Positions 1 through 64,000 of a stretch of 64,000 bases of DNA are shown here, one piece after another. How positions within the stretch are numbered: the stretch's first letter is position 1; each line of letters starts with the position of its first letter. Under the pieces are notes generated by a model. That model ran no database searches and was not told the DNA's origin. It saw only the letters and a program-made list of their open reading frames with translations. This stretch comes from a virus. The stretch is from IMG/VR virus record IMGVR_UViG_3300044641_002513, positions 24,897 through 88,896 of that record; one strand, written 5' to 3'. The translations under genes and the position numbers were made by a program.

Positions 1-81
1 AATCTTTTTAAATAACTTGACATAACTAAGTTTTTGTGTTAATAAATGAGTAAATTATAGCTTAATGAAGTAAACCCTAAA

Positions 82-360
82 TTAATTAGGGTTTTCTTCT
101 ACTAAGCCGTAATATGTTTCTTCTGTCCATTCTCCTGGGTTCAGGCATATACAAAAGAACACTGTATTGAATAGTTCAAATGACCAAACGCTATCATTAA
201 TAACATTAGTCTTTTGATTAATAACCTTTTTATCCATAAGATGAAAAGCCTCAAGATAATCTTGATAATATCTTTCACTAATTGCAGTGTGATTAGGAAA
301 GAATTTAGTAGCTAAACTAATAGCTGAAGTGGTTTGTTTTAAAGGTTTGATAGTTAACAT
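82..360 (-). CDS. small hypothetical early protein
   Basis: 92-aa ORF preceded by TTTAAAACACAACAAT, an A-rich initiation motif shared with neighbouring ORFs. Confidence 0.7.
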   Translation of the reverse strand: MLTIKPLKQTTSAISLATKFFPNHTAISERYYQDYLEAFHLMDKKVINQKTNVINDSVWSFELFNTVFFCICLNPGEWTEETYYGLVEENPN

Positions 361-380
361 ATTGTTGTGTTTTAAAAGAT

Positions 381-467
381 TTAACTTAATTTAATTATTG
401 CAATTACTATACTAATGATAAATACTGTGTAGAAATAGAATAATCCTACTGATGCTTGTCTTTTCAT
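381..467 (-). CDS. 28-aa single-TM microprotein (not in ORF track)
   Basis: Translates as MKRQASVGLFYFYTVFIISIVIAIIKLS*; preceded by TTTTAAAACAAATAAT like the flanking genes and fills the gap between them. Confidence 0.55.
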   Translation of the reverse strand: MKRQASVGLFYFYTVFIISIVIAIIKLS

Positions 468-508
468 ATTATTTGTTTTAAAAATTACTGATTTGGTTAA
501 GAGTGGTA

Positions 509-742
509 CTATAAACCGTACCACTCGTCTAAACTATTGTCTTTTTCATATTCTTTGGCTACCATTTCAAAGAAATTATCTATGAAACCACAACCTTTAT
601 TAACTATTGGTGCTTTGTTAGTAGCAATCAATGTTTCATAATAGTTGATAATGTCTCTTACACTATATCTTGGAAGAATGTCACCGTCTAATAGATTAGT
701 AAATTTGTCTCTTGTTTTCTTTAATGCTTCTTCTTTTGTCAT
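509..742 (-). CDS. small hypothetical early protein
   Basis: 77-aa ORF with TTTAAAACATAAACA before the ATG. Confidence 0.7.
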   Translation of the reverse strand: MTKEEALKKTRDKFTNLLDGDILPRYSVRDIINYYETLIATNKAPIVNKGCGFIDNFFEMVAKEYEKDNSLDEWYGL

Positions 743-777
743 TGTTTATGTTTTAAAGGTTAATAACTAAAATAAAT

Positions 778-891
778 AATACACCACAGTTGTAATAGAA
801 GCATTCCCTGCTTGATTACTTCTACAAGACCTTACGTATACACAGCAGTCCGAAGGTATTACAACTGTCTAACCTAAGTTAGTGGTGTATT
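778..891 (-). ncRNA. candidate structured RNA with nested stems and complementary loops
   Basis: Inverted repeats 778-787/882-891 and 786-797/857-868; two internal hairpins with complementary loops (CUGCU/AGCAG); a G-U pair favours the minus strand. Confidence 0.55.
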
Positions 892-899
892 AATTCTGA

Positions 900-1202
900 T
901 TATTTTAATACTGGCAATTCTTCATAGTGATAACTACTGCTAGTAGTATCTCTCATAGCATGTAAATAGTTACAATAGTCTAATTCAGGATCAGAACTTA
1001 CATAACCATTATCAATACAATGTGATGTATAGTCTTCATAATTAAGAATTTCTTCTTCTATAGTAGACTCTACTATATCAGCAATTTTTTGTTTAGCAAG
1101 TTCTTCAGTGCTATAAACACCAACTATACTAGTTTCAGATTGACAATAATCATCATCTGTATCACGTATAAATGTCCAAAAAACAATGTATACTTTCTTC
1201 AT
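900..1202 (-). CDS. acidic hypothetical phage protein (VYIV...GVYSTEELAK type)
   Basis: 100-aa ORF with an N-terminal beta-strand and GVYSTxExA motif common in small phage early proteins. Confidence 0.75.
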   Translation of the reverse strand: MKKVYIVFWTFIRDTDDDYCQSETSIVGVYSTEELAKQKIADIVESTIEEEILNYEDYTSHCIDNGYVSSDPELDYCNYLHAMRDTTSSSYHYEELPVLK

Positions 1203-1226
1203 AAGTTTAGGTTTAAGTTTATAAAA

Positions 1227-1254
1227 TAAGCAGTTTATAGTCCTGCTTAGGACT
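1227..1254 (-). ncRNA. compact H-type pseudoknot in an intergenic spacer
   Basis: Minus strand AGUCC-UAAGCA-GGACU-AUAAA-CUGCUUA: stem AGUCC/GGACU, and the loop pairs with the downstream UGCUUA. Confidence 0.55.
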
Positions 1255-1259
1255 TTATC

Positions 1260-1460
1260 TTATTCTGGATTCATAAACACTTCATAAGTAGTTTCTGATA
1301 ATCTATCTACTCTATATGGTTTTTTACCATTAAGAATATTATCAGCCCACCACTTATTTTGTTCTCTTATTGACTGTCTTAGTCCAGATTCTCTAAATGA
1401 ATCCATTGATACTTTTAATAAAGCATCTTGTTGTTCTTGAGTTATTGTTATTACTTGCAT
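1260..1460 (-). CDS. small hypothetical early protein (start revised from 1547 to 1460)
   Basis: MQVITIT... start has an AT-rich leader; the longer 1547 start would overlap the ribozyme. Confidence 0.6.
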   Translation of the reverse strand: MQVITITQEQQDALLKVSMDSFRESGLRQSIREQNKWWADNILNGKKPYRVDRLSETTYEVFMNPE

Positions 1461-1502
1461 AATAAATATATTTTTAAGTGAATAAATAAAGTTTCTATAA
1501 GT

Positions 1503-1666
1503 TAATAATCCCTCTGCACTCAACTTGTAGTCAGTAGCTTTTGACATTCAGGATTTTAAATCCATCAGTACTACCTTTGCTGTTTTAAACCAAAGAATAA
1601 AACCATCCTGGCCAGATATACTACAAGTTGTCTACCCTTGGGAAGTGAGAATGGTGCATTACAAAA
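1503..1666 (-). ncRNA. twister-type self-cleaving ribozyme with a large P5 insertion
   Basis: Minus strand UAA-UGCA-CC-AU-UCUCAC-U-UCCC-AA-GG-GUAGA-[CAACUUGUAG...CUACAAGUUG]-AG-UGCA-GA-GGGA. This matches the twister core: UAA cleavage site, P2 UGCA/UGCA, T1 UCCC/GGGA, T2 CC/GG, P4 and P5. P1 is not evident. Confidence 0.75.
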
Positions 1667-1795
1667 GACTAAAAGTTGTAGAGAGAATGCATCAATATCT
1701 CTACCTTTCCAAATTTTTAAATGCATTTCTTCTAACAACCTCACATGTATCCCTACATGTTACAAAGAAAGCTTTTAGTCTTGGTGGATGGTTTT
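1665..1795 (-). ncRNA. multi-stem RNA domain directly upstream of the ribozyme
   Basis: Stems 1665-1675/1772-1782, 1678-1684/1698-1704 and 1743-1749/1754-1760; possible pseudoknot 1686-1692/1721-1727. Confidence 0.5.
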
Positions 1796-1799
1796 TTGT

Positions 1800-1890
1800 A
1801 CTCTCACAAGGTTGCAATCCTTGAAGTATGTGACACATTTGGAATGTACCTAATCGAAAAGGTATTCACATTACCTGCTTGGATGAGAGT
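1800..1890 (-). ncRNA. three-way-junction RNA candidate
   Basis: ACUCUCA/UGAGAGU closing stem, AUGUGA/UCACAU arm, and CAAGG-AUUGCAA-CCUUG hairpin. Confidence 0.55.
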
Positions 1891-1968
1891 AATTAATTAA
1901 GCCATAATATTATTAATATATATGGCTTGAGTATATAAGCAAAGAACCCTAAACGCAAAGCGGTGGTC

Positions 1969-2235
1969 TTAGACCACTGCTTTGAAGAACCCTAACTCGT
2001 TGGGTTTCACGAACTTAACTACACTTAAGTCAACTTTTGCAAGAGCTAACTGTGCTTGTTCGACTGTGATTCCTTGGTTAAGTATCATTGAGCCAAACTC
2101 GGTGATAGTCTTAATGCCTGCGAAGTCAGCAGTACGCTTGAAACATACCATAGTTCTGGTTTCTTTGTCTCCAGTTGGTGCATTGTCAACCCAAACTGGA
2201 ACTGTAATTTCGATAATTTTGTGAATTGTCATCAT
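1969..2235 (-). CDS. first gene of the minus-strand (early) block, hypothetical
   Basis: 88-aa ORF with TTTAAAACACAAAGCT before the ATG. Confidence 0.7.
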   Translation of the reverse strand: MMTIHKIIEITVPVWVDNAPTGDKETRTMVCFKRTADFAGIKTITEFGSMILNQGITVEQAQLALAKVDLSVVKFVKPNELGFFKAVV

Positions 2236-2301
2236 AGCTTTGTGTTTTAAAGTACGGGGTTCATTCCCCGTCCAAAAATAAGCGGGGGTCGTTGACAGTG
2301 C

Positions 2302-2460
2302 TAGTAACCACTTCTGTACGTTCTACAATAAAAAAATAATATAGTAACCACCTCTATACACTCTTAAATATTTTATATAAAAACAGTAACCACTTCTGTA
2401 TTGTCTGGGGGTATAAAAAATATACTAACCACCTCTGCATACTCAAGGGGTATAAAAAAA
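2302..2460. repeat. four imperfect direct repeats, about 40-bp period, core TAACCAC(T/C)TCT
   Basis: Units start at 2302, 2342, 2384 and 2423; GGGGTATAAAAAA follows the last two. Confidence 0.85.
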
Positions 2461-2510
2461 TAAAAAATAAAAAAAAAATAAATATACTGTATTACTAAAT
2501 TTATTTTATC

Positions 2511-2518
2511 TAATTTTG
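2511..2518 (+). promoter_or_regulatory. Bacteroidota-type -7 promoter element
   Basis: TAATTTTG matches TAnnTTTG and lies upstream of a structured non-coding stretch. Confidence 0.4.
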
Positions 2519-2646
2519 GCCTTGTATCCATACTCTATAACACTTAAATTATACAGTATGACCACCCTCAAGTTTTTACGTAGGGGTTAGAAGTTGGATT
2601 ATACTTAGTAACGATTAACATTACATATACTAAGTGGTTTTCTCCG

Positions 2647-2831
2647 ATAGATACAAAAAAGGTTTTTATATAAGTAGATACACAGGATAACACATAGCGA
2701 TTAGTGAGCTGGTGAATTAACACAAAAGGGTTATCCTCTGGTTTTATGGGTTTGCACTTGTATCTATGAAGTTAAAAATTAAAGACTCTAAGTCGGCCCA
2801 AGGTAGGGAAACCCTTATGCCTAATTTTTAA
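2647..2831 (+). ncRNA. candidate structured ncRNA or leader
   Basis: Inverted repeats 2647-2656/2758-2767, 2684-2691/2730-2737 and 2772-2781/2822-2831, plus small hairpins 2784-2794 and 2805-2815; no ORF in the track here. Confidence 0.45.
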
Positions 2832-2983
2832 TACACTCCTACACACTACAAAACAAGTCTTTAAATGTTGTTTGTTTATACGTATTATATAATACATACA
2901 AATAACGTACTCCCAAAACTATGCCTCACCAACACTACTATTGATACGCTTATTATAAATATTTTATAATAACTATTATTTTA

Positions 2984-3013
2984 TTGCTAGTTATTATAAT
3001 ATTATTATATTTG
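2984..3013 (+). promoter_or_regulatory. Bacteroidota housekeeping-sigma-type promoter, leaderless
   Basis: TTG (2984-2986), 19-nt spacer, TATATTTG (3006-3013), ATG at 3018. Confidence 0.7.
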
Positions 3014-3017
3014 CCTT

Positions 3018-3287
3018 ATGATTTTAGTTCATCTAGATACAAATGATAGTATATTACTACTATGTAATGACAAAAGCTTTCATGCTTTATACTACATTAT
3101 TAAACAGATGGACTTAGATACTAATATTTGGTATGCTGATAAGATTAATAAGACTACTATTGCTAATAAGTTAGAAATATCTCTAGCATCACTAGAGAAA
3201 ATGATAGCTTCGTTAAAGAGAAATAATCTTATTAGACCTACATCAAGAGGTGTTTATCAGCTTACAGAATTATTAAGAGACTACTGA
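3018..3287 (+). CDS. winged HTH DNA-binding protein (RepL-like)
   Basis: IANKLEISLASLEKMIASLKRNNLIRPTSRGVYQL follows the wHTH pattern. Confidence 0.7.
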   Translation: MILVHLDTNDSILLLCNDKSFHALYYIIKQMDLDTNIWYADKINKTTIANKLEISLASLEKMIASLKRNNLIRPTSRGVYQLTELLRDY

Positions 3288-3478
3288 TGGTTATTGGAGA
3301 AATTAAATCAGTTCCACTAGAACAACTTCTAATTAAGGAACAAACGCTAAAACAAAAGTTTGGGTTTTATTGTAGACAGCGCAATAAGACCCTTACTTTT
3401 AGCTACTCAGTAGCAACACACGGAGAATTATTATTTACTATTAAAGTTAAATTAAATGACAACAACAGAAAGAGTTAA
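3287..3478 (+). CDS. hypothetical protein
   Basis: 63-aa ORF translationally coupled (TGATG) to the upstream gene. Confidence 0.55.
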   Translation: MVIGEIKSVPLEQLLIKEQTLKQKFGFYCRQRNKTLTFSYSVATHGELLFTIKVKLNDNNRKS

Positions 3479-3863
3479 CTTATTAAAAGAAGTATTAGCA
3501 ACTTCATTTATGTTAGCAACAGAAAAATCAACAGCAAGTGGTATTAGCTTTGCATATAAGTCTGAGTCTATAGAAGTACCTGCTACTAAAGACACACCTG
3601 AGTTTAAAGCATGGCACTTTGATATTATAGTTAAAGAGTTAGGTTATGGAGAACATACTATACAACAGTTTAGATTCCCTCGTCCTAATAATATAGATGC
3701 TAAAAATATGGAGTACCACGTATTAGTAGAAGTTATTGCTTCTCTAACACAGACTTCTTTACTTACTTATTACGAAGTAGGTAAGTTACTTAATACAGAC
3801 AAAGAACTTCAAAAAGAAATTATCCATGAAGCAACAGAAAGTAATTTCACTTCCAACAAATGA
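3456..3863 (+). CDS. hypothetical protein
   Basis: 135-aa ORF in a tightly packed operon. Confidence 0.75.
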   Translation: MTTTERVNLLKEVLATSFMLATEKSTASGISFAYKSESIEVPATKDTPEFKAWHFDIIVKELGYGEHTIQQFRFPRPNNIDAKNMEYHVLVEVIASLTQTSLLTYYEVGKLLNTDKELQKEIIHEATESNFTSNK

Positions 3864-4398
3864 ATCTAAAATCTATAAACAAATTTTAGCATTTATGAAT
3901 TTTCTACTAGACCTTACTCCTCAAGAGAGAGGTGTACTAGCAGAAATCATAAGATTAGATAATGAGTATAGTATGTTGCCTAAAGACAAACGTGCTAAAT
4001 TTATCCTATCGACTGAGATTCGTAAAGAGATTAGAGACAATGTTGATTTAAAAGAAAAGCAGTTTAATGTAGTACTGTCAAGACTAAAGACTAAGACTTT
4101 TTTTGGTAAGCTTATACTTGATGATAACAACTATATACATCCAGATTTATCTTTTAAACCTGATAGTGATGGATTCAAGTTTGAAGTTAACTTTGTAATG
4201 ACTGCTGCTAAACCTAAAACTTTTACAGAGACACTAGGCCAAGAAATAGTTAACACACAAGCCCAAGCAGTAGAAGAATTTGTAATGTCTGGAACACCTG
4301 CTGAACCACCTGCTGAATATAAACACGATGCTTCTAAAGCACTTGTTATAGAAGAAGAAGATTTTGGTATAGAAATATTACCTACTACTAATGATTAA
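3826..4398 (+). CDS. putative HTH-containing protein with acidic tail
   Basis: LTPQERGVLAEI...IRDNVDLKEKQFNVVLSRLKTK resembles a wHTH. Confidence 0.6.
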   Translation: MKQQKVISLPTNESKIYKQILAFMNFLLDLTPQERGVLAEIIRLDNEYSMLPKDKRAKFILSTEIRKEIRDNVDLKEKQFNVVLSRLKTKTFFGKLILDDNNYIHPDLSFKPDSDGFKFEVNFVMTAAKPKTFTETLGQEIVNTQAQAVEEFVMSGTPAEPPAEYKHDASKALVIEEEDFGIEILPTTND

Positions 4399-4648
4399 CC
4401 AACAGCAAGATAATATACTTAAAGAAACAGCTAAAGACTTTGGTATAACCCAAGGTCAAGCTGAAGAAATATTTAGATTATTTTGCAACAGAGTATCAGA
4501 AGAAATAAGTTCTGATCATAAGACTGATGGATTATTTGACACTGCTAAGTTTAAAGTTATCCATATAGACAACTTTGGAAAGTTTATTCCCAATCAACGT
4601 AAAATAAGACATGCTAACTTTTGCTTAACTAAAAAATTAAAACCTTAA
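4391..4648 (+). CDS. HU/IHF-like DNA-binding protein
   Basis: ILKETAKDFGITQGQAEEIF...IHIDNFGKF is the HU/IHF signature. Confidence 0.75.
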   Translation: MINQQQDNILKETAKDFGITQGQAEEIFRLFCNRVSEEISSDHKTDGLFDTAKFKVIHIDNFGKFIPNQRKIRHANFCLTKKLKP

Positions 4649-4650
4649 CA

Positions 4651-4863
4651 ATGAATATTACACTTCCTATTTTCTCTACCAATACTACTATTGACACTAA
4701 GACAAAAGTAAATTGGGACCAAGAAGCTACTCACACAGTTACCTTCTATTCTATAGATGCTATATCTCCTTTTAAGGATACTAGCCACTCTATTATCTAC
4801 TCAGGCGGTAAAGAGTTTATATGTAAATACTCTTACGAAACACTATGGGACAAATTAAAATAA
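4651..4863 (+). CDS. hypothetical protein
   Basis: 70-aa ORF in the operon. Confidence 0.65.
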   Translation: MNITLPIFSTNTTIDTKTKVNWDQEATHTVTFYSIDAISPFKDTSHSIIYSGGKEFICKYSYETLWDKLK

Positions 4864-4864
4864 G

Positions 4865-5386
4865 ATGAAACCTCAACACGAGTTTAGTTTCTGGGATTTA
4901 AACAGAGAGTTGTTGCTTATAGAGCAATTTAACTCTTTGTACACAAAAGATACTACTAAGAATAAAGAAAAAAGTTCTAAGCTGATGTGGGCAATTTACT
5001 TTGCTTACAATCCTGAATCTAAGTTCTTTAACATTCCTGATAAACTTAGTATACTAGCTAAAGACTTGTTAAAAGAACCTAAGTTTAATTGGGAATCTTG
5101 TAAAGATGTAGTAGCTTTATACAAAAGTTCTGTATTAACTGATGCTGAACGAGCGTTAGTTACTTGGGGAGAAATTATAACAATGAGAGACGAGTCACTT
5201 AAAACTTTATACAAAGCTGCTATTCAACAAAATGATACAGATGAGTTAGTTAAGTTAGACAAAATGCTAGCTAATACTCCTAAACTATTTGAAGACTACA
5301 AAAAGATTAAGAAAGATTACGAAGAAGAAAAAGTTACTAAAAAAGGTAAACACAATAAGTCTCTAACTGAGGCTGGAGAAATTTAA
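4865..5386 (+). CDS. helical protein, possible terminase small subunit
   Basis: 173 aa, helical, two genes upstream of TerL; the function is a positional inference only. Confidence 0.45.
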   Translation: MKPQHEFSFWDLNRELLLIEQFNSLYTKDTTKNKEKSSKLMWAIYFAYNPESKFFNIPDKLSILAKDLLKEPKFNWESCKDVVALYKSSVLTDAERALVTWGEIITMRDESLKTLYKAAIQQNDTDELVKLDKMLANTPKLFEDYKKIKKDYEEEKVTKKGKHNKSLTEAGEI

Positions 5387-5397
5387 TACTTAAGACA

Positions 5398-5658
5398 ATG
5401 GATAGCATTTGGGAAAATAAATCAAAAATTCTAGAAGGTATTAAAAATACCGTAGCTAAAAATAAATTTGTAAAAGAAGTAGCTAAGGAAAGACATCTAA
5501 TATGTCAAGGTTGTATACACTTGTCTACAGATTGTCCTCCTTTAGTTAAAGAATGTTGTGCTGAATGTGGTTGTTCTGTAAAATTTAAGACCCACAGCCT
5601 AGCTTCAAGTTGTCCTATTAATAAATGGCCTGCAATAGAAACAAATGATAATAAATAA
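5398..5658 (+). CDS. Cys-rich zinc-binding protein
   Basis: CxxC...C...CCxxCGC...K...CP..KW pattern. Confidence 0.7.
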   Translation: MDSIWENKSKILEGIKNTVAKNKFVKEVAKERHLICQGCIHLSTDCPPLVKECCAECGCSVKFKTHSLASSCPINKWPAIETNDNK

Positions 5659-7819
5659 CTCCAATTTCAGATTACCCGAGATACCTAACTTCCATCCAAT
5701 ACTAGAGTATTACGATAGAATTGGTTTTTGGAAAGACCAAAAAAGAAGATGTATAGAAGGATATTGGGTATCAGGTAAATGGATGCCTGGTCCTTTATAT
5801 TACTATATCAACTTTCACAACATACAATTTGAAGACGACTCTTCTGTATCTCAAGCTTTTGGTTTACCGTTTTTAAGAGATATAGATTGGGAATTGTTTC
5901 TACTATACGAAGAATGTAGAGGTTTTTCAGGTTTTGCTGACGACACACAGTTTACTTGTGATAGAAAATATGGACCTGAAAAAGAACTTTCTATAAAACT
6001 AAAAAGGATTACTGAAGAAGAAACTAAAAAGTTTACTTATATAACTGCTAGAGAATATCTACGTAAAAATCACGGCAAATCTTTAGGAAAACCACTATAC
6101 AAAAACTCTGCTAAGCATTTTATGTCTATACAAGCCCGTGGTTCAGGTAAATCCTACTCCTCTTCAGGCATTGTTAATCATAACTTACTATTTGACGGAG
6201 CTACAGACTACGATGACTACCTTACTAGAAGAAAAGCTAAACAATTCTTTGCATCAGACACAGTTGTAGGAGCAATTGACACTAAGTACACAGTGCCTTT
6301 ACTTAAAAAATCCTCTACTGCACTAGAACTTTTAGCAGGAAGTTATAAATTAGGAGATGAGTTTTTTCCTGCACCACTAATGATTGATTATTCAGGGTCA
6401 ATGGCTCCCAATAGAGACATTACAAGTATGTCTGGTTCAGTACTTAGACATAGAACCTTTAAAGATAACCCACTAGCAGCCAATGGTACTAGACCTAACT
6501 TAGTAGTGCTGGATGAGGTAGGTTTTATGTATAACATTAAAGAGTCTTGGGGAGCAGTAGAAGCAACACAAGCATCTAAACAAAAGAAAAACCTAGTAAT
6601 CTGGGCATTAGGTACAGGAGGACTAGTATCAGGTAAAGCAGCATTGTATGCTGAATCTATATTTCGTAATCCGCAAGATTATAACTGTATAGACTTTGAA
6701 GATGTATGGGAACATAGAGGACAAATAGGTTATTTTGTACCTTATTCTAAAACTCTTAATGAGTTTAAGACTGGTGAAAACAAAATAACTGATGACTTGC
6801 TAGCTAATATGTATATTGAAAACAGACGTAAAGAAGCAAAGAAGTCACCTGATCCAACTGTATACCAAACAGAAATTATCAACGGTCCTATGTTGCCTTC
6901 AGAAGCTTTCCTTGTATTAGAAGGAGCTTTCTTTCCAACACTACTAATTAAAGAACAACTAGCTGAAGTTGAAGGAGGTAAATACAAAAAATACACAGAT
7001 GCTTCTTTTAAAGGTAGACTAGTCTTTACACAAGACGGAGCAGTAGACTTTGAAACAATACAAGATGAGAAACCTATTAGAAAGTTCCCTTTAAACAAGA
7101 ATGATGACAAACGAGGGTGTGTAGAACTATGGGCTAAACCACAAAGAAATCCCGACGGTACTATCAACCGAGGAGTGTACATTGCAGGAATAGACGTTGT
7201 TGATAAAGACAAGGCTACTACTGACTCACTACCTTGTATAGTAGTAATGAATAGATTCACTAGACAAATAGTAGCAGAATACACAGGACGTACAGGTGAA
7301 GCTAAAGATTTTTATGAAATCTGCCGTAAGTTGCTAATGTACTACAATGCTATGGGAATGTATGAAAAAAACCTTATTGGTTTATACAACTACTTTGACC
7401 AAAACAAATGTACTTATCTCCTAGCAGAAACTCCTTACCAATTACGCTCAACTGATACTTATAAAGCAGGTACTAATACTTCTAAAGGTATTAATGCATC
7501 AGGTTCTATTAACTCTGAAGGACGTAATATGGTTAAGTCTTGGTTACAAGAAAGAATATCAACAGTATCAGAGACAAGAGTGTATGAAACTATTTATTCT
7601 CCAGCAATGCTAACAGAGTTAGTGATGTGGAATCCTGATGGTAACTTTGATAGAGTATCAGCACTAATAATGTTAATGTGGTTAGACAGTACTATGTATA
7701 AAGAAGTAACACAAAAAGTCGAACAGATAAAAACATTCTTAGATAATCCTTATTTTGAAAAAATGGGAGTACTAAAAAAGAAGCCAATAGAGACTTTTAA
7801 TTCAAATTATTATTCATAG
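5645..7819 (+). CDS. terL: terminase large subunit
   Basis: Walker A ARGSGKS, Walker B VVLDE, nuclease motifs YIAGID and NFDRVSA; crAss-type N-terminus (YYYINF). Confidence 0.95.
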   Translation: MIINNSNFRLPEIPNFHPILEYYDRIGFWKDQKRRCIEGYWVSGKWMPGPLYYYINFHNIQFEDDSSVSQAFGLPFLRDIDWELFLLYEECRGFSGFADDTQFTCDRKYGPEKELSIKLKRITEEETKKFTYITAREYLRKNHGKSLGKPLYKNSAKHFMSIQARGSGKSYSSSGIVNHNLLFDGATDYDDYLTRRKAKQFFASDTVVGAIDTKYTVPLLKKSSTALELLAGSYKLGDEFFPAPLMIDYSGSMAPNRDITSMSGSVLRHRTFKDNPLAANGTRPNLVVLDEVGFMYNIKESWGAVEATQASKQKKNLVIWALGTGGLVSGKAALYAESIFRNPQDYNCIDFEDVWEHRGQIGYFVPYSKTLNEFKTGENKITDDLLANMYIENRRKEAKKSPDPTVYQTEIINGPMLPSEAFLVLEGAFFPTLLIKEQLAEVEGGKYKKYTDASFKGRLVFTQDGAVDFETIQDEKPIRKFPLNKNDDKRGCVELWAKPQRNPDGTINRGVYIAGIDVVDKDKATTDSLPCIVVMNRFTRQIVAEYTGRTGEAKDFYEICRKLLMYYNAMGMYEKNLIGLYNYFDQNKCTYLLAETPYQLRSTDTYKAGTNTSKGINASGSINSEGRNMVKSWLQERISTVSETRVYETIYSPAMLTELVMWNPDGNFDRVSALIMLMWLDSTMYKEVTQKVEQIKTFLDNPYFEKMGVLKKKPIETFNSNYYS

Positions 7820-7824
7820 ATTTG
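7817..7824 (+). promoter_or_regulatory. TAnnTTTG promoter element upstream of portal
   Basis: TAGATTTG ends 21 nt before the portal ATG. Confidence 0.45.
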
Positions 7825-7845
7825 TATTTTAAATAAAATTTTACT

Positions 7846-10290
7846 ATGAGCTCTCCTGTAAAAATCCAAGGTTATATCAGTTTTCCAAGACAAAAGTTAT
7901 CTGATGCAGAAAAAACAGACCACTGGTATAAAAAGAATATAGACTTTGCAGAGCATCTATTAACATCGGACGTTAATCTACGTTCTAACTTTAAAAATAA
8001 AAAAAGCAACTACAACTTAAGAGTTAACATCATCAGCTCTAAAGACTTTGAGAAGTTTATCAACCCTGATAACTTAGATTTAGAATCTTTACCTGCTTCT
8101 TTCCAACACATAGGAATAGAAAACAGTAAAATTAACTTGTTGTTAGGAGAATATGCTAAAAGAAAGAAAGACTTTAAAGCATACATATCATCTAACGATT
8201 CAGAAAGTATATCTCGTAAAGAACAAACTTTAACTGACACTATAAAAGCAGAACTAGATAACATCATACAGACTACTTCTATTAGTGATGAAGAAATACA
8301 AAAAAGATTACAACAACTAGAAAAATATAAAACTTACCAATTCCAAGATATTGCAGAGATTACTGCTAACAAAATTCTAAAGAAAGAATACAAAGAAGGA
8401 GATTTTGATTTTACTTTCTTAAGAACTTTTGAAGACTTGCTTACAGCAGGAGAAGAAATAATGTATTGTGGAGTATTAGGAGGCAACCCTGTAATGAGAC
8501 GAGTTAATCCTATGAACTTATACACAATGGGCGGTAACTCAATGTATATCGAAGATGCCGACATTATTGTAGAATATGGTTATAGGTCAATAGGACAAAT
8601 AATAGATGATTACTGGGACGTACTACGACCTGAAGACATTGACTTCTTAGAAAGAGGAAAAGTAGATGCATCATTAGGTTCAGGTGGTGGTATAGGATTA
8701 AACAGAGATATTTCTGTATACGATTACTACGGAGAACAAGGTGCTCTTAATATCTTTCATCCTAACGAAATGGGAGTACGTACATTTGCAGGTGCTTTTG
8801 ATACTTACGGTAACGTACGTGTGCTAAAAGTATGTTGGAGGTCTAGAAGAAAAATAGGTGAGCTTACTTACTTTGATGAAGACGGTAACGAACAAAAAGA
8901 CTATGTTCCTGAAGACTATAAAGTTAACAAAACATTAGGAGAATCTTTAAAATGGATATGGGTTAATGAGTGGATGGAAGGTACTAAGATAGCTGACCAT
9001 GTATATACAGTAATGAGGCCTGTACCTTATGCTTCTAAATCCCTAGTTAACAAATCAAAAGGTACTCCACCTTATGTAGGTAGCGTAAACTCAACAAATG
9101 ATTACAAGGTTCAATCCTTAATGGATGTGATGAAACCGTTAGCTTATTCTTATGACATTGCTTATTACAAACGTGAATTAGCTATTGCTACCTACAAAGG
9201 TTCTTTTACAGCACTTAACAGTTCTTTAGTGCCATCAGGTTGGGACCCTAAAGAATGGATGAGATATGTAACTATCAATAAATTTGGTTGGTTAGACCCT
9301 ACTAATGAAATACTTAAAGGACCTTCTCAAGGTAAGTCAGCAGGAGCTTTCAATACACTTACAGCTCAACAAATACAAGTAGGTGACCCTAATGAAATAG
9401 GAATGTATACTAACTTAATGTTAGATATAGAAAATACTCTAGGTAAAATAGCAGGTGTTACAGGTGCTAGAGAAGGGCAAATACAAAACAGAGAAGCCGT
9501 TAATAATGTAGAACGTGAGGTAGCACAAACTTCTCACATTACAGAAAAATGGTTTGCAATAGATAACAACTTCCGCAAAAGAGTATTAACTAAGTTCTTA
9601 GAGTGTTGTAAATATGCTTATAAAACTAATCCTAAAAAAGGACAATACTTATTAGATGATATGGGGCAACAACTTATAACTCACTTCGACGAGTTTTGTG
9701 CTACGGAGTATGATTTACACTTGTCTAATTCTTCTAATGACCAACAGTTGTTTAATGACCTTAAAGCATTATCTCAAGCAGCTATTCAAAACGGACAAGC
9801 TACTATATCAGATTTAATTGCTATTAGCCAATCTGAATCTGTACAAGATGTTGCAAGAAAATTAGAAGACTCTGCTAGAAAAATTAGAGAAGAAAATCAG
9901 AAAATACAACAACAACAATTAGCTCAACAAGACGAAGCTAATAAATTAATGATGCAAGACAAGCAAGCTCAACGAGAGTGGGAGATTAAAAAACACGACG
10001 ATGATATTGCAGTAGAAAGAGAAAGAATAGAATCTAATATACTTATTGCAAGTATAAAAGAAGAGAATAACAACTACAGAAACAGCACTAATATGGTAGA
10101 CACTGATAACAATGGTGTGGGAGATTTATTAGACTTACGTCGCACTGAAGTTGATGAGAATTTTAAACAAGAACAGATTAACTTAAAGCAACAACAGTTA
10201 GAAGAAACAGTTAGAGCTAATAAAGCTAAAGAGGAACTACAGAAAAAATCTATTGCTGCTCAAGCTAACAGAGCTAATGGAGCAAAATAG
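7846..10290 (+). CDS. portal protein
   Basis: 814 aa after TerL; FPRQKL start, WINEW-like WVNEW, GVTGAREGQI, C-terminal coiled coil with DTDNNG, all typical of crAss-like portals. Confidence 0.9.
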   Translation: MSSPVKIQGYISFPRQKLSDAEKTDHWYKKNIDFAEHLLTSDVNLRSNFKNKKSNYNLRVNIISSKDFEKFINPDNLDLESLPASFQHIGIENSKINLLLGEYAKRKKDFKAYISSNDSESISRKEQTLTDTIKAELDNIIQTTSISDEEIQKRLQQLEKYKTYQFQDIAEITANKILKKEYKEGDFDFTFLRTFEDLLTAGEEIMYCGVLGGNPVMRRVNPMNLYTMGGNSMYIEDADIIVEYGYRSIGQIIDDYWDVLRPEDIDFLERGKVDASLGSGGGIGLNRDISVYDYYGEQGALNIFHPNEMGVRTFAGAFDTYGNVRVLKVCWRSRRKIGELTYFDEDGNEQKDYVPEDYKVNKTLGESLKWIWVNEWMEGTKIADHVYTVMRPVPYASKSLVNKSKGTPPYVGSVNSTNDYKVQSLMDVMKPLAYSYDIAYYKRELAIATYKGSFTALNSSLVPSGWDPKEWMRYVTINKFGWLDPTNEILKGPSQGKSAGAFNTLTAQQIQVGDPNEIGMYTNLMLDIENTLGKIAGVTGAREGQIQNREAVNNVEREVAQTSHITEKWFAIDNNFRKRVLTKFLECCKYAYKTNPKKGQYLLDDMGQQLITHFDEFCATEYDLHLSNSSNDQQLFNDLKALSQAAIQNGQATISDLIAISQSESVQDVARKLEDSARKIREENQKIQQQQLAQQDEANKLMMQDKQAQREWEIKKHDDDIAVERERIESNILIASIKEENNNYRNSTNMVDTDNNGVGDLLDLRRTEVDENFKQEQINLKQQQLEETVRANKAKEELQKKSIAAQANRANGAK

Positions 10291-10378
10291 AGCTATAGAA
10301 CTATAAGAGTTTTATAACAATTAATATACCCTATGTATAAAAATAATTTTAATATTGTAACCAATTAAGACAGCAAAT

Positions 10379-11518
10379 ATGAGTACAGAGAATGAAGAGT
10401 TATTTGAAGGACTTCAAATAATGACTCCCTCAGAATTAAATTCAGCAGTAGCTGAATCTAATAAAGAAGAAACTGGAGAAGAAGAAATTGAAGTAGATAA
10501 CCTACAGGAAGTAATAACTCCTGTAGAGAAAACTACTAAACAGAGTAACACTGAATCCTCAGTAGATACTGCTAGTAAAACAGAAGCAGTCTACAAAGGA
10601 TTAATGAAAGAACTTGTTAACGCAGGTATTTTAACAGCAGAAGATGTTGAAAAACTAGATGAGTTGCCAGGTACTTTAGATTCGATTAAATCGTTAGTCG
10701 ATAAAACAGTAAAAACTAATTTTAAAAAGGCAGAAGAGAATTGGAAAAAAAGTATGCCAAGTGTTAAGAAACGATTTTTAGAAATCGAAGACGCATTTGA
10801 CGAAACTGACCAAGCTATCTTAATGGCCCAAAGATTAGAGTTCTTTGATAGTATTGATAATGATGCTTTAGAAAAAGATGTAACCTTGCAAAAACAAGTT
10901 TACTTTGACTTATTAAAGTCTAAAAACTTTTCTGACCAAGATGCAATGGAGGCAATAGAAGATGCAGAGTCTGTAGGTAAGCTAGCAGATAAAGCTCTAA
11001 AAGCTATTCCTGAATTAAAAAACCAAGCTCAAGGTTATGTAAAAGAAGCTAAGGCTTTTAAAGAAGAAAGAACTAAAGCAGAGATTGAAGCTCAAAACAA
11101 AGCGTTTGAAAATTTAATCTCAAACATAGAATCTAGAGATGCTTTTATTGATGGGTTAAGCCTAAATAAAGTAGCAAAGGATAGATTAAAAGGTAATATC
11201 TTAAACCCTGTTTTTAAAGATGATGCAGGCCAAGAGTATAACAGTTTAATGTATAAACAAAAAAGAAACCCAGTAGAGTTTGAAATGCTAATCAACTACT
11301 ACGATACAATTGGGTTATTTAACTTAGATAAGCAAGGTAAGTTTAAACCTGATATTTCTAAATTAAAAAATGTAGCAAAAACAGCTGCGGTAAATGAGTT
11401 AGACAAAATCATTTCCTCAGAAGAACAAAGAGGCGTAGGACGTAATACATCAGTAGAAACATCACAGAAAACTGAAGGATTACTAAGTATGCTAGAAAGT
11501 GCTTTTACTAAAAAATAA
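10379..11518 (+). CDS. putative capsid scaffolding/assembly protein
   Basis: Acidic, helical 379-aa protein between portal and MCP, the conserved crAss position. Confidence 0.6.
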   Translation: MSTENEELFEGLQIMTPSELNSAVAESNKEETGEEEIEVDNLQEVITPVEKTTKQSNTESSVDTASKTEAVYKGLMKELVNAGILTAEDVEKLDELPGTLDSIKSLVDKTVKTNFKKAEENWKKSMPSVKKRFLEIEDAFDETDQAILMAQRLEFFDSIDNDALEKDVTLQKQVYFDLLKSKNFSDQDAMEAIEDAESVGKLADKALKAIPELKNQAQGYVKEAKAFKEERTKAEIEAQNKAFENLISNIESRDAFIDGLSLNKVAKDRLKGNILNPVFKDDAGQEYNSLMYKQKRNPVEFEMLINYYDTIGLFNLDKQGKFKPDISKLKNVAKTAAVNELDKIISSEEQRGVGRNTSVETSQKTEGLLSMLESAFTKK

Positions 11519-11553
11519 TAAATATATACCGTTAACAATTTAAAAAAAACAAA

Positions 11554-13065
11554 ATGGCTCAATTACTTCCATTACAAAGGTATGAAGCGAAAGATTACAA
11601 TGGTCTGGTAACAGATAACCACTTCTATTCTTTATACCAACAAAAACCACAATTGATTAGTAACGTAATCAAAGAAATCTACAAAACTAATTTACAAGGT
11701 AAACTTCGTGAATTTGTTGATAGATTTCCTGTTAAAGAAGTAGAACAAGAAAATGGTTTTTACAACTGGATGCTACAAGGACAACAAGATAAAAACTTGC
11801 CTTTAGTAGACGCTGAAACAATCAATGGTCTTACTATTTCTGCTGGAACTTTCCCTGCTAACGTAGGTGCAAACGGAGAGCGTTTCTATTTAATCTTTGA
11901 CGAACCTTTGTTTGAAGAAACAAACGTACTAAGAGGAGAAGTTGATGATTACCACTTATTAGTTAAAAAAGCTATGGATGCTGGTTCTCGTTACAAAGTA
12001 GAAGTTGAATTAGTTACAGACAATCCTAACAAAACTGTTCCTTCTGAGGAATTAGCTGTTGGAACTCGTTGGTCTAAATACTATTCATTAAGTCCTTCTA
12101 CATTATCTTATCAAGGTGCTAAACCTTACTTTACATCTCCTTGGAGAATGGAAAACCGTCCTACAACAATGAGAATGGAATATGAAGTAGCAGGTAACAC
12201 TATTAATAAAGGTAAAAACGAACCATTAGAATTTGGTTTCAATTACAAAGGACAATCTGAGTCTGTATGGATTAACTACCAAGATTTAGTTGCTCATCAC
12301 CAGTGTGAAGAAATGTTCGCAAGAATGTTAATGTACGGTAAGAAAAACTGGACTGCTGACCACAAATACTTGAACAAAGATGATAAAACGAAATATGCTA
12401 TCGAATCAGGTGCAGGTTTCTTTGAGCAAATTGCTCCATCTAACGTTCATTACTATAATACTTATGACCTTGACTGGCATTTAGAAATGTTGTTAGACAT
12501 GGGTGTTGGTAAATTAGAGCGTGGAAAACGTACTATCCACTTGTTAACAGGTGAGTTTGGTGCTATCGAAATCTCTAAACAAATCAACGCTAAATCAGGT
12601 GCAGGTAAGTTTACAGTAATCTCTGACAAATTCTTAACTTCTAATACTAACCCAGGAAACTTAGGTGGAAAAAACACTAAAGGTTTAATGGAGCCACAAT
12701 GGAATGTTTACGAATGGTACAATGGAGTTACTATTATGGTTGAAATCGTTGATTTCTTCGATGATGATGTATACTTCCCACAACGTCACCCTGATGGTAA
12801 AGGTATCGTAGAATCACACAGAATCCTTGCTTTAGATTATGGAGATAATGCAGGTATCTACCGTATTAAACCAAAAGGAGTTCCTGATTACAATTGGGCT
12901 TATATCCCAGGTATGAGAGACCCATTCTCTCCAGCAGGAAAAGGTTCACCTAAAATGGTAGCTTCACCAGTTGACGGTTACTCTGTACATTTCCAGAAAT
13001 GGGGTGGTATGATGATCGAAGACCCAACTAAAGTTGTAGACTTACGCTTAGTAGTTGAAAGATGA
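11554..13065 (+). CDS. major capsid protein
   Basis: 503 aa; crAss MCP-like motifs (IESGAGFFEQI, LLTGEFG, YIPGMRDPF, DGYSVH); followed by a terminator. Confidence 0.92.
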   Translation: MAQLLPLQRYEAKDYNGLVTDNHFYSLYQQKPQLISNVIKEIYKTNLQGKLREFVDRFPVKEVEQENGFYNWMLQGQQDKNLPLVDAETINGLTISAGTFPANVGANGERFYLIFDEPLFEETNVLRGEVDDYHLLVKKAMDAGSRYKVEVELVTDNPNKTVPSEELAVGTRWSKYYSLSPSTLSYQGAKPYFTSPWRMENRPTTMRMEYEVAGNTINKGKNEPLEFGFNYKGQSESVWINYQDLVAHHQCEEMFARMLMYGKKNWTADHKYLNKDDKTKYAIESGAGFFEQIAPSNVHYYNTYDLDWHLEMLLDMGVGKLERGKRTIHLLTGEFGAIEISKQINAKSGAGKFTVISDKFLTSNTNPGNLGGKNTKGLMEPQWNVYEWYNGVTIMVEIVDFFDDDVYFPQRHPDGKGIVESHRILALDYGDNAGIYRIKPKGVPDYNWAYIPGMRDPFSPAGKGSPKMVASPVDGYSVHFQKWGGMMIEDPTKVVDLRLVVER

Positions 13066-13079
13066 TAAAATTTTAAACG

Positions 13080-13112
13080 AGTTCTCCTCCCTAAAAAGAG
13101 GAGGACTTTTTT
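13080..13112 (+). terminator. intrinsic terminator after MCP
   Basis: CTCCTC/GAGGAG stem, extendable, followed by a T run. Confidence 0.75.
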
Positions 13113-13152
13113 AAAACGGAGAATTTAATATAATAATTTAAGACAGCAAAAA

Positions 13153-14091
13153 ATGGAAACAGCAGAAAAACAAAAAACTGTTTACGGTACTTTTCTACAA
13201 AATAGATTAGTTTCTGTAAAAGCAGTAGAGTCTTCAGGCAAATGGAGCACGTTATTAGTAAAAGGTCAAGAAAAACAAAAAGACCCTTTTATGTATAACA
13301 AAGTAAAACGAAGCTATCAAGTACCACTTAATAGCGAATTAAAAGGAGGAGGAGTAAAAGTTATTTTGGACGACCAAAAGAGAGTCAAAATCCAAAAGTA
13401 TATGGAATCATTTCCTAACGGAATGACCCAAAAAGAGTTCTTTGAAAAAGAGTTAGGAGTAGACTTAAACCCTACATCAGAAGCAGATAAAAACTTCTGG
13501 AGAAGTGATCGTAGAGGTAGAGTAGTTATTACTAAAGAAGGGATGACATTAAACTTGAATCAATCTTTAGATATGTTAAAGTATCTAATACTGATTTCTA
13601 ATAGAATGCTTATCGCTCCATCTTACGATGAGAGAACCTTAAAAGCTACTTACGAGTTTATGATTGTAGATGAAAGTAAAGTTACATCTCAAAAACTTGA
13701 AGAAGCTAACGTAAAATCTCAAGCTTATATTAAGTTTGCTGAAGTTACAAACAGTCGTTCTTCTATCATAGGATTTATTAAATCACTAGGTAGAACTATT
13801 CCTGCTACTGCTACTGATGAATGGCTAAAAGGAGAAGTATTAAATGTTGTTGATAACAGCCCTAAATATTTCTTAGAAGTAGTTGACCATCCGCAGTATA
13901 ACGAGCGTATCTTTGTACAAGAAGCTATTGAAGCTGGTGCAATAATTCGTAAAGGAGAAAAAAGATATGTTTTAGATAACGGTGCTGAATTAGGAGACTT
14001 AAATGATACTATCAATTATCTTTTAAATCCTGATAACCAAGAATCTAAAATGAGAATAAAAGGAAAAATTGAACTATTAAAACGTAAATAA
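13153..14091 (+). CDS. conserved crAss-like protein downstream of MCP (gene-75-like)
   Basis: Position plus C-terminal AIEAGAIIRKG...YLLNPDNQE motif. Confidence 0.7.
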   Translation: METAEKQKTVYGTFLQNRLVSVKAVESSGKWSTLLVKGQEKQKDPFMYNKVKRSYQVPLNSELKGGGVKVILDDQKRVKIQKYMESFPNGMTQKEFFEKELGVDLNPTSEADKNFWRSDRRGRVVITKEGMTLNLNQSLDMLKYLILISNRMLIAPSYDERTLKATYEFMIVDESKVTSQKLEEANVKSQAYIKFAEVTNSRSSIIGFIKSLGRTIPATATDEWLKGEVLNVVDNSPKYFLEVVDHPQYNERIFVQEAIEAGAIIRKGEKRYVLDNGAELGDLNDTINYLLNPDNQESKMRIKGKIELLKRK

Positions 14092-14855
14092 TGACGGCTA
14101 ACGAAATGGCTAATTTGCTAGATGAGAAAGTAGATAGAGTATCTAGTTTTGGTTCCCCTGGGTACGAAGACTTTGACTACACTTCTGTATTATCTGAAGC
14201 ACAACAGCTATACGTTAAAAAGTTTTTTGATGAAGTAAACAATAGAAAAGGCAAAGGCTTTGAAGAAATTGAAATAAGAAACCAAGGATTAGCTGCTCTA
14301 GTAAAGGACGGTAACAACCTAACGGCTTCTGCTTCTCAAACAGGAATTATTACGAATAATTATGTTATAGGAAAGTTCTTTGATTTACCGCTTGACCACA
14401 TGTATACTATATACGAAGAGTGTACTATAGATAAAAAGATATGTGGAACAGAGGAATTTATTATTGGGTACATAGTAACAATTGCTCACAATGAAATGCA
14501 AAGGTTTAACTGGAGCAAATATAAAAAACCGTTTTACAACATTACGGGAGATTGTAGAGTTTGGCGTTCTGAGTTTTCAAGAAGCACTTCTGGTATTTTA
14601 CCTAGTGCTGCTGCAACTGCTAAACGTCACGAATTGTTTACTGATAAAACTTTTAATATAACTAACTATCATATTAGATATGTTAAAAACCCATTAGACA
14701 TAGTAGTTAATAGAACTACTGTTGCTAATCAAAGAAACTGTGAATTAGATACTTCAACTCACGTAGTTATAGTAGATATTGCAGCAGACTTGTTACTACA
14801 AAGAGTTAAAGAACAAAAAGTTCCTTTAATAGAAGGATTTAAAGATTTAGAATAA
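14091..14855 (+). CDS. tail/head-tail ring protein (gene-74-like)
   Basis: SPGYED...LSEAQ, YHIRYVKNP, CELDTSTHVVIVDIA ring-protein motifs. Confidence 0.75.
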   Translation: MTANEMANLLDEKVDRVSSFGSPGYEDFDYTSVLSEAQQLYVKKFFDEVNNRKGKGFEEIEIRNQGLAALVKDGNNLTASASQTGIITNNYVIGKFFDLPLDHMYTIYEECTIDKKICGTEEFIIGYIVTIAHNEMQRFNWSKYKKPFYNITGDCRVWRSEFSRSTSGILPSAAATAKRHELFTDKTFNITNYHIRYVKNPLDIVVNRTTVANQRNCELDTSTHVVIVDIAADLLLQRVKEQKVPLIEGFKDLE

Positions 14856-14886
14856 TAAAAGATTAATAATTTAAAAACAAAATAAA

Positions 14887-16182
14887 ATGTTAAGAAAAGC
14901 AAACAATGTGTTTAGCGTAGTGCTAAACGACGTAGATGTAGCTACTACAGCATTACCGTCTGTAGGTACAGTTATTACAAACGCTAACTTACCTGCTGGT
15001 GCAGTCGTACTATGTGACTTAGGTTTACGTAGAATGTCTAACACTGAATATGCAGCGTTAGCAAATGGTGACCAATACTTTGTAGTACAAGGTAAAGGAG
15101 CTACTGAGCCATTAATGAAATCTCCAGTTATTACTAAAGGAACTGCTAAGTTTACTATTGCTAAACACAAACCTGCTGTTCAGCAAGTTACAACTGTTGG
15201 TTATAATGGTACAACTGGTGCTCTTCCTGTAGCTAGCAACTCTGATTTCTTTATTAAAGTTCGTAAGCACGATAACGATGCAGCTAACCGTTCTCAACCT
15301 ATGAGTTTATTTGCTGGTCCAGTTCGTACTGATGCTTCAGGTACTCAAGAAGAATTGGCTTTTGCATTAGTTGCAAATGGTTTAAAAAACTTTGCACAAG
15401 AGCCTGCTAATGGTTACTTGAAATTTGAAGCATTAGTTGCTGGAACTCAAGCTGACTGGGTAGGAACTGCAACACACTTATCTTTTACTAAAGGTTCAAG
15501 AGTAGCTTTGTTTACTGATAGTGCAGGTGCAGCTTCTACAGCTACAGCTCCAACTGTAGGTGGTATCTTACGTTCATTAGGAGTAGCTTATAAAATTACA
15601 GCTTCTTCTACTACGTCTGTTACATTAAACTATGCTTACCAAGGTGATACAGGTTTAGTAGCAGGTGGTACTACAGCAGCTTCTCAAGTAGGTATTGTAG
15701 GAACTCCAGGTGACTACGGTGTACGTTTGACAGGTGTTGCTGCTCCATTTAATGTTAACACATTTAGAGATTACTACGCTAACCGTTTCAATGTAACTTT
15801 CTCAGATACGTCTACTTTAGTTACTTTGCTTACAGGTGCTCGTAATGGTAATGGTGTATGGCAACAAGTTGCTATGGACGAATATATGAACTACGGTTTT
15901 GAAGGAGAAAATAACCAATTGGCTACTCCTTCTGTACCTCGTGACCAAGTTGTTAAAATCCCAGGAGTAAACAGCAACACTGCTGCTACTTCTAAATACT
16001 CTGCTCTTAACATTGCTTGGGAAGAGAATATTGGCGGATTAGTTTCAGCTTCAACTGCAAGAGGTAACGTAGTAGTATATCTTAATTTAGATTCTTCAGG
16101 AGACTTAGACACAGCTACATCTAACAATGGTGAAGCATTTGTAGTAGCTTTAGGTCTTACTGCGGCAGATTTTGACGAGTAA
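14887..16182 (+). CDS. abundant structural protein, probably auxiliary capsid protein (gene-73-like)
   Basis: Ala/Gly/Thr-rich beta protein with MCP-like codon bias, GNGVWQQVA motif, own terminator. Confidence 0.65.
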   Translation: MLRKANNVFSVVLNDVDVATTALPSVGTVITNANLPAGAVVLCDLGLRRMSNTEYAALANGDQYFVVQGKGATEPLMKSPVITKGTAKFTIAKHKPAVQQVTTVGYNGTTGALPVASNSDFFIKVRKHDNDAANRSQPMSLFAGPVRTDASGTQEELAFALVANGLKNFAQEPANGYLKFEALVAGTQADWVGTATHLSFTKGSRVALFTDSAGAASTATAPTVGGILRSLGVAYKITASSTTSVTLNYAYQGDTGLVAGGTTAASQVGIVGTPGDYGVRLTGVAAPFNVNTFRDYYANRFNVTFSDTSTLVTLLTGARNGNGVWQQVAMDEYMNYGFEGENNQLATPSVPRDQVVKIPGVNSNTAATSKYSALNIAWEENIGGLVSASTARGNVVVYLNLDSSGDLDTATSNNGEAFVVALGLTAADFDE

Positions 16183-16196
16183 ATTCTCCAACCCCC

Positions 16197-16251
16197 AGTA
16201 GTCCCACCACAGAAATTTTGCTGTCTATGTGGTGGGTACTACTATTTTTTT
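16197..16251 (+). terminator. intrinsic terminator with a large 16-nt loop
   Basis: AGTAGT-CCCACCACA / TGTGGTGGG-T-ACTACT stem followed by a T run. Confidence 0.85.
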
Positions 16252-16254
16252 GTT

Positions 16255-16262
16255 TACTTTTG
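16255..16262 (+). promoter_or_regulatory. TAnnTTTG promoter element
   Basis: TACTTTTG immediately after the terminator, ending 16 nt before the next ATG. Confidence 0.5.
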
Positions 16263-16278
16263 AATATATAAAATTGTT

Positions 16279-17121
16279 ATGGCTCTACTCCCTAAAATTT
16301 CTAGTAGTTTATCAGGTAAATGCAACTTAATTTCTTTTACAGAGCAAACTAATCCCTATGTAATAACTACTAACACAGGAGGCTGGGGTTCGCCTAACAT
16401 AGATACAGACGAAGTACAATACGCAAGCGTAGCGTTCTATAACTTAGAACAGACTCCTGCAATACTAGCATCAGGAAACGGAACCATTGTTGGTAACGTT
16501 TTTACAGATGTTATACATTTAACAGGAACTTTTGCTATTGGTCAAGCACTAATAGCTCCAGGAATAGCTCCTGGTACAGTAATCACAGCATTTCTTACAG
16601 GTAATGGTACTAATAACGGAGGTACTTATCAAGTTAATATAGCTCAACCTATTTCTTTAACTGTTATTAACGGAGTTTCTTTAGTTTCTCAATACATACT
16701 TAAAGACACTACTACAGGTCTAGACTTATATGCAAATGCAGTCTCTGCTCCTACACCTGGGAGTTTTCCTATTTTAACTGAAGCTACTTGGTCTAACCCT
16801 GATGGAATTTACCAATTAGTTTACATTGTTATAGGACCAGAAGACGAAGTATATACTAATGAAACTCAACACGTACTGTTCTTATGCAATTTATGTAATT
16901 GTAAAGATGCTTTAGTACTAAAACTAATTAATGCTTGTAACACGCCAACAGTAGCCAAGTTAAAAGAGCAAGTTGACCAAATGGAAATATTTATCTATGG
17001 AATCAAAACTGCTTTTGCTTGTGCCGACTTTGATACTGCTGATAACATACTAAACGCTGCTTCAACTTATTGTGAAACCATTGTAGGTTGTGCAAGTTGT
17101 GGGTGTTCAGGTAATTGCTAA
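16279..17121 (+). CDS. putative tail hub/collar structural protein, Cys-rich C-terminus
   Basis: TGGWGSPN and PDGIY motifs, an inserted small beta domain, and a C-terminal CASCGCSGNC. Confidence 0.6.
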   Translation: MALLPKISSSLSGKCNLISFTEQTNPYVITTNTGGWGSPNIDTDEVQYASVAFYNLEQTPAILASGNGTIVGNVFTDVIHLTGTFAIGQALIAPGIAPGTVITAFLTGNGTNNGGTYQVNIAQPISLTVINGVSLVSQYILKDTTTGLDLYANAVSAPTPGSFPILTEATWSNPDGIYQLVYIVIGPEDEVYTNETQHVLFLCNLCNCKDALVLKLINACNTPTVAKLKEQVDQMEIFIYGIKTAFACADFDTADNILNAASTYCETIVGCASCGCSGNC

Positions 17122-17143
17122 TAAATAAATAATACAACTAACT

Positions 17144-17662
17144 ATGTGTACTTGTAATAAATGCAATGAAATAACTTTGTTTAAAGGAACAAACGGAGTA
17201 GGAGTAAGCTCAACAGTAGACAATGAGGACGGTACTTTTACTATCTATTATACTGATGGCTCTAGTTTTACTAGTGAAGATTTAACGGGCCCAACAGGTG
17301 CAACTGGATCTACTGGAGCTACAGGTGCAGCAGGTACTAATGGTACAAACGCTTTTAAGTTTGTTAAAGATTTTACTTCTAATTTAGATGGGGGTACTTG
17401 TACTATTTCTCGTGCAGATTTAACTACTTGTTCTGCTGTTCCTAATGGTTGTTTATTTGGAAGTGTTGCCGCAGGTTTTACTAATTTACAAGTACAAGTA
17501 TGGTTAAGAAATAACAGTCCTTCTCCTTCAGGAAATTGGTCTTTAGCTTTACACGGAGATACTTTAACATCTATTGTTATAGATAATTCTACAGGTTTAA
17601 TTACTGTAACATTAGGAGGAGGTTCTACTAATGTATTAGTAAGAGTTGTTGTCATAGCTTAA
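17144..17662 (+). CDS. collagen-like fibre protein
   Basis: GPTGATGSTGATGAAGTNGTN Gly-X-Y repeat. Confidence 0.7.
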   Translation: MCTCNKCNEITLFKGTNGVGVSSTVDNEDGTFTIYYTDGSSFTSEDLTGPTGATGSTGATGAAGTNGTNAFKFVKDFTSNLDGGTCTISRADLTTCSAVPNGCLFGSVAAGFTNLQVQVWLRNNSPSPSGNWSLALHGDTLTSIVIDNSTGLITVTLGGGSTNVLVRVVVIA

Positions 17663-17672
17663 CAATAAAAAA

Positions 17673-18221
17673 ATGTCTACTGAAAGTTGTCAATGTATTA
17701 GAATCGTTTACACTCCAACATCAACAGGTGTTGAAATTACAACTGAACTAAGTGTTACAGGAATACTTAATAGTAGAAATTATTATGATTTTTTGTTAGC
17801 AGAAGAAATAAGTAATTTATATTATTCTATTTATTGGGACGAAGAAACGTGGATATTTAGGGATGAAAATGCTGTTATAGATTCTTTTACTACATTAACA
17901 AATTGTCCATTTGCAGAATTAGGAGAAGTAGGAATTTTTGATAAATTTTCAATTTTACCTTGCGTTGTAGTTACTACAGAAGAAGTACAATGTTATAAAT
18001 TAGAAGTTTGGAATAAACAGTGTGAATATTCTAAATGTGTACTAGAGTACGTTAATAATCTAATTTTTGGAATAGACGTATGTAAACTTGAAGAGTCTTT
18101 AAAAGAACAAAGAAGAGTATTAGAAATATTAAATTGTTACGACCCTAGAGATATACCTAACAATACTGTTATTTATAACACTATTCCATACGGAACAATA
18201 AAAAAACTATTATACAAATAA
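17673..18221 (+). CDS. Cys-containing structural protein, hypothetical
   Basis: 182-aa ORF in the tail cluster. Confidence 0.6.
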   Translation: MSTESCQCIRIVYTPTSTGVEITTELSVTGILNSRNYYDFLLAEEISNLYYSIYWDEETWIFRDENAVIDSFTTLTNCPFAELGEVGIFDKFSILPCVVVTTEEVQCYKLEVWNKQCEYSKCVLEYVNNLIFGIDVCKLEESLKEQRRVLEILNCYDPRDIPNNTVIYNTIPYGTIKKLLYK

Positions 18222-18236
18222 TTAAAAAAATACAAC

Positions 18237-18656
18237 ATGTCACAAAGAGAAGTCTCTATCACAGGAAACAATAATACTAAAGTAAAAGTAACAGGGCAGG
18301 AAGAACTGTTAGTAAGAGTTAATTCTGTCGATTTAACAGCTACAGGTTTAGCTAAAGAAAGTACTTTACAAACTGTAAACACTTCTTTAAATAATATAGA
18401 ATCTGCTTTAACAGGTACATTTATTGCTGGAGCTATATTAGGTAGAACTTTAACATTTCCTTACAACCTTCCTGCTAATAAATACACAGGAGTTACATTA
18501 ATAGTGCCTACAGGTCAAACTATTGATTTTGCAGGAGCTACTTTACCAAGTGGTACTTATAACTTTTCAGGAGAAGGAAACAAAACTTGTAATACATTTA
18601 CTTTATCTAATCCTTCTGCTACTCCTTCAGATATTATATTGTTAACTGTAGAATAA
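18237..18656 (+). CDS. putative fibre/structural protein
   Basis: GLAKESTL short coiled segment followed by a beta-rich C-terminus. Confidence 0.6.
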   Translation: MSQREVSITGNNNTKVKVTGQEELLVRVNSVDLTATGLAKESTLQTVNTSLNNIESALTGTFIAGAILGRTLTFPYNLPANKYTGVTLIVPTGQTIDFAGATLPSGTYNFSGEGNKTCNTFTLSNPSATPSDIILLTVE

Positions 18657-19603
18657 TGAAAATATTTGCTTTTCTAACGACTGCTGGCGGTGGCGGTGGC
18701 ACAGAAATAACTGTAGTAGACAATTATGCTGCTTTATTAGCTTACCCTCCAACGGCAGATACTTTTTATTGGTGTCAAAATTCTCAAGGTACAGCTTGGT
18801 TACCTGGCTCTTTAGGGGGTACTTTTTACCCTAAAGGAATATACTATTGTTTTACCACAAGTCCTTTAGTAATACAATTTATAGAAACACCTTATCAAGC
18901 TACTCAAGCAGATGTTGATGCAGGAACAATTACTGACCAATTTGTATCTCCTAAAACACTTACTGATAGTGCTCAATTATCTGGTAAAGTTCCATACACT
19001 GGTGCTACAGCTGATGTTAACTTAGGCACGTTTCATTTAGATGCTGGTAAAGGTACATTCACTCACAATGGTAGCACAGACACTCTTACAGCTAATCACA
19101 CAAGCGGTAGTGGAATAGGTTTGTTAATTACTAAAGGTGGAAACAATGAAGGGCTGAAAGTTAATAAGACATCAGGTAGTGGTAATGCTGCAACAATTAT
19201 TGGTACATTAGAGGCTACTACATTGGTAAAGACTGGTGGAACGTCTAGTCAATTCTTAATGGCTGATGGCTCAGTAAGTACATCTATGATTCCTAGAGTT
19301 CAAACAGTTGCGTCTAATGCTACAGTTACAGCTACAAGTACAAATGACTTAGTAACTATTACAGCGCAAGCGGTTGGTTTAACGTTAGCAAATCCAACTG
19401 GCACATTTACAGAAGGTCAATCTTTAATATTTAGAATCAAAGACAACGGAACTGCAAGAACAATTGGTTACGGTGCTAATTTTAGAGCAATTGGAGTAGT
19501 TGCACCAACAACAACAGTTGCAAGTAAAACAACTTATATTGGTTGTATTTATAATTCAACAGATACAAAATTTGATATAATTGGAGTATGTACAGAAGCC
19601 TAA
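18656..19603 (+). CDS. tail fibre protein
   Basis: VPYTGATADVNLG and GGTSSQFLMADGS fibre motifs; C-terminal LANPTG...RIKDNGTARTI domain. Confidence 0.75.
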   Translation: MKIFAFLTTAGGGGGTEITVVDNYAALLAYPPTADTFYWCQNSQGTAWLPGSLGGTFYPKGIYYCFTTSPLVIQFIETPYQATQADVDAGTITDQFVSPKTLTDSAQLSGKVPYTGATADVNLGTFHLDAGKGTFTHNGSTDTLTANHTSGSGIGLLITKGGNNEGLKVNKTSGSGNAATIIGTLEATTLVKTGGTSSQFLMADGSVSTSMIPRVQTVASNATVTATSTNDLVTITAQAVGLTLANPTGTFTEGQSLIFRIKDNGTARTIGYGANFRAIGVVAPTTTVASKTTYIGCIYNSTDTKFDIIGVCTEA

Positions 19604-20994
19604 TTTCTTTAATGCCAAAAATACAGTTTCAGTTTTTGATTGATTCATTTCCAAGTATTACGATGGGTTTCGATTTCAGAAAGTTAAGGAGTGCTTATAG
19701 TGGCAATGCTATAAGAGTACTTAGAACATCCGACAATACAGAACAAGATTTTGGCTTTGTATCAAATGAAGTTGTTGGGAGTGATATTGTTGATTTTGTT
19801 GGATGGAATCTTTTAGCTTATTCTGAAGATATAAGTCAGACTACTTATCAGAAAGTTAATTTAGTAGCTACTGGTACACCTCCTTATATAGATGTTGAAA
19901 CAGCCCCAAATGGGACATTAACTGCTGATAAATTAATTGAAAACACTTCATTCACAAACCATTTTTTAACACAAACGTTAGGTATTACAGTTGTTGGTTT
20001 AGATTATAATTTTTCTGTTTATCTAAAAGCTGGTGAAAGAACTAAAACTGATATACAAGCTGGTGGTGTGGGACAAGCAAGAATAAATCTATTGACTGGT
20101 GCAATTGAAACATCTACATTTCCTATTACTCCAATTGTTACTGATGCTGGTAACGGATGGTGGAGATTTTCTGTTACTTTTAATGCTAATTCAACACTTA
20201 TAAATCCATTATATAGAATTTTCACTGTAAACAACTTAAACCAATCTTCTTATGTAGGTGATGGGGTTAGCGGTGTATATGTTTGGGGCTTTCAATTAAC
20301 ACAGAGTTCGACTTTATTAGCCTATGATAAAACAGGGGCAACAGCGAGGGGATATGGTTCGATTTCTAAAAGATATGACCAAGCAACTGGAGGAGATGAT
20401 GTTATAAATGCAACAATAATTCGACAACCTATAATTGTAAATGGTGGAAATATAATCACAGATGGTGGTAAATTAGCTTTGCAAGGTGGTGCAACATTAG
20501 GTTTACGCAGTACTAACACACTTTCTTTAAGCGCATACAGCGATTTATTAATGACTTTCGGATTGAATGTCACCAATGTCACGACTCAACAATACTTATT
20601 TGAAAGTTCTACAGCTTATACATCTAATAATGGTGCTTTAGGAATTTTTATACAAGGAAACATATTGTATGTAACTCAAAGAATAAGTAGTACAATATCT
20701 TCAAGAAAAACATACCCAATAAGTACAGGTAGGCAACTGATAACTATAAGATTTAGAACTGGACAAGTAGCTTCGGATGCTTCTCAAGTTTGGATAAATG
20801 GAATAGAAATAAGTGGAACTGTAACTCTCAATAATAATTCAACAACTTTAAGTAATCAGGTTATATATCTTTTTGCTAGAGGAGGAAATTCAATTGGATT
20901 CTTAGGAAAATATCAAAATTTTACAATGTTTACAGATTCAACACAAAGAGCAGGAATTGAAAACAACATAAACAACTATTATGGCTATTATTAG
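19588..20994 (+). CDS. receptor-binding protein, ConA/LamG-like with an inserted carbohydrate-binding-like domain
   Basis: RKLRSAYSGNAIRV...EQDFGF start, inserted NLLAYSE...VWGFQL module, IENNINNYY end. Confidence 0.65.
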   Translation: MYRSLISLMPKIQFQFLIDSFPSITMGFDFRKLRSAYSGNAIRVLRTSDNTEQDFGFVSNEVVGSDIVDFVGWNLLAYSEDISQTTYQKVNLVATGTPPYIDVETAPNGTLTADKLIENTSFTNHFLTQTLGITVVGLDYNFSVYLKAGERTKTDIQAGGVGQARINLLTGAIETSTFPITPIVTDAGNGWWRFSVTFNANSTLINPLYRIFTVNNLNQSSYVGDGVSGVYVWGFQLTQSSTLLAYDKTGATARGYGSISKRYDQATGGDDVINATIIRQPIIVNGGNIITDGGKLALQGGATLGLRSTNTLSLSAYSDLLMTFGLNVTNVTTQQYLFESSTAYTSNNGALGIFIQGNILYVTQRISSTISSRKTYPISTGRQLITIRFRTGQVASDASQVWINGIEISGTVTLNNNSTTLSNQVIYLFARGGNSIGFLGKYQNFTMFTDSTQRAGIENNINNYYGYY

Positions 20995-21217
20995 AAAAGA
21001 GTTTGACACTACTGAACAAGCTCAAACATTCATTGATGCTATTAACTTACAATTAGGTATTCCAAGTAGTGAAAACTCAGTTACTCAATCTTATACTGAT
21101 TGCGTTGAAGAAGATGGAAAGTTTTATGTCGAATATGATAATGAAATTATTATTTTTGATGAAAGTATAAGAGATATATTAGGAGGATTAACTAACTTTG
21201 AAATAAATGAAAACTAG
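20981..21217 (+). CDS. small acidic protein, possible fibre chaperone
   Basis: 78 aa, overlapping the end of the receptor-binding protein gene. Confidence 0.5.
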   Translation: MAIIRKEFDTTEQAQTFIDAINLQLGIPSSENSVTQSYTDCVEEDGKFYVEYDNEIIIFDESIRDILGGLTNFEINEN

Positions 21218-21695
21218 ACTGTTAATAATATTACTATTGCTATCATCTTGTTCTTTAGAACGTAGATTAGAGAAGTATTGTCCTTTGTGTGTTCAGGAAA
21301 CTAAAATAGAAACAATTATTGAGTATAGAGATACTACTATTGAGATACCTGGTGAAACAGTTACTATAGTAGACTCATTGTATTGCGATAGCTTAGGCAA
21401 CGTTGTGTCTAGGTTTGGGGATATATTAAAAGATAAGAACGGAAAGATATTAAGTCTAGAAACAAGATTAAGAAACAACGTTTACTATTCGAGAGCTAAG
21501 GTAGATACTGTTTACAGAACGATAAAAGGTAATACTATTATAAAAGATAAAGTAGTATATAAAAAAGGAAGAGAGATTAAAGTAAAATATATACCTTCTT
21601 GGGTTGTATTTTTTGCTTATTTAGGAGGAATATCATTAATAATTATACTTATATATTTAACTTTTAAAATAATCAAAAAATACCTTAAACCATGA
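21207..21695 (+). CDS. putative unimolecular spanin
   Basis: Lipobox LLSSC, beta-rich middle and a C-terminal TM helix; adjacent to the holin. Confidence 0.65.
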   Translation: MKTRLLIILLLLSSCSLERRLEKYCPLCVQETKIETIIEYRDTTIEIPGETVTIVDSLYCDSLGNVVSRFGDILKDKNGKILSLETRLRNNVYYSRAKVDTVYRTIKGNTIIKDKVVYKKGREIKVKYIPSWVVFFAYLGGISLIIILIYLTFKIIKKYLKP

Positions 21696-22153
21696 AACAG
21701 GAAGTCGTCAACATTTTAATAGGATTAAAAACATCAATAATTAAATACTTAATATTAGGAATAACTTTACTTGCTCCTATTAAAGTGTTTATAGTATTAG
21801 TAGGGTTATTTATATTCTTAGATACTTGTTTTGGGGTGTGGGCGGCTAAACAACAAAAACAACCTTTAAAAAGTAATAAATTAGCTAGGTTTATTTCTAA
21901 ATTATTTGTTTATAATACAGTAGTAATTACTGCTTATGTACTAGACATTAATTTATTAGGAGAGTTCTTTTTATTATTTTTATCTATACCTTTAGCTATT
22001 ACTAAAATTACTGTTATTGCTTTAGTAGTTAACGAAGTATATTCAATAGATGAGAAAGTAGTTAACGTAAAAGGTTACGGTTTATGGGCTATGTTTAAAC
22101 GTTTACTAGGTGTAGCAAAGTTTATTAAAAAACAAAAAGACGAAATATTATAA
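21692..22153 (+). CDS. holin
   Basis: Multiple TM helices with DTCFG...SNKL...KLFVY...EVYSIDE, a phage holin family 4-like pattern. Confidence 0.8.
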   Translation: MKQEVVNILIGLKTSIIKYLILGITLLAPIKVFIVLVGLFIFLDTCFGVWAAKQQKQPLKSNKLARFISKLFVYNTVVITAYVLDINLLGEFFLLFLSIPLAITKITVIALVVNEVYSIDEKVVNVKGYGLWAMFKRLLGVAKFIKKQKDEIL

Positions 22154-22155
22154 TT

Positions 22156-22737
22156 ATGAAAACTTATACAGACAGTCAACTATTAGATAGAGTAAAAAGT
22201 TTACCTGATTATAAAGGTATTCCTCAAGGACATTGGATATTAGGAGTACGTTCAACAGAGGATAAACCTGATGCTTTTGATGATAAGTTTTATCATTTTA
22301 TTGGAGAGACTTTTAGACAAGTAATTAAAGGTACTACTAATCCAGGAGTAACTGTTTTAAAAAACTTTGGTAAATTTAATCCTAATGGAGCAGCGGTAGT
22401 TAAATCTGATGAGTGGTACTACGATCTTTGGAAGTTTGGCAAACATCACGGTAAAGTAGATGCTTTACTACAATTAGGTTCTAAAATCAAAGTGCATAGA
22501 GACGGAGATAAAGATAATAAATCAGAAGAACAAGGTTTGTTGCAAGAAGGTTTCTTTGGTATTAACTATCATTCTAATGGCTACGACATTGATGCAAAGG
22601 CTACAGGTACGGTTGTAGGAGGCTGGTCAGCAGGTTGCCAAGTACCTTGTGAAATACAAAAATATAAAAAGCAAATGCAAGAGTTTAAGTTATCTAAACA
22701 ACCTACATTTACTTATTGTTTACTAAAAGAATTTTAA
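22156..22737 (+). CDS. putative endolysin with L,D-transpeptidase-like catalytic motif
   Basis: GINYH...WSAGCQV (H...SxGC), directly after the holin. Confidence 0.7.
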   Translation: MKTYTDSQLLDRVKSLPDYKGIPQGHWILGVRSTEDKPDAFDDKFYHFIGETFRQVIKGTTNPGVTVLKNFGKFNPNGAAVVKSDEWYYDLWKFGKHHGKVDALLQLGSKIKVHRDGDKDNKSEEQGLLQEGFFGINYHSNGYDIDAKATGTVVGGWSAGCQVPCEIQKYKKQMQEFKLSKQPTFTYCLLKEF

Positions 22738-22739
22738 TT

Positions 22740-22898
22740 ATGAAAATTAGAAACGGTTGGAAATCCCACGCAAGACAATGGGATAAATTAAGAATATCAA
22801 TAAGAATATCTTATGTGGACATATTAACAATAGAAGCAGATATATCAAGAGAGTTTTATTTGTTTACTATCTTAAACTTTACTTTTAAAAACAGATAG
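22740..22898 (+). CDS. small hypothetical protein
   Basis: MKIRNGWK...; the ATG at 22740 is preferred over the 22716 start. Confidence 0.55.
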   Translation: MKIRNGWKSHARQWDKLRISIRISYVDILTIEADISREFYLFTILNFTFKNR

Positions 22899-22900
22899 CT

Positions 22901-23038
22901 ATGGCTAAAGTACAAACAACAGGTGGAGCTAAAACAAGAATAAAAGTATCTAGACCTGGGATACATTCAAAAACTAAAACTTCTAAATTAAAGACTTCTA
23001 GAAAATATAAGAAGTTATATAGAGGTCAAGGTAAGTAA
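22901..23038 (+). CDS. 45-aa highly basic protein ending YRGQGK (not in ORF track)
   Basis: MAKVQTTGGAKTRIKVSRPGIHSKTKTSKLKTSRKYKKLYRGQGK*; fills the intergenic gap. Confidence 0.7.
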   Translation: MAKVQTTGGAKTRIKVSRPGIHSKTKTSKLKTSRKYKKLYRGQGK

Positions 23039-23054
23039 TTTAAAAATAAACTTA

Positions 23055-23062
23055 TATATTTG
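23055..23062 (+). promoter_or_regulatory. TAnnTTTG promoter element, leaderless
   Basis: TATATTTG followed 4 nt later by the ATG at 23067, the same geometry as at 3018. Confidence 0.6.
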
Positions 23063-23066
23063 CTAT

Positions 23067-23780
23067 ATGTTATCATTAGACGACCTTCACGCACAGTTAG
23101 ACGAATCTTTAGCAATTAACTCTATAGAATCTTCATTCTCTTATGAATTTTTTACAGATTTAATTAATGGACAACGTGCTCTATGGTTGCGTAATGAGTA
23201 TAACAAAAATAGAAGTATTGACCCTTACGTATTACAAGATTTATCTTGTTTAGAATTAGAGTTAGTTAATCCTATTGATTGTTGTATAGATGTTCCAGCA
23301 AAATGTAAAGTGCTACGAACTAAAGTACAGATACCTAATACTATAGAATTTTATTTTACTAAAGGTATTGCAACAATTGGTCCTGCTGATATAATGATGC
23401 CTAGATTCGTTCTAATAGACTATTCTAGAGTTCCTTACGTAGGACACGGAAGAACAACTCAAAGAGCTATATACGCATTTCTTTATAACAATTACTTGTA
23501 TATAACTAGTAAAAATCCTAGTGTAAATTTGACTAAGTACATTACTGTTAGGGGAATATTTGAAGACCCTACTACATTAAAACAATTTGTAAGTTGTGTT
23601 AGTGGCAAACCTTGTTATTCTAGTTCTGAGCCTTATCCATTAAACTTATGGATGTGGGAATATATGAAACCACAAATACTTAATCAGTTAATGCAAAAAG
23701 GAGCTAATCAGCAAGATGATTCTAATAATGCAGAAGACGGTAAAACAGAACCAACAATGGCAAGCAATGCAGGACAATAG
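23067..23780 (+). CDS. tail ring protein
   Basis: QDLSCLELELV, LRTKVQIP, YLY, VRGIFEDP motifs of crAss ring proteins. Confidence 0.75.
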   Translation: MLSLDDLHAQLDESLAINSIESSFSYEFFTDLINGQRALWLRNEYNKNRSIDPYVLQDLSCLELELVNPIDCCIDVPAKCKVLRTKVQIPNTIEFYFTKGIATIGPADIMMPRFVLIDYSRVPYVGHGRTTQRAIYAFLYNNYLYITSKNPSVNLTKYITVRGIFEDPTTLKQFVSCVSGKPCYSSSEPYPLNLWMWEYMKPQILNQLMQKGANQQDDSNNAEDGKTEPTMASNAGQ

Positions 23781-24294
23781 TAGTAAAGAAAGAAAAGTAG
23801 GAGAAGTAAAAAAGAAAGACTTTTACAACCACTACTTAAAACATAAACAAGAACGAGAAGTAGACAAAAGTGTTTATAACAAGTTTTTAAAAGTATTACT
23901 CGATAAGTTTAGTACGGCAATAGTAGAAACAGGATTAGAGTTAAAGCTAACGGGAATAGGTAAACTAAGAGTTAGAAGTAAGAAACTAAACTATTTTACT
24001 AAAGAAGGCAAGAGAGCTAAGAGTGTAAGACCTAATTGGAAAGCTACACTAGAGTACTGGAAAGTAAAGTATCCAGACCAAACATTAAAAGAATTAAAAG
24101 GAGTGCCAAATAAACCAATACTGTATCACGAGAACGATCATACATCAGGAGAGTTTTACGAACATCATTGGGATAACAACACTACTAGTTTAAAATATAA
24201 AAGCTTTTATGGCTTTAAAGCGTCAAGACAATATTCAAGATTGATTGCTAAAGTTGTAAAAGACCCTAACCGTAAAACATTTTATTATGGATGA
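23767..24294 (+). CDS. IHF/HU-like protein of the crAss tail module
   Basis: YNKFLKVLLDKF...ELKLTGIGKLRV; start probably 23767 rather than 23716. Confidence 0.75.
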   Translation: MQDNSSKERKVGEVKKKDFYNHYLKHKQEREVDKSVYNKFLKVLLDKFSTAIVETGLELKLTGIGKLRVRSKKLNYFTKEGKRAKSVRPNWKATLEYWKVKYPDQTLKELKGVPNKPILYHENDHTSGEFYEHHWDNNTTSLKYKSFYGFKASRQYSRLIAKVVKDPNRKTFYYG

Positions 24295-24562
24295 TGAATC
24301 AGTAAACAACGAAAACTCTTCAACTGACGTAGAATCAGTTGTAAAAATTACTCGCAAAGAATTTGAAGATGGTAGTTATGAAGAAACAAGAGTAGAACAA
24401 GTAGAAGGAGGTTTTATTACTACCCTATGTACTCGTAAAAAAGTAAACGGAGAATGGGTTTACAAAGATGAAAAATCTGTAAGCACAGAAGACCCTAGTA
24501 AAGATAAATCAACTGAAGGTATTGCTAATAGATTAGAGTCTATATTTAAAAACTTAATGTAA
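24287..24562 (+). CDS. small acidic hypothetical protein
   Basis: 91-aa ORF overlapping both neighbours. Confidence 0.65.
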   Translation: MDDESVNNENSSTDVESVVKITRKEFEDGSYEETRVEQVEGGFITTLCTRKKVNGEWVYKDEKSVSTEDPSKDKSTEGIANRLESIFKNLM

Positions 24563-25383
24563 TGTTTGCAGGAAGAACCGTATCATACAAAGCTATTATA
24601 GACAAAGTACTAAGAGACTTTGCTTTTAACTACGACATTAAACAAGAAGAAGGTCTAGAGTGGTTAGCTGAGTTTATGGCTCATACTAACGTAGGTATGG
24701 TTATGAGTAACGACATTGCTTATATTGAGATTTGCGATGGTTTAGGAGAACTTCCTTTTGACTTACATAAAATTAATCAAACAGCTTACTTAGAAGGAGT
24801 TGACTCAATAGAAGAAGCTGAATGTGGACACGGAAGACCTTTTCCAATGCGTTGGGCTACAGACAACTTCCACAAAAGATACCACAAAGACGATAGAGAT
24901 TATACTACTGAGTCGAGAGAAACTTACACTGTAGAAAACAATTATATCTTTCCTAGTTTTAGTAAAGGATTTATAATGATGAGCTACGTAGCTATTCCAA
25001 CAGATGATTGTGGTTATCCAGTAGTACCAGCTGAACAACAATGGTTAGAAGCTGCTGCTTTTTACATTGGCCACAAAATTGCTAGAAAACTTTGGTATAT
25101 GGGACAACTAAGAGATGCTATATTCCAAAAAATAGAAACAGACAGAGATTGGTATTTTGCTCAAGCAGTTAATCACGCTAAACAATGGAACGGTGTTGAC
25201 GAAGCTGAATCAGTTAAAAATGCTACTATTAGAACAATACCTGATATACAAGCACATGCTTCTTTCTTTGCTAATATGCAGTTACCAGAACAACGTAAAT
25301 TTAGACCTAAAGCAGGAAGTGCTTTAGTGTCTACTATTAATACTATTAGTGCTAGTGTACAAGGACCTAATCCAGCAATATAA
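24562..25383 (+). CDS. tail tubular (ring) protein
   Basis: LPFDL, YIFPSFSKG, SYVAIPTDDCGYP, WYFAQA motifs; directly before the stabilization protein. Confidence 0.8.
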   Translation: MFAGRTVSYKAIIDKVLRDFAFNYDIKQEEGLEWLAEFMAHTNVGMVMSNDIAYIEICDGLGELPFDLHKINQTAYLEGVDSIEEAECGHGRPFPMRWATDNFHKRYHKDDRDYTTESRETYTVENNYIFPSFSKGFIMMSYVAIPTDDCGYPVVPAEQQWLEAAAFYIGHKIARKLWYMGQLRDAIFQKIETDRDWYFAQAVNHAKQWNGVDEAESVKNATIRTIPDIQAHASFFANMQLPEQRKFRPKAGSALVSTINTISASVQGPNPAI

Positions 25384-28300
25384 TGAACCCACACGTTAAT
25401 ACTTATACAGGACTTAATCAAGATACTGCTTACGATAGTATCCCACCTAATTTATATATTGACGCACTAGATATTAGAATTACTACTACTTCAGGTGAAT
25501 CTACAGGAGCCTTTACTAATATGAAAGGTACGGTAGAATCTTTTACTATTCCTTTTGATTCAGAAGAAGCAAATCCTTCAGGAGAACCTTTTGGTGTTTG
25601 GACTGCATCTAACCCTAAAATCATTGGCTACACTACTATTAGAAATCGAATTATAGTATTTGTAGCAGATGACTCAGGAACTAAAAGTTGGATTTACGAT
25701 ATACAATATAATACATCTACTAGAGAAATACTTAGTGGCTTTCCTGCATTAAAGTATTACAGCCCTTTACTTAACTTTAGTAAAGATTGGCCTATAGAAG
25801 CATTGGGACGATATGAGTCTGATTGTACTCAAAGAGTTTATTGGACAGATTATAATAACTTCTTTAGAACTATTAACTTAGAAGACCCTAATCTAACTAC
25901 ACTAGACCCAGGATTAGTAGACATCTATCCTAATGTAGAATTTACTCAACCTTTACTAACATCTATTACAGGAGGAGGAGCATTAATGTCAGGTGAGTAT
26001 CAAGTTGCTTATAGACTTATTACTTTTGACGGAAAACAAACATTAGTATCTCCACCCTCTAACTTAATACATATTGTATCAGATTCTGAATTAACTAATT
26101 CAGCTGATTATAACGGAGACCCTATTGCAATAAACACAGGCAAATCTCTTTCTGTTACTGTTGACACTTCTAACTACAGCATTTTTGATAAGATAGAATT
26201 TTTAGTTCTTTATTACGAAAATGGTATAGCTACTCCATCTGCAAAAAGTGTAGAGACAGTGGGAATTGGTCTTAACACTTCAATAGTATTTACTTATACT
26301 GGTTCTGAAGGAAGCCAAACTACCGAAGAGTTATTTACATTTGCTACTAAAAACTTTGCTTTTAAAACACCTAAAAGTATTACTCAAAAAGATAATAGTT
26401 TAGTAGTTGCTAATATTAAAGGTTCTCAAGTTAACCTTGCTAGTTTACTAGGGCCTAACGAAACTTTTTATGCTAAAACTAGACGATACAGAAACTTAGG
26501 AGGAACTATCACACCACCATTTACTCCAGGCTCAGGTAACGATGATAACGATTTACAAAACGCTTTTAATCTTGCTCTAAATAAAGATGCTCATTGGGAT
26601 TCTAATTGGCAAACTAATCAGCAATATAGATACCAGTCTGACGGAGCAAGACTAGGAGGAGAAGGTCCCAACATCAGTTATACTTTTCACTTAGAACCTT
26701 ACACTGTTGACGGAGACGTACAAGCAGGTATAGCTTCATTAGCACCTGTTCCTTTTGGATTTCCAAGAGATTCTCACGATTTAAACGACGGTTACGGTGT
26801 AAGACCTAATACTACTTTTGCTAATGCTGCATCTCCGTTTATATCAGGCTTACTACGTGGTTACAAACGAGGAGAAACTTATAGATTTGGTATTATCTTT
26901 TACACTACAAAAGGAGAAGCTACATTTGTAGAATACATTGGAGATATTAAGTTTCCTGATATTTCAGAAGAAGATAGCGTTAATAACCTATCGGGTACTC
27001 CTTACTTTCCTTTATCTCAAGCTGACCCTGATACACCTCAGTTTACTATTGCTTACAACTTAGGTATTCAATTTAGTATTGACTTTAGTACTTGTCCAGA
27101 TTTATTATCTAATATTACTGGCTATCAAATAGTTAGAGTACAAAGAACTGATACAGACAAACGTAGAATAACTCAAGGTACTGTTAAAGTTTTTAAAAGG
27201 TTTACAATGGGTCCTGGTTCTAGTCGTTTTAATTTAGAAATAGATGGAAGTGATGAAGTAGTACATATAAATCACTTACAGTTATTTGACGAATTTGGAT
27301 TCGTAGACCCAAATTCTACCCCTACTCATTTAGCTTTCTTTTCTCCTGAAATATCTTTTAAACATAACACAACTATAGAAAATGCTACATCAGGTAATAC
27401 TGCTTTATTGGTAACAGGAGGTTATACTATACAAGATGTTGTTTTAAGTAGTTCAACATCTGATAAATCTCCTATTGATTTAGGTAAAAAAACTGTTGAT
27501 TATAGAATAAAATTAAAAAATACAATACCTTCTACTTTTAATAATATTGAAAATCTTAAACGTTGGGAAAATAATATGTATATGAATATGTTAGACGATT
27601 CTACTTATACAGATAAAGTAACTCCTTTGTTTAACGGTTTTTATATGCGTAATTATTGGGCATACAATGAAAGTTCTCTAAACGATTTAAATAATCCTGC
27701 TAATCAAAATAGTATACCTCCAGGAGATAGTTATTTTAGTAGGTCAGGTAGTAATATCATAGGAAATACAGCAAAATATACCGTAGACCCTTTAACACAG
27801 TCTGCTGTACCTACTGTTTCTTCTTATAATTATCTTAGACCTGGTTCTATTACTTTCTTAGGAGGTTTTGGAACAGATGAAGTTTTTCCTATTGTAGATT
27901 TAATACAACCTAAAGTAGAAGTTTATGGAGGTTATACAACATCTGCTTTAGAATCAAATGTTTTTATTACTGCTTCTCCTATCATTGATACTTCTGAAAC
28001 TAATCCTATTGTATTTGGTGGAGATATATTTATGAATATGTTTACTCTTCAAACAGCTATGACAGATTTTGATACAAATTTGTATAAAACAAGTCTCACA
28101 GCACCTTTTTTTCAAGGTACTTTTGTAAGAACGGAGTTGTTTGTAACAGAGTCACAAATTAATCAAGACCTTGCTTACGGTGCTACGTTACGTACTCTAG
28201 TAGAATATACTTTTGACGGAGATGAATCTCCTGTACTAAGACAAGAAAATAATAATACAAAAGCTCCTACTGCTAAAGATGTAAGTAATATGTATGCTTA

Positions 28301-29633
28301 CAACCCAGTTAACTCTAGAGAAAACATAGATGTAGCATTTTTTGTAGAACCTACTACAAGTAGTAGTGGATGTGTTATTAACGATGTTAGAGGTTACTTG
28401 TCTAATGTTAAAATTAACAATGAACAATTAGATTCTTGGACTCAATTTGGAGTTAATAATTATTATGATATAGATGACTACGGTCCTATTAATAAAGTAC
28501 TTAACTTTAAAGATAACATCTTCTTTATTCAAGATAGAGCTGTAGGTATTTATGCTATTAATAGAGCTGCTATTACCACAGCAACTGATGGAGTGCCTAC
28601 ACAATTAGGAACAGGTTTAGGATTTGGTAAACACCAATACTACACTAAAGAACATGGTTCTATTCATCAATGGGCTGTAAAACAAACTGACTCAGGTATT
28701 TACTTTTTTGATGCTATTCACAGAAAGATATTCTTATTAGGAGAAGGCAACTCGCCTTTATCTGAAGTAAAAGGAATGCACTCTTTTTTACAAAACTTAG
28801 GTGCAGGAAATTATTTAAGAAAAGAATACGGAGGAGATAATCCTATTTTAGGTAAAGGAGTGCATATAGGAAAAGACTTAATCAACAATGAGATTATTTT
28901 TACTTTCCTTACAAGTGGAATGATTAGGGCTGTAACAAGAGAAACTACTTATAATGTTTCTGATATTATACTAATTAGTAGTACTGTTAATTATTATGTA
29001 GTAATCACCTCTACCTTTACTACTAGTGACGGGAGTCCTGCTGAGCTTATACTAGAAGTACTAGAACATGCAAACGTATTAGAAGACTTAAAACAAGTTA
29101 CAGACTTCTCTTTAGTCTACGATGAACTAAGTGCTTCTTTTTCTTCAAGACTTTCTCAAACTCCTCCAATATGGATTGAAAACGGAGACACATTAATAAC
29201 AACTAAAAAAGTTGGTAATGCTGAAAAAGGATTTGTTCACAACATAGGAAACTATGGAGAGTTTTATAACAATATAGAAGAATGTTTTATTTCTCTAGTT
29301 GTAAATCCTCAAGCAGATTTAAACAAGATATTAAGAACTTTAGAATACAATTCAATAGTAAGAGATAATAATAAAATAGTTGATAGAACTCAAACAATAA
29401 CAGCGTTTAGAATCTATAACGAATATCAAGATACAGGAAAAGTTTCTTACTCAACTGATAGAATTAAAAGAAGATTTGATAAGTGGAGAGTTAAAATTCC
29501 TAGAGATATTAATAATCAACGTGCTCGTTTGCGTAGTTCTTATTTTATTGTAAATTTATACTTTGATAACTCTGAAAATAAAGAGTTGATAATGAATAGA
29601 TTAATTTCATACTTTGATGTTCAAATGTTTTAA
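25383..29633 (+). CDS. tail stabilization (muzzle) protein
   Basis: 1416 aa; GLNQD, VYWTD, GYKRGETYRFGIIFY, FGGDIF, YFFD, RRFDKWR, ARLRS motifs. Confidence 0.85.
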   Translation: MNPHVNTYTGLNQDTAYDSIPPNLYIDALDIRITTTSGESTGAFTNMKGTVESFTIPFDSEEANPSGEPFGVWTASNPKIIGYTTIRNRIIVFVADDSGTKSWIYDIQYNTSTREILSGFPALKYYSPLLNFSKDWPIEALGRYESDCTQRVYWTDYNNFFRTINLEDPNLTTLDPGLVDIYPNVEFTQPLLTSITGGGALMSGEYQVAYRLITFDGKQTLVSPPSNLIHIVSDSELTNSADYNGDPIAINTGKSLSVTVDTSNYSIFDKIEFLVLYYENGIATPSAKSVETVGIGLNTSIVFTYTGSEGSQTTEELFTFATKNFAFKTPKSITQKDNSLVVANIKGSQVNLASLLGPNETFYAKTRRYRNLGGTITPPFTPGSGNDDNDLQNAFNLALNKDAHWDSNWQTNQQYRYQSDGARLGGEGPNISYTFHLEPYTVDGDVQAGIASLAPVPFGFPRDSHDLNDGYGVRPNTTFANAASPFISGLLRGYKRGETYRFGIIFYTTKGEATFVEYIGDIKFPDISEEDSVNNLSGTPYFPLSQADPDTPQFTIAYNLGIQFSIDFSTCPDLLSNITGYQIVRVQRTDTDKRRITQGTVKVFKRFTMGPGSSRFNLEIDGSDEVVHINHLQLFDEFGFVDPNSTPTHLAFFSPEISFKHNTTIENATSGNTALLVTGGYTIQDVVLSSSTSDKSPIDLGKKTVDYRIKLKNTIPSTFNNIENLKRWENNMYMNMLDDSTYTDKVTPLFNGFYMRNYWAYNESSLNDLNNPANQNSIPPGDSYFSRSGSNIIGNTAKYTVDPLTQSAVPTVSSYNYLRPGSITFLGGFGTDEVFPIVDLIQPKVEVYGGYTTSALESNVFITASPIIDTSETNPIVFGGDIFMNMFTLQTAMTDFDTNLYKTSLTAPFFQGTFVRTELFVTESQINQDLAYGATLRTLVEYTFDGDESPVLRQENNNTKAPTAKDVSNMYAYNPVNSRENIDVAFFVEPTTSSSGCVINDVRGYLSNVKINNEQLDSWTQFGVNNYYDIDDYGPINKVLNFKDNIFFIQDRAVGIYAINRAAITTATDGVPTQLGTGLGFGKHQYYTKEHGSIHQWAVKQTDSGIYFFDAIHRKIFLLGEGNSPLSEVKGMHSFLQNLGAGNYLRKEYGGDNPILGKGVHIGKDLINNEIIFTFLTSGMIRAVTRETTYNVSDIILISSTVNYYVVITSTFTTSDGSPAELILEVLEHANVLEDLKQVTDFSLVYDELSASFSSRLSQTPPIWIENGDTLITTKKVGNAEKGFVHNIGNYGEFYNNIEECFISLVVNPQADLNKILRTLEYNSIVRDNNKIVDRTQTITAFRIYNEYQDTGKVSYSTDRIKRRFDKWRVKIPRDINNQRARLRSSYFIVNLYFDNSENKELIMNRLISYFDVQMF

Positions 29634-29635
29634 CA

Positions 29636-32600
29636 ATGGATATACCTAAAAAACTTAAACCCAAAAATCCTTTCTTAACCTTACAACCTCTTTACACTAA
29701 TCCTACTACAGGGTTAGGATTTAAAGCTGCAAGTATGGAATTAGGTTTAGAAGGAAACTATGGTAAAAAGAAAGAATGGACTTTAAAACCTCACATCGGT
29801 TATAGTTATAATGCACCGCAAGGAACAAGTCCTTTAAGTGGTGGTATAGATGCAAGTTATAAAGGTATGGCTAATCCTAGTCACACAGCAAATGCTGTTG
29901 TTAATATGGGATTAGGGTACAATAATGCTGGAGGATGGAAAGGTTTAACAGGTGGTTTTGATGCAGGCTATCAATTTAATTTTGGAGCTAAGAACAGACG
30001 TAAAGGAGAAATAAAACCTGGAAAATTTGCAGGTAGTTTAATACCTTATGCAGGAGCTAATGCTACAGATGGTCTTATTTACGGTGGAAGAGGGAATTTT
30101 GAATGGAGACCTAAGTTTGGAAACAAAGCACCATTTACTGTATTTGGTGGAGCTAATTTAAATTTTGCACCAACAACAGGTAAAGCAAAAGAAGTACAAG
30201 ATACTGGAACTGTCTATACCGAGGGCGAAGTGGGAACTGGAGGTATAACTACAACCCCAGGAGCGTTTAAAGACAACTCTTCAGAAGGTGTAAGATTTAA
30301 ACCTACTTTTGGAGCACATTTAGGAGTAAAAATTCCTTTACATAGAATAGCAGAGCATCTACCTTCTTTTAACCGTAACCCTATACCTTATCCTGAAGAC
30401 CCACTACCTTTACAAGGAGATTTTACTTATGCACAAAGAGAGCCTGAGTTATCTGATAGAGGAAAAGATTTATTAGGTACTTACGATGAAACTCCTCAAC
30501 AATTTAAACAACGTTTAGATGAAAGAAGTATAGGTAATTTAAAAGTTGACCCTAGATACATTAATCAAGATATACGTGCTGATGAACTACAAGAATTTTC
30601 TTGGCAAAATAAATCTTATATTCCTTCAGAAGATAGTGATGATGGTTATGCTTTAGGAGGTACTATAAGAACAATGGATAAAGGCGGTAGTGGTTGTCCT
30701 GAAGGATATGTTTGGGATGGTGCTAATTGTATAAAAGATGTTAATTTACCAGAACAATCAGTTTATGGTAATGAAGCTAAAAGAAAACTACAAGGTTCTT
30801 TAATTGATAAATACAATCAAGCTAAAGGAGCATATCAAGATTATAGAGAAAATGCTGGTTTAACTAAACAAAGATTAAAAAATGAAGGAGCTTCTTCTAT
30901 TGGTGTTTTACAAGGACAAATTAAAGAATATAAAAATCAACTAGAAGAAGAAAAGAAAACTTATGATAGAGCACAAAAAGCTTTAAATGTTTTACAGAAA
31001 AAAGATTCTGCTAACTGGAAAGATAAAAAACTTAAAGATGTAATGTCTGCACAAGGTGTAGATGCACTAAGAGATTTATATAGTAAAGGAGAAATGTCTG
31101 AAGCTACTTACAGAGATTTTTATAACAATTTTGGACAAGCTTATGATACTAACGTAAAAAAAGGCACAGGTTCAGGAGCAGAGTATTCTGCAAAAGAAGC
31201 AAAAGATAAATGGGGGGAAAGTAAAGATTGGCAAGATTTTACAGGTATGGTAAATAAAGCTGCTATAGCTGCTCCTTTATTTGGTGGAGCTGGAGCTTTA
31301 ACTGCAAGCATACCTGCTATGGGAGGTGCTAGTAGTGGCTTTATACCTGCGGCCCAAACAGCTTTTAATACAAGTATGTTAGGTGTACCTGGTCTTACTG
31401 CTAATAATTTATTATGGGGAGCGGGAGCTTACCTAAGTGCCGACCAAATTATTGACCCTAAATCAGCCACAAGAACTTCAATTAATACAGCAATTAAAGA
31501 CCCTTCTTTATATAATGTAGTAGATGCTGCTGGAAATGTAGGTATGACTGGTTTAGGTTTTGCTGGACTACCTGTTAAAGCTGGATTAGCTTCTTTAGCT
31601 GACGATGTTTCTGGAGCAGGTAATTATTTACAAAAAAGCTATAATCAAGTAGCTACAGGTAATTCCGCTTTACCTATAGCTTGGAAAGTAGAAAAACCTT
31701 TAGTTAATGCAGAAGCTATTAAAAATTCAAGAGCATTAACAAATGAAGAAGCCGAAGTATTAAAAAAATATTTAAATACTCCGTACTCTGTTAATAGTAA
31801 TCGTGAATATCGTAAAATACTAGATAATATTGTTAAAACAAGTTCTGCTGATTTAAGTCAGGTCAATCAACCTTTAACAAGAATTAATAATTATTATGTA
31901 GCAAAAGGGGCAAATCCTAAATTACCCACAAGATATGGGCAAAAAATTACATATCCTAGTCAAAGGTCTTGGAGTTTAGGCGATGGTGCTACAATAGGAT
32001 TTGAAAATAGAGGAAGACAAAGAGTGATTATTCCTAGTAAATATGTTAAAGAAGCCGAAGGCTTTCACGCTATTGATTACACAGACCCAAGATTAGTTAC
32101 AGACGGTATAAATAGAAGTGTAGAAAAAGAAATATTTGGTAATGTACCCGAAGGATATAAAGTAATAGGTAAAAGTAATGAAGGAGGTTTTGAAAACATT
32201 ATTGTAAAACCTATTAAAACGAAGCCAATTGTAAACTCTTCTGTAGATGATGTTGGTAAAGGTGTAACAAATACAAATGAATTACCTCTTCCACCAAATC
32301 AAATTTTTATAGATAATAATGCAAGTCTCAATTTACAACGTGCTGGTAATAAATCTAAAAAAAACATATATAAAAAAACAGAAACTATTAATGAAAATGG
32401 TTTTGATATAAAAACAAGATACAGAGGAGATGAAAATATACCTGCTGATATAACTATAGAAGGTAAATCAGGTTACTGGCAATTAAAGCCTAATAAAGCA
32501 GCAGGAGACAATACATGGGCTTTTTCTGCAAATATGGACAATCAGTTAGAGTCAGGGAAAGCAATGTTAAAAATGAATGAAAAATTTCCTTTTCCTAAGC

Positions 32601-34657
32601 CGAGTATTTTAGAACCTAATAATCTTAGTTTAGACTCTTATAATACTTTACTTAATATGGGTAAAAGAAAAGATTGGTCTATGCAATTTGAAAATTATAT
32701 ACCTTTAAATCATAGTGCTAAACACAGTACCGTACTAAAAGAGTTGGACTTGCCCAACACTCCTAACACATCTATTTTTAAATCAGAAGCAGAAGCACAA
32801 CGAGCTTTAGAAAAAGTAGATGAATTTTTGATTAAAAAAGGTATTAATGAAAAAGCAAAAATTTATTCTACAGGAGATTCTTTTGGGATAGAAATTCCTA
32901 ATTTTAGATTAACAAGAAATTATGCTAACGGAGGAAGTCTAGCACCTAATATACCTACTTACTATCAATCTAAAGGTACTCCTATTTACAGAGATACTAC
33001 AGCTTTACCATTTGCTACAGGAGGAGATTTAGATGGAGGAGGCGACCCAATGCCAGACAGACCTAAACTACCTAAGTTAAGTACTAATGATATGACTGCT
33101 TATATCTATGACACAGTTGTTAAACTAATAGAAGAAGCTAAAGCATCAGGTAAGATTAAAGAAGGAGAAGATTTAAATGCAATGGGTGTAACTGCTCAGA
33201 TACTATTAGAATCAGGTAACGGTAAATCAGGTTTAACTCAAAAGTATAATAACTTTGGTGGAATAAAAGCAAACGACTCATACATTAAACGAGGAGGTAA
33301 GTATGTAGGAATGAATGCTTCTGGTGAAAATGTAAAATCTAAATGGAGAATATACGATACTCCCGAAGAAGGTTTAAGAGACCAAATTAGTTTTTATTTA
33401 GACAATCCTAGATACAGAAAAGCAGGAGTACTTAATGCAAAGACTGCACAAGAACATGCACAACGAGTACAAAATGCTGGATATGCTGGTAACGAAAAGA
33501 AATATGCAAGACAAGTAATGCAAATGGCTAACTCTATTCCTAATAGGTTAAAGAAAGCTGACCCTGCTAAACTACAAACATTTGTTAGTTCTTACGCACC
33601 TGTACAACCAGCTGTTAATCCTATAATGCCTGTACAACCAGTACAGCCTATAGTTCCTGTTGCTCCACCTATGACTATTGCAAATGCTCCTATTAACACA
33701 CAAGTAGTTTCTACTCCTGTAGTTGCTACAGCTCCAGGTGGTGTACTAACTAATTCAGCTTTACAAGCACAAACAGCTGCTAACAATGCAATAATGACGA
33801 GTGCATTAAACAATGTTGCAAACTCTAATATCAATAGTAATGTAGCTAGCCAGCAAAATCCTTCTTACCCTATTACTATTGATGAAAGTAGTATGGAACA
33901 AGAAGAAGTTCAATATCCTAGTTACAGTCCTGAATATCCACAATGGCCAGGTATAAATGTAGATTTTGATATGGCTCGTTCTAAAAGTTTTAATCTACCT
34001 AAGATGAATAAGCCTTCTAGATGGGGTTATCAGCCTATGTTTAAAAAAGGTAGAAGTACTCAACTAGCTTTTCCTGTAATAAGTGATATAGAGGCTACTC
34101 AATATCCTAGTCCTATATCTAAAATAGTACAAGGTGTTACTGGCTACAATCCTAACTACTATGAGAATACTTTTGACGAAGAAGGTAACTTAGTACAAGG
34201 AGAATTAGAAAGAGCAAAAGAAGAAGGAAGACCTGTAGAGTTCCAAAAAGGTTATAGTTCTATACAAGATATATTTAACAGAAGAGCCTATAACAAACAG
34301 TTAGAACAAATGCAACCTGCTATGTCTCTTGAAGCTACAATAGAAAAAGCAGGTGGAGGATTCTTAGCAAGTGGATACGGTTCTAGCTTAGATGAGTACT
34401 ACGCTAACGGAGGACAAATGAAATACACTATGTATGATGTATTTGAAAACGGTACTTACTACGGTAAAGGAGGGCAAATGATTAAACGTGCAGACGGTTC
34501 TTATTCTCAACGTGGTCTATGGGACAACATCAGAGCTAATGCAGGTTCAGGTAAAGCTCCTACTAAAGAAATGCTAGCACAAGAACGTAAGATTAACCAA
34601 AAGAAATACGGAGGTCCTTTAACTAGATTCTATCCTTCTAACATTCAAGAATATTAA
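29636..34657 (+). CDS. mosaic virion cargo protein: OMP-like beta-barrel, TM region, ADP-ribosyltransferase, unknown domain, GH73 glucosaminidase
   Basis: Amphipathic beta strands at the N-terminus; R...SWS...EKE ART motifs; AQILLESG...NNFGGIKA...GYA GH73 motifs. Confidence 0.75.
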   Translation: MDIPKKLKPKNPFLTLQPLYTNPTTGLGFKAASMELGLEGNYGKKKEWTLKPHIGYSYNAPQGTSPLSGGIDASYKGMANPSHTANAVVNMGLGYNNAGGWKGLTGGFDAGYQFNFGAKNRRKGEIKPGKFAGSLIPYAGANATDGLIYGGRGNFEWRPKFGNKAPFTVFGGANLNFAPTTGKAKEVQDTGTVYTEGEVGTGGITTTPGAFKDNSSEGVRFKPTFGAHLGVKIPLHRIAEHLPSFNRNPIPYPEDPLPLQGDFTYAQREPELSDRGKDLLGTYDETPQQFKQRLDERSIGNLKVDPRYINQDIRADELQEFSWQNKSYIPSEDSDDGYALGGTIRTMDKGGSGCPEGYVWDGANCIKDVNLPEQSVYGNEAKRKLQGSLIDKYNQAKGAYQDYRENAGLTKQRLKNEGASSIGVLQGQIKEYKNQLEEEKKTYDRAQKALNVLQKKDSANWKDKKLKDVMSAQGVDALRDLYSKGEMSEATYRDFYNNFGQAYDTNVKKGTGSGAEYSAKEAKDKWGESKDWQDFTGMVNKAAIAAPLFGGAGALTASIPAMGGASSGFIPAAQTAFNTSMLGVPGLTANNLLWGAGAYLSADQIIDPKSATRTSINTAIKDPSLYNVVDAAGNVGMTGLGFAGLPVKAGLASLADDVSGAGNYLQKSYNQVATGNSALPIAWKVEKPLVNAEAIKNSRALTNEEAEVLKKYLNTPYSVNSNREYRKILDNIVKTSSADLSQVNQPLTRINNYYVAKGANPKLPTRYGQKITYPSQRSWSLGDGATIGFENRGRQRVIIPSKYVKEAEGFHAIDYTDPRLVTDGINRSVEKEIFGNVPEGYKVIGKSNEGGFENIIVKPIKTKPIVNSSVDDVGKGVTNTNELPLPPNQIFIDNNASLNLQRAGNKSKKNIYKKTETINENGFDIKTRYRGDENIPADITIEGKSGYWQLKPNKAAGDNTWAFSANMDNQLESGKAMLKMNEKFPFPKPSILEPNNLSLDSYNTLLNMGKRKDWSMQFENYIPLNHSAKHSTVLKELDLPNTPNTSIFKSEAEAQRALEKVDEFLIKKGINEKAKIYSTGDSFGIEIPNFRLTRNYANGGSLAPNIPTYYQSKGTPIYRDTTALPFATGGDLDGGGDPMPDRPKLPKLSTNDMTAYIYDTVVKLIEEAKASGKIKEGEDLNAMGVTAQILLESGNGKSGLTQKYNNFGGIKANDSYIKRGGKYVGMNASGENVKSKWRIYDTPEEGLRDQISFYLDNPRYRKAGVLNAKTAQEHAQRVQNAGYAGNEKKYARQVMQMANSIPNRLKKADPAKLQTFVSSYAPVQPAVNPIMPVQPVQPIVPVAPPMTIANAPINTQVVSTPVVATAPGGVLTNSALQAQTAANNAIMTSALNNVANSNINSNVASQQNPSYPITIDESSMEQEEVQYPSYSPEYPQWPGINVDFDMARSKSFNLPKMNKPSRWGYQPMFKKGRSTQLAFPVISDIEATQYPSPISKIVQGVTGYNPNYYENTFDEEGNLVQGELERAKEEGRPVEFQKGYSSIQDIFNRRAYNKQLEQMQPAMSLEATIEKAGGGFLASGYGSSLDEYYANGGQMKYTMYDVFENGTYYGKGGQMIKRADGSYSQRGLWDNIRANAGSGKAPTKEMLAQERKINQKKYGGPLTRFYPSNIQEY

Positions 34658-34668
34658 ATTGACTACTA

Positions 34669-35526
34669 ATGAGATTAGCTGAACTATACGCAAACAAATT
34701 ACAAGAATTACAGGCACAAGACCCACCTGACGGAGGACTAAAATCGTTAAGTGTTGAAGACCGTACTAAACTAGTTTACGATTATGTAGCTAAGAGTATA
34801 GCAAAAGCAAAAGAGTCGGGTGCTATAGCTCCAGGAGAAAACTTAGATGCTTTAGGAATCACTGCTCAAATAATGTTTGAGAGTGGTAACTTAGATTCAG
34901 AATTATCATCTAAGTACAACAATTTTGGAGGATTAAAAGCAAGTTCAAATTGGGGAGGAAAAACTGTAGCAATGAAAGCAGGCGACGGTAAAGTAGCTAA
35001 TTGGAGAGCTTACGATACACCTGAAGAAGGACTAGCAGCACAAGTAAACTTTTACATAGAAAATCCTAGGTATAAAAAGAACGGAGTGTTTAATGCTAAA
35101 AATCCTAAAGAACATTTAGAAGCTGTTGCTAGAGCAGGTTACGCAGGTAACGAATCTAATTATGTTAGTAGTGTAATGACAATGGTTAATAGTATTCCAC
35201 AAAGATTAAAAAAGAGTAATCCTGAATTATTAGCACAGTGGACTGCTCAAAAATCTACTATGGGAATGCAAGGAGTAGAACCTCAAGTAATACAACAGTC
35301 TACACCTGTACCTGTTGATGCTTATAACAAATTAAATATTTATCCAGAAATAAATAAATCTCCATATCAAAGTACTAGTATAGTAGGTATGGATAATATA
35401 AAACTATCTAAGCAACAACAAGGAATTGAAGACCAATTAACAGAAACAATGATTACTCCTGAAAAGATGACTGCACCTAAAGGTTGGTTTGGTTCAGGTA
35501 AATCAATGTTCTTTGGAAATAAATAA
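34669..35526 (+). CDS. GH73 (FlgJ-like) peptidoglycan hydrolase
   Basis: AQIMFESG, YNNFGGLKA, WRAYDTPEEG, NPRY, AGYAG. Confidence 0.85.
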   Translation: MRLAELYANKLQELQAQDPPDGGLKSLSVEDRTKLVYDYVAKSIAKAKESGAIAPGENLDALGITAQIMFESGNLDSELSSKYNNFGGLKASSNWGGKTVAMKAGDGKVANWRAYDTPEEGLAAQVNFYIENPRYKKNGVFNAKNPKEHLEAVARAGYAGNESNYVSSVMTMVNSIPQRLKKSNPELLAQWTAQKSTMGMQGVEPQVIQQSTPVPVDAYNKLNIYPEINKSPYQSTSIVGMDNIKLSKQQQGIEDQLTETMITPEKMTAPKGWFGSGKSMFFGNK

Positions 35527-35568
35527 GATTAATTGAATAAAAAATTATAATTTTATAAAAATTTTACT

Positions 35569-38121
35569 ATGAACAGAGGAATTAACAATCCAGGATTTAG
35601 AGCATTACCACAAAGTGTACAATCTAAAATTATTTCTAATATGAAATACGGAGGAAAAATCTATGCTGAAGGAGGTAACTTAGACCAACTAACAGAGTTT
35701 ACTGAAGGTGGTACTCACGAAGAAAATCCAATAGGAGGCATTCCTCAAGGCACAGCTCCTAACGGACAAATAAACTTAGTAGAACAAAATGAAACTAAAT
35801 TAAATAACCAAAATTATATATTTTCTAACCAATTAAAGGTTAACAGTAAAATTGTATCGCAGTTTAACTTACTTAAAAGTTTTATAGGTAAAACATTTGC
35901 TGAAGTTTCTAAGAAAATGGATAAACCAAATTCTAGAAGAGAAAACGATACAATTGAAATGGCTGACACAGAACGTAACTTAAATAAGTTAAAAGAAGCT
36001 CAAGAGTTTCATAAACAACAAGAAGTACAAAAAAAGATTGACGAAATTATGGCTTTAGACCCAAATGCTTTAGCTAGCATGATGGGACAAGGTCAACAAG
36101 GTCAGCCTTCTATGGAACCACCTATGGACCCTAGTATGATGGCTCCAACTTCTCCTGAACAAATGAGTCCAGAAGAAATGGCGATGATGGAGCAACAAGC
36201 TATGCAACAACAAGGTGCTGCTACTGGAGACGCTGCTATGATGCAACAAATGGGTATGATGCGTAACGGTGGAATGATGTATGCCAACGGTGGTAACATG
36301 ATGGCGAATGGAGGTTTTGATGATGAGCCTCAGTTTTCTTTCCAAGTTACTAATCCTTATGGTGTACCTACTGAACCTACACCTGAACAAAAGAAATACA
36401 TGAGTCCTGCTTCTGCAATAGACCCACGTTACGGTGCTCTTTCTCATTTTGAAACTAAAAAAGAAGCAAAAGAATCTTTATTAAGTGGCAGAAATAGTAC
36501 TTCAAGAGCTTATTATAATAATCCTTTAACTGGTGAAGTAGGAGAGTTAATAGGAGATAATGATTACTTTGCTACTACTGGTGATACAGACCTTTCTGAT
36601 GAGAGACCTACTAGAATAACTAAAGAAAATATTACAAATATTTATCCTCAACCTGGAGACAATGGAGAAATAGGTCCTTATTATACACAAAACCAAGCTA
36701 CTAATTTTCAATCTGCTGGTGCAGGAAGACCTTATGCTAATCAATTTGGCAAACCTTACGATTGGCAAAATTATCCTTATAGTGGTTATGCCTATGAAAA
36801 ACAGTATAGTAAAGACGCACCTAACAAGTTTTTTACTAATCCAAATAATGAAGCTTCTCTTATTAATTTAGAAATTGAAGATTATAAATCAGATACACCT
36901 TATTACGCAAGACCGAAAACAAATGAAAAAGATTTAGGAGGATTTATAAAAGACAACAAGCAAGGTATCTTAGGTGGCTTACAAGCTGCTGCTGGTATCG
37001 GTGCTATGTTTATTCCTGGTGCTCAAGGTTTAGGTACTAACTTAATTGGTGGAGGTATTGGAAATATCACTGGAGAAATTCAAGGAGATAAACAAGCTGA
37101 AATGCAAAAGAAAGCTATGAATCAACAACAGTTGTTAGCTAAACAGCAAGCAAATATGTTACCACAACAAGGATTAGACCCTTACGGAAACCCTATGGCT
37201 CCACAAGGAATGTATAGTCGTTACGGGGGTAAGATGTATAATGTAGGTGGTTATATGAATGGTGGTTATGTAAACAACCTTCCTGATGAAAACAATATGA
37301 TAGACCCTAGCGATATAGCTAGTACAGGTGGTTTTTTAGAAACTCGTCCTAATACTACTTTTGGCAAAGGAGGTAATATGTATGACGACGGAGGACTTTT
37401 AAAATTAAGACAACAAGCAGAACAAGCTGGCCAATGGAATTTTGATCCAGGAGCTCCTACATTAGCAGAAGAGGAGAAAAAAGGAAACTACGCTGACGTA
37501 GGAGATTTAAGTGATACTACTATGGATTTAAGCATTAATCAAAGTCCTTTAGATTTTGGATTACAGTTAGCTCCAATTGCTTGGAACTTAGCTAAAGGTT
37601 TACAAAAACCAATGGAGTTTAAAGGAGAAGATTTTTATACTAAGATAGACCCTGCTTATGTTGATTATACTAATGCAGAAAACATTGCAAAAGAAACAGG
37701 AGCAGGAGTAATGAAAGGCATTAAAAACACAGTGCCAGGTGGAGGTTCTTATGCTTCTTCTATGTTAGCTTCTCAACAAAACTTAAACAAAGCGTTATCT
37801 GAAATAGGCTCATTAGAAGAAAACACTAATAAGAAAATCAAGGGAGATGCTGATAAGTTAAATATTACTAGAAAAGATGCTGCTAATATGCAAGCTCTAC
37901 AAATGAACTTAGCTGCTCAACAAGCTAAAGAGTTGTTACTACAAGAAGCATTAACACAAGGTAAAGGTATGAGTGAGCAAGGAACTGCTAATGATTTAGC
38001 ACAGAAATATGCTGTAATGTCTGCACCTGATATTAGTAGATTTAAAAAAGTAGGATACAATCCTTACTACCAACAAATATTAGAAAGTATTAAAAATAGA
38101 AAAACAACACCAAAAATATAA
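35569..38121 (+). CDS. virion cargo/ejection protein
   Basis: GGTHEENPIGG...LVEQNET...YIFSN crAss cargo motif; M/Q-rich tracts; hydrophobic Gly-rich segment. Confidence 0.75.
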   Translation: MNRGINNPGFRALPQSVQSKIISNMKYGGKIYAEGGNLDQLTEFTEGGTHEENPIGGIPQGTAPNGQINLVEQNETKLNNQNYIFSNQLKVNSKIVSQFNLLKSFIGKTFAEVSKKMDKPNSRRENDTIEMADTERNLNKLKEAQEFHKQQEVQKKIDEIMALDPNALASMMGQGQQGQPSMEPPMDPSMMAPTSPEQMSPEEMAMMEQQAMQQQGAATGDAAMMQQMGMMRNGGMMYANGGNMMANGGFDDEPQFSFQVTNPYGVPTEPTPEQKKYMSPASAIDPRYGALSHFETKKEAKESLLSGRNSTSRAYYNNPLTGEVGELIGDNDYFATTGDTDLSDERPTRITKENITNIYPQPGDNGEIGPYYTQNQATNFQSAGAGRPYANQFGKPYDWQNYPYSGYAYEKQYSKDAPNKFFTNPNNEASLINLEIEDYKSDTPYYARPKTNEKDLGGFIKDNKQGILGGLQAAAGIGAMFIPGAQGLGTNLIGGGIGNITGEIQGDKQAEMQKKAMNQQQLLAKQQANMLPQQGLDPYGNPMAPQGMYSRYGGKMYNVGGYMNGGYVNNLPDENNMIDPSDIASTGGFLETRPNTTFGKGGNMYDDGGLLKLRQQAEQAGQWNFDPGAPTLAEEEKKGNYADVGDLSDTTMDLSINQSPLDFGLQLAPIAWNLAKGLQKPMEFKGEDFYTKIDPAYVDYTNAENIAKETGAGVMKGIKNTVPGGGSYASSMLASQQNLNKALSEIGSLEENTNKKIKGDADKLNITRKDAANMQALQMNLAAQQAKELLLQEALTQGKGMSEQGTANDLAQKYAVMSAPDISRFKKVGYNPYYQQILESIKNRKTTPKI

Positions 38122-38124
38122 CCG

Positions 38125-41112
38125 ATGCCAGTTAGTCCACTTTCTACGCCTTTAAAAACTGAATATAAACCTCTAGGTTTAGAAATGTTTGCACAGCCTC
38201 TTTCGGATATGCAAGCTAAGTACGATACTGCTAAAGCTGCTATCAACGACACTACTTATGAAATCAGTAGATTGTCCCAAGATGATGCAAGGGGAGCAGA
38301 ATTAATTAAAGAGTTAGATGAAAAAACTTCTAAGTTAGCTCAAGAACTAATTGCTACAGGAAACTATAGACAAGCTGCTGAACAGTTAAAAAAACTAAAC
38401 AAATCTTTTAGTCAAGACCCTGAAACTAAAGCTGTTATAAGTAACTATGAAGCTTATAAAAAAGCAGTAGAAGAACAAAAGAAACAATTAGAAAAAGGAA
38501 AGATATATCAAACAGATTTTGATACTTGGGATTTTATGGTTAGAAATCAGTTTAAAGGAACTGGTTTTGACCCTGCTACAGGTAATTACACTTCTATTAA
38601 CACTAGACCTCCTGAAGAAAATAGAGAGAAAGAAATAGAAGATTTGAGTTTAAAAGTAGCAGGAATGATGCCTGCTCAAGGTTATGAAACTTTACAAAAC
38701 TTAGGTGTTGAAGGAGTAGATAGAGCAATGTTAGAGCGAGTACATCAATATAGAGATTTAGGACAATCACAAAAAGAGATTTTTAATTTCTTATCTACTT
38801 CAGATAGATTTAGAGAATTTATTGATGATAGAGGAAAAAGAGATTTTTACTATAGCAATGAAAATGCTAAGATGCGTGGTAAAGGACAAGAGTTCCAAGA
38901 CGGTTTAGTAAATAGTGTAGTAGGAAACTTAGATAATAATATTAGAAACATTGCAGAAGCTAAAAAGAAGGACAAATCAAGAGCAAAAGAATACGATGTA
39001 ATTTTAGACAACTTAAATACACAAAAAAATAATATTATAACTGGGTACAACCAAGCTAAGCAATTAGGCACAACTGATGGGTTTGCTGAAAAGTTATTTA
39101 TAGAAGATAAAAGAAAACACTTTGATAGAATATCCTTAGCTGCTGCTGATGTAGTAGATTTTAAAAATGATTCTATAAATTTAAGTTATCAAGCTGATGC
39201 AGGATTAACAGCTAAACGTGACGGAGCTAAAAAGAAATTTGAAGAAATAGGAGATATTACTACTAATATAACAAGTGCTGACCCTAACTTTAAAATATTT
39301 ACAGGAGGTAGTACATTTACTCAATCTGAGAATAAAAATGCTAAAGTATTAGCTAAGACTGGTGGAGATATAATGAAAGCTATTTGGGAAACAGAAAAAG
39401 AGATTATACCTGAAAAAATGCAACAACTTGTTGGCAATAATAATTTAGCTCAGGTTAGTAAAAATTTAGCTACTACTAAAGTATTAGGAATATTTCAAAA
39501 AGAATACACCGATGTTATAACTAAAACTGATAATCAGATTGCAGATTTAAGTAATAAGATGGCTTCTGCTTCTAATCAAGCAGAAAGAGATATGTACAAA
39601 GCAGAAGGAGACGTTTTAGCTGAACAAAATTTAGAGGCAAGAAGAGCTTTAGGTTATCAAGAAATACAAATACAAAATGCTGTAGAATCTCAAATAGCTA
39701 AAACTAATGACCCTAAGATAAAACAGTTATATGAACAATACCAAGGCAATCCTATTGGGTTCATACAAGCTTTAAACAAAGCAGACAAAGAAGCAGTAGA
39801 AAAAACAAATGTTTTTTACGAAGAACAAAATAAAAAAAATAGATTACAAGCAGAAGCAATAGTAAATAAATGGGAAGATGAAAATAGAGGAGATTTAGCA
39901 TTGTTAAGTTACGATAGAGAAGATTTAATAAAAAAAGAAATTGCAAAATTAGAAAGTTCTTCTAGCATTGCTACTAGTGCCATAGCTCCTATATTAGCAG
40001 CAACTAACTCTGAAGAATCTAAATTACTTACAAATATTACTAATGCTTACAGACAAGGTATAGCTTTTAAAGATGGTTATATGGTTACACCTTTAGAAAC
40101 TGTAGTAAACAAATCTTCTATTGCGTTTAGTAAACAAGGTTTAGAACTAGCTAACAAATGGGTATTAGAAAACAGTACAGGTAAAGACCCTGCTAAAAAA
40201 GTAGAAACGTTTAATCCAATTACAGGAACAACTAAAATAGCTGGTAACTTTAGAGCTTACGATATAACTGGATACAAAACAGACCAACCACATTATGCAG
40301 GAATAGACCAAAATGGTAATGTTATTTTAAGATATACTATAAAAGATAATTTAGCTGGAGATAAAAGTAAAGTAGGTTCAGCTGTAGCTAGTCATATTAA
40401 AACAGGCAGACAAGGACAAGCTGACCCAAATAGTTTACCTGACAGTCAAATACCTATAACTCAAGCTGAAATTACAGCGTGGAAAAATGATAACCCTGAT
40501 GATTTATATGTAAGAGTTGAAGGCACTAACATAGGCTCACAGATTACTAACAATATAAAAGAAAGTTACGAAGAGTTAATGACGGCTGCTGAACTTGTTC
40601 CAGGAAACGAAGGAAAAGAAATGATGTTAAAAACTATTAACAATTTTGCTCCTATGTATCTAGTTAGCGATAACTCAAGAAGAGAAGCTTATACTAGATA
40701 TGCTGCAACTTTACAGGATGCTGTAGATAATAATAAATCTATATCACTACCGCCAGAAGGACCCGCTAGTTGGAAAGACAACGGTAACGGAACTTATACA
40801 GGACACATACTACAATACAGTGTTGAAAAAGGAGAAATAAAAGTAGTTCCTTACGAAATTACTAGAGATAGTAAAGGTAATGAAAGTGAGCCTAAAATGA
40901 TACCAGGTGCTGCATCAACTTTAAACTATTCAGGACAAAACTTACCAGTTGCTTTATTAAAAATGAATTTAATATACGGTACAGGTAGAGAAGAAGATTT
41001 AGTAGTAGTAAAACAAGGAACCGATAATGTTCCTTTTGTTCCTGCTTTTACTCAAACTTTTAAAGGCATTCCTACAAATAGTGCGTTTGCACCAGGAACA
41101 GTTATCAGATAA
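38125..41112 (+). CDS. virion cargo protein, coiled-coil rich
   Basis: 995 aa with an N-terminal YKPL...QAKYD pattern, in the position of the second crAss cargo gene. Confidence 0.7.
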   Translation: MPVSPLSTPLKTEYKPLGLEMFAQPLSDMQAKYDTAKAAINDTTYEISRLSQDDARGAELIKELDEKTSKLAQELIATGNYRQAAEQLKKLNKSFSQDPETKAVISNYEAYKKAVEEQKKQLEKGKIYQTDFDTWDFMVRNQFKGTGFDPATGNYTSINTRPPEENREKEIEDLSLKVAGMMPAQGYETLQNLGVEGVDRAMLERVHQYRDLGQSQKEIFNFLSTSDRFREFIDDRGKRDFYYSNENAKMRGKGQEFQDGLVNSVVGNLDNNIRNIAEAKKKDKSRAKEYDVILDNLNTQKNNIITGYNQAKQLGTTDGFAEKLFIEDKRKHFDRISLAAADVVDFKNDSINLSYQADAGLTAKRDGAKKKFEEIGDITTNITSADPNFKIFTGGSTFTQSENKNAKVLAKTGGDIMKAIWETEKEIIPEKMQQLVGNNNLAQVSKNLATTKVLGIFQKEYTDVITKTDNQIADLSNKMASASNQAERDMYKAEGDVLAEQNLEARRALGYQEIQIQNAVESQIAKTNDPKIKQLYEQYQGNPIGFIQALNKADKEAVEKTNVFYEEQNKKNRLQAEAIVNKWEDENRGDLALLSYDREDLIKKEIAKLESSSSIATSAIAPILAATNSEESKLLTNITNAYRQGIAFKDGYMVTPLETVVNKSSIAFSKQGLELANKWVLENSTGKDPAKKVETFNPITGTTKIAGNFRAYDITGYKTDQPHYAGIDQNGNVILRYTIKDNLAGDKSKVGSAVASHIKTGRQGQADPNSLPDSQIPITQAEITAWKNDNPDDLYVRVEGTNIGSQITNNIKESYEELMTAAELVPGNEGKEMMLKTINNFAPMYLVSDNSRREAYTRYAATLQDAVDNNKSISLPPEGPASWKDNGNGTYTGHILQYSVEKGEIKVVPYEITRDSKGNESEPKMIPGAASTLNYSGQNLPVALLKMNLIYGTGREEDLVVVKQGTDNVPFVPAFTQTFKGIPTNSAFAPGTVIR

Positions 41113-41140
41113 TGCTTACCTTTATTTAAAATTTTAAATT

Positions 41141-44100
41141 ATGCCAGAAGAAGACAAACCTGTAAAACCCAAAGGAGTAAAAGGCGTTTCTACTGTTGGA
41201 GGACCTTCTATAACAATTCCTGATTATCAGCCGTATTACGAATACTTAAAGCCTACTACGGATAAAGAGAAATTCTTAGCAGGAACTACTGGTAGTATAA
41301 CGTCTGGCATGACTGATGCTACTATTAAAACTACTGGTTTAGTAGATGCTAGATTAGCTAGTTTATATACTCCTATAAACTTAGCTAAAGCTATTCCTGA
41401 CCAATTTGAAAGAGAAAAATACATAGCAGAGCACGGGTCTAAAATGGTGCAACTATTAGACCCTAATAAATATGGTATTAAGTTTAACAATGATGCATTA
41501 GATTACAGCATATTTAAAGCTAAGAACTACGATATACAATTAAAAAAGTTCTTAGATGATTTAGATGAGAACCAAGGATTTTTAGCAGCATTAGGTAACA
41601 CAGGTGCTAAGTTAGTAGGTAAAACTGCTACAGCTGTAGGAGGATTAATACCTTTAACTTACGGTGTTGGTGCTGCTTTATTTAGTTGGGATTCTAAAAA
41701 ACTATTTGACAATACATTATTTGATGCTTGGGAATCAGCTGACCACTACTTAGATAGAAAGTTTGCCGTATACGGAGGAGCTGACTATTCAAAAGGAGAT
41801 AAATCTTTCTTTGGAAGATTTGCTGACAACCCAATGAAAAGTATCAATGCTGATATTATTCCAGCAGCTGCATTTGTTGCAGGAGCTGTCTTAACAGAAT
41901 TTGCAGCAGGTGCAATTACAGCTGCTACAGGTGGAGCCGCTGGAGGAGTGTTTGCAGCTAATACTGCTAGACTAGCAGCACAATCTGTTAATGTTTTTTC
42001 TAAAGGAGTTAGAATAGCTAGAGGACTAGATACTTTATCTGACTTTAACAATATGAGAAAAATAGTTGACCTAACTCAAAAGATAAGAACAGGTATAGGC
42101 ACAGCTACTACTATGGTTCGTACAGCTGGTTACGAGTCAAGTTTAATTGCTAGAGATACTCAAAAAAGAACAGAGCTACAAGGTAGACTAAACTATATAC
42201 AAAGCAATCCTGAGTTACACGAACAAGCAAAAGTATTAGCTGAACAAGGTTATACTGAAGATGAGATTAGCGAAAGATTATCCGAAAAAATTGACCCATC
42301 TGTATTATCAAGAATAGATTATGCTGCTGAACAAGCAGGTGAATTAGCCTGGTTTTCTAACGTGCCACTAGTAGGGTTTTCTAATATTATTCAGTTTGGT
42401 AAAAGTTTAAACTTTAGTTACCGTTTAGGGAACTCTTTAAGCAAAGCTTCTAGAATTAATCCATTAAGAGGAACAGTTATCAATGAAGCTGGAGAAATGG
42501 TTTCTAAAGCATCTGTTGCTACTAGAGGACAAAAAGTATTAGGCTACGGAATGACTGCGGCTAAAGGAGGTTTAACAGAATCTTTTGAAGAGTTTTCTCA
42601 AGGAGCAATGGAACAAGGTTACTCTGATTTCTACGCTTCTCAGTTTAAATCTTCTAACATAAACAATACTGTAAGCTTTATAGACTCAATGACTAAAGCT
42701 ACTAGAAACTATTGGAACTCTACAGAAGGTAAAGACTCAATGACTATCGGTGCTTTAATGGGTATGTTAGGTATTCCTTTACCTATTTCTATTGACGCAC
42801 AGACTGGTAAAGGTAAACTAGGAATGCAGTGGTACGGAGGAGTTTACGGAGAATTTAAAGACCTTAAAAAAGATATAGCAAGAGATAAAGAAATAGCAGA
42901 CTTAAGAAATAAAAATAGTATTAATCCTGTCTTAAAAAACAATTTTGAAAATGCCATTAAGAATATGGACATTCAAGATGATATGGATGAAGCTATCAAA
43001 AAGCAAGACGTATTTACTTTCAAGAACAAAGAGTTTGAACAATACCATACTTTTGTTAATACTAGACATAAAAACGGTGTATCTGATACTATCTATCAAG
43101 ACTTAGATGCATTAGACCAAATGGACTTAAAAACTTTTAATGACCAATACGCATTTAAAGGATTTGAGTTTACAGCTGAAACTAAAAAAGAAGCTATTGA
43201 GAAAACTAGAAAACAAACTAAAGATATTTTAGCTTCTCACAAAGAAGTAGAAACTTTATTTAATGATTCTAGACTAGCTGTTGACAGATTGTTTAACAAG
43301 AAGTATAGAGATGCTGACGGTAAACTAATGTTTGCTCTTAAAAAAGCTAATGGAGATATAATAGATACACAGACTGCTTATGAGTTTATGGACGTACTCC
43401 AAAACGAATTAGTTTATCTACATAGTACTAACAAAAACTTAAATAAAAGAGAAAAAGAATTAAAAGAACAAATAGGTAATTTAACTGGTAACAGTTTTAA
43501 TACTTCTCTTTCTAATAAAATAGTAGCTAAAACAGCAGGTGTATCAGAGAAAGACTCAGATATATCTATTGAGTATGCTACAACTGCTAGAGAAATGTAC
43601 AAAGCTCAGTTAGCTGAGTTAAAAGAAAGTGATCCTATACTTTACGATTTAGTAGAAGCTCAGTTAAAACCCTTAGTACAAGATTTAATTAAGCTTAACA
43701 ATAACAAAGCTAAAAACGCTTCTCTTTACAATACATTGTTTACTGAAAAAGGAGCTAGAGATTTTATTAATCTACATGCTGAGTACACTGCTAAAAAAGG
43801 CGAAATAATTAAAGAAGCTATTCTTAAGAAACGAGAAGAAGAAACTGCAAAAGCAAGAACTTCTGAAACTGTAAAAAAGGCTAGCGTAGACGAACAAGCT
43901 CTTAACGGCACTAATACCATTGCTTCCAACAAAGCTAAAGCTGAAATGGATGCAATGAATGAAGCTCTTTCTAACATAGCTGCTGAAGAATCAAGTGGTA
44001 GTACGGGAGACCTTTCAGAATTAATTAATTCAGTTAGTGGAGATGTTATTGTTGAACAACTTCAAAAATCACCTGCACTTTTTATACAGGTACTAGAATA

Positions 44101-45265
44101 CTTAGAAAAACAAGGAACTCCTTTAATAGGCATTAGCAACATTGATCAACTATCTGAGACAATGGCTGCTGACCCTTCTATCATAGGAACACTAAGCAAT
44201 GCTTTAATGGCTCTTAGAGAACAGTATAACAAAGCTACTGTAGTTCCTCCTGTTACACTAGAGTACGCTGATACTACTGACGAGAATGATGTAACTCCTT
44301 CTAACAATGCTTCTTTAGCTGACCTTTACAAAGGTAAACTAGAAGAACTAAATGCATTAAGTATATTCCAATCAGGTTCTAACGTTAGTGAGCAAGCTAT
44401 TATTCCTGTAACTCACGATAAGAAAATTACTAACGGTGAAGTAGAAAGAGACGAAGCAAATGGTAAGTTTAAACCTTGGTACTTTGTTAGTCAAGGACAA
44501 GTACTTACTTCAGACCAACCTGTTGATGCAGCGTTACTTAACTCTCCTGAGTTCCTAAACAATGAGGAGTTAGGTTCTAAAGTTGTTAATGCTACTTTTA
44601 AAATTGCGGACAACGACTACAACAAAACAGATAGAGCTGCTGAAGATATTGCTATTGACATTTATCACAACGATGTATTTATAGGAAGATTACCTGCTTT
44701 TAAAGAAGGTATGGCTAGTCATCTATTAGCTTTACGTCAAGCTGTTGTAGCTCAAGAAACAGTTGCTCCTATAACTACTAATCAAATGTCTGTTGGTAGA
44801 CAATTATCTACAACTGCTGTTCAAAAATTAAATAAATTAGGTTTTACAAATGATGTAATTACTTCTATGTCTGATAAAGATGTAGAAACAGCTAAAACAT
44901 TTTCTTCAAAAGAAGATGCTAAAGAAATGCTTGATAAGTATGTTAAACCTGCTGTAAATACTAATCAACAAGAAGTAGAGGTATTAAGAGCTAAGGAGCA
45001 AGAAGAAATAAAAGCTAAGTTTCCTGATGCTGAATATAAAGCTGATGGTAAGATTGATGTAACTAAGTTGTCTGCTAAAGATAAAAAAGTTTATAAAGAT
45101 ATTTATAAAAGATATGATGCATTAATTACACCTCGATTAGAACAAGCTAAAAAAGATGCTAAAGAAATAGTAGATAAAAACTTTGAAGACATTGCTATAC
45201 AGCTTGCCAATAGTAAAGATGAAAGATTCTTTAATGAGAATAATGAATTTAAAAAATGTAAATAA
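41141..45265 (+). CDS. giant cargo protein 1 of the virion RNAP cluster, with TM segments
   Basis: 1374 aa; Ala/Gly hydrophobic stretches, ESFEEFSQ motif, coiled coils. Confidence 0.75.
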   Translation: MPEEDKPVKPKGVKGVSTVGGPSITIPDYQPYYEYLKPTTDKEKFLAGTTGSITSGMTDATIKTTGLVDARLASLYTPINLAKAIPDQFEREKYIAEHGSKMVQLLDPNKYGIKFNNDALDYSIFKAKNYDIQLKKFLDDLDENQGFLAALGNTGAKLVGKTATAVGGLIPLTYGVGAALFSWDSKKLFDNTLFDAWESADHYLDRKFAVYGGADYSKGDKSFFGRFADNPMKSINADIIPAAAFVAGAVLTEFAAGAITAATGGAAGGVFAANTARLAAQSVNVFSKGVRIARGLDTLSDFNNMRKIVDLTQKIRTGIGTATTMVRTAGYESSLIARDTQKRTELQGRLNYIQSNPELHEQAKVLAEQGYTEDEISERLSEKIDPSVLSRIDYAAEQAGELAWFSNVPLVGFSNIIQFGKSLNFSYRLGNSLSKASRINPLRGTVINEAGEMVSKASVATRGQKVLGYGMTAAKGGLTESFEEFSQGAMEQGYSDFYASQFKSSNINNTVSFIDSMTKATRNYWNSTEGKDSMTIGALMGMLGIPLPISIDAQTGKGKLGMQWYGGVYGEFKDLKKDIARDKEIADLRNKNSINPVLKNNFENAIKNMDIQDDMDEAIKKQDVFTFKNKEFEQYHTFVNTRHKNGVSDTIYQDLDALDQMDLKTFNDQYAFKGFEFTAETKKEAIEKTRKQTKDILASHKEVETLFNDSRLAVDRLFNKKYRDADGKLMFALKKANGDIIDTQTAYEFMDVLQNELVYLHSTNKNLNKREKELKEQIGNLTGNSFNTSLSNKIVAKTAGVSEKDSDISIEYATTAREMYKAQLAELKESDPILYDLVEAQLKPLVQDLIKLNNNKAKNASLYNTLFTEKGARDFINLHAEYTAKKGEIIKEAILKKREEETAKARTSETVKKASVDEQALNGTNTIASNKAKAEMDAMNEALSNIAAEESSGSTGDLSELINSVSGDVIVEQLQKSPALFIQVLEYLEKQGTPLIGISNIDQLSETMAADPSIIGTLSNALMALREQYNKATVVPPVTLEYADTTDENDVTPSNNASLADLYKGKLEELNALSIFQSGSNVSEQAIIPVTHDKKITNGEVERDEANGKFKPWYFVSQGQVLTSDQPVDAALLNSPEFLNNEELGSKVVNATFKIADNDYNKTDRAAEDIAIDIYHNDVFIGRLPAFKEGMASHLLALRQAVVAQETVAPITTNQMSVGRQLSTTAVQKLNKLGFTNDVITSMSDKDVETAKTFSSKEDAKEMLDKYVKPAVNTNQQEVEVLRAKEQEEIKAKFPDAEYKADGKIDVTKLSAKDKKVYKDIYKRYDALITPRLEQAKKDAKEIVDKNFEDIAIQLANSKDERFFNENNEFKKCK

Positions 45266-45276
45266 ATAATAAAACA

Positions 45277-45750
45277 ATGGAAAAATTACTTACTGACCTA
45301 GAACAAAAAGAATTAAATAAGTTTGGTAAACTAGAATTAACAGCTTCTCAAGCTTACTTACATCTATCTAATAGAATGAAAATTTTCGGTTACTTTGGAG
45401 CTGAAAAGTTTTTTTTGAGTGAGTCTAACAGTGAAAGAAAGCACTACGTTAAAATTGCAAAGTTTGCTAATAATTTAGGGTGTGAGCTATCTGTAGAAGC
45501 ACTTATAGCAGTGCAGTGTGATTGTACAGATATAAAAAGTAGTTTAGAGATGGCTTACCAAATGGAAAAAGATTTGCTGATGGAATACGAAAAGTCTGCT
45601 AAAAACCCAGAACTTTCGTTAAAAGTTGTACTTTTGTTACAAGACTTTACCACACATCAGGTAAGAGCTGTAGGGGAGTATGGAGACTTACTTGCACGAT
45701 TAGCACTTACTGATAATATGTTATTGTTCGATCAAGAACTAGGTAATTAA
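45277..45750 (+). CDS. ferritin-like protein (non-heme FtnA type)
   Basis: ELTASQAY...FFLSESNSERKH...E...HQ...LFDQEL four-helix ferritin pattern. Confidence 0.85.
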   Translation: MEKLLTDLEQKELNKFGKLELTASQAYLHLSNRMKIFGYFGAEKFFLSESNSERKHYVKIAKFANNLGCELSVEALIAVQCDCTDIKSSLEMAYQMEKDLLMEYEKSAKNPELSLKVVLLLQDFTTHQVRAVGEYGDLLARLALTDNMLLFDQELGN

Positions 45751-45761
45751 AAAATTAGATT

Positions 45762-48700
45762 ATGGCTTGTAAATATTGGTATGACGGTAAGTGGCGTACG
45801 GAAACGGAGTTTAAAAAAATCTTATCTGAAGGTTTACTTAATAACTTATTAGCTGACAATACTGTTAGCTTAGAACAGTTAATGCCTAGTGAGGCTACAC
45901 AACAAACCTTAGTAGAAGAAGGAGCTACCAAAGCTCCAGTTACTCTAAGAATACGACACAAAGCTCAAACCAAGATTAACAACGGCCGAGAACCAGGAAA
46001 ACCTAACATTCCTCTTGCAAGAAATCCAAAAGACGTAATAGAAGAATTTGTAGCTCAAGGTGGTAAACCTTTTGAATTAAAGTTTGTAATAAAAGTTAAA
46101 GGAGAATTAAGAACAGGTAAAGGTTCTGCAAACGAAAAACTTAAACAAAACTTATTAAGTTCCCCAGTTGGGAACAAAATAGTAAGCCAGCTACAAGAAG
46201 GTATTGTATATATGCTAGTACCTTCTGTTTACGGAATGTATCCTATTAGAGTCTTTAACAACTTCCTTACTAATACTAAAAGTTTTGGTACAGTTAAACA
46301 AGCACTAGAAGATTTAAAAAAATCTACTAAAGTAGAAGACATAGCTAAGCATAGAAAGACTATAGAGTCTTTACTCTATCGTACTACTGTAACTTACGAC
46401 AATACTAAAAAGACTTTTACAGTCAAACAAATTGATGGTAAGAATAACATTCTTGCTCAGACTTTTCCTACTACTAAAGATGTTGCAGATTTCTTAGGTA
46501 AACAATTACAAAGAGTTGCTTACAATAATATAAATAGTGGTAACTATAACGAAGTACTAGCATCTAACGGAGTTATTACTACAGACTTATTTTCTGATAG
46601 TGCTAGCTTTTTTAACTCATCTTCTTTTGTCTTAGAAGCTTTTAGAATGTCTGAAAAAGACCAAGAGGCTTTAGACACTGTATTTGATTTTACTTTTGAT
46701 GAAGAATCAATAGCTGCTGCTACGGTTACTACTGAAAAGAATGAAGAACCTATTACACCGTCTCAAAACAAGACTGCCGAAAGCCCTATCTATTCTGCTA
46801 CTATTGACGAACTGATACCTGAGATAAAAGAAGAACCAGGTCCCTCCATAACTATTAAATTAGATGCATTAGCTAATGACGCATCTAAGTTTGTTACTAT
46901 AGAATCTGTTGTTAAAGGAGGTAAAATCTTAGTAAGTAGAGTAACTAAAAAACAAAAAGTAGTTAAAAAAAATGAAACAGATACTTTTGAACCTATATAT
47001 GATATTACATCAGGTAATGCTTATAAAGAAGCTGTATTAAAGTTCTTTGATAGTAAAGAAGTTAAAGCTAAAAAAGATGAGTTAGCAGGTAAACCGACAC
47101 CTGTTGCTAAACCTATAGAAGCAGTTAATGCTAAAAAAGCAGAGATTAAAGAATTAGAAAAAGAAAAAGCTGGTTTATTAGCACAAAGTAAAAGTTTTGA
47201 AAAAATTACAGCTAAAACACCTAAAACTGTTTCTGTATACTTAAGTTCTGCTAATACTGACGGTAGTTTTAATAAATCTTCTGAAAAAAAATCTTTTGTT
47301 GATGGTGCTTCTATACTTGCTTTTGAGCCATTAGGTAATAATAGATTTGCTGTTTACATAGATAGTAAAAATCCAAGTGCAGTAAAAATGGCTTTGCAGT
47401 ATCCTGATAAAAGAATAGACCCAACTTTTGATAGAATATCTGCATATAATCCTAAAGCTACTTCTATACAAACAGTAAAACCTAGTATTGTAGAATTACA
47501 GGGCGACAAGTATATATTAATAGAAAAAGGAACAGTTGACTTTGACAATGTAGGAATAAATAGAGAAAATGCTAAAACTACTGATGTAGATACTACAAAA
47601 ATAGATGATAGCATTAATAAAGCTAAACAAGAACTACAAGCTATAGAAAGCCCACCTACAGTAACATTAATAGCTGAAGAAGTTGGATCTAATAAAGTTA
47701 ATATAATACAAACAAATAAGCCTACTATCCAAACAATTGGTAATGTAACTTTTGGTACAGCTAATAAACAAGATACTAATGAAAATAACGAAGATGCTGT
47801 CTATGTAGATACAGTAAATGGAATATTTATTCTAGCAGACGGTATGGGTGGAGAGTATGCAGCTTTTGGGGTAGCTAGAAACTTTTCTAAAGACACTATT
47901 AATTACTTACTTACAGGTAATTTTTCAAGTTCTCTTACAAAAATAGTAGAGTATATAAATAGTAAAAAAGGTGCAACAAAAAATATAAATGAGTTACATA
48001 AAGAAATTGAAAATATATTAGGTTATAAACTTAGTTCTCAAAGTGCGGAAAAAATAAATGAATTTATAATTTCTGTTTGGAACAAAGAGACGGTTAGTAC
48101 TCAAGGAAATAGATTAGGAGCAACAGCTTTAAAAGCAGAAAAAATAAGTAGTAATACTTATAAAATTCAAAAAGTAGGAGATACTGTATTTTTTGTAGTA
48201 GATAAGAATGGCAAAGTTGTTCAAAAACACGGACTTTCAGATAATGCTTCAACACAAGGTTATTTAACTTATTTGAAAGATGGAAAAGCTTTTACAAATT
48301 CCCCTAAACTAGATGAGTTTACAGTTACTTTAAATGAAGGAGAAACTTTAGTTTTATCAACGGATTTTATAGAAACAGATAAAGCTATCCAAGATTTTAT
48401 TGATTCTAAGTTTGGTAAAAATTTAGATTTTGCTAAGTTTCAAGAAAATAATAAAGATGATGATTCTACATTTATTACTATTGAATATGATACAGATGTA
48501 GTTGCTCCAAAACAATCTACTGCTGAAGAAGTTGCTCCTGCTGCACCTAAAAGTTTTATGGGTGACGTATTAGCTTCTATGATTGATGTAACTGCTACAA
48601 TGGAATCAGCTCCTATAGATATTAAACCTGAAGAAGGTACAGAGCAAAGTCTAGAATCTTTAGTAGCTGCACAAAGTAATAGAGAAATAGTGCCTGAACA

Positions 48701-51700
48701 AGATATTAGTTTTGAGGATGTATTTGGAGATGATTTAGATACAGAAGGATTTGACGGAGCTACTAACAGAGGAACTCCTAATGTCAAACTAAAAGCAACT
48801 GAAACTGTTGATGGAACTTCTTGGAGTCAAGCAGAAGAAATACAATACTTAAAAGATACAATTGGAGTACAGTTTGAAGAAGCAGAAAAAACTAATACTC
48901 TAAAACTATTTAACACATTAGAAGATTTAGAAGCATACTTGCCTAAAGAAACTTACGAAATGTTATTAGAAACAAGACGTAACGGTAAGTTTGTCCACGG
49001 TTTATTTACGACAGCTGCTGTGTTTATGGCAAGTACAGCTGAAGCTGGTACTAGTTATCACGAAGCTTTTCACGTTGTATTTAACTTAGCTTTACCACTA
49101 GAAAAACGTATAGCCTTAATTAACGAAGCGTATGTAAAATATAGAGCAGAGTTACTTGTAACTAAATATACTAACTCTAAAGGAGAAACTAAATTTAAGT
49201 ATCCTACTTATTTAGAAGTAGAAGAGTTACTTGCGGATAAGTTTATGGAGTTTGTACTTAACAAAGAAGTACTACCTAAAGAAGAAGCAGTTGAAGAAGG
49301 TCCTAGAAAAAGAATACCTATACTACCTAAGTTTACTAGCTATACTACAGAAGAAGGCTACGTAACTGTTCCTAGTGTAGAAAAAGAATTTAAAGAAATA
49401 GGAAAGTTTTTCAAAGGACTTTCTAGAATGTTGACTGTTTTCTATAAAAAGAATAGAGTAATTAATATTGATAATTTATTTGAAAACATTGACTTAGGAG
49501 TTTATAAAGACAAAATTAACTTTAGTAAAACATCTATTCCTAACTTAGCTAGATTACACGCTACTGACGTACAACATAGATACGTTAACCCAATTGAAGA
49601 AGCACATGCTTTTGAATACCTAAGTTCATTAAAAGATGAAATATTAGAGCAATACCGAGCTAAAGTAGACCCTAGTTACAAATTAAATCCTAAAGAGTTA
49701 ATTGCAAAAATGGGAGTACACACAATGTACTCATCTATGCTTAGTAAGCTAAAAGCCGAGGCTATTTACAACAAGAAAAGTGGTAACACAGAAATGGCTC
49801 AACGCCTTGCTAAACTTTATTTCATTTTTACTAATGGCAAAAAGAATATAAAAGATACAGTAATTGAAGGCAAAGGAATTGAAGTAACTGAATTTACTGA
49901 AGCAAGTGACTTGTTATTACGTTTCAATAGTAGTCTTAGAAAAGAAGGATTGTATATTACTTACAATGGATTAAAAGATGCTAAAGTAAAAGAAAAAGGT
50001 GTAGAAGAAAACGAAGAAGACAGTTTTAAAGCATACGAAGAAGGAGAAGATACCTACGAAGAATCTTGGATGCGTTCTCACATTGAAACTAATCCGATGG
50101 AGTCTACTAGTCAACGACTAAAAAGTTTCTTTGCAAAGATTCCTAAGTACAAATCTACTAGAAAGAACAGTGCTACAATGGTTAATTCTTTTGGAGTAAC
50201 AATGAAAGAAGACCCAGGAGTTGTATTTAAAACATTAGCTACTAAAATATCTAACAGCTATTCAGTTAGTGATATGTTAACTAAGTTATCTAAGATAAAC
50301 CGTCCTTATATTAAAGACGTATTAAACGAGATAACTAAAGATGAAAAACTCTTAACAGACTTATGGATAGCTATAGGACAAAAAAGCTTTACTACTTTCT
50401 CATTTGTTTGGGAAACTAATAACGAGATGAGAGTAGTTACTTCTAACAGAAAAACATTAGACAATGTTATTAAAGAAGAACTAATAGCTAATTTTTTAGT
50501 ACCTAGTAATCCACTACTTAATACTAAAAACAATGTATTTGATGTAGAGCGTGTTAACACAGACGAAGCTGCTAATTTCTTAGAAGATTTAAATACTATT
50601 TTGCCTATTTTAAATAATACAGCATTTTGGAATAATAAGAAAGAAGTAATAGACATGTTCAACAATGTTGCTAAAACTTTTCAAAAATATAAAATAGAAT
50701 TAACTGCTGATGATTTAGTTAATGTTTGGGAAAAAGGAGGAAAGCAAGAATCTTATAAAAATGTAGTTGAAGTAATTGAAACTATTCAAAATATTGCTGT
50801 AGAGCTAGTTAAAGGCAACAATCCTTTTACTTCTTCTTATCCTACTGAAGAAGAGATTAGTAGAGAAGTAAAAAAAGAAGGAAGAACTTTATTAGAAAAA
50901 CTTGCTAAACAAATAATGCCAGTAGTAGAAAAGGATATAATTCTTGCTTCTAGAAACATTAATAACAAGACAGTATACAGTCTTATTCAGTCTGGGTTTA
51001 TTAATAAACAGATGGAAACTTATAAGAACCGCCAAAAGCTAACAGAATACTACGAAAGTATAAAGAACGATGCTTTTGTATCTGAGTTACCCTTACTAAA
51101 AGATTTACTAGACGATACTAATAACACTCAAGATATTCTTAGTGTAATCTTTTTAGACGGATTTACTCGTCAAAACAAGAATAAAGCTGTTACCTATACA
51201 GATATGTCTGATATAGAAATGGAAGCTACGTCAATGGCAATGTTCTATAACAATGGAGCTAACGATGCTTCATTCTTTAAAATGCCAATACCTTCCGATG
51301 CTCCTACTTTACCTTATATCAAAAGTAATAAGTTAGAAAGAGAAGAGATAATAGACAAGTTAGTCCTAACAGCTAAAGCAGAGTATAACAGAATTAGAAA
51401 AGTTAAGACTGCTGATGATAATGTACTAGACTTAATCCCTAACTATAAAAAAAGAGGAGAAAAGTTTATACTACTTAGTTTCCTTAACGGAAAAGTTAAC
51501 ACTAATCAAAATTTTGATGAAGCTCTAGTAAGAGCTGAAATAGATAAGTTCTTTAGCTACGACATCAACATAAGTCCTTTTTTCCAAACAGAAATGGCTA
51601 AGTATAAAAAAGAAGGTATTATAACTTCTTACAACGCAGAAACAGGTGCTATTAATTTTGCTCCAGAGATAATGGATAAGACTATTAAAGACGGTACTAC

Positions 51701-54700
51701 TTTCTTTAAAAACTATCTACTTAACACTTATTACTTTAACACTCAAATAAGTACTCTCTTAGCAGGTGACCCTGCTTTTTATAAAAGTACAGGTGACTTA
51801 CAAAAAAGATTTAAACAAGTAATAAGTCCAGGAACTTACGCTAACACTAGTCAGCTACCTACTTATTACAAAGCAATAATTCTTAATGATGAAATAGTAC
51901 CTACAGAAAAAGCAACTTTTGACCACATCGAATCTATTATATCTAAGTCTAACTTAACTCCATCAGAAAAAAATTCTTTAATTGCTTTTTGGACTGCTAA
52001 GACTACTGCTAAAGACGGTAACAATACTTCTGATGCTGCTACTTACTTATCTCCTGAATTAAGAAAACAAAGATTAGAGGCTTTAGGTAGATGGACACCT
52101 GAACATGATAAAGCGTACGAAAGAGTATTAGCAGGAACAGAGACTATAGAAGATTTGATGTTAATGGATCCACCATTTAAACCTGAAAAACCTTTTGTAT
52201 TTACTCAAAGAGTTGTAGAAAACGGTGATGGTACTACTACGGTAGTTCCTATTCAAATCAAAAACGCAGAAACAGTTTTAACTAAATCTTTTGCTCAAAA
52301 GAAAGACCAGGATGGTAACTTCTTGTATCCTAAATTAGCAGCTATCTATGAAGATATGGTTGTTAATCAGTTATATGACACTGCTATATTTGAATCAGCT
52401 GTTAAAGTAGGAGGTATAGGAAACACTGTTGAAGGGGGTAAAGTAAGATTTACAGATTACACTGAAACTGATGGTAAGTATTCAATGCCTGAAGGAGCTA
52501 AAATACTAGACTTAAGACACGAAGACTGGAGATTACAGCAAGAAACTCCTCCTCACTACATTGATGACAAAACTAACTTTGCTACACAGTTAAGAAACCT
52601 TATCATAGCTGACTTAGATATGAGTGGCGGTTATACTATTGGTGGCAAAACTTTTAAAGGTGCTGAGTTAGCTCTAATGTATCAAAAAATAGTAGTTGAA
52701 GATTTAAAATCTTCTTTTGAAGAAGTATCAGAAGAGTTCTTAAACAGTAATGGAGATATAGACTACACCAAATTAGTAGAAATATTAAAAGAAGAAATAC
52801 TAGACAGAGACTTAGGACAAGATTACTTAGATGCTATTGCTTTAGTACCTGAAGTATTAGTTGACGGAAGTCAAACTATGACTACTACTCTTCCTTTATA
52901 CCACCCAATGATTATGTATAAGATGGAGTCTGTACTAAACTCTTTCTTTAAAAACAGAGTTACTAAGCAAAAGATACGAGGAGGCTCACTAGTCAACACT
53001 ACTTCTTTTGGCGTAAGTGACAAATTAAAAATAGAAGTAAGTGCTGATGGTACTATTACTTATCAAGCATTAATGCCTCATACTTCTAAAAAATATTTCC
53101 CTACTAACGAAAATGGAGAAGTAGATATAGAGTTTGTTCAAAAACACGCAAAAGAACTACTTAAAATTATCGGTATCCGTATTCCAACAGAGGATAAATA
53201 CTCAATGTTTAATATTAGAATAGTTGGATTTACTCCTCCTGCTATGGGACCTGCTATTATTCTTCCTAGAGAAGCTACTACTATGGCTGGGCTTGACTTT
53301 GATATTGATAAATTGTATTTTATGTCTAGGGCTTTTACTGTTAACAAAAAAGGTATCCCAAAAATAGTTAAATACATCAAGGCTCCTAAAAACAAAACAG
53401 AAGCATTAGAATCAGCTTCTAATATTTATGCTGATTTTAAAAGCTTTAAAAAGTTTGCAGAGAAATATATCAAAGACCCTAAACAACGAGAAGCTGTATT
53501 AGAAGCTCGTAGAGCTCTTACTGATAAGCAAGCAAGCAATACACTTAGTTCTAAAGAAATAGAAGAGTTTAAGGCTACTATAACAGCAGAAAAAAAAGAT
53601 AGAGATGCTGCTAAAAAGTTGTACGGTAAAAACTCAGAAGTGTATAACAAACATCAAGATAATATTGACAACTTGTATGCAATTTTTAACGAAGAAATGG
53701 AAGTCTTTGATGAACGTAAAGCTGAAATAGGAGACCAAGCAAACGAAATACTTGATACTATAGCTGATGTATTGCTAGATGTGAAGTTTAACTCTGTAGA
53801 GTTTAATACTAAACAAGCTAGAGATAATATGAAGTTAGATATAATGGAGGGTGTACTAGAAAACAGTCACACAGCTCCTAGTATTCTTAACGTAGGTAAC
53901 TTTGATATATTAAAAGAACGTGCTGCTAAAATTAGATTACTACAAGAAGGTGTAGACCCAGCTACAGTAAACAGTTATAGTGGAGAAACACTAATGAAAG
54001 AATCAGAAAAACTAGATGATGCAGAAGGATTTAATTTCTTTTATCCTAGTGTGCAGTTAGAGTTGTTTAAGAGAAATATGATGGGTAAAAAGCTTATTGG
54101 TATTTTTGCTAACCACAACACCCACCACGCCAAAGCACAGTTTACTAATCTTCAACTTAAAAACGAACTTATACTAAACGAGCAATCGTATATAATGTTG
54201 AACAAACAGTACGATAATGACGGCAATAGAATATCTAGAAAGCTAGCTACCAACTTAGCAGCTGTAGTGGATAATGCTAAAGACCCAGTAGCTTCTTTTA
54301 TCAATATGAACACGTTTACTGCTAACACTATTGCTCTACTAGAGCGTTTAGGTGTTAGTGATGATTACATCTATGCACTTGTTAATCAGCCTGTTGTACT
54401 AGAGTTAACTAGAGAATACTTTAATAACCAAGGTTCTTTAGTAACAGAAAAGAATTTTGCTAACATTAAAAATAAGTGGCAAACAATACTTACTAAAAAA
54501 CTTAAAGAAGCTCCTGAAGAAGAGTTAGCTATAAGTATAACAACAGATACACTAGAAGATAACTTAAAAGGAGATGGCTCTACTCAATACTATAAAGTAC
54601 AGTTAGAAGCTTTAAAACTATTTGAAAAGTTGTATGGTATTGGAGAAGAGTTAGCTGTAGGTATTCAAGCTGCTAAAGTTGATACTACAGGTGTAGGACC

Positions 54701-56795
54701 TACAAGTGCAGATAACTATGTTACTATACATAAACAAGAAAAGATACTACAAAACGTAGCTAACGATACCAATAGTATAGTTGGACTAGAAGAAGTCTTT
54801 TGGAAAGGTTCTGCTAATCAGCTGATGATGCCTGGTTTTAATAAGTATGGTATTCTTTCTCCCATCAATATATTAGAGAAAATATTTCCTTCTATTGGTA
54901 CAGTTGATACTAACACTTTTAAAATTACATACTCACTACTAGGAGACATCAAAAATCAATTTGCTTCTTTCAAAGCTAACGGCCTATTAAAAGAAAAAGA
55001 AGCAAGAATGCTTAACACTCACTTTATGAGTTTTATAGCAAGTGGTTTTCCTTTCTTTAACTACTCTCAAAGTAAAGAAATTATTAAAGAACTTCCTGCT
55101 AAAGTAGCTGCGTTTAACAAAACTATTGATAGCTCTTCTCCTTACAAATATCTTTTTAACAACATTAATGTAGTTAAGCCTGATGGGTATGCTGCTCTTA
55201 CTCGATTAGAGTTTTACAGCACAGGTAAAAGTGATTTAGAACTAAGTAGATTAAAAGCATCTTGGGAAAGAATGTTAGTAGACACTAATCCAACTGTTAG
55301 ACAATTAGGACTCGACTTAATTAAATATACCTTCTTTACTAATGGATACGGTTACGGGCCTAATACCTTTGCTCACTTGATTCCTATTAAGTTTTGGACG
55401 GATGCTTACCAATTAGAAAATAACATTACTGATTCTAAAGGAAACACGTTTAATCAATATCTTAAAAAGGCTCTATTCTCTGATAAAATAATAAAAAGAG
55501 AAGATACTTATAGACAAAGATTTGTTGACCAATTTATTAGAAATAACTTTGAAAAAGAAAAGTTTGTTCAATCTGTTAAAGTAGAAAAAGTACTTAATGC
55601 TAACGATGAGAAAATAGACAGTTTAACTGAAGGAGCCGCTGTTTCAACTTTAGCTGCTCAAGTAGCATCAGGTGTAGTGCTAACTTCTAAAGGTTATTTA
55701 GTAGTTAACAAAAAGAAAAACAAAGCTACTCTTTACCCTAACAGTGCTAGAAATCCTATCAAGTATTTAAAGATTTATGTTAACGGTAAACCTCGTTTAT
55801 ACGAATATGTACAAACTGAATTTGAACAACAAAATCCTAGTGATTACCAAGTTAGTAGCCCTGATAGAATTACTTATAAACCTGTATCTAAATTAGGTTT
55901 ACCAAACTATATTTTAGAATACAACTATGGTGCTAACATAGAAAACTCTGTATTAGTTAATGCTAAAAATACTCCTAACCCTAAAGTAGCTCCTAAAGCT
56001 GCTACTATGGACGATGTTTCTAACTCTTACTTAGCTTCTTTCCAAGCAGAAGAAGCAGCTGCTGCTATGCAAGGAGATAGTCAAGATTTATCTACACTAT
56101 TACCTCCGTCTTCTACTCCACTATCTGCTGGAATGGATTTCTTACAAAATGCTATGGATAGGTCTGCTACTATGCAAGAAACTATGAACAGTGAGGAAGG
56201 CGTTACCCAAACTAATACAGTCAAAAAAGGAATAGAAATAAGTTCTAATGCTAAAGGATTAGCAGCAGCTCTTACTAATCCTACAGAACTTGCTAAATCT
56301 AAAGGCAATTTAACTGAATCTTATCCTGTTGAATTTAGAGGTAAAACTTATAAAGACGCAGAAGCAGCATATCAAGCATTAAAATCTACAGCTACTAAAG
56401 ATGAAGGTCCTAACAATACGTATAACTTAATGGTAAATATTATTAAGGCTAAGTTAGAACAATATCCTAGATTAGTTAATGAAATAACTAAACAAGGAGG
56501 TTCTACTTGGATACTTTCTTCTACACATCAACCTACTAGACAAAATAGTGTTTGGGAAACTGGAGGTAAAAATTGGTTTATTAAATCACTTAATGATGCT
56601 TATTTATCTACTCAACCATCTACTAGTAGCCAAACTCAAACTAATACTTGGGACGAATATAAAGCATTAATAAAAGAACTAATTAAGGTTGATAAAGATG
56701 CAGCTTTAGAAATAGGTGTATTAACTGAAGAAGAATTTTTATCTTTACCTGAAAAAGAAAAGAAAATGGCCATTTGGCAAATTAAAAACTGTTAA
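45762..56795 (+). CDS. virion-packaged single-chain RNA polymerase with accessory PP2C, zincin and NADAR-like domains
   Basis: RIPTEDKYS, GLDFDIDK (53295-53312), VDNAKDP and ESAVKVG polymerase motifs; NED/ADGMGG/GD/DD PP2C motifs; HEAFH (49059-49073); YKDAEAAYQALK. Confidence 0.92.
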   Translation: MACKYWYDGKWRTETEFKKILSEGLLNNLLADNTVSLEQLMPSEATQQTLVEEGATKAPVTLRIRHKAQTKINNGREPGKPNIPLARNPKDVIEEFVAQGGKPFELKFVIKVKGELRTGKGSANEKLKQNLLSSPVGNKIVSQLQEGIVYMLVPSVYGMYPIRVFNNFLTNTKSFGTVKQALEDLKKSTKVEDIAKHRKTIESLLYRTTVTYDNTKKTFTVKQIDGKNNILAQTFPTTKDVADFLGKQLQRVAYNNINSGNYNEVLASNGVITTDLFSDSASFFNSSSFVLEAFRMSEKDQEALDTVFDFTFDEESIAAATVTTEKNEEPITPSQNKTAESPIYSATIDELIPEIKEEPGPSITIKLDALANDASKFVTIESVVKGGKILVSRVTKKQKVVKKNETDTFEPIYDITSGNAYKEAVLKFFDSKEVKAKKDELAGKPTPVAKPIEAVNAKKAEIKELEKEKAGLLAQSKSFEKITAKTPKTVSVYLSSANTDGSFNKSSEKKSFVDGASILAFEPLGNNRFAVYIDSKNPSAVKMALQYPDKRIDPTFDRISAYNPKATSIQTVKPSIVELQGDKYILIEKGTVDFDNVGINRENAKTTDVDTTKIDDSINKAKQELQAIESPPTVTLIAEEVGSNKVNIIQTNKPTIQTIGNVTFGTANKQDTNENNEDAVYVDTVNGIFILADGMGGEYAAFGVARNFSKDTINYLLTGNFSSSLTKIVEYINSKKGATKNINELHKEIENILGYKLSSQSAEKINEFIISVWNKETVSTQGNRLGATALKAEKISSNTYKIQKVGDTVFFVVDKNGKVVQKHGLSDNASTQGYLTYLKDGKAFTNSPKLDEFTVTLNEGETLVLSTDFIETDKAIQDFIDSKFGKNLDFAKFQENNKDDDSTFITIEYDTDVVAPKQSTAEEVAPAAPKSFMGDVLASMIDVTATMESAPIDIKPEEGTEQSLESLVAAQSNREIVPEQDISFEDVFGDDLDTEGFDGATNRGTPNVKLKATETVDGTSWSQAEEIQYLKDTIGVQFEEAEKTNTLKLFNTLEDLEAYLPKETYEMLLETRRNGKFVHGLFTTAAVFMASTAEAGTSYHEAFHVVFNLALPLEKRIALINEAYVKYRAELLVTKYTNSKGETKFKYPTYLEVEELLADKFMEFVLNKEVLPKEEAVEEGPRKRIPILPKFTSYTTEEGYVTVPSVEKEFKEIGKFFKGLSRMLTVFYKKNRVINIDNLFENIDLGVYKDKINFSKTSIPNLARLHATDVQHRYVNPIEEAHAFEYLSSLKDEILEQYRAKVDPSYKLNPKELIAKMGVHTMYSSMLSKLKAEAIYNKKSGNTEMAQRLAKLYFIFTNGKKNIKDTVIEGKGIEVTEFTEASDLLLRFNSSLRKEGLYITYNGLKDAKVKEKGVEENEEDSFKAYEEGEDTYEESWMRSHIETNPMESTSQRLKSFFAKIPKYKSTRKNSATMVNSFGVTMKEDPGVVFKTLATKISNSYSVSDMLTKLSKINRPYIKDVLNEITKDEKLLTDLWIAIGQKSFTTFSFVWETNNEMRVVTSNRKTLDNVIKEELIANFLVPSNPLLNTKNNVFDVERVNTDEAANFLEDLNTILPILNNTAFWNNKKEVIDMFNNVAKTFQKYKIELTADDLVNVWEKGGKQESYKNVVEVIETIQNIAVELVKGNNPFTSSYPTEEEISREVKKEGRTLLEKLAKQIMPVVEKDIILASRNINNKTVYSLIQSGFINKQMETYKNRQKLTEYYESIKNDAFVSELPLLKDLLDDTNNTQDILSVIFLDGFTRQNKNKAVTYTDMSDIEMEATSMAMFYNNGANDASFFKMPIPSDAPTLPYIKSNKLEREEIIDKLVLTAKAEYNRIRKVKTADDNVLDLIPNYKKRGEKFILLSFLNGKVNTNQNFDEALVRAEIDKFFSYDINISPFFQTEMAKYKKEGIITSYNAETGAINFAPEIMDKTIKDGTTFFKNYLLNTYYFNTQISTLLAGDPAFYKSTGDLQKRFKQVISPGTYANTSQLPTYYKAIILNDEIVPTEKATFDHIESIISKSNLTPSEKNSLIAFWTAKTTAKDGNNTSDAATYLSPELRKQRLEALGRWTPEHDKAYERVLAGTETIEDLMLMDPPFKPEKPFVFTQRVVENGDGTTTVVPIQIKNAETVLTKSFAQKKDQDGNFLYPKLAAIYEDMVVNQLYDTAIFESAVKVGGIGNTVEGGKVRFTDYTETDGKYSMPEGAKILDLRHEDWRLQQETPPHYIDDKTNFATQLRNLIIADLDMSGGYTIGGKTFKGAELALMYQKIVVEDLKSSFEEVSEEFLNSNGDIDYTKLVEILKEEILDRDLGQDYLDAIALVPEVLVDGSQTMTTTLPLYHPMIMYKMESVLNSFFKNRVTKQKIRGGSLVNTTSFGVSDKLKIEVSADGTITYQALMPHTSKKYFPTNENGEVDIEFVQKHAKELLKIIGIRIPTEDKYSMFNIRIVGFTPPAMGPAIILPREATTMAGLDFDIDKLYFMSRAFTVNKKGIPKIVKYIKAPKNKTEALESASNIYADFKSFKKFAEKYIKDPKQREAVLEARRALTDKQASNTLSSKEIEEFKATITAEKKDRDAAKKLYGKNSEVYNKHQDNIDNLYAIFNEEMEVFDERKAEIGDQANEILDTIADVLLDVKFNSVEFNTKQARDNMKLDIMEGVLENSHTAPSILNVGNFDILKERAAKIRLLQEGVDPATVNSYSGETLMKESEKLDDAEGFNFFYPSVQLELFKRNMMGKKLIGIFANHNTHHAKAQFTNLQLKNELILNEQSYIMLNKQYDNDGNRISRKLATNLAAVVDNAKDPVASFINMNTFTANTIALLERLGVSDDYIYALVNQPVVLELTREYFNNQGSLVTEKNFANIKNKWQTILTKKLKEAPEEELAISITTDTLEDNLKGDGSTQYYKVQLEALKLFEKLYGIGEELAVGIQAAKVDTTGVGPTSADNYVTIHKQEKILQNVANDTNSIVGLEEVFWKGSANQLMMPGFNKYGILSPINILEKIFPSIGTVDTNTFKITYSLLGDIKNQFASFKANGLLKEKEARMLNTHFMSFIASGFPFFNYSQSKEIIKELPAKVAAFNKTIDSSSPYKYLFNNINVVKPDGYAALTRLEFYSTGKSDLELSRLKASWERMLVDTNPTVRQLGLDLIKYTFFTNGYGYGPNTFAHLIPIKFWTDAYQLENNITDSKGNTFNQYLKKALFSDKIIKREDTYRQRFVDQFIRNNFEKEKFVQSVKVEKVLNANDEKIDSLTEGAAVSTLAAQVASGVVLTSKGYLVVNKKKNKATLYPNSARNPIKYLKIYVNGKPRLYEYVQTEFEQQNPSDYQVSSPDRITYKPVSKLGLPNYILEYNYGANIENSVLVNAKNTPNPKVAPKAATMDDVSNSYLASFQAEEAAAAMQGDSQDLSTLLPPSSTPLSAGMDFLQNAMDRSATMQETMNSEEGVTQTNTVKKGIEISSNAKGLAAALTNPTELAKSKGNLTESYPVEFRGKTYKDAEAAYQALKSTATKDEGPNNTYNLMVNIIKAKLEQYPRLVNEITKQGGSTWILSSTHQPTRQNSVWETGGKNWFIKSLNDAYLSTQPSTSSQTQTNTWDEYKALIKELIKVDKDAALEIGVLTEEEFLSLPEKEKKMAIWQIKNC

Positions 56796-56797
56796 TT

Positions 56798-59700
56798 ATG
56801 TCTTACTGTATCAATATAAATCATCCTGAATACATACAATTATTACAAAATTCTAACCTAAAACCAGCTGTATTAAAAGCTAAAATAGGTGTGTGGATGG
56901 AAGAGAATAATAGTACGGATTTTCCTACTTTAGAAGAGTTAAATGTAACTTCTGGGACTGTTAATGCTACTTTAAAAATTATTGATGCTTTAGAAAAAAT
57001 ACAGCGTAATGTATTTAGTCAAGATAAGTTACAAGGTTGGGTTAACGATTTGCAAAAACAAGGTGCTTCTAGTCAACAAATAGGGCTTTTTAAAGAAGTT
57101 GCTAAACCAGGAATGACTAAAGACCAAATAGCTACTAGTATTGCTGCTAGTTATAGTTATACTGTTGAAATTAATACTGCTATTAAAGATGTTACAAAAG
57201 AACTTAATCAAAGATTAGATTCTTCAGAAGAAGAATATAATTCTATTAAAACTAAGGAAGTTGAATCGACATCTAATCCTTCTAGTATTACTAAAACTTT
57301 TTATAAAACTTTTGGAAATAATACATACACTAAAACTATTACAACAAATCCTATAACAGGAAAAGAAGAAAAACCAAAATATTTTATTGCTTCTAAAACA
57401 GTAAACCAAACTGATTACTACTCTAACCTAACAGTTCCAGGTGGTACTAACTATACAGAAAACGAAATAGCTACTCCTGAAATTATACCTAGTATAAAAG
57501 GACATGCTCAGTTTGCTACAGATAAAGGTATTGGTTGGTTTAGAAGTGATGAACAAGCTAAAACATATTATGATTCAGAAGTAGGAGAATATTTAGTTGA
57601 AACTGAAAGTACTGGAGATTTATTTGAAGATGTTTTTGGTACTAATAAAAAAGTAATACCAACTACTACTAAAACCCGTAGAATACTAGAAGTACAATCT
57701 GATTTATTTCAGAAATGGAGAAATAATTTTGAATTTGAAGGTAATAAATATACTGCTAAAAAAGATAATAATAATGTATGGCATTATTATAAAAATGGTA
57801 GTGAAATAAATTCTAATGAATATACTAAAATTTGGGATACATTTTTAGAAACTTATTTAGATAATGCAGATGCTTTTACTAAGTTGTTACAAAAAGACAA
57901 TAACTGGGTAAACTTCTTTGTTAAATCTGTTATACAAGATAGTGCTAAGAAAGGATATGAGAAAGTGTTATTTCCTAGTGGTGATACAGCTAGTAAAGTA
58001 GAAGGTCATACTACTTTAGAAGAGTTTAAGAAACAGAAAGAAGATAGGATTAAAGAACTTGAAGAAAAAGAAGTTAATAAAGCAAAAGATATTGGAAAAA
58101 ATATAGATTTACCATTTCCTGATGCTAAAGGTATTACTTCTTATATATATACACAAAGAGAGTATGAAACTTGGAAAGAGCTTAATCGTAGGGAAATAAC
58201 TCAACTTAAACAAGAACTTGAAAGAGTAGAAGGTCCAGAAGGATTTGGTGCTTTAAAACCTATCTACAACTTCTATGAGAACACTGTAAAAAACATTCTT
58301 AATAAACAATATGGTAAAGAGAATGTAAAACAAATTACAGACGAATACGGTAATACTTGGAATGAGGTTAGTGTAGAAGTACAACCTGCTAAAGATACTA
58401 TCTTATATCAAACAGATAGAGCTAAATCTTACCAACAAAAAGCTAAGACTATTTACTTTAATGAAGTAAGAGGCAAGCAATTAAGTAATTCAGATATATC
58501 AAATATTAATGCAAAACTAAGAAAGCTATCTGATGAAATAGGAGATGTTAATTGGAATTTAAGACAAAGCAGTAATACTAATAATTACTACATAGCTGGT
58601 TACAAAAATGCTCCTGTAACAATGGACGACTACTATTCTCCGTATGCAGGAGGAATGTTTAGACAATTAACTACACAAAGTTTAGAGTCAAGAGTAGAAG
58701 AGTTAGATAAAAAGTTAATGAGTTGGGCAAGAAAGCACGGTATTTCTGTAGAAGCCTTAAAAGCAGTAATGGAGAAGTTTCCTGATAGATATGATGGAAC
58801 AGCTTTAGGTATTGCTGATTTTGCTAAGAAGTTAATTGCTGTTGCTGATGGAGCTCGTATAGACACTTTACCTGAAGAGATAGCACATTTTGCTATCGAA
58901 TTACTAATCAAAGACCCTACTGTTGTACAAGCATTAGAAGAAGTTGTTAATACACCTGAATACGCAGAAGTTAAAGAAGATTACAAAGATATTTACGAAG
59001 AGGAAATAGACTTTAGAAAAGAAGCTCTAGGTAAAATACTAGCTCAAGAGATAGTTACTAACTTTAAGAAGTCTCAAGAAAACCCTAATAACGGTTTTTG
59101 GAGTAAGATACTTGATATTGCTAACAAGTTCTTTAACTGGGTAGGTACTAACTTTTCTAAAAAATCTGCACCTAGAACTGCTATTGAGGCTGTTGTAATA
59201 CCTCTAGCTAATAGTATTTTAAATCAAGAATATTTAGGTACTCTAGATAATATAGATTTAAATATAGAAGAAGAACCACAAATACTTTACCAAACAAATC
59301 CTAATGCTCAACCTGTTACTAATAGTAATGTTGAACAAAAGAAAAAGTTCTTAGAAGGAGTAGTAGTACAATTAAATAATAGAGTAAAAAGATTTAAGAA
59401 CTCTGCTAAATCTCAAACAGAGATTGTTGCTCTAAACATAGAGATAACTAAGCTACAAAAATTAATAGCTCAATCTGAGTTTGATTTAGGTATTAGTAGT
59501 TTTGCTCAATTAGCTAGTAAAGAACTAGATGCTATTTTATCTTATTTAAATAAAGCTCTAAAGAATAAAAACCTTAATGGAGATAAATTAGCTTTAGCTC
59601 AAGAATTTGAAGAAACATATACTTCTTTATTCTTAGAATTAAAACAAAGTATGTACGAATACGAGTTTGAAGAAACTGAAATTGATGCTTTATTAGCTAT

Positions 59701-62425
59701 TATTGATAACGTAGAAAACAAACTTAAACAAGCAGAAGCGATAACGAAAGTTATGAGAAAGATGCTTGCAGAAAAAGTGATGGAGGCAGGTAATTTAAAT
59801 GCTTACGGAGAAAAGATTGACGCTGATTTTAATGCGAAGGAAGTAGCCGAAGCTACAGACGAAGATATGGGTTGGTGGAGACTATGGTTAGGTAATTACA
59901 AATTTTCTAACTCTGGTATTATTAGAACTGCTCATAAAATAATCTTCGATTCTATTGCTGTAGTAAAAAGATTTACTGTACAAACAGGTAACGAAATACT
60001 AGCAGCTCAAGAAAAGTTTATAAAAGCTGGATACAAAGTAGAAGATATTATACAAAAAGATAAAGACGGCAAACTTACACAATACTTTGTAAGAGAACAT
60101 AACTACCACAGCTATTACAATGCTATACAAGAAACAAAGAATAACATAGCTAAAGCACTAGGCAGAGACGACTATAGTTTAGTACAGGCATCTTTGTTAG
60201 AACCTGCTGATAAAGCTATTTACAATAAGTTTTGGAATGATTTTTTTAAAAACAACACAAAAACTGTTTTAGAAAAAAGAGCTGATGGCACTGATGTTGA
60301 GATGAAGATTCCTGCTGATAAGTATTTAGAAAAAGACTTTCTAAAGAAAATGGAAGACCCTAATTTTAGTGCTTACTACAACTTAATAATTGAAAAGAAA
60401 AGAGAAGCTGTTAACAAGTTACCTGTTCAATACAGAACAGAGAATTTAGTATACAGTTTACCTGCAATAAGAAAAAGTTTCTTAGAACGTATTACAAGTA
60501 AAGACCAAAGTTACTTATCTAAGATAAAAGGAATTACTAAAGAGTCTTTCTTTGTAGACGAAGATGATACTATTTTTGGAGATTTAGATTCTCTAAACAA
60601 TAAAATGGTTCCTATCCACTTTACTAGAAAGTTTGATAATATTGCTGACCAATCTTTTGATGTAGCTAGAACAGTTACTTTGTTTGCTGAAATGGCTGAG
60701 AATTACAGAGAAATGAATCGTATCTCTGGAGATTTAACAGCTGTGCAAAGTACTTTAGCTGAACGTAGATACGGAAAGAAAAAAGGTATTCAAAGTTCTG
60801 ATTACCAAGCATTAGAAACAATGCTAGACACTCACGTATTTGGTATAGAAAAGAAAAATGTAAACTTTAAAATACCTGAGAACGACTTTACTAAAAAAAT
60901 AGGAATAGATAATAAACAATTTTCTTGGACAAAGGCATCACAAAGACTAACTTCTTTTATTCGTACTAACAACTTAGCTTTCAACGTTGCTACTAGTATA
61001 TCAGGTTGGTTAAAAGGTTCAGGAGATAGTATTATAGAAGACCAAATAGGTATCTATACTACTAATGAAAGCAAGAACTGGTCTAGAATGGAGTTTATGA
61101 CTAACCTCGGTCACGTAATGGGTGAAATAGGCAAACCTAAGCAGACTAATAAAATGCATCTTATTCTTCAAGAAAATGAAATAGTCGACATCAACAGAAT
61201 GTTATTTGAAACTACTAAAAACAGAGTAACAAGAAAAACCTTAAACAGAGATATTTTCTATGTAACTTTTGCTACGGGAGATTACGGATTAAAAGGTAGA
61301 GCTACTTTAGCAGTTTACGATAACCACAGACTTTACAACAATCAGTTTATTACTAGAGCTAAGTTCTATGAAAAAACTGCAAAAGAAAAAGGTGTAACTA
61401 ATGATAAAGCTCATCAAAAAGAAGTAGGTAAAGAATGGGAAGCACTAAGAGAAAAAAGTTTATACAATGCTTACGAAGTAGTAGACGGACAACTAAAAAT
61501 TAAAACTGAGTTTGCTCCATTTATTCCTGATGCTTTAGTCAATAGTATAAAAGGTAAAGTAGAGCACTTAACTAATTACTTAGACGGTACGTTATCTCCA
61601 ACAGATAAAGGTAAATTAGCTAGAGGTATAGCAGGCGATTTCTTGTTAATGCACAGAGGTTGGTTTATTGGAATGATGGATACTAGATTCAAAAGAAATG
61701 ATATTAATATGATTTCTGAAGAAGAAGAAGTAGGTACTTATAGAGCAACAGGTGCTTTTTTAGTAGATGCTTTTAGCCAAAGTTTAATAAAAGATAAAAA
61801 TTTAAAAGGTGCTATGGTAGCTTGGAACAATCTAAGTGACCCTTACAAAAGAGGAGTAATGAAAACTGCTTTAGACTTATTATATCTAAACATAGTTGCT
61901 ATAGTAGCTGCTCTATTTAACGCAGCAGCTGACGATGATGATGATAATTTAACTTTACAATACACAGCTTATCAGTTAAACAGATTACTATTAGAACAAG
62001 GAGCTGCTTGGTCTCCAGCAGAGCTATTACAAATGATTGATGAGCCTGTAGTAGGAGCTAGATTTATTAAAGATGTAGTTGATTTAAAAGAAGCTGTGAA
62101 CTTTGGAGAAGTCTATAAATCAGGTATGTACGAAGATAAATCCCACGCTCAAAAATGGTGGTTAAAGAAACTTCCTACAAGAAACCTTTATGAATTAAGA
62201 TTTCCTGAACTTAAAAATAAGTTTATTAAAAATCTAGTAGATTCTCAATATTACGAATACCTTTCTGATGAACAAAAACATTCTATTGTATCTAAAAAAT
62301 CTTTCTTTGATTGGTTAATTCCTTTTAATGAAGGTTATAGTGAAGAGCTACAACAGAATAACGTACGTCAAGTAGTAAACTATTTAGAAGCAGACGACCA
62401 AGGCGAATACAATGAATTTAACTAA
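56798..62425 (+). CDS. giant cargo protein 3 of the virion RNAP cluster (polyvalent)
   Basis: 1875 aa; EVQSD-motif domain, degenerate zincin (EEIAH...EALGK), helical C-terminal region. Confidence 0.8.
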   Translation: MSYCININHPEYIQLLQNSNLKPAVLKAKIGVWMEENNSTDFPTLEELNVTSGTVNATLKIIDALEKIQRNVFSQDKLQGWVNDLQKQGASSQQIGLFKEVAKPGMTKDQIATSIAASYSYTVEINTAIKDVTKELNQRLDSSEEEYNSIKTKEVESTSNPSSITKTFYKTFGNNTYTKTITTNPITGKEEKPKYFIASKTVNQTDYYSNLTVPGGTNYTENEIATPEIIPSIKGHAQFATDKGIGWFRSDEQAKTYYDSEVGEYLVETESTGDLFEDVFGTNKKVIPTTTKTRRILEVQSDLFQKWRNNFEFEGNKYTAKKDNNNVWHYYKNGSEINSNEYTKIWDTFLETYLDNADAFTKLLQKDNNWVNFFVKSVIQDSAKKGYEKVLFPSGDTASKVEGHTTLEEFKKQKEDRIKELEEKEVNKAKDIGKNIDLPFPDAKGITSYIYTQREYETWKELNRREITQLKQELERVEGPEGFGALKPIYNFYENTVKNILNKQYGKENVKQITDEYGNTWNEVSVEVQPAKDTILYQTDRAKSYQQKAKTIYFNEVRGKQLSNSDISNINAKLRKLSDEIGDVNWNLRQSSNTNNYYIAGYKNAPVTMDDYYSPYAGGMFRQLTTQSLESRVEELDKKLMSWARKHGISVEALKAVMEKFPDRYDGTALGIADFAKKLIAVADGARIDTLPEEIAHFAIELLIKDPTVVQALEEVVNTPEYAEVKEDYKDIYEEEIDFRKEALGKILAQEIVTNFKKSQENPNNGFWSKILDIANKFFNWVGTNFSKKSAPRTAIEAVVIPLANSILNQEYLGTLDNIDLNIEEEPQILYQTNPNAQPVTNSNVEQKKKFLEGVVVQLNNRVKRFKNSAKSQTEIVALNIEITKLQKLIAQSEFDLGISSFAQLASKELDAILSYLNKALKNKNLNGDKLALAQEFEETYTSLFLELKQSMYEYEFEETEIDALLAIIDNVENKLKQAEAITKVMRKMLAEKVMEAGNLNAYGEKIDADFNAKEVAEATDEDMGWWRLWLGNYKFSNSGIIRTAHKIIFDSIAVVKRFTVQTGNEILAAQEKFIKAGYKVEDIIQKDKDGKLTQYFVREHNYHSYYNAIQETKNNIAKALGRDDYSLVQASLLEPADKAIYNKFWNDFFKNNTKTVLEKRADGTDVEMKIPADKYLEKDFLKKMEDPNFSAYYNLIIEKKREAVNKLPVQYRTENLVYSLPAIRKSFLERITSKDQSYLSKIKGITKESFFVDEDDTIFGDLDSLNNKMVPIHFTRKFDNIADQSFDVARTVTLFAEMAENYREMNRISGDLTAVQSTLAERRYGKKKGIQSSDYQALETMLDTHVFGIEKKNVNFKIPENDFTKKIGIDNKQFSWTKASQRLTSFIRTNNLAFNVATSISGWLKGSGDSIIEDQIGIYTTNESKNWSRMEFMTNLGHVMGEIGKPKQTNKMHLILQENEIVDINRMLFETTKNRVTRKTLNRDIFYVTFATGDYGLKGRATLAVYDNHRLYNNQFITRAKFYEKTAKEKGVTNDKAHQKEVGKEWEALREKSLYNAYEVVDGQLKIKTEFAPFIPDALVNSIKGKVEHLTNYLDGTLSPTDKGKLARGIAGDFLLMHRGWFIGMMDTRFKRNDINMISEEEEVGTYRATGAFLVDAFSQSLIKDKNLKGAMVAWNNLSDPYKRGVMKTALDLLYLNIVAIVAALFNAAADDDDDNLTLQYTAYQLNRLLLEQGAAWSPAELLQMIDEPVVGARFIKDVVDLKEAVNFGEVYKSGMYEDKSHAQKWWLKKLPTRNLYELRFPELKNKFIKNLVDSQYYEYLSDEQKHSIVSKKSFFDWLIPFNEGYSEELQQNNVRQVVNYLEADDQGEYNEFN

Positions 62426-62563
62426 TGCCGTCAAATTTTTTTCTAAGGATGACTTTTTTTTAAATTTTTTTATATATTTTTACATTACCTTATTTTTCAT
62501 ATTGTTTGTTGATTAAAACTGAAGACTGCCTTATCTCTCACTTCTTTCTTATCTCAGTTTTAA

Positions 62564-62600
62564 AAAATACCCGTAGAGCCATGCTACGGGTATTTTGTTT
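62564..62600. terminator. bidirectional intrinsic terminator between convergent blocks
   Basis: AAAATACCCGTAG / CTACGGGTATTTT perfect 13-bp inverted repeat with A and T tails. Confidence 0.85.
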
Positions 62601-62938
62601 TAATAAGCTAATGGATCTAAAATAAACTCTTCTTTTTGCAACAAAGACTCTAATTCATCTTCTTCTTCTGCGGTTAACTCACTAGCTTCTAGCGGTCTAA
62701 ACCTTGAAATACGAAATGCAGGCTCTTGTTCTCTGCCTAATAAGTATATGTAAATAATAGGATTAACTAGTTCTTCTAGTAAGATTCCTGGAACTATATC
62801 ATCATTAGGTAGTATTTCTCTAACTGTATAGACTGTATCCTTCTTAATCCAATTAGGATAAGCGTATCCTACAAAACTTAGTTTACCTGGTTTTATAGCA
62901 TCATCTATACATACAACTTTGTCTCCTACGCTAATCAT
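62600..62938 (-). CDS. hypothetical protein (SH3-like barrel)
   Basis: VGDKVVCID...YTVREI...FRISRFRPL. Confidence 0.7.
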   Translation of the reverse strand: MISVGDKVVCIDDAIKPGKLSFVGYAYPNWIKKDTVYTVREILPNDDIVPGILLEELVNPIIYIYLLGREQEPAFRISRFRPLEASELTAEEEDELESLLQKEEFILDPLAY

Positions 62939-63162
62939 ACTACTTCTTTTATTGTTTTATAACTAAATTCTGCTTTGTAAGAATAAAGTTCTTTAAATTT
63001 TTCTTCAGCCATTTTAGCATCACCTATTATTCTTTCATCAGCTTTTGTAAAAATATCATTTTTAGTTATAATAAGTACAACCCAGCCATTAAAAAAATCT
63101 TGATAATCTTTTAGTAATAAATAGTATGTACTATCGCTTTTTATACAAGGTAACTTTTTCAT
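62935..63162 (-). CDS. hypothetical protein
   Basis: 75-aa coupled ORF. Confidence 0.6.
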   Translation of the reverse strand: MKKLPCIKSDSTYYLLLKDYQDFFNGWVVLIITKNDIFTKADERIIGDAKMAEEKFKELYSYKAEFSYKTIKEVV

Positions 63163-63163
63163 A

Positions 63164-63607
63164 CTATTTAAAATTAGGTTTTCTAAATCTAATACTTTTT
63201 AATACTTTATTATCAAATTTTCTATAAGTGATGTAGTAACTACCTACTAGTTTCTGATAAGTTTCTATACCTAAAGTAGTATAATAAGCTTGAGTAGCAC
63301 TAGCATCTTCTTCTGTATCATCTGCTTTAGACATATTACTATTGTATATTTCTTTAATAGTGCTGTGTGGGTCTATTCCAAACTCCATCATTGCTCTAAC
63401 AGTAACCCATAGTAAATCTCCTAGTCCATCTTTAATCTCTACACTATCTTTTTTAGCAATAGCTTCAATAGTTTCGTATAGCTCTTCTTGGATTAAGTTT
63501 ATTGCTAAGCTTGCTCTGTCTTCTGGTGGGTAAGATTCTTCTTTTAGAACAGGCAGCCCAAAGACTGTACTCCAATGTTCTATGTAATCTATAATTTTGT
63601 TTTCCAT
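63164..63607 (-). CDS. MazG-like all-alpha NTP pyrophosphohydrolase (DR2231/PRA-PH type)
   Basis: LIQEELYE, EIKDGLGDLLWV, SNMSK and KVLKS motifs. Confidence 0.85.
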   Translation of the reverse strand: MENKIIDYIEHWSTVFGLPVLKEESYPPEDRASLAINLIQEELYETIEAIAKKDSVEIKDGLGDLLWVTVRAMMEFGIDPHSTIKEIYNSNMSKADDTEEDASATQAYYTTLGIETYQKLVGSYYITYRKFDNKVLKSIRFRKPNFK

Positions 63608-63611
63608 ATTT

Positions 63612-63989
63612 TTATTTTCTTAAATAAATTAAATTACTTTTTCTAAGGATTCTTCCTTTCTCATATTCTTCATAAAACCTTACCTCATAAGGAGTTAATT
63701 CTTCCCATTTATACTGAGGATATAATTCGTTCCAAATGTTTTCTTTTTTCTTTGTAGGTATATTAAACCGATTAATAGGTTTATTAGATGCAAAAGCTGT
63801 TCCCTTACCTTTAATTAATATTAAAGCGTATCTTCTCATACTACTACTACCTAATTTCCATTTTTTACCAATTTCAGGTAGAGGAACACCTTTTCTAAAA
63901 TCTTCATAAATCAACTGTTTGTCTTCTTCTGTAAAAGGTAAACAACTAATAGGTATTAATCTACCGTCGTATTTTATTTTATCTTCCAA
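63612..63989 (-). CDS. putative HTH protein
   Basis: FTEEDKQLIYEDFRKGVPLPEIGKKWKLGSSSMRRY is HTH-like; TTG start. Confidence 0.55.
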   Translation of the reverse strand: MEDKIKYDGRLIPISCLPFTEEDKQLIYEDFRKGVPLPEIGKKWKLGSSSMRRYALILIKGKGTAFASNKPINRFNIPTKKKENIWNELYPQYKWEELTPYEVRFYEEYEKGRILRKSNLIYLRK

Positions 63990-64000
63990 CTACTTTTTTT

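Follow-up and report, generated by a model that had tools for sequence, protein, structure and literature searches.

The locus considered here raises the question of what the structured spacers between the first small genes of a lake-water phage do at the RNA level. The phage is crAss-like (Crass_capsid match, E = 1.7e-85), and the window, meaning the whole 64,000-nt stretch analysed, contains four small minus-strand genes whose intervening spacers measure about 508, 57 and 157 nt. The operon is presumably early, a label drawn from its location beside the divergent region. PHROG and Pfam searches with the small operon proteins yielded nothing informative, and gene 3 served as the anchor for collecting relatives. 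The stop codon of gene 1 lies within the loop of a terminator-like hairpin (1959–1978). The genes and spacer elements are as follows.

1969–2235, minus strand: gene 1, 88 aa, first in the leftward arm; no family match
1899–1928, minus strand: AU-rich hairpin with an 8-bp stem, AAGCCAUA/UAUGGCUU; shared with one close relative only
1799–1891, minus strand: tRNA-like three-way junction (element B); compensatory changes in its family
1662–1797, minus strand: module C; closing helix, short hairpin and long imperfect helix
1510–1661, minus strand: twister-class ribozyme candidate (element G), identified by core features and relatives
1521–1630, minus strand: P5 arm of the twister; 10-bp base CAACUUGUAG/CUACAAGUUG around a 90-nt insert
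1260–1460, minus strand: gene 2, 66 aa, ATG at 1460
1227–1254, minus strand: H-type pseudoknot; S1 AGUCC/GGACU, S2 UAAGCA/UGCUUA
900–1202, minus strand: gene 3, 100 aa; weak matches to PHROGs of unknown function
777–892, minus strand: closed hairpin (element F), twister-derived and strongly folded
509–742, minus strand: gene 4, 77 aa

Judged from sequence, these spacers probably constitute a phage RNA-processing layout centred on a twister-class self-cleaving ribozyme, whose most likely function would be self-cleavage between cistrons that leaves structured, protected RNA ends.

The initial annotation described an array of six folds in the spacers, and all six were found where it had placed them. 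Comparison with relatives shows that the array is conserved, with support for five of the folds; the exception is the hairpin at 1899–1928, which is kept in one close relative only. Folding energies corresponded to z = -3.35 for the spacer at 743–899 and z = -2.6 for the spacer at 1203–1259; the 508-nt spacer gave z = -1.4 for its minus strand and z = -2.8 for its plus strand. Folding energy by itself is weak evidence, and support for the predicted folds comes from the relatives: pairing-preserving changes across homologues occur in twister stems P2, P4 and P5, in the three-way junction, in the module at 1662–1797 and in the pseudoknot at 1227–1254. The RAGATH-type motifs that had been expected alongside the ribozyme did not appear, as neither RAGATH nor any other Rfam motif was found in the whole window at the gathering cut-off or by E-value on 400–3100. 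E-value searches on that interval, on 1485–1685, on a 126-nt relative and on an 89-nt minimal relative returned chance snoRNA/miRNA-like rows and zero ribozymes. The phage GenBank collection, searched in near and distant modes, gave no match, and a generic pseudoknot scan of the genome was uninformative (89 matches against about 66 in shuffles).

The element at 1510–1661, previously proposed as a twister core at 1503–1666, is confirmed by its conserved core and covarying stems as a twister-class ribozyme candidate missed by Rfam. Its predicted cleavage step is U-A, between 1661 and 1660, followed by A1659. P2 comprises 4 bp (UGCA 1658–1655 with UGCA 1518–1515), PK1 would join CC 1654–1653 to GG 1637–1636, and P4 pairs 1650–1645 with 1635–1631, with one bulged or mismatched C in the window copy. 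L4 is UUCCCAAGG (1644–1636), PK2 would join CCC 1642–1640 to GGG 1512–1510, and G1514, in GAGGG, is the candidate general base. The P5 insert is the variable portion of the family, the full arm measuring 24–203 nt among relatives. No P1 helix can be drawn in the window copy (some relatives have 2–4 pairs). Its P4 is imperfect, and because just two contiguous pairs adjoin the loop, this copy fails a strict twister descriptor. The window P4 also looks recombinant, with a 5' strand of one type and a 3' strand of another.

At least 120 IMG/VR contigs contain the twister motif. Among 57 distinct complete copies, UAA, CC, UUCCCAAGG and GAGGG are near-invariant while the stems covary; the cleavage-site U is present in 56 and the following A in all 57. 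The third P2 pair is C-G in 47 of these copies, U-A in 7 and a U-G wobble in 3. All P2 cells (100%) are paired, and sliding the 3' partners leaves whole-structure pairing at 11–53%. P4, a 5-bp stem, appears in 10 strand combinations and is 98.9% paired, compared with 72% after shuffling, and the P5 base is 94% paired against 81% shuffled. L4 is UUCCCAAGG in all copies, agreeing with seven of the eight letters of the L4 consensus UCCCAAGC; one copy with CUC in L4 also lacks GAGGG. The CC:GG of PK1 agrees with the 'NC' rule, with both pairs invariant in 46 sequences, which amounts to complementarity only, with no within-family covariation. The CCC:GGG letters of PK2 are invariant too, so they show complementarity only, and GAGGG is the same as in the Rfam consensus.

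Twister ribozymes were described by Roth et al. 2014, reviewed in PMC5408937 and tested in PMC11662667, and the family has the element order of type P1 (RF03160, clan CL00120). Both share the N-A cleavage step, here U-A followed by A on the 5' side of L1; a 4-bp P2, with UGCA/UGCA as in many phage twisters; the L1/P2 letters of canonical phage twisters; a P4 hairpin carrying the L4 consensus, with loop UCCCAAG and a predicted CCC:GGG pseudoknot; and GAGGG with the candidate general-base G and an optional P5 arm. Canonical IMG/VR twisters read UAAUGCAGCC...UGCAGAGGG, and the present family reads UAAUGCACCA...UGCAGAGGG. The family differs in its predicted two-pair pseudoknot, which is CC:GG instead of the canonical GC:GC (one pair flipped), in an additional U in L4, in having no P3 and a P1 that is absent or 2–4 bp, and in a P5 arm of 24–203 nt that is largely variable insert; moreover, Rfam models do not score it. 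P1 reportedly is dispensable for twister activity, and P4 reportedly tolerates bulges and mismatches (PMC11662667).

A descriptor was built from rules in PMC11662667 and its preprint (N-A site, 4-bp P2, 'NC' PK1, P4/L4 consensus CCGGUCCCAAGCCCGG and 'GRG' PK2). It returned 66 matches in about 1.3 Mb of loci, a set retrieved by the element motifs themselves, against 0 in five shuffles. Rfam twister models applied to 89–201 nt stretches gave nothing at gathering or at E ≤ 10, RF03160 did not match the phage's own record or four relatives, and RF02684 did not match the own record; none of these searches brought a score above the cut-offs of RF03160, RF02684 or their clan. Given that, in a control, one of eight loci with the canonical P4/L4 16-mer reached the 67.2-bit Rfam cut-off, a negative at gathering carries little weight.

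The three-way junction reported at 1800–1890 proved exact, and its closing stem and small arm show compensatory changes in the family. The acceptor-like closing stem of 7–8 bp (U-ACUCUCA, 1891–1884, with UGAGAGU-A, 1806–1799) is followed by single-stranded UCCAAGCAGG and then by a variable middle arm at about 1871–1824, and a small arm of 5 bp with a 7-nt loop, CAAGG-AUUGCAA-CCUUG (1823–1807), adjoins the closing stem. Compensatory variants include ACUCUUG/CAAGAGU, UCUCUCA/UGAGAGA and GUUCUUG/CAAGAAC in the closing stem and CAGGG/CCCUG in the small arm. The tRNA-like feature is the 7-bp acceptor-type stem directly stacked on the small arm, whose 5 bp enclose a 7-nt loop (CAAGG-RUUGCAA-CCUUG); a D arm, an anticodon arm and the canonical T-loop UUCRA are absent. 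Single-stranded UCCAA(G/UUG)CAGG occupies the D-arm place, the variable arm occupies the anticodon-arm place, and the loop is RUUGCAA. ARAGORN reported no tRNA gene for the window and none for the 400-nt stretches that precede 83 twister copies, and the Rfam tRNA search of 400–3100 at E ≤ 10 gave no match. At least 119 viral contigs carry an exact copy of the element's 3' 22-mer, in most cases followed by the twister. The scaffold letters are almost unchanged in at least 119 contigs, whereas the length of the middle arm ranges over 5–202 nt and its hairpin potential is retained. In bacterial and archaeal genomes the 22-mer is limited to three MAG contigs, so the element does not imitate any host gene present in them. 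For this element the folds of hammerhead, pistol, hatchet and HDV ribozymes were rejected, as their core motifs are absent and Rfam gave no match; CRISPR-repeat mimicry was dropped too, any likeness ending at GUUG...CAAC-like letters, and N4-type hairpin promoters received no support.

The multi-stem domain at 1662–1797, module C, has four homologs at 90–93% identity in which two pairs change compensatorily; it is optional and present only between the tRNA-like element and the twister. The pseudoknot at 1227–1254 was also exactly as described. It begins 5 nt past the gene 2 stop codon and has the two short stems, the loop pairing with a downstream pentamer and the post-stop position of gene-end H-type pseudoknots. 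Both stems show compensation among relatives (S1 variants include GUCC, AUGC and CCAUA; S2 variants include AAGCA, GAGCA and GAGUA), with the complement present each time, and a family-specific scan of the retrieved loci found 23 same-design matches, compared with 2 for shuffled sequence. The kissing-loop element proposed at 778–891 survives as a strongly folded element 34 nt before the gene 4 start; no kissing loops were found, and a twister-derived closed hairpin takes their place. Element F resembles element G in its 5' strand, P4 position and P5 base, and its L4 is reduced to UUAG. The L1 loop and GAGGG are gone because its 3' strand is fully complementary (11-bp UAAUACACCAC/GUGGUGUAUUA), and by these features 777–892 is a putative twister derivative without catalytic loops.

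In 137 distinct copies, the twister typically sits just 3' of a stable terminal structure and before the next start codon, with 20–60 nt the most frequent distance from its 3' end to the ORF start; in the window it ends 49 nt before gene 2. This placement fits cutting of a polycistronic RNA with protected ends. The scaffold ends 3–6 nt before the twister cut site in five copies, and of the 121 tRNA-like copies having room downstream, 63 are followed by a same-strand twister no more than 800 nt away. Under a looser criterion, a gene-end pseudoknot directly precedes the predicted cleavage site in 11 of the 137 copies, compared with 18 of the 2740 random positions used as a control; a stricter version found none. 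The tRNA-like element and the twister are not an obligate pair, since just one of the 76 loci newly retrieved with the twister motif, a set without the 22-mer by design, carries the scaffold upstream. The suggested RNA-level processing of the transcript is consistent with the twister candidate in the long spacer, the conserved folds and the fitting placement; the idea that the virion RNA polymerase may make this transcript received no support.

From this pattern we infer cleavage, the enzymes taking part and stabilisation in the following manner. The leftward operon would be made as one RNA, in which 1510–1661 would fold as a P5-bearing twister of type P1 and cut itself at U1661/A1660. The upstream product would comprise the gene 1 message, the tRNA-like element and module C and would end in a 2',3'-cyclic phosphate 4 nt past a stable helix; the downstream product would have a 5'-OH and open with the compact ribozyme fold, 49 nt before gene 2. 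Host RNase P and/or RNase Z probably recognise the tRNA-like element through its acceptor-like stem stacked on a T-arm-like hairpin, and if they do, this element or module C may be freed as a discrete small RNA. Two features speak against such recognition: the tRNA-like loop departs from the canonical T-loop, and ARAGORN does not accept the element as a tRNA. The pseudoknot 3' of gene 2 probably shields the end of the gene 2 message, and the dead twister 3' of gene 3 probably merely protects or insulates adjoining message ends. That processing is independent of host RNases, as initially suggested, is doubtful because the tRNA-like element resembles an RNase P/Z substrate.

A tentative alternative is that a small RNA is the main product and message stability is secondary, the payload being module C and/or the tRNA-shaped scaffold, whose arm is exchangeable. 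The twister would only form its 3' end and RNase P/Z its 5' end, and the payload would either divert tRNA-targeting defences as a decoy or work as a regulator or sponge. The almost exact scaffold letters in at least 119 contigs around a hairpin-capable middle arm of 5–202 nt would suit such a product, as would the scaffold stopping 3–6 nt short of the twister cut in five copies, the restriction of module C to the scaffold–twister interval, the absence of the scaffold from bacterial genomes save three MAG contigs, and the abundant stable early non-coding RNAs of phi14:2. Weighing against it, a short-word BLAST of the six spacer elements, scaffold and variable arm included, for antisense targets in the own phage genome gave chance-level matches only, and the scaffold occurs in one of 76 newly retrieved twister loci (22-mer-less by design). 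This alternative overlaps the preferred explanation and places the function elsewhere. A rather speculative extension is a natural RNA-production device, in which the cargo scaffold or module C would be cut out exactly by host tRNA enzymes and the twister, perhaps even circularised by RtcB through its 5'-OH and cyclic-phosphate ends, and would then, early in infection, counter host defence or translation as a decoy or regulator. If true, this would give twister ribozymes a defined biological role.

It is unlikely that host RNases (RNase III, E or Y, as in the early operon of phage T7) simply process the RNA at these folds or are kept off by them, and that the twister-like element here is a non-cleaving relic like 777–892. 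The window copy does lack P1 and has a defective P4, clearly dead derivatives occur in the same operon and in relatives, element F contains a stacked helix of about 22 bp, and Rfam is negative. However, across the 57 copies the unpaired core letters vary less than the stems do, a pattern that marks a tertiary active core; activity reportedly survives the loss of P1 as well as bulges and mismatches in P4 (PMC11662667), and the Rfam negative at gathering weighs little when one of eight canonical-16-mer loci passes. Most improbable are DNA-level inverted-repeat cassettes (MITE-like or resembling the T4 promoter-early stem-loops) that shuffle small early genes and carry incidental RNA structure: conserved ends with swapped interiors, the varying order of elements relative to small genes across relatives and the recombinant-looking window P4 would suit them, but pairing is kept by compensatory changes, strand-specific asymmetric motifs are conserved (UAA, GAGGG, loop letters), the elements are oriented like the genes, the core letters agree with a known ribozyme class, and target-site duplications and transposase genes are absent.

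The preferred reading, twister-centred RNA processing, has parallels in known systems. RNase III sites punctuate the early operon of phage T7, and tRNAs punctuate mitochondrial transcripts; there, as proposed here, spacer folds mark cuts into separately stable messages. The present layout differs in two ways: the RNA itself probably makes one of the cuts, and the tRNA-like unit, rather than working as a tRNA, only mimics one and carries exchangeable cargo. Engineered analogues include ribozyme insulators (RiboJ), tRNA-scaffold RNA expression and twister-flanked 'Tornado' RNAs: put at the start of a message, a RiboJ-type ribozyme gives it a uniform and protected 5' end, and a tRNA scaffold stabilises cargo put in the anticodon-arm place. 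Those designs are synthetic, whereas the layout here is natural and conserved in more than 100 phage contigs. Theta ribozymes, minimal HDV-like ribozymes adjoining phage tRNA genes (Kienbeck et al. 2024, PMC10879173), similarly place a small self-cleaving ribozyme beside a tRNA-shaped RNA in phages, which suggests that the ribozyme sets an RNA end. In contrast to them, the class here is twister rather than HDV-like, the partner is not a true tRNA (without D or anticodon arm and ARAGORN-negative), and the ribozyme stands solitary before genes in most contigs. The crAss-like phage phi14:2 likewise has long gene-free spacers among its first genes, and these long intergenic regions are transcribed early and yield abundant, stable non-coding RNAs (bioRxiv 10.1101/2020.03.07.982082). 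Positions 1–9000 of phi14:2 have no motifs in common with the present elements and homology is not supported; such crAss-like early non-coding RNAs may have comparable counterparts in the present lineage.

A twister variant missed by the catalogue recurs between cistrons, after an end-protecting fold and about 45 nt before a start codon, often behind a tRNA-shaped RNA, and this recurrent placement makes its function directly testable in terms of ribozyme-punctuated operons, protected RNA ends and small-RNA release. Rfam thresholds would hide real twisters. Within a single operon, ribozymes appear to decay to plain structural hairpins, and the order of the RNA elements relative to the small genes varies among relatives.

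The window covers the right-hand 64 kb of a virus record of 88.9 kb in IMG/VR, and its ORF at 11554-13065 matches the Crassvirus major capsid protein (Pfam PF23898, E = 1.7e-85); the phage is therefore crAss-like. A leftward arm of small genes begins at 2235 and is separated from the large plus-strand genes, which begin at 3018, by a 780-nt divergent region without genes. Family searches gave no informative match for any of the proteins of genes 1-4 (0/4). The spacers between these genes (about 508, 57 and 157 nt) hold most of the elements considered here, listed with the genes in transcription order:

1969-2235, minus strand: gene 1, the first leftward gene
1799-1891, minus strand: tRNA-like element, a three-way junction with conserved layout and compensatory changes
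1662-1797, minus strand: module C, a fold present in four homologous loci
1510-1661, minus strand: twister-class candidate with conserved core and covarying stems
1260-1460, minus strand: gene 2, leftward arm
1227-1254, minus strand: gene-end pseudoknot, beginning 5 nt past the gene 2 stop codon
900-1202, minus strand: gene 3, leftward arm
777-892, minus strand: closed hairpin sharing the twister 5' strand, P4 position and P5 base
509-742, minus strand: gene 4, leftward arm

The initial annotation regarded these spacers as filled with genuine folds. Single-sequence folding is only partly convincing as proof of structure: the 157-nt and 57-nt spacers gave z = -3.35 and -2.6, but the 508-nt spacer reached only -1.4 on the sense strand, and the case rests on relatives. 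Across ten related loci, fetched with genes 3 and 1 as anchors, the spacer elements recur with their ends kept and their interiors replaced, and their order relative to the genes varies. The hairpin at 1899-1928, also proposed as a member of the array, found no comparative support among the relatives compared. The multi-stem domain placed at 1665-1795 reappears as module C, with 90-93% identity in four loci, every time between the tRNA-like element and the twister; its closing helix, hairpin and long helix include two compensatory pairs across five sequences. Likewise, the proposed pseudoknot belongs to a family in which both stems compensate (23 matches vs 2 in shuffles).

The twister core suggested at 1503-1666 is upheld as a candidate ribozyme by comparison of 57 distinct complete copies, in which the unpaired letters are essentially invariant and the helices covary. 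Its 5' part reads UAAUG(C/U)ACCA followed by a 5-bp hairpin with loop UUCCCAAGG; its 3' part comprises a long hairpin, the P5 arm, whose base is CAGUUGUAAU/AUUACAACUG and whose tip varies, and then A-G-UGCA-GAGGG. In P2 (UGCA/UGCA), C-G becomes U-A in seven copies and U-G in three; P4 occurs in 10 strand combinations and is 98.9% paired, vs 72% with partners shuffled, and the P5 base is 94% paired vs 81%. Both pseudoknots are invariant, so their support comes from complementarity. The window copy is not the best of the family: P1 is missing, and P4 joins the 5' strand of one type to the 3' strand of another, leaving a bulged C or a mismatch beyond two pairs. Published rules (McKinley et al. 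2024, PMC11662667 and preprint; review PMC5408937) hold P1 to be dispensable and imperfections to be tolerated in P1, P2 and P4; they specify a P4/L4 consensus CCGGUCCCAAGCCCGG, a two-pair pseudoknot 'NC', a three-pair pseudoknot with 3' strand 'GRG', and cleavage at N|A with A as general acid and G as general base. A descriptor built from these rules gave 66 matches in about 1.3 Mb of loci fetched with element motifs vs 0 in five shuffled copies. The L4-plus-P5-base motif occurs in at least 120 contigs, and both core halves were present at 74 of 91 occurrences in loci newly fetched with it.

As a positive control, phage contigs with the canonical 16-mer, present in at least 114 contigs, were collected. 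Their twisters read G-UAAUGCAGCC-[P3]-CCGGUCCCAAGCCCGG-AAAA-UGCAGAGGG, so the L1 and P2 letters are identical to those of the window family. Relative to the Rfam layout, taken from the alignment of one canonical control twister, P1 and P3 are missing from the window family, its P5 arm spans 24-203 nt and its L4 is longer by one U; its two-pair pseudoknot is CC:GG rather than the consensus GC:GC, with one pair flipped and complementarity kept. Rfam did not report the twister family on stretches of 89-201 nt even at E <= 10. Of eight loci that contain the canonical P4/L4 16-mer, just one reaches the 67.2-bit cut-off, and the negative at this threshold therefore weighs little. In full-text searches, no paper turned up that deals with crAss-like phage twisters or describes a phage twister next to a tRNA-like RNA. 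Among the controls, an unrelated phage contig (L160) has, within 5 kb, one canonical type-P1 twister and three type II hammerheads (1961-3465 and 6804-6867; Rfam), and a viral contig matches the CRISPR-DR2 repeat barely over the Rfam cut-off (L237:8631-8660).

The three-way junction annotated at 1800-1890 proved to be a conserved family. Its layout is U-ACUCUCA, a single-stranded UCCAAGCAGG (replaced by UCCAAUUGCAGG in one third of relatives), an arm varying from 5 to 202 nt, unrelated in sequence between copies yet still with the potential to form a hairpin, and CAAGG-RUUGCAA-CCUUG abutting UGAGAGU-A-C. With its 7(+1)-bp stem set directly against a 5-bp arm that carries a 7-nt loop, the element mimics the acceptor/T half of tRNA. 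A D arm, an anticodon arm and a canonical T-loop are all absent, and the element is rejected by tRNA finders. At least 119 viral contigs carry an exact match to its 3' 22-mer. Since this 22-mer served to fetch the loci, covariation is under-sampled, and compensatory changes were drawn from second copies and variants: ACUCUUG/CAAGAGU, UCUCUCA/UGAGAGA and GUUCUUG/CAAGAAC in the closing stem, CAGGG/CCCUG in the small arm, and a flanking pair that is U:A in 87 copies and A:U in 8. Among 185,579 species genomes, the 22-mer occurs in three MAG contigs only, two from Lake Mendota. One of the latter (L138, JBIPNK010000148.1) is a phage-sized 117.9-kb contig binned as Chitinophagaceae (Bacteroidota), which hints at the host lineage or may be a binning artefact.

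Among tRNA-like copies followed by 800 nt or more of sequence, 63 of 121 have a twister downstream on the same strand, at 3-621 nt (3-6 nt in five cases). The converse fails, as 1 of 76 twister-motif loci, which are new and lack the 22-mer by design, has the element upstream; no real tRNA was found upstream of the twister in loci newly fetched with its motif. In three loci (L016:3261-3480, L053 and L037), a second, diverged tRNA-like element with stem ACUCUUG/CAAGAGU and arm CAGGG/CCCUG begins 2-3 nt after the twister 3' end; alternating twister/tRNA-mimic arrays therefore exist. Stable structure often precedes the predicted cut site. In 11 of 137 distinct copies, the end of the gene-end pseudoknot is no more than 14 nt from it (random positions: 18 of 2740), and in 72 copies another hairpin finishes at most 12 nt away (an uncontrolled count). 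In the window, this position is taken by the module C closing helix. From the twister 3' end to the ORF start is most often 20-60 nt (49 nt in the window).

A ribozyme-punctuated operon is the most likely reading. Self-cleavage at 1661|1660 would split gene 1 RNA, structured tail included, from a message that starts with the twister and covers gene 2 and the genes after it. The upstream end would be shielded by a 2',3'-cyclic phosphate and the terminal helix, the downstream end by a 5'-OH and the ribozyme fold. The tRNA-like RNA and module C may be set free as small RNAs by host RNase P/Z. From position only, we infer that the operon would be early and transcribed by the virion polymerase. Alternatively, the small RNA could be the true product. 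In the cultured crAss-like phage phi14:2, long early-gene spacers yield non-coding RNAs that are stable, abundant and of unknown function (bioRxiv 10.1101/2020.03.07.982082); no sequence link to the window elements was found in phi14:2 positions 1-9000. A second rival pairs a dead twister with ordinary host-RNase sites; inactivated forms do appear in the family. The closed hairpin has only UUAG as L4, and its 3' strand is perfectly complementary to the 5' strand, so that L1 and GAGGG are gone. Hybrids in L062 (minus, ~9440-9600) and L135 (~4260-4400) join an intact twister 5' half and L4 (UUCCCAAGG) to a fully complementary 3' strand without GAGGG, and look like intermediates between live twister and dead hairpin. 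Together with one copy in which CCC and GAGGG are both lost, these hybrids show the closed hairpin to be a decayed or domesticated twister. For DNA-level shuffling cassettes, the last rival, speak the varying order and the replaced interiors; the compensating helices speak against them.

Several further features lie in or beside the operon. A terminator-like hairpin, GUGGUC-UAA-GACCAC (1959-1978, minus), holds the gene 1 stop codon in its loop, is followed by a U-rich stretch and might attenuate read-through into the RNA cassette. An AU-rich leader, UUAACUUAUAGAAACUU..., recurs between the twister 3' end and the start codon in the window (1471-1509) and downstream of the twister in relatives (e.g. 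L011, L023 and L068); it also precedes other small genes (L007:2401-2422, L008:4088-4109) and may be a promoter or translation leader. Directly upstream of gene 1, within the divergent region, four copies of a ~16-nt motif, GTAACCAC[T/C]TCT[G/A]TA, spaced by ~40 nt (2297-2456, plus), could be promoters, operators or an origin. The remainder of that region (2500-2900, minus) is gene-free with GC-richer patches, e.g. around 2760-2830, and may contain further structured RNAs.

Follow-up and report, generated by a model that had tools for sequence, protein, structure and literature searches.

The window analyzed here, a stretch of 64,000 nucleotides from an 88.9-kb IMG/VR virus record (GC content about 32%), contains on its minus strand a 152-nt element (1661-1510) that resembles a twister ribozyme. 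A preliminary description of the window had read this element as an active twister variant with an altered T2 pseudoknot, no P1, and a large, possibly regulated insertion in P5. The locus raises the question of whether the element belongs to a family of self-cleaving RNAs and, if so, whether this particular copy is likely to function. The reading that we favor, with a probability of about 0.7, is that the window holds a mosaic, likely weakened copy of an uncatalogued phage variant of the type-P1 twister, the consensus members of which cleave themselves. The virus has a crAss-type terminase and portal in the window. Among cultured phages, the one closest to it is Cellulophaga phage phi14:2 (Crassvirales), with a terminase identity of 33%, and lake-water metagenomes were the source of the matching DNA.

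The twister class is built from P1, P2, and P4, with optional P3 and P5, and from the pseudoknots T1 and T2; about ten bases in L1 and L4 are more than 97% conserved (PMC5408937). Twister cleavage occurs at a U-A site in the junction before P2, in which the U is less conserved and the A is highly conserved (PMC5408937). The preliminary description had placed all of the core elements in order on the minus strand with a cleavage site between U1661 and A1660, and the sequence confirmed every coordinate. The element opens with UAA (1661-1659), a motif found in 101 of the 103 distinct rows of the family alignment described below, with the predicted cut falling after the U and with A1659 expected to stack between T1 and P2. 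P2 consists of four pairs between UGCA (1658-1655) and UGCA (1518-1515), flanked by A1659 and G1514; twister P2 likewise has four Watson-Crick pairs plus an A-G pair beside T1 (PMC5408937). The dinucleotide CC (1654-1653), the proposed 5' half of T2, follows P2 and is separated by AUU from the 5' strand of P4, CUCAC (1649-1645 in the covariance model alignment), which is the commonest type in the family. Loop L4, UUCCCAAGG (1644-1636), is nearly invariant across the family and supplies both CCC (1642-1640), the 5' half of T1, and GG (1637-1636), the 3' half of T2. The 3' strand of P4, GUAGA (1635-1631), is the second commonest family type and does not match CUCAC, a mismatch absent from the preliminary description.

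The 3' half of the element is equally recognizable. As had been proposed, P5 forms 11 perfect pairs (1630-1620 with 1531-1521) and encloses a large insert, which comprises 88 nt (1619-1532). A two-base junction, A1520-G1519, leads from P5 to P2; it was AG in 86 of the 103 rows and AA in 6. The element ends with GAGGG (1514-1510), in which G1514 occupies the position of the catalytic guanine of twister (PMC5408937) and GGG (1512-1510) pairs with the CCC of L4 to form T1, with A1639 and A1513 adjacent. The T1 of twister has three C-G pairs and an A-A pair (PMC5408937). The pattern of the 5' half alone is expected by chance 0.05 times per window. When the whole element was folded, its minimum free energy was no better than that of shuffled sequences (z = -0.76), and in that fold the U-rich upstream flank was paired with GAGGGAUU in a competing helix.

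Relatives of the element were sought in a starting set of 49 fetched loci encoding related terminases. Comparison of these loci with blastn revealed that intergenic conservation was confined to short islands, two of which correspond to the element's own 5' and 3' halves. A strict descriptor (UAA-N4-N2, then CCCAA-N2, then the complement of N4 followed by GAGGG) detected the element in 9 of the 49 loci and, after a pattern scan of IMG/VR, identified at least 119 distinct full copies in 170 fetched loci. A family covariance model built from 12 compact members, with T1 left out of the model, recovered 12 full-length copies from the window and the loci of terminase relatives taken together, and at least 110 matches in 98 further pattern loci. 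IMG/VR phage contigs thus contain over 100 copies of the element, which range in length from 54 to 263 nt. The whole record from which the window derives contains a single copy according to this model. The model had no match in Cellulophaga phage phi14:2; among GenBank phage records, blastn found no match to either the region or a consensus-like member, and no published description of the family was found in a literature search.

A scan of genome contigs returned 120 loci, 5 of which contained the full element; the others had matched the pattern of the 5' half by chance. Of the five elements, two were on contigs binned with metagenome-assembled genomes of the Chitinophagaceae, one assigned to Chitinophagaceae (L364) and one to Sediminibacterium (L367). 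Binning, the sole source of information on hosts, gives a weak hint that the hosts are Chitinophagaceae.

Some copies departed from the common pattern. Decayed copies were found beside intact ones, for example at L033:1041-1098 and L033:1319-1422 (minus), as were many 3'-truncated matches. The forms of decay included change of CCC to CUC, loss of GAGGG, deletion of L4 in one case, and absence of the 3' half. These decayed neighbors suggest turnover of the element by duplication and recombination. In the copies at L009:93-232 and L010:3772-3911 (minus), an extra UC between UAA and P2 moves the cleavage-site A off P2; these copies have a 5-bp P1, and the remainder is intact.

The alignment of 110 matches supported a conserved structure. 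Standard pairs occupied 97.1% of the paired cells, versus 83.7% when partners were shuffled, and pairing fell to 31 to 37% when partners were slid by one column. Two-sided changes were observed in all five P4 pairs and all eight modeled P5 pairs, and the third P2 pair was C-G in 74 rows and U-A in 18. P4 alone had at least 20 different complementary strand combinations, and the G-U wobbles in P4 and P5 fit an RNA transcribed from the element's own strand. T1 showed compensatory changes, to CAC/GUG in three copies and to UCC/GGA in one; because T1 was outside the covariance model, the alignment was not biased toward this pairing. P1 in the twister register averaged 2.23 contiguous pairs, compared with 1.08 ± 0.10 for shuffled partners, and reached at least three pairs, with differing sequences, in 40 of 97 copies; in about 60% it was 2 bp or less or was absent. 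The first two bases of L4 were UU in 101 of 103 rows; across the family, the pair closing P4 was C-G, A-U, U-A, or G-C. P5, with a conserved CAG/CUG base and the AG junction, was found in every member, and P3 in none. By these comparisons the family is a genuine, covarying twister-like RNA that keeps UAA, GAGGG, the CCCA/AGGG of T1, a 4-bp P2, P4, and P5.

The evidence for T2 was less clear. In twister, a conserved GC directly after P2 pairs with two bases bulged from L4 (PMC5408937), and the preliminary description had regarded CC/GG in the window as a compensatory change from GC/GC. The CC/GG pairing is possible from the sequences, but T2 had no clean covariation. The pair between alignment positions 9 and 27 (C9-G27) never varied across the family rows. 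C8 was replaced by U in five rows, with G28 unchanged in all five, so that a wobble was still allowed, and in four of those five U8 rows the junction G before the 3' strand of P2 had become A (A211). In L183 and L193, U8 occurred with A at both positions (A28 and A211). The joint change of U8 and A211 indicates that the first C could belong to a fifth P2 pair, although T2 fits equally well. Thus, in the window C1654 may pair with G1519 and lengthen P2 to five pairs, which would depart from the four-pair P2 of twister, instead of taking part in T2. Two scans for variant 3' halves of T2 returned mostly chance matches, and the few informative variants fit either pairing.

Catalogued ribozyme models did not recognize the element. 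A search with twister models in local mode had been suggested as a check, and it had a negative outcome: RF03160, RF02684, and RF03154 gave no match to the window at the gathering threshold or at E values of 10 or less. The same three models found nothing in the whole record and no twister in the loci of eight relatives, and at E values of 10 or less they found none in search spaces of about 120 nt. They also missed a 107-nt copy with a perfect P4, a 54-nt minimal copy, and an 87-nt copy with a 5-bp P1. Scans at the gathering threshold of the window and 22 related loci, and scans at E values of 10 or less of four short regions, reported no ribozyme at the element, and no riboswitch or other Rfam family matched there in the window. 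The same Rfam search detected Hatchet ribozymes, tRNA, and tmRNA elsewhere in related loci. Because well-formed members were missed equally, the failure of the Rfam models reflects the distance of the family from those models rather than chance.

The order of elements and the position of the U-A site in the P1-P2 junction are those of the type-P1 twister (RF03160). As in twister, the family has a 4-bp P2 flanked by A and G, forms T1 from CCCA in L4 and AGGG after P2 with AA in L4, and has a two-base bulge on the 3' side of L4 that faces the two bases immediately following P2. Insertions are accommodated in P5, P1 is short or can be dispensed with, and there is no P3. P3 is also lacking in the rice (Oryza sativa) type-P1 twister Osa-1-4. 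There are four differences. The proposed T2 of the family is CC/GG, the first C of which may pair locally, whereas GC/GC is conserved in twister; the family L4 carries an extra U (UU-CCC-AA-GG), whereas twister has a single U before CCC; and P5, optional in twister, is obligatory in the family with its CAG/CUG base. The fourth difference is that the P4 closing pair varies in the family, in contrast to the nearly invariant closing G-C pair of twister P4 (PMC5408937). P4, one of the features by which membership was judged, is formed in the family and not in the window copy. By sequence and predicted structure, we consider that the family is an uncatalogued variant of the type-P1 twister.

Two other ribozyme classes deserve mention. 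Twister-sister (RF02681) is loosely alike in its scaffold and some loop bases, but its cleavage site is on the opposite strand and it lacks pseudoknots (PMC5408937), whereas the family has a covarying T1 and a twister cleavage-site context. No Rfam match to twister-sister was obtained in the window or in any family member scanned. Hatchet (RF02678) self-cleaves at its own 5' end and shares phage early regions with the family; its fold is unrelated, and none was found in the window. Hatchet ribozymes at L069:191-325 (+) and L061:6387-6553 (+), which scored 82 and 79 bits, were on the same strand as family copies and about 1 to 1.5 kb upstream of them. The presence of Hatchet near family copies fits the known clustering of self-cleaving ribozymes (PMC10085705). 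L069 additionally holds a tmRNA and tRNAs.

The window copy differs from well-formed members of the family in two of its helices. In the model alignment, CUCAC and GUAGA form only two Watson-Crick pairs and one wobble, with two C-A mismatches. The P4 hairpin with L4 held open has a predicted energy of 0 kcal/mol, the weakest among the 119 matches listed, for which the median was -3.9 kcal/mol. CUCAC/GUGAG, in at least 44 distinct copies, and UCUAC/GUAGA, in at least 15, are the two commonest P4 types. The combination CUCAC/GUAGA was found only in the window copy among the matches listed, and the reciprocal hybrid UCUAC/GUGAG was seen once, at L146:7822-7919 (minus), where P4 ties with that of the window as the weakest. 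These two were the only copies without a stable P4 among the 119 matches listed. Each hybrid can be explained by one crossover inside the invariant L4, whereas point mutation would take three changes. The window P4 is a hybrid of the two commonest types that probably arose by recombination in the invariant loop. P1 could not be drawn in the window, as the preliminary description had stated; there are zero pairs in the twister register.

The two flanks of the window copy are also shared with different relatives. L011 and L110 have the same upstream flank, whereas L025 and L033 have the same 3' flank and leader, which indicates that the copy is a fine-scale mosaic. L033, with the same 3' flank as the window, has a P1 of six pairs. 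The 5' strand of P1 has been replaced or lost in the window copy. Because 40 of 97 family copies have at least three P1 pairs, the absence of P1 is a defect of the window copy and not of the family. The unusual copy is not an assembly error, because it recurs in a second lake sample and in a separate 118-kb contig: window positions 1398-1827 were matched without a difference by a contig from the other lake sample, and positions 752-1824 were shared at 99.25% identity (1,073 bases) with the 118-kb contig, which is divergent on both sides. This contig is L364 (JBIPNK010000148.1; 117,852 nt).

These results bear differently on the family and on the window copy. Efficient self-cleavage by consensus members of the family is likely. 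The mismatched P4 and missing P1 make the activity of the window copy doubtful; we expect its cleavage to be weak or absent and consider the odds to lean slightly against its efficient self-cleavage. The identification of a twister variant in the preliminary description thus holds for the twister-like identity of the RNA, with its covarying family, and loses force where the copy was called active.

One explanation with an appreciable chance of being correct, although clearly short of even, is that the window copy is a dead relic. The family would be, or would have been, a ribozyme, and this copy would survive as a structured spacer or leader together with its neighboring module. Its P4 is the weakest listed, its P1 is absent, and its covariance model score (56.4 bits) is the lowest of the full-length matches; moreover, plainly decayed copies lie beside intact ones in relatives, such as the two in L033. 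However, the loop and catalytic positions of the window copy are all intact (UAA, CC, UUCCCAAGG, AG, and GAGGG), and P2 and the 11-bp P5 are perfect, features of a kind that decayed copies usually lose as well. P1 is dispensable for twister activity in vitro (PMC5408937). It is also possible that an alternative, bulged P4, in which UCU-C-AC pairs with GUAGA, could form in the window copy with the help of T1 and T2. Finally, the copy is almost unchanged in two different phage backgrounds.

A more general alternative, which we regard as improbable, is that the whole family is a noncatalytic RNA that shares the twister fold, such as a 5' structure that resists nucleases or a platform that binds proteins and displays the P5 insert. 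The failure of the Rfam models and the details of T2 and L4 that are off the twister consensus could be read in this way, and the exchangeable P5 inserts suggest a scaffold role. However, the best-kept bases are those required for twister chemistry rather than for folding, namely the A just 3' of the scissile bond and, in GAGGG, the G at the catalytic position, and the element is associated with Hatchet ribozymes.

The P5 insert had itself been viewed as an extra domain of a possibly regulated ribozyme. An allosteric ribozyme, in which the insert senses a ligand or partner and switches cleavage, would have the insert in a stem required to place P4 and L4 beside P2, and the insert of the window copy has its own predicted hairpins (summing to -15.2 kcal/mol). 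Yet the inserts differ in nearly every member and are mutually unrelated, ranging from about 4 nt to more than 200 nt, and minimal members with 4-nt loops exist, the smallest being 54 nt long (L074:2895-2948). A large P5 insert is thus a family-wide trait and not particular to the window copy. The window insert is unique to this copy and near-identical modules, with no relative among more than 300 fetched loci, and neither a riboswitch nor another Rfam family matches it. The variation of the inserts between members, down to a 4-nt loop, argues against a conserved regulatory domain, and allosteric control is very unlikely. A merely coincidental grouping of short motifs within AT-rich intergenic sequence, which the AU-rich element, the shortness of its motifs, and the nonsignificant fold z-score might have suggested, is refuted to the point of being negligible by more than 100 homologous copies with compensatory changes in four helices and one pseudoknot.

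The surroundings of the element suggest what cleavage by a twister variant might accomplish. Downstream, an AU-rich leader of 49 nt (1509-1461) with repeated AACUU motifs separates G1510 from the start codon at ATG 1460, close to the distance of about 45 nt first noted. The leader has two or three repeats of AACUU(A) and runs into the start codon with AAACUUAUG. Leaders of this type come directly after the ribozyme in several unrelated contexts in other phages, among them L025, L090, L136, and L148, and were also noted in L051 and L053; the leader is part of the match between window positions 1522-1462 and L025. ATG 1460 opens a small ORF of 66 amino acids (1460-1260, minus strand), the frame of which is open back to ATG 1547 in the P5 insert; the ORF has no relatives and no PHROG family. 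Across the family, 101 of 102 intact copies were outside ORFs of at least 100 amino acids on either strand, and about 30% of the 102 ended 28 to 54 nt before an ATG-initiated ORF.

Two further structured RNAs precede the element on the minus strand. The nearer is a multistem domain (1795-1662; fold of -31.8 kcal/mol) closed by AGACUAAAAG/CUUUUAGUCU; about 4 nt separate the end of this closing helix from the predicted cleavage site. The counterparts of this domain in L011 and L110 are 91 to 93% identical and likewise stand immediately ahead of a twister-type copy. The other, about 130 nt upstream, is a tRNA-like element (1892-1797) that has a 7- to 8-bp closing stem, UACUCUCA/UGAGAGUA, single-stranded UCCAAGCAGG, the hairpin CAAGG-AUUGCAA-CCUUG, and a variable insert. 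With the look of an acceptor stem and T-arm, it represents a second conserved RNA family, with the hairpin CAAGG-(A/G)UUGCAA-CCUUG and a minimal form of about 55 nt. Its halves are conserved with variable spacing in dozens of loci (e.g., L114:7575-7640, L041:3285-3410, and L109:5850-5975), and it lies no more than 450 nt upstream of 19 of the 102 intact copies. It had no Rfam match, and ARAGORN called no tRNA. In a metatranscriptome contig of a relative, the leader was joined directly to the tRNA-like element. Contigs of relatives from RNA libraries (assembled, with transcript ends not displayed) matched window positions 1473-1506, 1798-1824, and 1872-1893 and not the twister core. Farther upstream, a GC-rich hairpin (1985-1955, minus) overlaps the stop of an 88-amino-acid ORF (2235-1969) and is followed by a U-rich tail. 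This hairpin is terminator-like, so that the downstream RNA cassette might depend on read-through or on its own promoter.

The following sequence of events is proposed for well-formed members. The RNA would fold into P2, P4, and P5, after which L4 would dock on the 3' GAGGG via T1 and on CC via T2 or its remnant. The transcript would then cut itself between the U and A at the extreme 5' end of the element, thereby parting the upstream tRNA-like element and multistem domain from the downstream message. The upstream piece would be left with a 2',3'-cyclic phosphate end, and the downstream message would begin with a 5'-OH and carry the ribozyme with its P5 insert, the 49-nt AU-rich leader, and the start codon. 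Because twister cuts at its own 5' edge, the upstream RNA would be released while ribozyme, leader, and gene are kept together. Such a processing role matches proposals made for bacterial ribozymes (PMC6765202).

The mosaic structure of the window copy raises the speculative and rather unlikely possibility that lake crAss-like phages exchange modules at twister cores, which would act as portable joints. Recombination would rely on microhomology within the invariant 9-nt L4 and at the conserved base of P5, and it would swap RNA modules lying upstream, the cargo inserts of P5, and genes lying downstream. The reciprocal P4 hybrids in the window and L146 would then be crossover footprints.

What genome-encoded self-cleaving ribozymes do for bacteria and phages is still an open question (PMC6765202). 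The family described here offers hundreds of natural variants in one setting, the early-region intergenic spacers of lake crAss-like phages, where copies often precede a start codon by 30 to 50 nt and follow tRNA-like RNAs or have Hatchet ribozymes nearby. If the assignment based on comparative sequence evidence is correct, then the active-site architecture of twister would tolerate rewiring of the T2/P2 junction, variation in the pair that closes P4, and arbitrary inserts in P5, and catalogue-based annotation would be missing a large branch of a well-studied ribozyme class. The hybrid copy in the window would serve as a natural P4-disruption mutant. Should twister cores also act as joints for modular exchange, the family would combine RNA processing with a role as a hotspot of recombination, shaping the mosaicism of phage early regions.

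Follow-up and report, generated by a model that had tools for sequence, protein, structure and literature searches.

Start-region tags flanking the capsid gene and a complementary terminator loop in an uncultivated lake-water crAss-like phage

The genome of an uncultivated lake-water crAss-like phage (IMG/VR record IMGVR_UViG_3300044641_002513, record length 88,896 bases; the window, i.e., the whole stretch analysed, comprises 64,000 nucleotides, positions 24,897 to 88,896) carries a short tag just ahead of two start codons, those of the genes on either side of the capsid gene, and the complement of this tag in the loop of the terminator hairpin that closes the downstream gene block. Direct comparison with relatives revealed the conservation of these sequences, their specificity for two genes and the covariation of complementary partners. 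It seems moderately likely that both start regions pair with the 3′ end of the g5–g7 mRNA, or with a processing product of it, and are translated less as a result. Because the partners are either conserved or change together, this is probably a case of RNA-on-RNA control of protein synthesis, in a host without classical ribosome-binding sites.

Organisation of the locus

The coordinates of the features are given in Table 1. A tblastn search related g5 to crAss001 Gp33 and phi14:2 g090 (about 30% identity, E about 1e-18); crAss001 Gp33 is annotated with a dsDNA-binding domain, and the C-terminal 60 residues of the g5 product resemble the RecA C-terminal domain (VIA-align Z 9.5, rmsd 1.7 over 60 residues, for a structure model with pLDDT 80.6). 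Family searches with the scaffold-position gene and g7 gave no match. Gp31 and Gp33 of crAss001, the positional counterparts of the scaffold-position gene product and g5, are not among the virion parts named in the virion atlas. The block, called a head operon in the earlier note, is not exclusively one: g6 encodes a tail ring protein, and g5 is the Gp33 homologue.

The terminator following the capsid gene keeps its hairpin and T-run in relatives. A simple scan with a loop limit of 8 nt, which missed the hairpin after g7, found no terminators between g5 and g7; the gene order and this terminator-free stretch suggest that g5–g7 are carried on one transcript. Bacteroidota promoters have the consensus TAnnTTTG, and the likeness of the box TAATATTG to this consensus points to a putative promoter upstream of the scaffold-position gene; the box reads TTTTAATATTGTAAC in nearly all relatives and TAATTTTG in the 53% clade (more distant clades are designated by capsid identity). 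The comparison of relatives revealed no conserved promoter box upstream of g5 and, over the final 250 nt of g7, none of the −7 type either.

Table 1. Features of the locus (window coordinates)
Feature	Position	Strand	Remarks
−7-like box TAATATTG	10350..10357	+	upstream of scaffold-position gene; likeness to Bacteroidota −7 promoter box
Scaffold leader tag b	10365..10377	+	core GACAGCAAA at 10369-10377; 1 nt before ATG at 10379
Scaffold-position gene (379 aa)	10379..11518	+	position matches crAss001 Gp31; "scaffold" is a positional name only
Major capsid protein gene	11554..13065	+	Crass_capsid PF23898; start region without tag
Intrinsic terminator 3′ of capsid gene	13079..13112	+	fold of 13070-13190: −24.5 kcal/mol, z = −3.9
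Box a GGAGAATTTA in g5 leader	13118..13127	+	complementary to box a′
g5 leader tag b	13138..13151	+	AGACAGCAAAA at 13141-13151; just before ATG at 13153
g5 (312 aa)	13153..14091	+	crAss001 Gp33 homologue (tblastn)
g6, tail ring protein 3/4	14091..14855	+	PF25710 CrAss_Ring_3_4, E = 1e-19
g7 (431 aa)	14887..16182	+	position matches crAss001 auxiliary capsid protein Gp36; assigned by position only
Box a′ TAAATTCTCC	16180..16189	+	spans g7 stop codon; unpaired 5′ flank of hairpin
Terminator hairpin and T-run	16197..16251	+	stem arms 16197-16211 and 16228-16243; 16-nt loop 16212-16227; T-run 16245-16251

Start-region tags and the loop complement

As the earlier note had claimed, the 13-mer TTAAGACAGCAAA directly precedes two start codons, at 10365–10377 and, 2 nt 5′ of the ATG of g5, at 13138–13150, and 11 nt of the g5 site and 10 nt of the scaffold site find their complement in box b′ of the terminator loop (TTTTGCTGTCT, 16216–16226). 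A genome-wide count, also proposed there, found the exact 10-mer AGACAGCAAA in only three places in the 88,896-base record, namely in both leaders and, as the complement, in the loop; the 9-mer GACAGCAAA, for which about 0.2–0.3 copies per strand are expected by chance, has one extra copy beyond the window, where it makes up codons 1–4 of a small ORF on the minus strand. In 64 kb of AT-rich DNA, the repetition of a 13-mer is nothing unusual; the striking feature is its placement. Among the 96 start regions of the genome, that of g5 is predicted to pair most strongly with the loop (−15.8 kcal/mol) and that of the scaffold-position gene second most strongly (−14.9 kcal/mol), the mean of the 96 starts being −6.1 (sd 2.5). 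Both leaders are predicted to be unstructured. The motif is absent from the capsid and g7 starts. A second tag/anti-tag set is present in the early operon of the same genome.

The hairpin carrying the loop (16197–16243; −23.9 kcal/mol, z = −4.6) begins 15 nt past the g7 stop and, with its T-run, has the features of an intrinsic terminator that closes a gene block. When 31 relatives are aligned, 8 of the 13 stem pairs show compensatory changes; GCUGUC is invariant in the loop in all 31, and the loops range from about 11 to 22 nt in length. The element fits the layout of 3′-UTR-derived sRNAs, sharing the terminator of a coding message and containing a conserved unpaired seed complementary to the target starts.

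Relatives with at least 60% capsid-protein identity were compared by distinct start regions. GACAGC is present in 55/56 scaffold start regions, once in each, at −12 to +9, and in 71/74 g5 start regions, 38 of which contain two copies; in g5, its position ranges from −20 to +29, and it occurs in two frames, read as Asp-Ser or Thr-Ala. It was found in none of 69 capsid and 47 portal starts, in one of 56 g7 starts and in 8/69 g6 starts (at +51); of the seven start regions examined, it singles out two. The statement of the earlier note that the capsid and auxiliary-capsid starts lack the motif is borne out. The free position and the two frames in g5 indicate a nucleic-acid signal tied to the ribosome window, and tag b stands at no fixed distance from the −7-like box (about 10 to 30 nt); evidently, the tag goes with the start codon, and not with the promoter or the protein. 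The complement GCUGUC was found in 42/42 distinct 3′ regions of g7, so that leader tag and loop complement are kept together in these relatives; a retained leader tag with a lost loop complement, which according to the earlier note would refute its idea, is not the pattern seen.

The tag and its complement are kept although the scaffold proteins of these relatives are only about 30–70% identical and the flanking intergenic sequence changes. This conservation, the specificity for two start regions and the covariation described below contradict the view that the boxes are a chance match in AT-rich DNA inherited by descent; repeated 13-mers are indeed common in 64 kb at 33% G+C and matches with up to two mismatches occur at the chance level, but this view has a negligible probability. 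Within the main clade, the invariant core shows no covariation, and the bases flanking it show no consistent covariation.

A second pair of boxes and other clades

The g5 leader and the 3′ end of g7 are linked not only by b/b′ (11 nt) but also by a/a′ (10 nt), which is complementarity of the icaR type. Box a′ is conserved in relatives and co-varies with box a: seven matched variants were found (GGAGAATTTA, GAGAATTA, GAGAGAAAA, GGAGAGAA, GGAGAAAAA, CGAGAGAAAAA and TTGGGAGA), each with its own complement past the g7 stop, and own pairs outdo permuted pairs (p about 0.0008). In locus L157, the scaffold leader contains GAGAGAGAA in place of GACAGC and matches box a′ instead of the loop, an apparent target switch. 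Boxes a and b have the same 5′–3′ order on both partners; therefore, both helices could form simultaneously only in a crossed, pseudoknot-like geometry. An invertible DNA segment was considered and rejected, since the left side reads a–b and the right side a′–b′, whereas an inverted copy would read b′–a′.

In the clade with 56% capsid identity, the loop reads AAGUCUGCC and is matched by AUGGCAGAC(UU) at both start regions, scaffold and g5; this pair, GUCUGCC in the loop and GGCAGAC at the starts, is a different sequence solution. The 53% clade has its complement to both leaders in a single-stranded segment that separates two hairpins. Cross-clade swaps indicated that own-clade pairs are the strongest and, with stems masked, the scaffold and g5 starts rank first and second among 8–13 genes in 8 of 16 representative loci, drawn from three clades; the L186 case is not significant after stem masking. 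The system is absent from the 48% clade and from crAss001. The co-variation check yielded both a second co-varying box pair and a distant clade with a different complementary pair.

The same data can be read in terms of DNA. The boxes may be sites of a sequence-specific dsDNA-binding protein, possibly g5 itself, which would control transcription from operators at the scaffold-position gene and g5, with an inverted one at the operon end, the sites co-evolving with the protein. Such a protein would account for one motif at three places that differs between clades, as with drifting specificity, which would also explain the covariation of inverted sites; the homology of g5 to Gp33 and its RecA-like C-terminus are in line with DNA binding, and a site in front of g5 would suit autoregulation. 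However, the tag tracks the start codon rather than the −7-like box and enters the coding region in two frames; in the clades with well-supported complementarity, the third site is inverted and lies in unpaired RNA (loop or flank), and the stem around it co-varies as an RNA helix. Moreover, there are two separate co-varying pairs, and a′…b′ is not an inverted a…b, which speaks against one composite operator. Control by a dsDNA-binding protein is therefore considered unlikely.

Phage translational repressors that bind start regions exist, e.g., T4 RegA, and the leader tags and the loop may each be recognised separately by proteins or ribonucleases, for instance the leaders by a translational repressor and the terminator loop by a stability factor, with their complementarity being functionless. 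Each element is conserved by itself, as this would imply, but an exact 9–11-nt complement between independently conserved elements is very unlikely to arise by chance, and the same logic recurs with other sequences, in the seven a/a′ variants and in GGCAGAC with GUCUGCC; separate recognition is thus held to be very improbable.

Proposed control and comparable systems

In the RNA-pairing mechanism proposed here, the 3′ end of the g5–g6–g7 transcript would display two single-stranded boxes, a′ in the 5′ flank of the hairpin and b′ in the loop, which would pair inside the ribosome-binding window, with tag b at the scaffold-position gene and with tags a and b at g5. The acting form may be the 3′ end of the full-length mRNA or a fragment cut from it; a single weak hint comes from RNA-library contigs, which are tiny, of low depth and uninformative as to strand, ends or level: one ends at 16196, and another begins at 16197 right after the adapter. 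Pairing on g5 could occur in cis (5′–3′) and pairing on the scaffold–capsid mRNA in trans. Translation in Bacteroidota starts on unstructured A-rich leaders without Shine–Dalgarno pairing; as such hosts use unstructured leaders and both tagged leaders are unstructured, pairing would most likely block 30S binding. The block would lower the yield of the scaffold-position protein and g5 compared with that of the capsid, ring and g7 proteins, whose genes share these messages, and the strength of this feedback would scale with read-through into g5–g7. We infer the pairing, the repression and the setting of stoichiometry from the sequences; the idea of the earlier note that a 3′-end hairpin pairs with selected initiation regions is partly supported, by the complementarity kept in relatives.

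Perhaps the pairing is purely cis, forming a 5′–3′ panhandle on a read-through transcript that serves mRNA stability or 3′-end formation and not translational control. Boxes a and b of the g5 leader and a′ and b′ of the 3′ end would lie on one transcript, no conserved promoter box is found before g5 or inside the end of g7, and a precedent is known in Bacillus subtilis hbs, where pairing of the 5′- and 3′-UTRs affects RNase action (PMC5737220). Yet the scaffold leader is also targeted, and its message mostly stops at the capsid terminator; the tags coincide exactly with the ribosome window, and pairing of the loop would leave the terminator stem unaltered. A panhandle of this kind appears rather improbable.

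The statement of the earlier note that no equivalent has been described is too strong, as several known systems share the principle. The 3′-UTR of the icaR mRNA of Staphylococcus aureus pairs with its own 5′-UTR and represses translation (PMC3868564); boxes a/a′ and b/b′ of g5–g7 share this layout, in which a 3′ box complements the ribosome-binding region of its own message. In icaR, the target is a Shine–Dalgarno sequence and the duplex is cut by RNase III; here, the host is of a type that does not use Shine–Dalgarno sequences, one box lies in a terminator loop, and a second gene on another cistron would also be addressed. The 3′-UTR of Listeria hly reportedly pairs with the 5′-UTR of prsA2 in an mRNA–mRNA interaction that couples the expression of a factor and its chaperone, suggesting a positive link (PMC8722363). 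The two cases would be alike in that a leader is paired by the 3′ end of a different message, linking the outputs of functionally connected genes; in the phage, the elements are phage-encoded and occlusion of an unstructured leader is more likely.

The sRNA GibS of Bacteroides thetaiotaomicron represses by pairing at start regions that lack Shine–Dalgarno sequences, using conserved single-stranded seeds in two regions, R1 and R2, and the same study lists 21 UTR-derived sRNA candidates (PMC7366714). The phage element has the same host phylum and likewise has conserved single-stranded seeds complementary to start-codon regions. Unlike GibS, an independent intergenic gene of the host driven by its own promoter, the phage element forms the 3′ end of a structural operon and lacks a conserved promoter. 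The c4 antisense RNA of phages P1 and P7, which we take to be Rfam RF01695, reportedly uses two boxes and is cut out of a leader. It blocks expression via short complementary boxes (Citron and Schuster 1990, cited in PMC8198154). Like c4, the putative RNA here would be phage-encoded in the operon of its target, without overlapping it, and would act through short complementary boxes; c4 lies upstream of its targets and controls a lysis–lysogeny antirepressor, while the present element comes after both of its targets, where a block of late virion genes ends. Membership in the c4 family was rejected on account of this downstream position and since the Rfam covariance-model search of 9800–17000 gave no match at E up to 1, RF01695 included. 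The enterobacterial 3′-UTR-derived sRNAs CpxQ, SroC and DapZ have seeds upstream of the terminator hairpin and need Hfq; as in these, the putative phage RNA would share the terminator of a coding message and has a conserved seed, but it would carry its main seed within the terminator loop.

Tentatively, Crassvirales may possess a private addressing system: selected morphogenesis genes would bear short, phage-specific tags within the ribosome window, and the 3′ ends of operons would present the complements in exposed loops or flanks. The early-operon tag/anti-tag set in the same genome would be in line with a family-wide principle. The element is short and modular, a 6–11-nt tag and a hairpin, so it could serve as a design for translational control in Bacteroidota. 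The crAss-like phages are among the most abundant in the gut and in water, and little is known about how the ratios of their virion and assembly proteins are set, or about the control of translation in Bacteroidota, which proceeds without Shine–Dalgarno pairing; the conserved, co-varying link from one 3′ tail to two leaders is a concrete hypothesis that is testable by mutation. If true, it would place riboregulation inside the late genes of a lytic phage and add a case of a terminator-loop seed. If addressing is true as well, the tail of one message would determine how other messages are translated in a host lacking Shine–Dalgarno recognition, and in this lineage the tail of the neck/auxiliary-capsid operon would govern both proteins flanking the capsid gene, the positional counterparts of Gp31 and Gp33.

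Complementary sites in the late genes of the window

The window covers positions 24897-88896 of a virus record of 88,896 bases; near-identical DNA is contained in many lake-water metagenomes, and the predicted gene content marks the virus as a crAss-like phage. A blastn search with window positions 10000-17000 found no matches among annotated phage records. The genes considered here are listed in the table, where the scaffold-position gene is named by its location only.

Genes of the terminase-to-g8 region (window positions)
Feature	Position	Strand
Large terminase	5645-7819	
Portal	7846-10290	
Scaffold-position gene, 379 aa, no family assigned	10379-11518	+
Major capsid protein (Crass_capsid)	11554-13065	+
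g5	13153-14091	+
g6, tail ring protein 3/4	14091-14855	+
g7	14887-16182	+
g8	16279-17121	

A string with a GACAGC core (tag b) is located at the start codons of the scaffold-position gene and of g5, and its complement (b') is found in the loop of the terminator that follows g7. All three sites, described in the earlier note, were confirmed, and the genome-wide count proposed there places the 10-mer AGACAGCAAA at these three sites only in the whole record. The terminator hairpin (16197-16243; -23.9 kcal/mol, z = -4.6), with a T-run on its 3' side, has a 16-nt loop containing TTTTGCTGTCT, and the scaffold and g5 leaders are both without structure. A 13-mer repeated in AT-rich DNA is unremarkable alone; the remarkable part is its placement, since g5 and the scaffold-position gene ranked first and second (-15.8 and -14.9 kcal/mol) in predicted pairing of the loop with 96 start regions of the genome (mean -6.1, sd 2.5). 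The 9-mer GACAGCAAA has one additional copy in the record, taken as chance; it lies on the minus strand at genome positions 19825-19836, and 5,071 bases separate it from the start of the window. There it makes up codons 1-4 (ATGACAGCAAAA) of a small early/middle-region ORF (about 58 codons), so that this copy, too, is situated at a start codon.

A second pair of boxes was found in the g5 leader and next to the terminator. Box a, a 10-base stretch upstream of g5 (GGAGAATTTA, 13118-13127), is the exact complement of a' (TAAATTCTCC, 16180-16189), which spans the g7 stop codon and lies in an unpaired segment immediately 5' of the hairpin. The g5 leader thus has both boxes, a and b, matched by a' and b' at the 3' end. 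An invertible DNA segment was considered and rejected, given the order of the boxes. A string resembling the composite g5 leader (box a and the start of box b), GGAGAAATTTAATACTTAAGACA (5372-5397), is located directly 5' of the ATG of an 86-aa ORF at 5398, upstream of the large terminase; the 3' coding sequence of the gene before this ORF accounts for most of the string, and the resemblance was dismissed as a coincidence.

Another candidate set of tag and anti-tag was observed in the early operon of the same genome. The string GUGUUUUAAAGG lies outside the window, about 255-267 bases ahead of its start (genome about 24629-24641, minus strand), in an unpaired stretch with a strong hairpin on either side; a U-run comes after the second hairpin. 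It complements CTTTAAAACAC-type strings in the leaders of three early minus-strand genes (starting at 742, 2235 and 360), 5-10 nt upstream of the start codon. In addition, the minus-strand gene that starts at 23 has ATTAACACAAA in its leader, with an 11-nt complement at 2716-2728 (minus strand), within an ORF-free region at about 2700-2770; this complementarity may be due to chance.

Conservation and co-variation among relatives

About 120 distinct syntenic loci were collected by capsid-protein searches of IMG/VR, with capsid identity ranging from 100% to 48%, the distant relatives being found with distant capsid proteins as queries. Among relatives with at least 60% capsid identity, counted as distinct regions, 55 of 56 scaffold start regions contain a single GACAGC, between -12 and +9, and 71 of 74 g5 start regions contain the hexamer (two copies in 38), as against 0/69 capsid, 0/47 portal and 1/56 g7 start regions; every one of the 42 g7 3' regions has the complement, GCTGTC. 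An alignment of 31 sequences showed an invariant loop hexamer, a variable loop length and compensatory changes in 8 of the 13 stem pairs. The position of the g5 hexamer ranges from -20 to +29, and the copies within the coding sequence are read in two frames, as Asp-Ser or Thr-Ala, which argues that selection acts on the nucleotides of the tag, within the span covered by the 30S subunit, and not on the protein. A supposed loss of the g5 tag in tier-B relatives proved wrong, the tag being located in codons 2-4 there. Upstream of the scaffold gene, a -7-like box is conserved, and the tag is separated from it by about 10 to about 30 nt, depending on the relative.

Seven matched versions of a/a' were found across lineages (GGAGAATTTA, GAGAATTA, GAGAGAAAA, GGAGAGAA, GGAGAAAAA, CGAGAGAAAAA and TTGGGAGA), with the complement after the g7 stop each time, and own pairs are more stable than permuted ones (p about 0.0008; 20 distinct types). 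The scaffold leader of one relative, L157, has GAGAGAGAA in place of GACAGC, and this leader matches a' and not the loop.

In the clade with 56% capsid identity, a large terminator loop contains AAGUCUGCC, and the scaffold and g5 genes begin with AUGGCAGAC. In the 53% clade (clade D), a single-stranded stretch between a hairpin and the terminator complements both leaders, over 12 nt in the case of g5; with paired bases masked, support for this clade is only moderate, part of the seed being paired in the predicted fold. Clade E (L186) was dropped as a further case, its scaffold and g5 starts not being top-ranked after masking, and nothing comparable in complementarity was found at this position in the 48% clade (clade G) and crAss001. 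In swaps between clades, own-clade pairs had the strongest energies for the scaffold and g5 leaders, but not for the capsid or g7 leaders. After masking of long stems, the scaffold and g5 genes took ranks 1 and 2 among 8-13 genes in 8 of 16 representative loci, belonging to three clades. Masking was confined to long stems, since a cruder masking by the whole minimum-free-energy fold produced erratic ranks.

Two features of the distant clades were also observed. Between its capsid terminator and g5, the 53% clade (L174-L182; e.g., L177:8000-8378) contains an additional small ORF (about 100 codons) with a very high content of Lys, Gly and Ala. In the 48% clade (L201-L231), an exact TAnnTTTG box (TAATTTTG, TAACTTTG, TATATTTG) precedes the scaffold, g5 and g7 ATGs by 15-40 nt, which suggests separate host-type promoters, where the clade of the window has none before g5.

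Candidate mechanism and the genes addressed

Bacteroidota mRNAs are devoid of Shine-Dalgarno sequences and rely on leaders rich in A. In Bacteroides, the sRNA GibS represses its targets via pairing across start codons (PMC7366714). In the most economical candidate mechanism, the g5-g7 mRNA would base-pair through its 3' end with the scaffold and g5 start regions and thereby hinder 30S binding. The pairing proposed in the earlier note is partly supported, in that the complementarity is conserved and co-varies among relatives. A DNA-binding protein with co-evolving sites would also produce co-varying inverted sites, and g5 has a RecA-C-terminal-like domain annotated as dsDNA-binding; however, the tag follows the start codon and shifts into the coding sequence in two frames, the third site is placed in an unpaired RNA segment enclosed by a co-varying stem in the supported clades, and the two box pairs are independent, in an order unlike that of an inverted copy. 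Separate recognition of each element by proteins, a stability role purely in cis and chance are each less likely explanations.

No conserved promoter box was found before g5, nor a conserved -7-type box inside the g7 end that could serve as an internal promoter for a separate sRNA, so g5-g7 are probably transcribed by read-through past the capsid terminator, and the regulator would be the tail of the read-through mRNA or a fragment cut from that tail. The RNA material comprised four lake metatranscriptome runs, with short low-depth contigs uninformative on strand, ends and level. In one freshwater RNA library, a contig ends at 16196 and another starts at 16197, right behind Illumina adapter sequence (depth about 4, a single observation); this boundary is the exact base of the hairpin and is at most a weak hint of an RNA cut.

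The g5 protein is related to crAss001 Gp33 and phi14:2 g090 (about 30% identity, E about 1e-18), and the window shares with crAss001 the gene order Gp31, Gp32 (capsid), Gp33, Gp34/35 (ring proteins) and Gp36 (auxiliary capsid protein). Since the crAss001 virion atlas (PMC10172136) names neither Gp31 nor Gp33 among the virion parts, we infer from the shared order that the two tagged genes are counterparts, at least by position, of these capsid-flanking proteins. PDB sequence and profile searches with g5, g7 and the scaffold-position gene were empty, the Foldseek search with the g5 model gave no match at E < 0.4, and tblastn with g7 found no match in phage records. In the predicted g5 structure, the last 60 residues align with the RecA C-terminal domain (Z 9.5, rmsd 1.7), and no clear match was obtained for the remainder of the fold; the annotation of its crAss001 homologue, Gp33, is that of a dsDNA-binding-domain protein.

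Relation to described systems

The earlier note knew of no described equivalent, but the principle is already known, 3'UTR-derived sRNAs being examples of it. The same principle is found in the 5'-3' pairing of icaR (PMC3868564), the hly 3'UTR acting on prsA2, as outlined in PMC8722363, hbs (PMC5737220), GibS (PMC7366714) and P1 c4, as cited in PMC8198154. An Rfam scan of the region of the element gave no match, and literature searches found no account of such tail-to-leader pairing in Crassvirales. What is new is the setting, the late genes of a crAss-like phage, together with a terminator loop as the main seed, a second seed in the flank that takes in a stop codon, and a capsid gene flanked by the two genes addressed; the pairing would tune how much scaffold and g5 protein is made relative to the proteins of the capsid, ring and g7 genes.

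Follow-up and report, generated by a model that had tools for sequence, protein, structure and literature searches.

Paired terminal cysteines at gene breaks suggest that crAss-like phages may re-join the pieces of a giant RNA polymerase cargo polyprotein

Results

The window analysed here, a stretch of 64,000 nt covering positions 24,897-88,896 of IMG/VR record IMGVR_UViG_3300044641_002513, carries three genes for very large proteins, which we call A, R and B; all coordinates refer to this window. Protein A (1374 aa; 41141..45265, + strand) is a crAss001 gp47-like, RNA polymerase (RNAP)-associated cargo protein. It is homologous to the A part of locus L011 and to L012_A, and its only family match in PHROGs and Pfam is PHROG 32390, of unknown function. 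Protein R (3677 aa; 45762..56795, + strand) belongs, as sequence comparison confirms, to the crAss-like virion RNA polymerases of the phi14:2 gp66/crAss001 gp50 family: it is a homologue of the solved phi14:2 RNAP (phmmer to PDB 6VR4_A, E 1.9e-25, R residues 1982-2531), shares 28% identity with crAss001 gp50 (tblastn, E 1e-81) and contains the catalytic DFDxD motif as AGLDFDID (53286..53309, + strand; R residues 2509-2516), which is invariant in our alignment A1. A zincin metalloprotease motif, YHEAFH, also lies inside R (49056..49073, + strand; residues 1099-1104). Protein B (1875 aa; 56798..62425, + strand) is a crAss001 gp49-like RNAP-associated cargo protein, and neither R nor B matched a family in PHROGs or Pfam. 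Judging from the place of its gene, behind that of cargo protein 1 in the cargo block, and from the published proteomics of crAss001 and phi14:2, R is likely to be packaged and ejected.

The interval 35569..41112 (+ strand) encodes cargo protein 1 (850 aa, PF25725) and, in the place of cargo protein 2, a 995-aa protein that gave no family match. Both contain zero cysteines and therefore cannot belong to a cysteine-linked chain. The first-pass annotation of the trio left out a 157-aa ferritin-like ORF (45277..45750, + strand; Pfam PF00210 E 1e-10, PF02915 E 7e-5) that lies between A and R, so that the three genes are not strictly contiguous. This ORF has three internal cysteines (residues 69, 81 and 83) and is probably not part of any such chain; small homologous ORFs are found at the R/B junction in L014 and L020.

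Together, A, R and B contain four cysteines in 6926 aa (0.06%), each at most four residues from a terminus that faces a junction. The sole cysteine of A is its penultimate residue, Cys1373 (TGT, 45257..45259, + strand; C-terminus ...FKKCK), R has only Cys3 (TGT, 45768..45770, + strand; N-terminus MACK) and its last residue Cys3677 (TGT, 56790..56792, + strand; C-terminus ...QIKNC), and the sole cysteine of B is Cys4 (TGT, 56807..56809, + strand; N-terminus MSYC). The outer termini of the trio, the N-terminus of A and the C-terminus of B, are free of cysteine. These residue positions reproduce exactly the termini quoted in the first-pass annotation, and the computed count bears out its remark that the trio holds no other cysteine. 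At the 1.24% density of other ORFs in related loci, ~86 cysteines would be expected in the trio (Poisson P(<=4) ~1e-31), and the chance that four cysteines each fall within four residues of a different junction-facing terminus is ~3e-12.

We surveyed Crassvirales and Flavobacterium phage Fpv1, a set of 215 loci (112 after dereplication) in which A-R, R-B and A-R-B fusions are all present. A C-terminal cysteine was found in A in 40/40 dereplicated relatives and an N-terminal one in B in 71/72, while the outer termini had cysteine in 0/21 and 0/58 cases; control ORFs carry a terminal cysteine in 10-14% of cases. In these relatives the interiors of A, R and B have a cysteine density of 0.127%, compared with 1.24% for 187 control ORFs. 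In crAss001, whose proteins are 22-28% identical to those of the window, the sole cysteine of gp47 is at residue 2339 of 2341, gp50 has cysteines at residues 5 and 2404 of 2412 plus one internal, and the sole cysteine of gp49 is residue 5. The corresponding positions in phi14:2 are 1797 of 1797 in A, 3 and 2179 of 2180 in R and 3 in B, and the pattern also occurs in DAC15, cr116_1, crAss002, Fpv1, cr10_1 and cr118_1. When the C-terminal 300 aa of R from 18 sequences are aligned (A3), no column but that of the terminal cysteine is invariant; the same is true of the N-terminal cysteine in the alignment of B N-termini (A4), at a mean column identity of ~20% in these alignments.

The presence of these cysteines follows gene architecture. 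An N-terminal cysteine of R occurs in 64/64 lineages with separate A and R and in 0/25 A-R fusions, with no discordant case; on the tree, the A|R architecture changed seven times, and the six independent pairs are all concordant (sign test p=0.031). A C-terminal cysteine of R occurs in 80/81 lineages in which R and B are split and in 0/23 R-B fusions, with one discordant case, a comparison with few events behind it, R-B fusion having arisen only about twice on the tree. When a junction is fused, both of its cysteines are gone together and those of the other junction are retained. A-R fusions of 3900-4900 aa often have exactly one cysteine, at the C-terminus, and no cysteine at all is present in L085, a triple A-R-B fusion of 5642 aa. 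Loss of the cysteines at fusions had been expected in the first-pass annotation, and it is seen in A-R, R-B and A-R-B fusions alike, more strongly than that expectation called for.

A few loci depart from the pattern. In L193 the cysteine of R lies 62 residues from the C-terminus and two extra ORFs precede B, and L086 has a B-like ORF without an N-terminal cysteine when counted from the first ATG. Steigviridae R proteins have one or two conserved internal cysteines and Intestiviridae R-B fusions have 3-23, so the purging of cysteine is not universal. Among ten long divergent ORFs, BLAST to A proteins classified two; the other eight, which were excluded from the statistics, have an N-terminal cysteine in 0/8 and a C-terminal one in 7/8 cases, the one without being L204, which appears to be an A-R-B fusion and is not followed by a B ORF. 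An HMM of the A N-terminal domain gave no matches, its seed alignment probably being poor.

The position of the A|R break itself differs between clades, as seen from the zincin motif. The homologue of the YHEAFH motif of R sits in A in crAss001 (gp47 residue 2156), and so the break precedes the HExxH domain of the zincin in the window clade and follows it in the crAss001 clade. Both of these non-homologous breaks are flanked by a cysteine pair, and the sister of the window clade is the fused L011. Other apparent splits were not retained as natural experiments. The split of B in L011 is a frameshift, with homology continuing across frames, and the splits in L005 are ambiguous, their overlapping frames suggesting possible frameshifts. 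In the cut R genes of L076, L079 and cr116_1 the interruption falls within a conserved motif and is probably an intron (in cr116_1 it is a LAGLIDADG endonuclease gene), so that no protein-level break is present and no cysteine pair is expected. L016, with GIY-YIG endonuclease ORFs and a 345-aa piece that has a cysteine at each end, was set aside as the contig ends there.

We also considered a nucleotide-level signal at the gene junctions. This was rejected on three grounds: Steigviridae have A on the other strand, and in crAss001, DAC15 and cr116_1 such an A, distant from R, still has its C-terminal cysteine as its only one; the spacing of the terminal cysteine from the end is variable (0-9 residues); and two codons are in use (TGT 147, TGC 25). 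The terminal cysteine signal is one that acts at the protein level. Enrichment of Lys/Arg around the terminal cysteine, which would point to a more reactive thiol, was not significant (0.16 vs background 0.13).

Structure prediction for pairs of termini had been proposed in the first-pass annotation. For the C-terminal 300 aa of R with the N-terminal 300 aa of B, complex prediction reached a score of 0.43, against 0.01 for the best control, at least 18% of contacts agreeing between runs and a partner pLDDT of at least 54. The mark used for such predictions was passed by 58/80 solved complexes and 2/110 mismatched pairs, and at scores <=0.60 by 7/80 solved complexes plus both of the passing mismatches. 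The model thus weakly favours an R-B interface.

Discussion

CrAss-like phages, which no other virus of the human gut exceeds in abundance, have to store ~700 kDa of RNAP-associated proteins and eject them via a narrow tail (PMC10172136; PMC13434306). In some crAss-like phages the A-R-B modules are one huge polyprotein, which is assumed in the literature to be cleaved into its parts (Drobysheva preprint). Fused RNAP polyproteins such as the RNAP catalytic subunit plus second subunit of p-crAssphage share both the modules, A (with the zincin), R and B, and their order. The cysteine pattern, however, suggests the opposite logic, with the split versions being re-joined and the fusions lacking junction cysteines, which would turn round the present view that a fused polyprotein has to be cleaved. 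The four-residue signature that tracks fusion and fission leads us to the hypothesis that the three proteins exit the capsid as one covalent chain, and from the sequence pattern we consider it reasonably likely that A is linked to R, and R to B, by disulfides between the proteins, forming a pseudo-polyprotein that is ejected in single file.

A, R and B would then be split pieces of the one giant ejected polyprotein that other crAss-like phages encode. Each piece retains one cysteine a few residues from every terminus that faces a chain break, and the C-terminal cysteine of the leading protein would form an intermolecular disulfide with the N-terminal cysteine of the next (A-S-S-R-S-S-B). The product, with A as its first and B as its last link, would be a nearly linear chain of ~6900 residues in uniform N-to-C orientation. 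The remaining cysteines would have been purged, preventing branching or wrong cross-links, and the chain could in this way explain the extreme cysteine depletion of A, R and B. Inside the cell, host thiols may separate the pieces, or the pieces may remain one joined complex. The pairwise linkage of C-terminus to N-terminus proposed in the first-pass annotation is supported by the split/fused pattern and by the two non-homologous A|R break points. Its further proposal of a chain in gene order agrees with the order A-R-B, but Steigviridae encode A on the other strand, and there the order of the chain would not always be that of the genes. We infer a disulfide rather than a metal bridge, a link present in virions and ordered threading through the tail, and likewise the disulfide chemistry, the timing of its formation, its role in ejection order and the reductive release.

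A parallel to chains held together in this way is found in the di-chain AB toxins, such as diphtheria and clostridial neurotoxins, whose chains are tethered by one disulfide, are translocated unfolded via a narrow channel and are freed by cytosolic reduction. The likeness is a functional analogy only, with no relationship of sequence or fold. The toxin chains are nicked from one precursor and their disulfide spans a loop, whereas each of A, R and B has an ORF of its own, from start to stop codon, and their terminal cysteines would be paired head to tail. Another comparison is with the N4-like phages (Schitoviridae), in which the giant virion RNAP and the co-ejected proteins are almost cysteine-free (PMC11445570) and are thought to leave unfolded, as beads on a string (PMC13434306). 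In likeness to N4 gp50 vRNAP and DEV gp71/gp72/gp73, the interiors of A, R and B hold 10-fold less cysteine than other ORFs. The N4-like proteins, however, are essentially without cysteine, whereas the crAss trio keeps one per break-facing terminus, conserved across the order; moreover, the N4 RNAP is one polypeptide and the crAss RNAP has an unrelated two-barrel fold (6VR4 family). Cysteine suppression in ejected proteins is thus already known for N4-like phages. Of the junction cysteine pairs, or of any cysteine or disulfide in crAss cargo proteins, our literature search found no report, and the published proteomics that we consulted give no information on disulfides. The cargo proteins are unresolved in the crAss001 cryo-EM study, which makes no mention of cysteines or disulfides in them; it does describe structural inter-subunit disulfides in the virion, in the gp57 dimer and in tail hub and ring proteins (PMC10172136). 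The role of these bonds, unlike that of the links proposed here, is to stabilise the fixed tail and portal vertex.

The environment counts against a disulfide, as the cytoplasm where virions are assembled is reducing and the gut lumen where the phages live is anaerobic, which raises the question of when and where oxidation would take place. The junction cysteines could instead share a Zn, Fe or Cu ion or cluster that tethers the termini non-covalently, with the same functional consequence. Any two-thiol bridge would fit the pairwise pattern of presence and absence, the exactly four cysteines of three-protein phages suffice for a single tetrahedral site, the cysteine of many B N-termini is followed five residues later by a His (C-x-N-x-x-H-P) and a ferritin-like gene lies within the junction. 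We nevertheless regard a metal bridge as unlikely: A-R|B and A|R-B phages keep two cysteines only, so that a Cys4 site is not the conserved unit, the His is missing in crAss001 and phi14:2, and there is no conserved second ligand or CxxC pair beside the single, solely invariant cysteine of each terminus in A3 and A4. A site of two thiolates only would also be unusual. Oxidation could alternatively follow ejection, host periplasmic thiol oxidases joining the termini into a trans-envelope or transcription complex in the cell, with no pre-formed chain in the virion. Such timing would suit assembly in the cytoplasm, which is reducing, and transit of the oxidising periplasm has been held responsible for cysteine suppression in N4-like ejection proteins (PMC11445570). 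Yet the RNAP has to work in the reducing cytoplasm, the crAss001 virion tail already contains disulfides (PMC10172136), and fused phages deliver one pre-formed chain, which suggests that the chain state matters before or during ejection; we therefore give this timing a low probability.

Sequence data point to the partner of each cysteine only indirectly, and a lone exposed terminal cysteine is able to dimerise. The cysteines might thus form A-A, B-B or R-R chains or attach to another virion or host partner, the more so as several cargo copies per capsid are possible (crAss001 has ~5.5 MDa of total cargo protein, and 12 gp45 N-terminal parts were fitted in its tail; PMC10172136). But the joint loss of both junction cysteines on fusion, with those of the other junction kept, is what cross-junction pairs predict, cysteine is never at the outer termini and a new break point carries a new pair, which makes links of this kind quite unlikely. 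Least probable, to the point of being nearly discounted by us, is that the cysteines have no linking role and are by-products, whether of shared ancestry, of processing at the N-terminus or of nucleotide-level signals where genes end. The genes are close together in many genomes (2-11 nt gaps) and TGT is the majority codon, but against this stand the retained cysteine of the opposite-strand A, the variable position and use of both codons, the sole invariance of the cysteine among divergent sequences, the six concordant independent architecture changes and the pairs at non-homologous break points.

Returning to the disulfide-linked chain, we put forward more tentatively, and at slightly less than an even chance, a rule for Crassvirales as a whole: any break of the A-R-B polyprotein gene, by fission or perhaps through inserted genes like the ferritin ORF, would be re-joined post-translationally by a newly evolved terminal cysteine pair, so that one continuous single-file chain, held by peptide bonds or disulfides, is always delivered. 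If this rule is true, the crAss trio would correspond in function to the N4 vRNAP, a single beads-on-a-string chain, and its linkage a previously undescribed way to order protein ejection.

For annotation, the patterns M-x(1-4)-C and C-x(0-9)-end can serve to recognise the termini of A, R and B and to spot mis-called starts. Apparent losses of the N-terminal cysteine in crAss002 gp33, L096 and L061 were rejected as mis-called starts of this kind, each being followed by an internal MSC or MAKKC start.

Cysteines of the window's cargo proteins

The structural and cargo module of this crAss-like phage is encoded on the + strand and runs from the portal (7846-10290) and major head protein (11554-13065) through tail protein genes to the cargo genes. 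These begin with cargo protein 1 (35569-38121; 850 aa; Pfam PF25725) and a 995-aa protein without a family match at the position of cargo protein 2 (38125-41112), and continue with three giant proteins, here called A (41141-45265; 1374 aa), R (45762-56795; 3677 aa) and B (56798-62425; 1875 aa), all likewise on the + strand. Judged by its sequence, R is the virion RNA polymerase (RNAP): it is homologous to the phi14:2 enzyme of known structure, 6VR4 (E 2e-25), shares 28% identity with crAss001 gp50 and carries the catalytic motif AGLDFDID. B matches crAss001 gp49 at 23% identity.

The first-pass annotation had reported that the only cysteines of the trio lie at the protein ends that face each other, and its four positions are exact: A-1373 (...FKKCK), R-3 (MACK...), R-3677 (...QIKNC, the last residue) and B-4 (MSYC...), with no other cysteine in 6926 residues. 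At the density of 1.24% found in other ORFs of related loci, about 86 would be expected, and four cysteines would by chance each lie within 4 residues of a separate terminus facing a junction with a probability of about 3e-12. A ferritin-like ORF between A and R had gone unmentioned in that finding.

Elsewhere in the same late module, cysteine-free cargo proteins occur together with cysteine-rich tail-fibre-like proteins. A 285-aa endolysin-domain protein, cargo protein 1 and the 995-aa protein (34669-41112) contain no cysteine, and two large upstream proteins contain few, namely four in the 1416-aa protein at 25383 and two in the 1673-aa protein at 29636, which has an endolysin-like domain. 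Three small tail-fibre-like proteins (16279-18221) reach 3.5-5% cysteine, one of them ending ...SCGCSGNC, pointing to structural tail disulfides like those of crAss001.

Conservation across crAss-like phages

The window pattern recurs in cultured phages whose proteins are only 22-28% identical to those of the window. In crAss001, A (gp47, 2341 aa) has its sole cysteine at 2339 (...RCNS), R (gp50, 2412 aa) has cysteines at 5 (MSKRC...) and 2404 (...ICGANTLYEL) as well as at 1334, and B (gp49, 1349 aa) has its sole cysteine at 5 (MAKKC...). In phi14:2 the sole cysteine of A (1797 aa) is the last residue, those of R (2180 aa) are at 3 and 2179, and that of B (1421 aa) is at 3. DAC15 has a sole cysteine at 2220 in A (2222 aa), cysteines at 5, at the last residue and at three internal sites in R (2265 aa), and cysteines at 4 and 619 in B (1369 aa), while cr116_1 has a sole cysteine at 2555 in A (2556 aa), an R that starts MSC and ends ...KKLC, and a B that starts MAKNSC. 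The same pattern is found in crAss002, Flavobacterium phage Fpv1 and two Suoliviridae (cr10_1 and cr118_1).

Three profile-guided IMG/VR scans with RNAP-core alignments, drawing on a database with more than 500 RNAP hits, extended the comparison to 215 RNAP loci, dereplicated to 112 at 85% core identity. In alignments (18 sequences each) of the C-terminal 300 residues of R and of the N-terminal 300 of B, where mean column identity is 18-22%, the terminal cysteine is the sole invariant column. The cysteine of A is penultimate in 26 of 30 proteins; the N-terminal one of R typically lies at residue 3-8, the C-terminal one of R has 0-9 residues after it, and that of B lies at residue 3-6. One surveyed locus (L066), whose RNAP ORF (6569-14440) stays open only when TAG is decoded as an amino acid (Gln used), also fits the pattern (RNAP MVC... 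and ...EKIC; B start MGNSC). The RNAP ORFs of five crAss001-like loci (L028, L031, L037, L064 and L083) have the same termini at lengths from 2412 to 2755 aa, so near-identical phages differ by internal insertions.

Cysteine loss on gene fusion

The three genes occur in four architectures, in which all are separate, A and R are fused, R and B are fused, or all three form one ORF. The first-pass annotation had predicted that terminal cysteines would be lost in orthologues where the genes are fused, and this is borne out at both junctions: the R-containing ORF has an N-terminal cysteine in 64/64 lineages with a separate A versus 0/25 in which homology shows A to be fused, and a C-terminal cysteine in 80/81 lineages with a separate B versus 0/23 R-B fusions. 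The partner cysteines are present in 40/40 lineages for the C-terminus of A and in 71/72 for the N-terminus of B. At the outer termini cysteine occurs in 0/21 (A N-terminus) and 0/58 (B C-terminus); in control ORFs (n=187) a cysteine lies within 12 residues of the end in 14% and 10%. The RNAP-core tree shows seven changes of A/R architecture, and in all six pairs that are phylogenetically independent and sit on supported branches the cysteine state shifts in one direction (sign test p=0.031). The R/B architecture changes only twice.

A-R fusions (3900-4900 residues) often have a single cysteine, at the C-terminal end (L011, L019, L021, L022, L042, L062, L146, L158, L209, L214 and Fpv1), and a 5642-aa ORF with A, RNAP and B homology (L085, 2000-18928, on the same contig as L121) has none at all. 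Several low-cysteine R-B fusions (L095, L109) have no cysteine near the old R-B junction, and p-crAssphage retains one of the two junction cysteines (...NSFNC-PSYT...). In a p-crAssphage-like locus (L008, MW067002), the RNAP fusion gene is closely followed, on the opposite strand, by two annotated thioredoxin genes (30658-31925).

Two non-homologous break points

The A|R break is not at the same place in all lineages. Mapped on the fused protein of L011, a sister of the window clade, the window break lies about 600-700 residues N-terminal of that of crAss001. The zincin metalloprotease motif HExxH (YHEAFH), assigned in the literature to a separate RNAP-associated protein (phi14:2 gp65, crAss001 gp47), lies within A in crAss001 (gp47 residue 2156) and in L023, and inside R in the window clade (here residues 1099-1104, window 49056-49073). 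Both breaks carry a cysteine pair, and at the site homologous to the break of the other phage neither the window phage nor crAss001 has a cysteine. The pair therefore belongs to the chain ends and not to one ancestral site.

The ferritin-like ORF (45277-45750, + strand; 157 aa; PF00210 E 1e-10; Rubrerythrin E 7e-5; three internal cysteines) occupies the precise site of the A|R break in the window clade, and its insertion may have given rise to the fission or taken advantage of it; a redox role is conceivable. Small ORFs in the R|B junction of L014 and L020 (162-163 aa, 4-5 cysteines) resemble it in size and N-terminal sequence.

A candidate covalent cargo chain

The simplest model for this pattern would be a two-thiol bond joining the C-terminus of a cargo protein to the N-terminal end of its successor, as suggested by the paired presence of the cysteines, their paired loss on fusion, their lack at outer ends, their appearance at a new break and the purge of all others. 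The product, A-S-S-R-S-S-B, would be near-linear, with the N-to-C polarity of the polyprotein of fused relatives; we infer its disulfide nature, its presence in virions, ordered single-file ejection and reduction in the cytoplasm. Inter-subunit disulfides are present in the tail and portal vertex of crAss001 virions, whose cargo proteins must unfold partly to pass constrictions of <50 A (PMC10172136). Co-folding of the C-terminal 300 residues of R with the N-terminal 300 of B scored 0.43, against 0.01 for the best control, with contact agreement of at least 18% and partner pLDDT of at least 54. The mark used was reached by 58/80 solved complexes and 2/110 mismatches, and at scores of 0.60 or below by just 7/80 solved complexes plus both passing mismatches; support from the co-fold is weak.

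A metal bridge between the junction cysteines, or oxidation only after ejection, would each keep the idea of tethering. Terminal cysteines might instead link copies of the same protein, a reading we disfavour because they are lost together, junction by junction. A signal in the nucleotide sequence at gene junctions fits poorly, since Steigviridae A, encoded on the other strand and far from R, still ends with a sole cysteine, the distance from cysteine to end varies, and both TGT (147) and TGC (25) codons are used.

Cysteine suppression in ejected proteins is already known, as are the fused RNAP polyproteins of crAss-like phages, for which the literature presumes cleavage. The ejected vRNAP of N4-like phages, which has been likened to beads on a string (PMC13434306), and its partners lack any cysteine (PMC11445570), whereas A, R and B keep those at junction ends. 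In the papers covered (the atlas of crAss001, the preprint on phi14:2, and the DEV and N4 papers) and in full-text searches, neither junction cysteine pairs nor covalent cargo chaining is mentioned. The junction pattern is order-wide, statistically clean, suggestive of mechanism and directly testable in cultured phages.

Apparent exceptions

Two real outliers are left. In L193 (4118-19995) the last cysteine of R lies 62 residues from the C-terminus and two cysteine-free ORFs (333 and 114 aa) precede B, and in L086 (6808-11058) a B-like ORF has no N-terminal cysteine from its first ATG on, the stop-to-stop frame having one upstream of it. Other apparent exceptions were start-codon mis-calls with an internal MSC or MAKKC downstream, frameshifted contigs, or RNAP genes split within conserved motifs by insertion of a homing endonuclease or an intron, with the protein presumably unbroken. 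Homing-endonuclease ORFs lie inside conserved motifs of RNAP and B genes in L150 (cr116_1; 8430-19295), L076, L079 and L016 (7356-9949), where a LAGLIDADG gene splits the DFDxD motif of cr116_1 and L016 has GIY-YIG genes; these interruptions are probably self-splicing introns.
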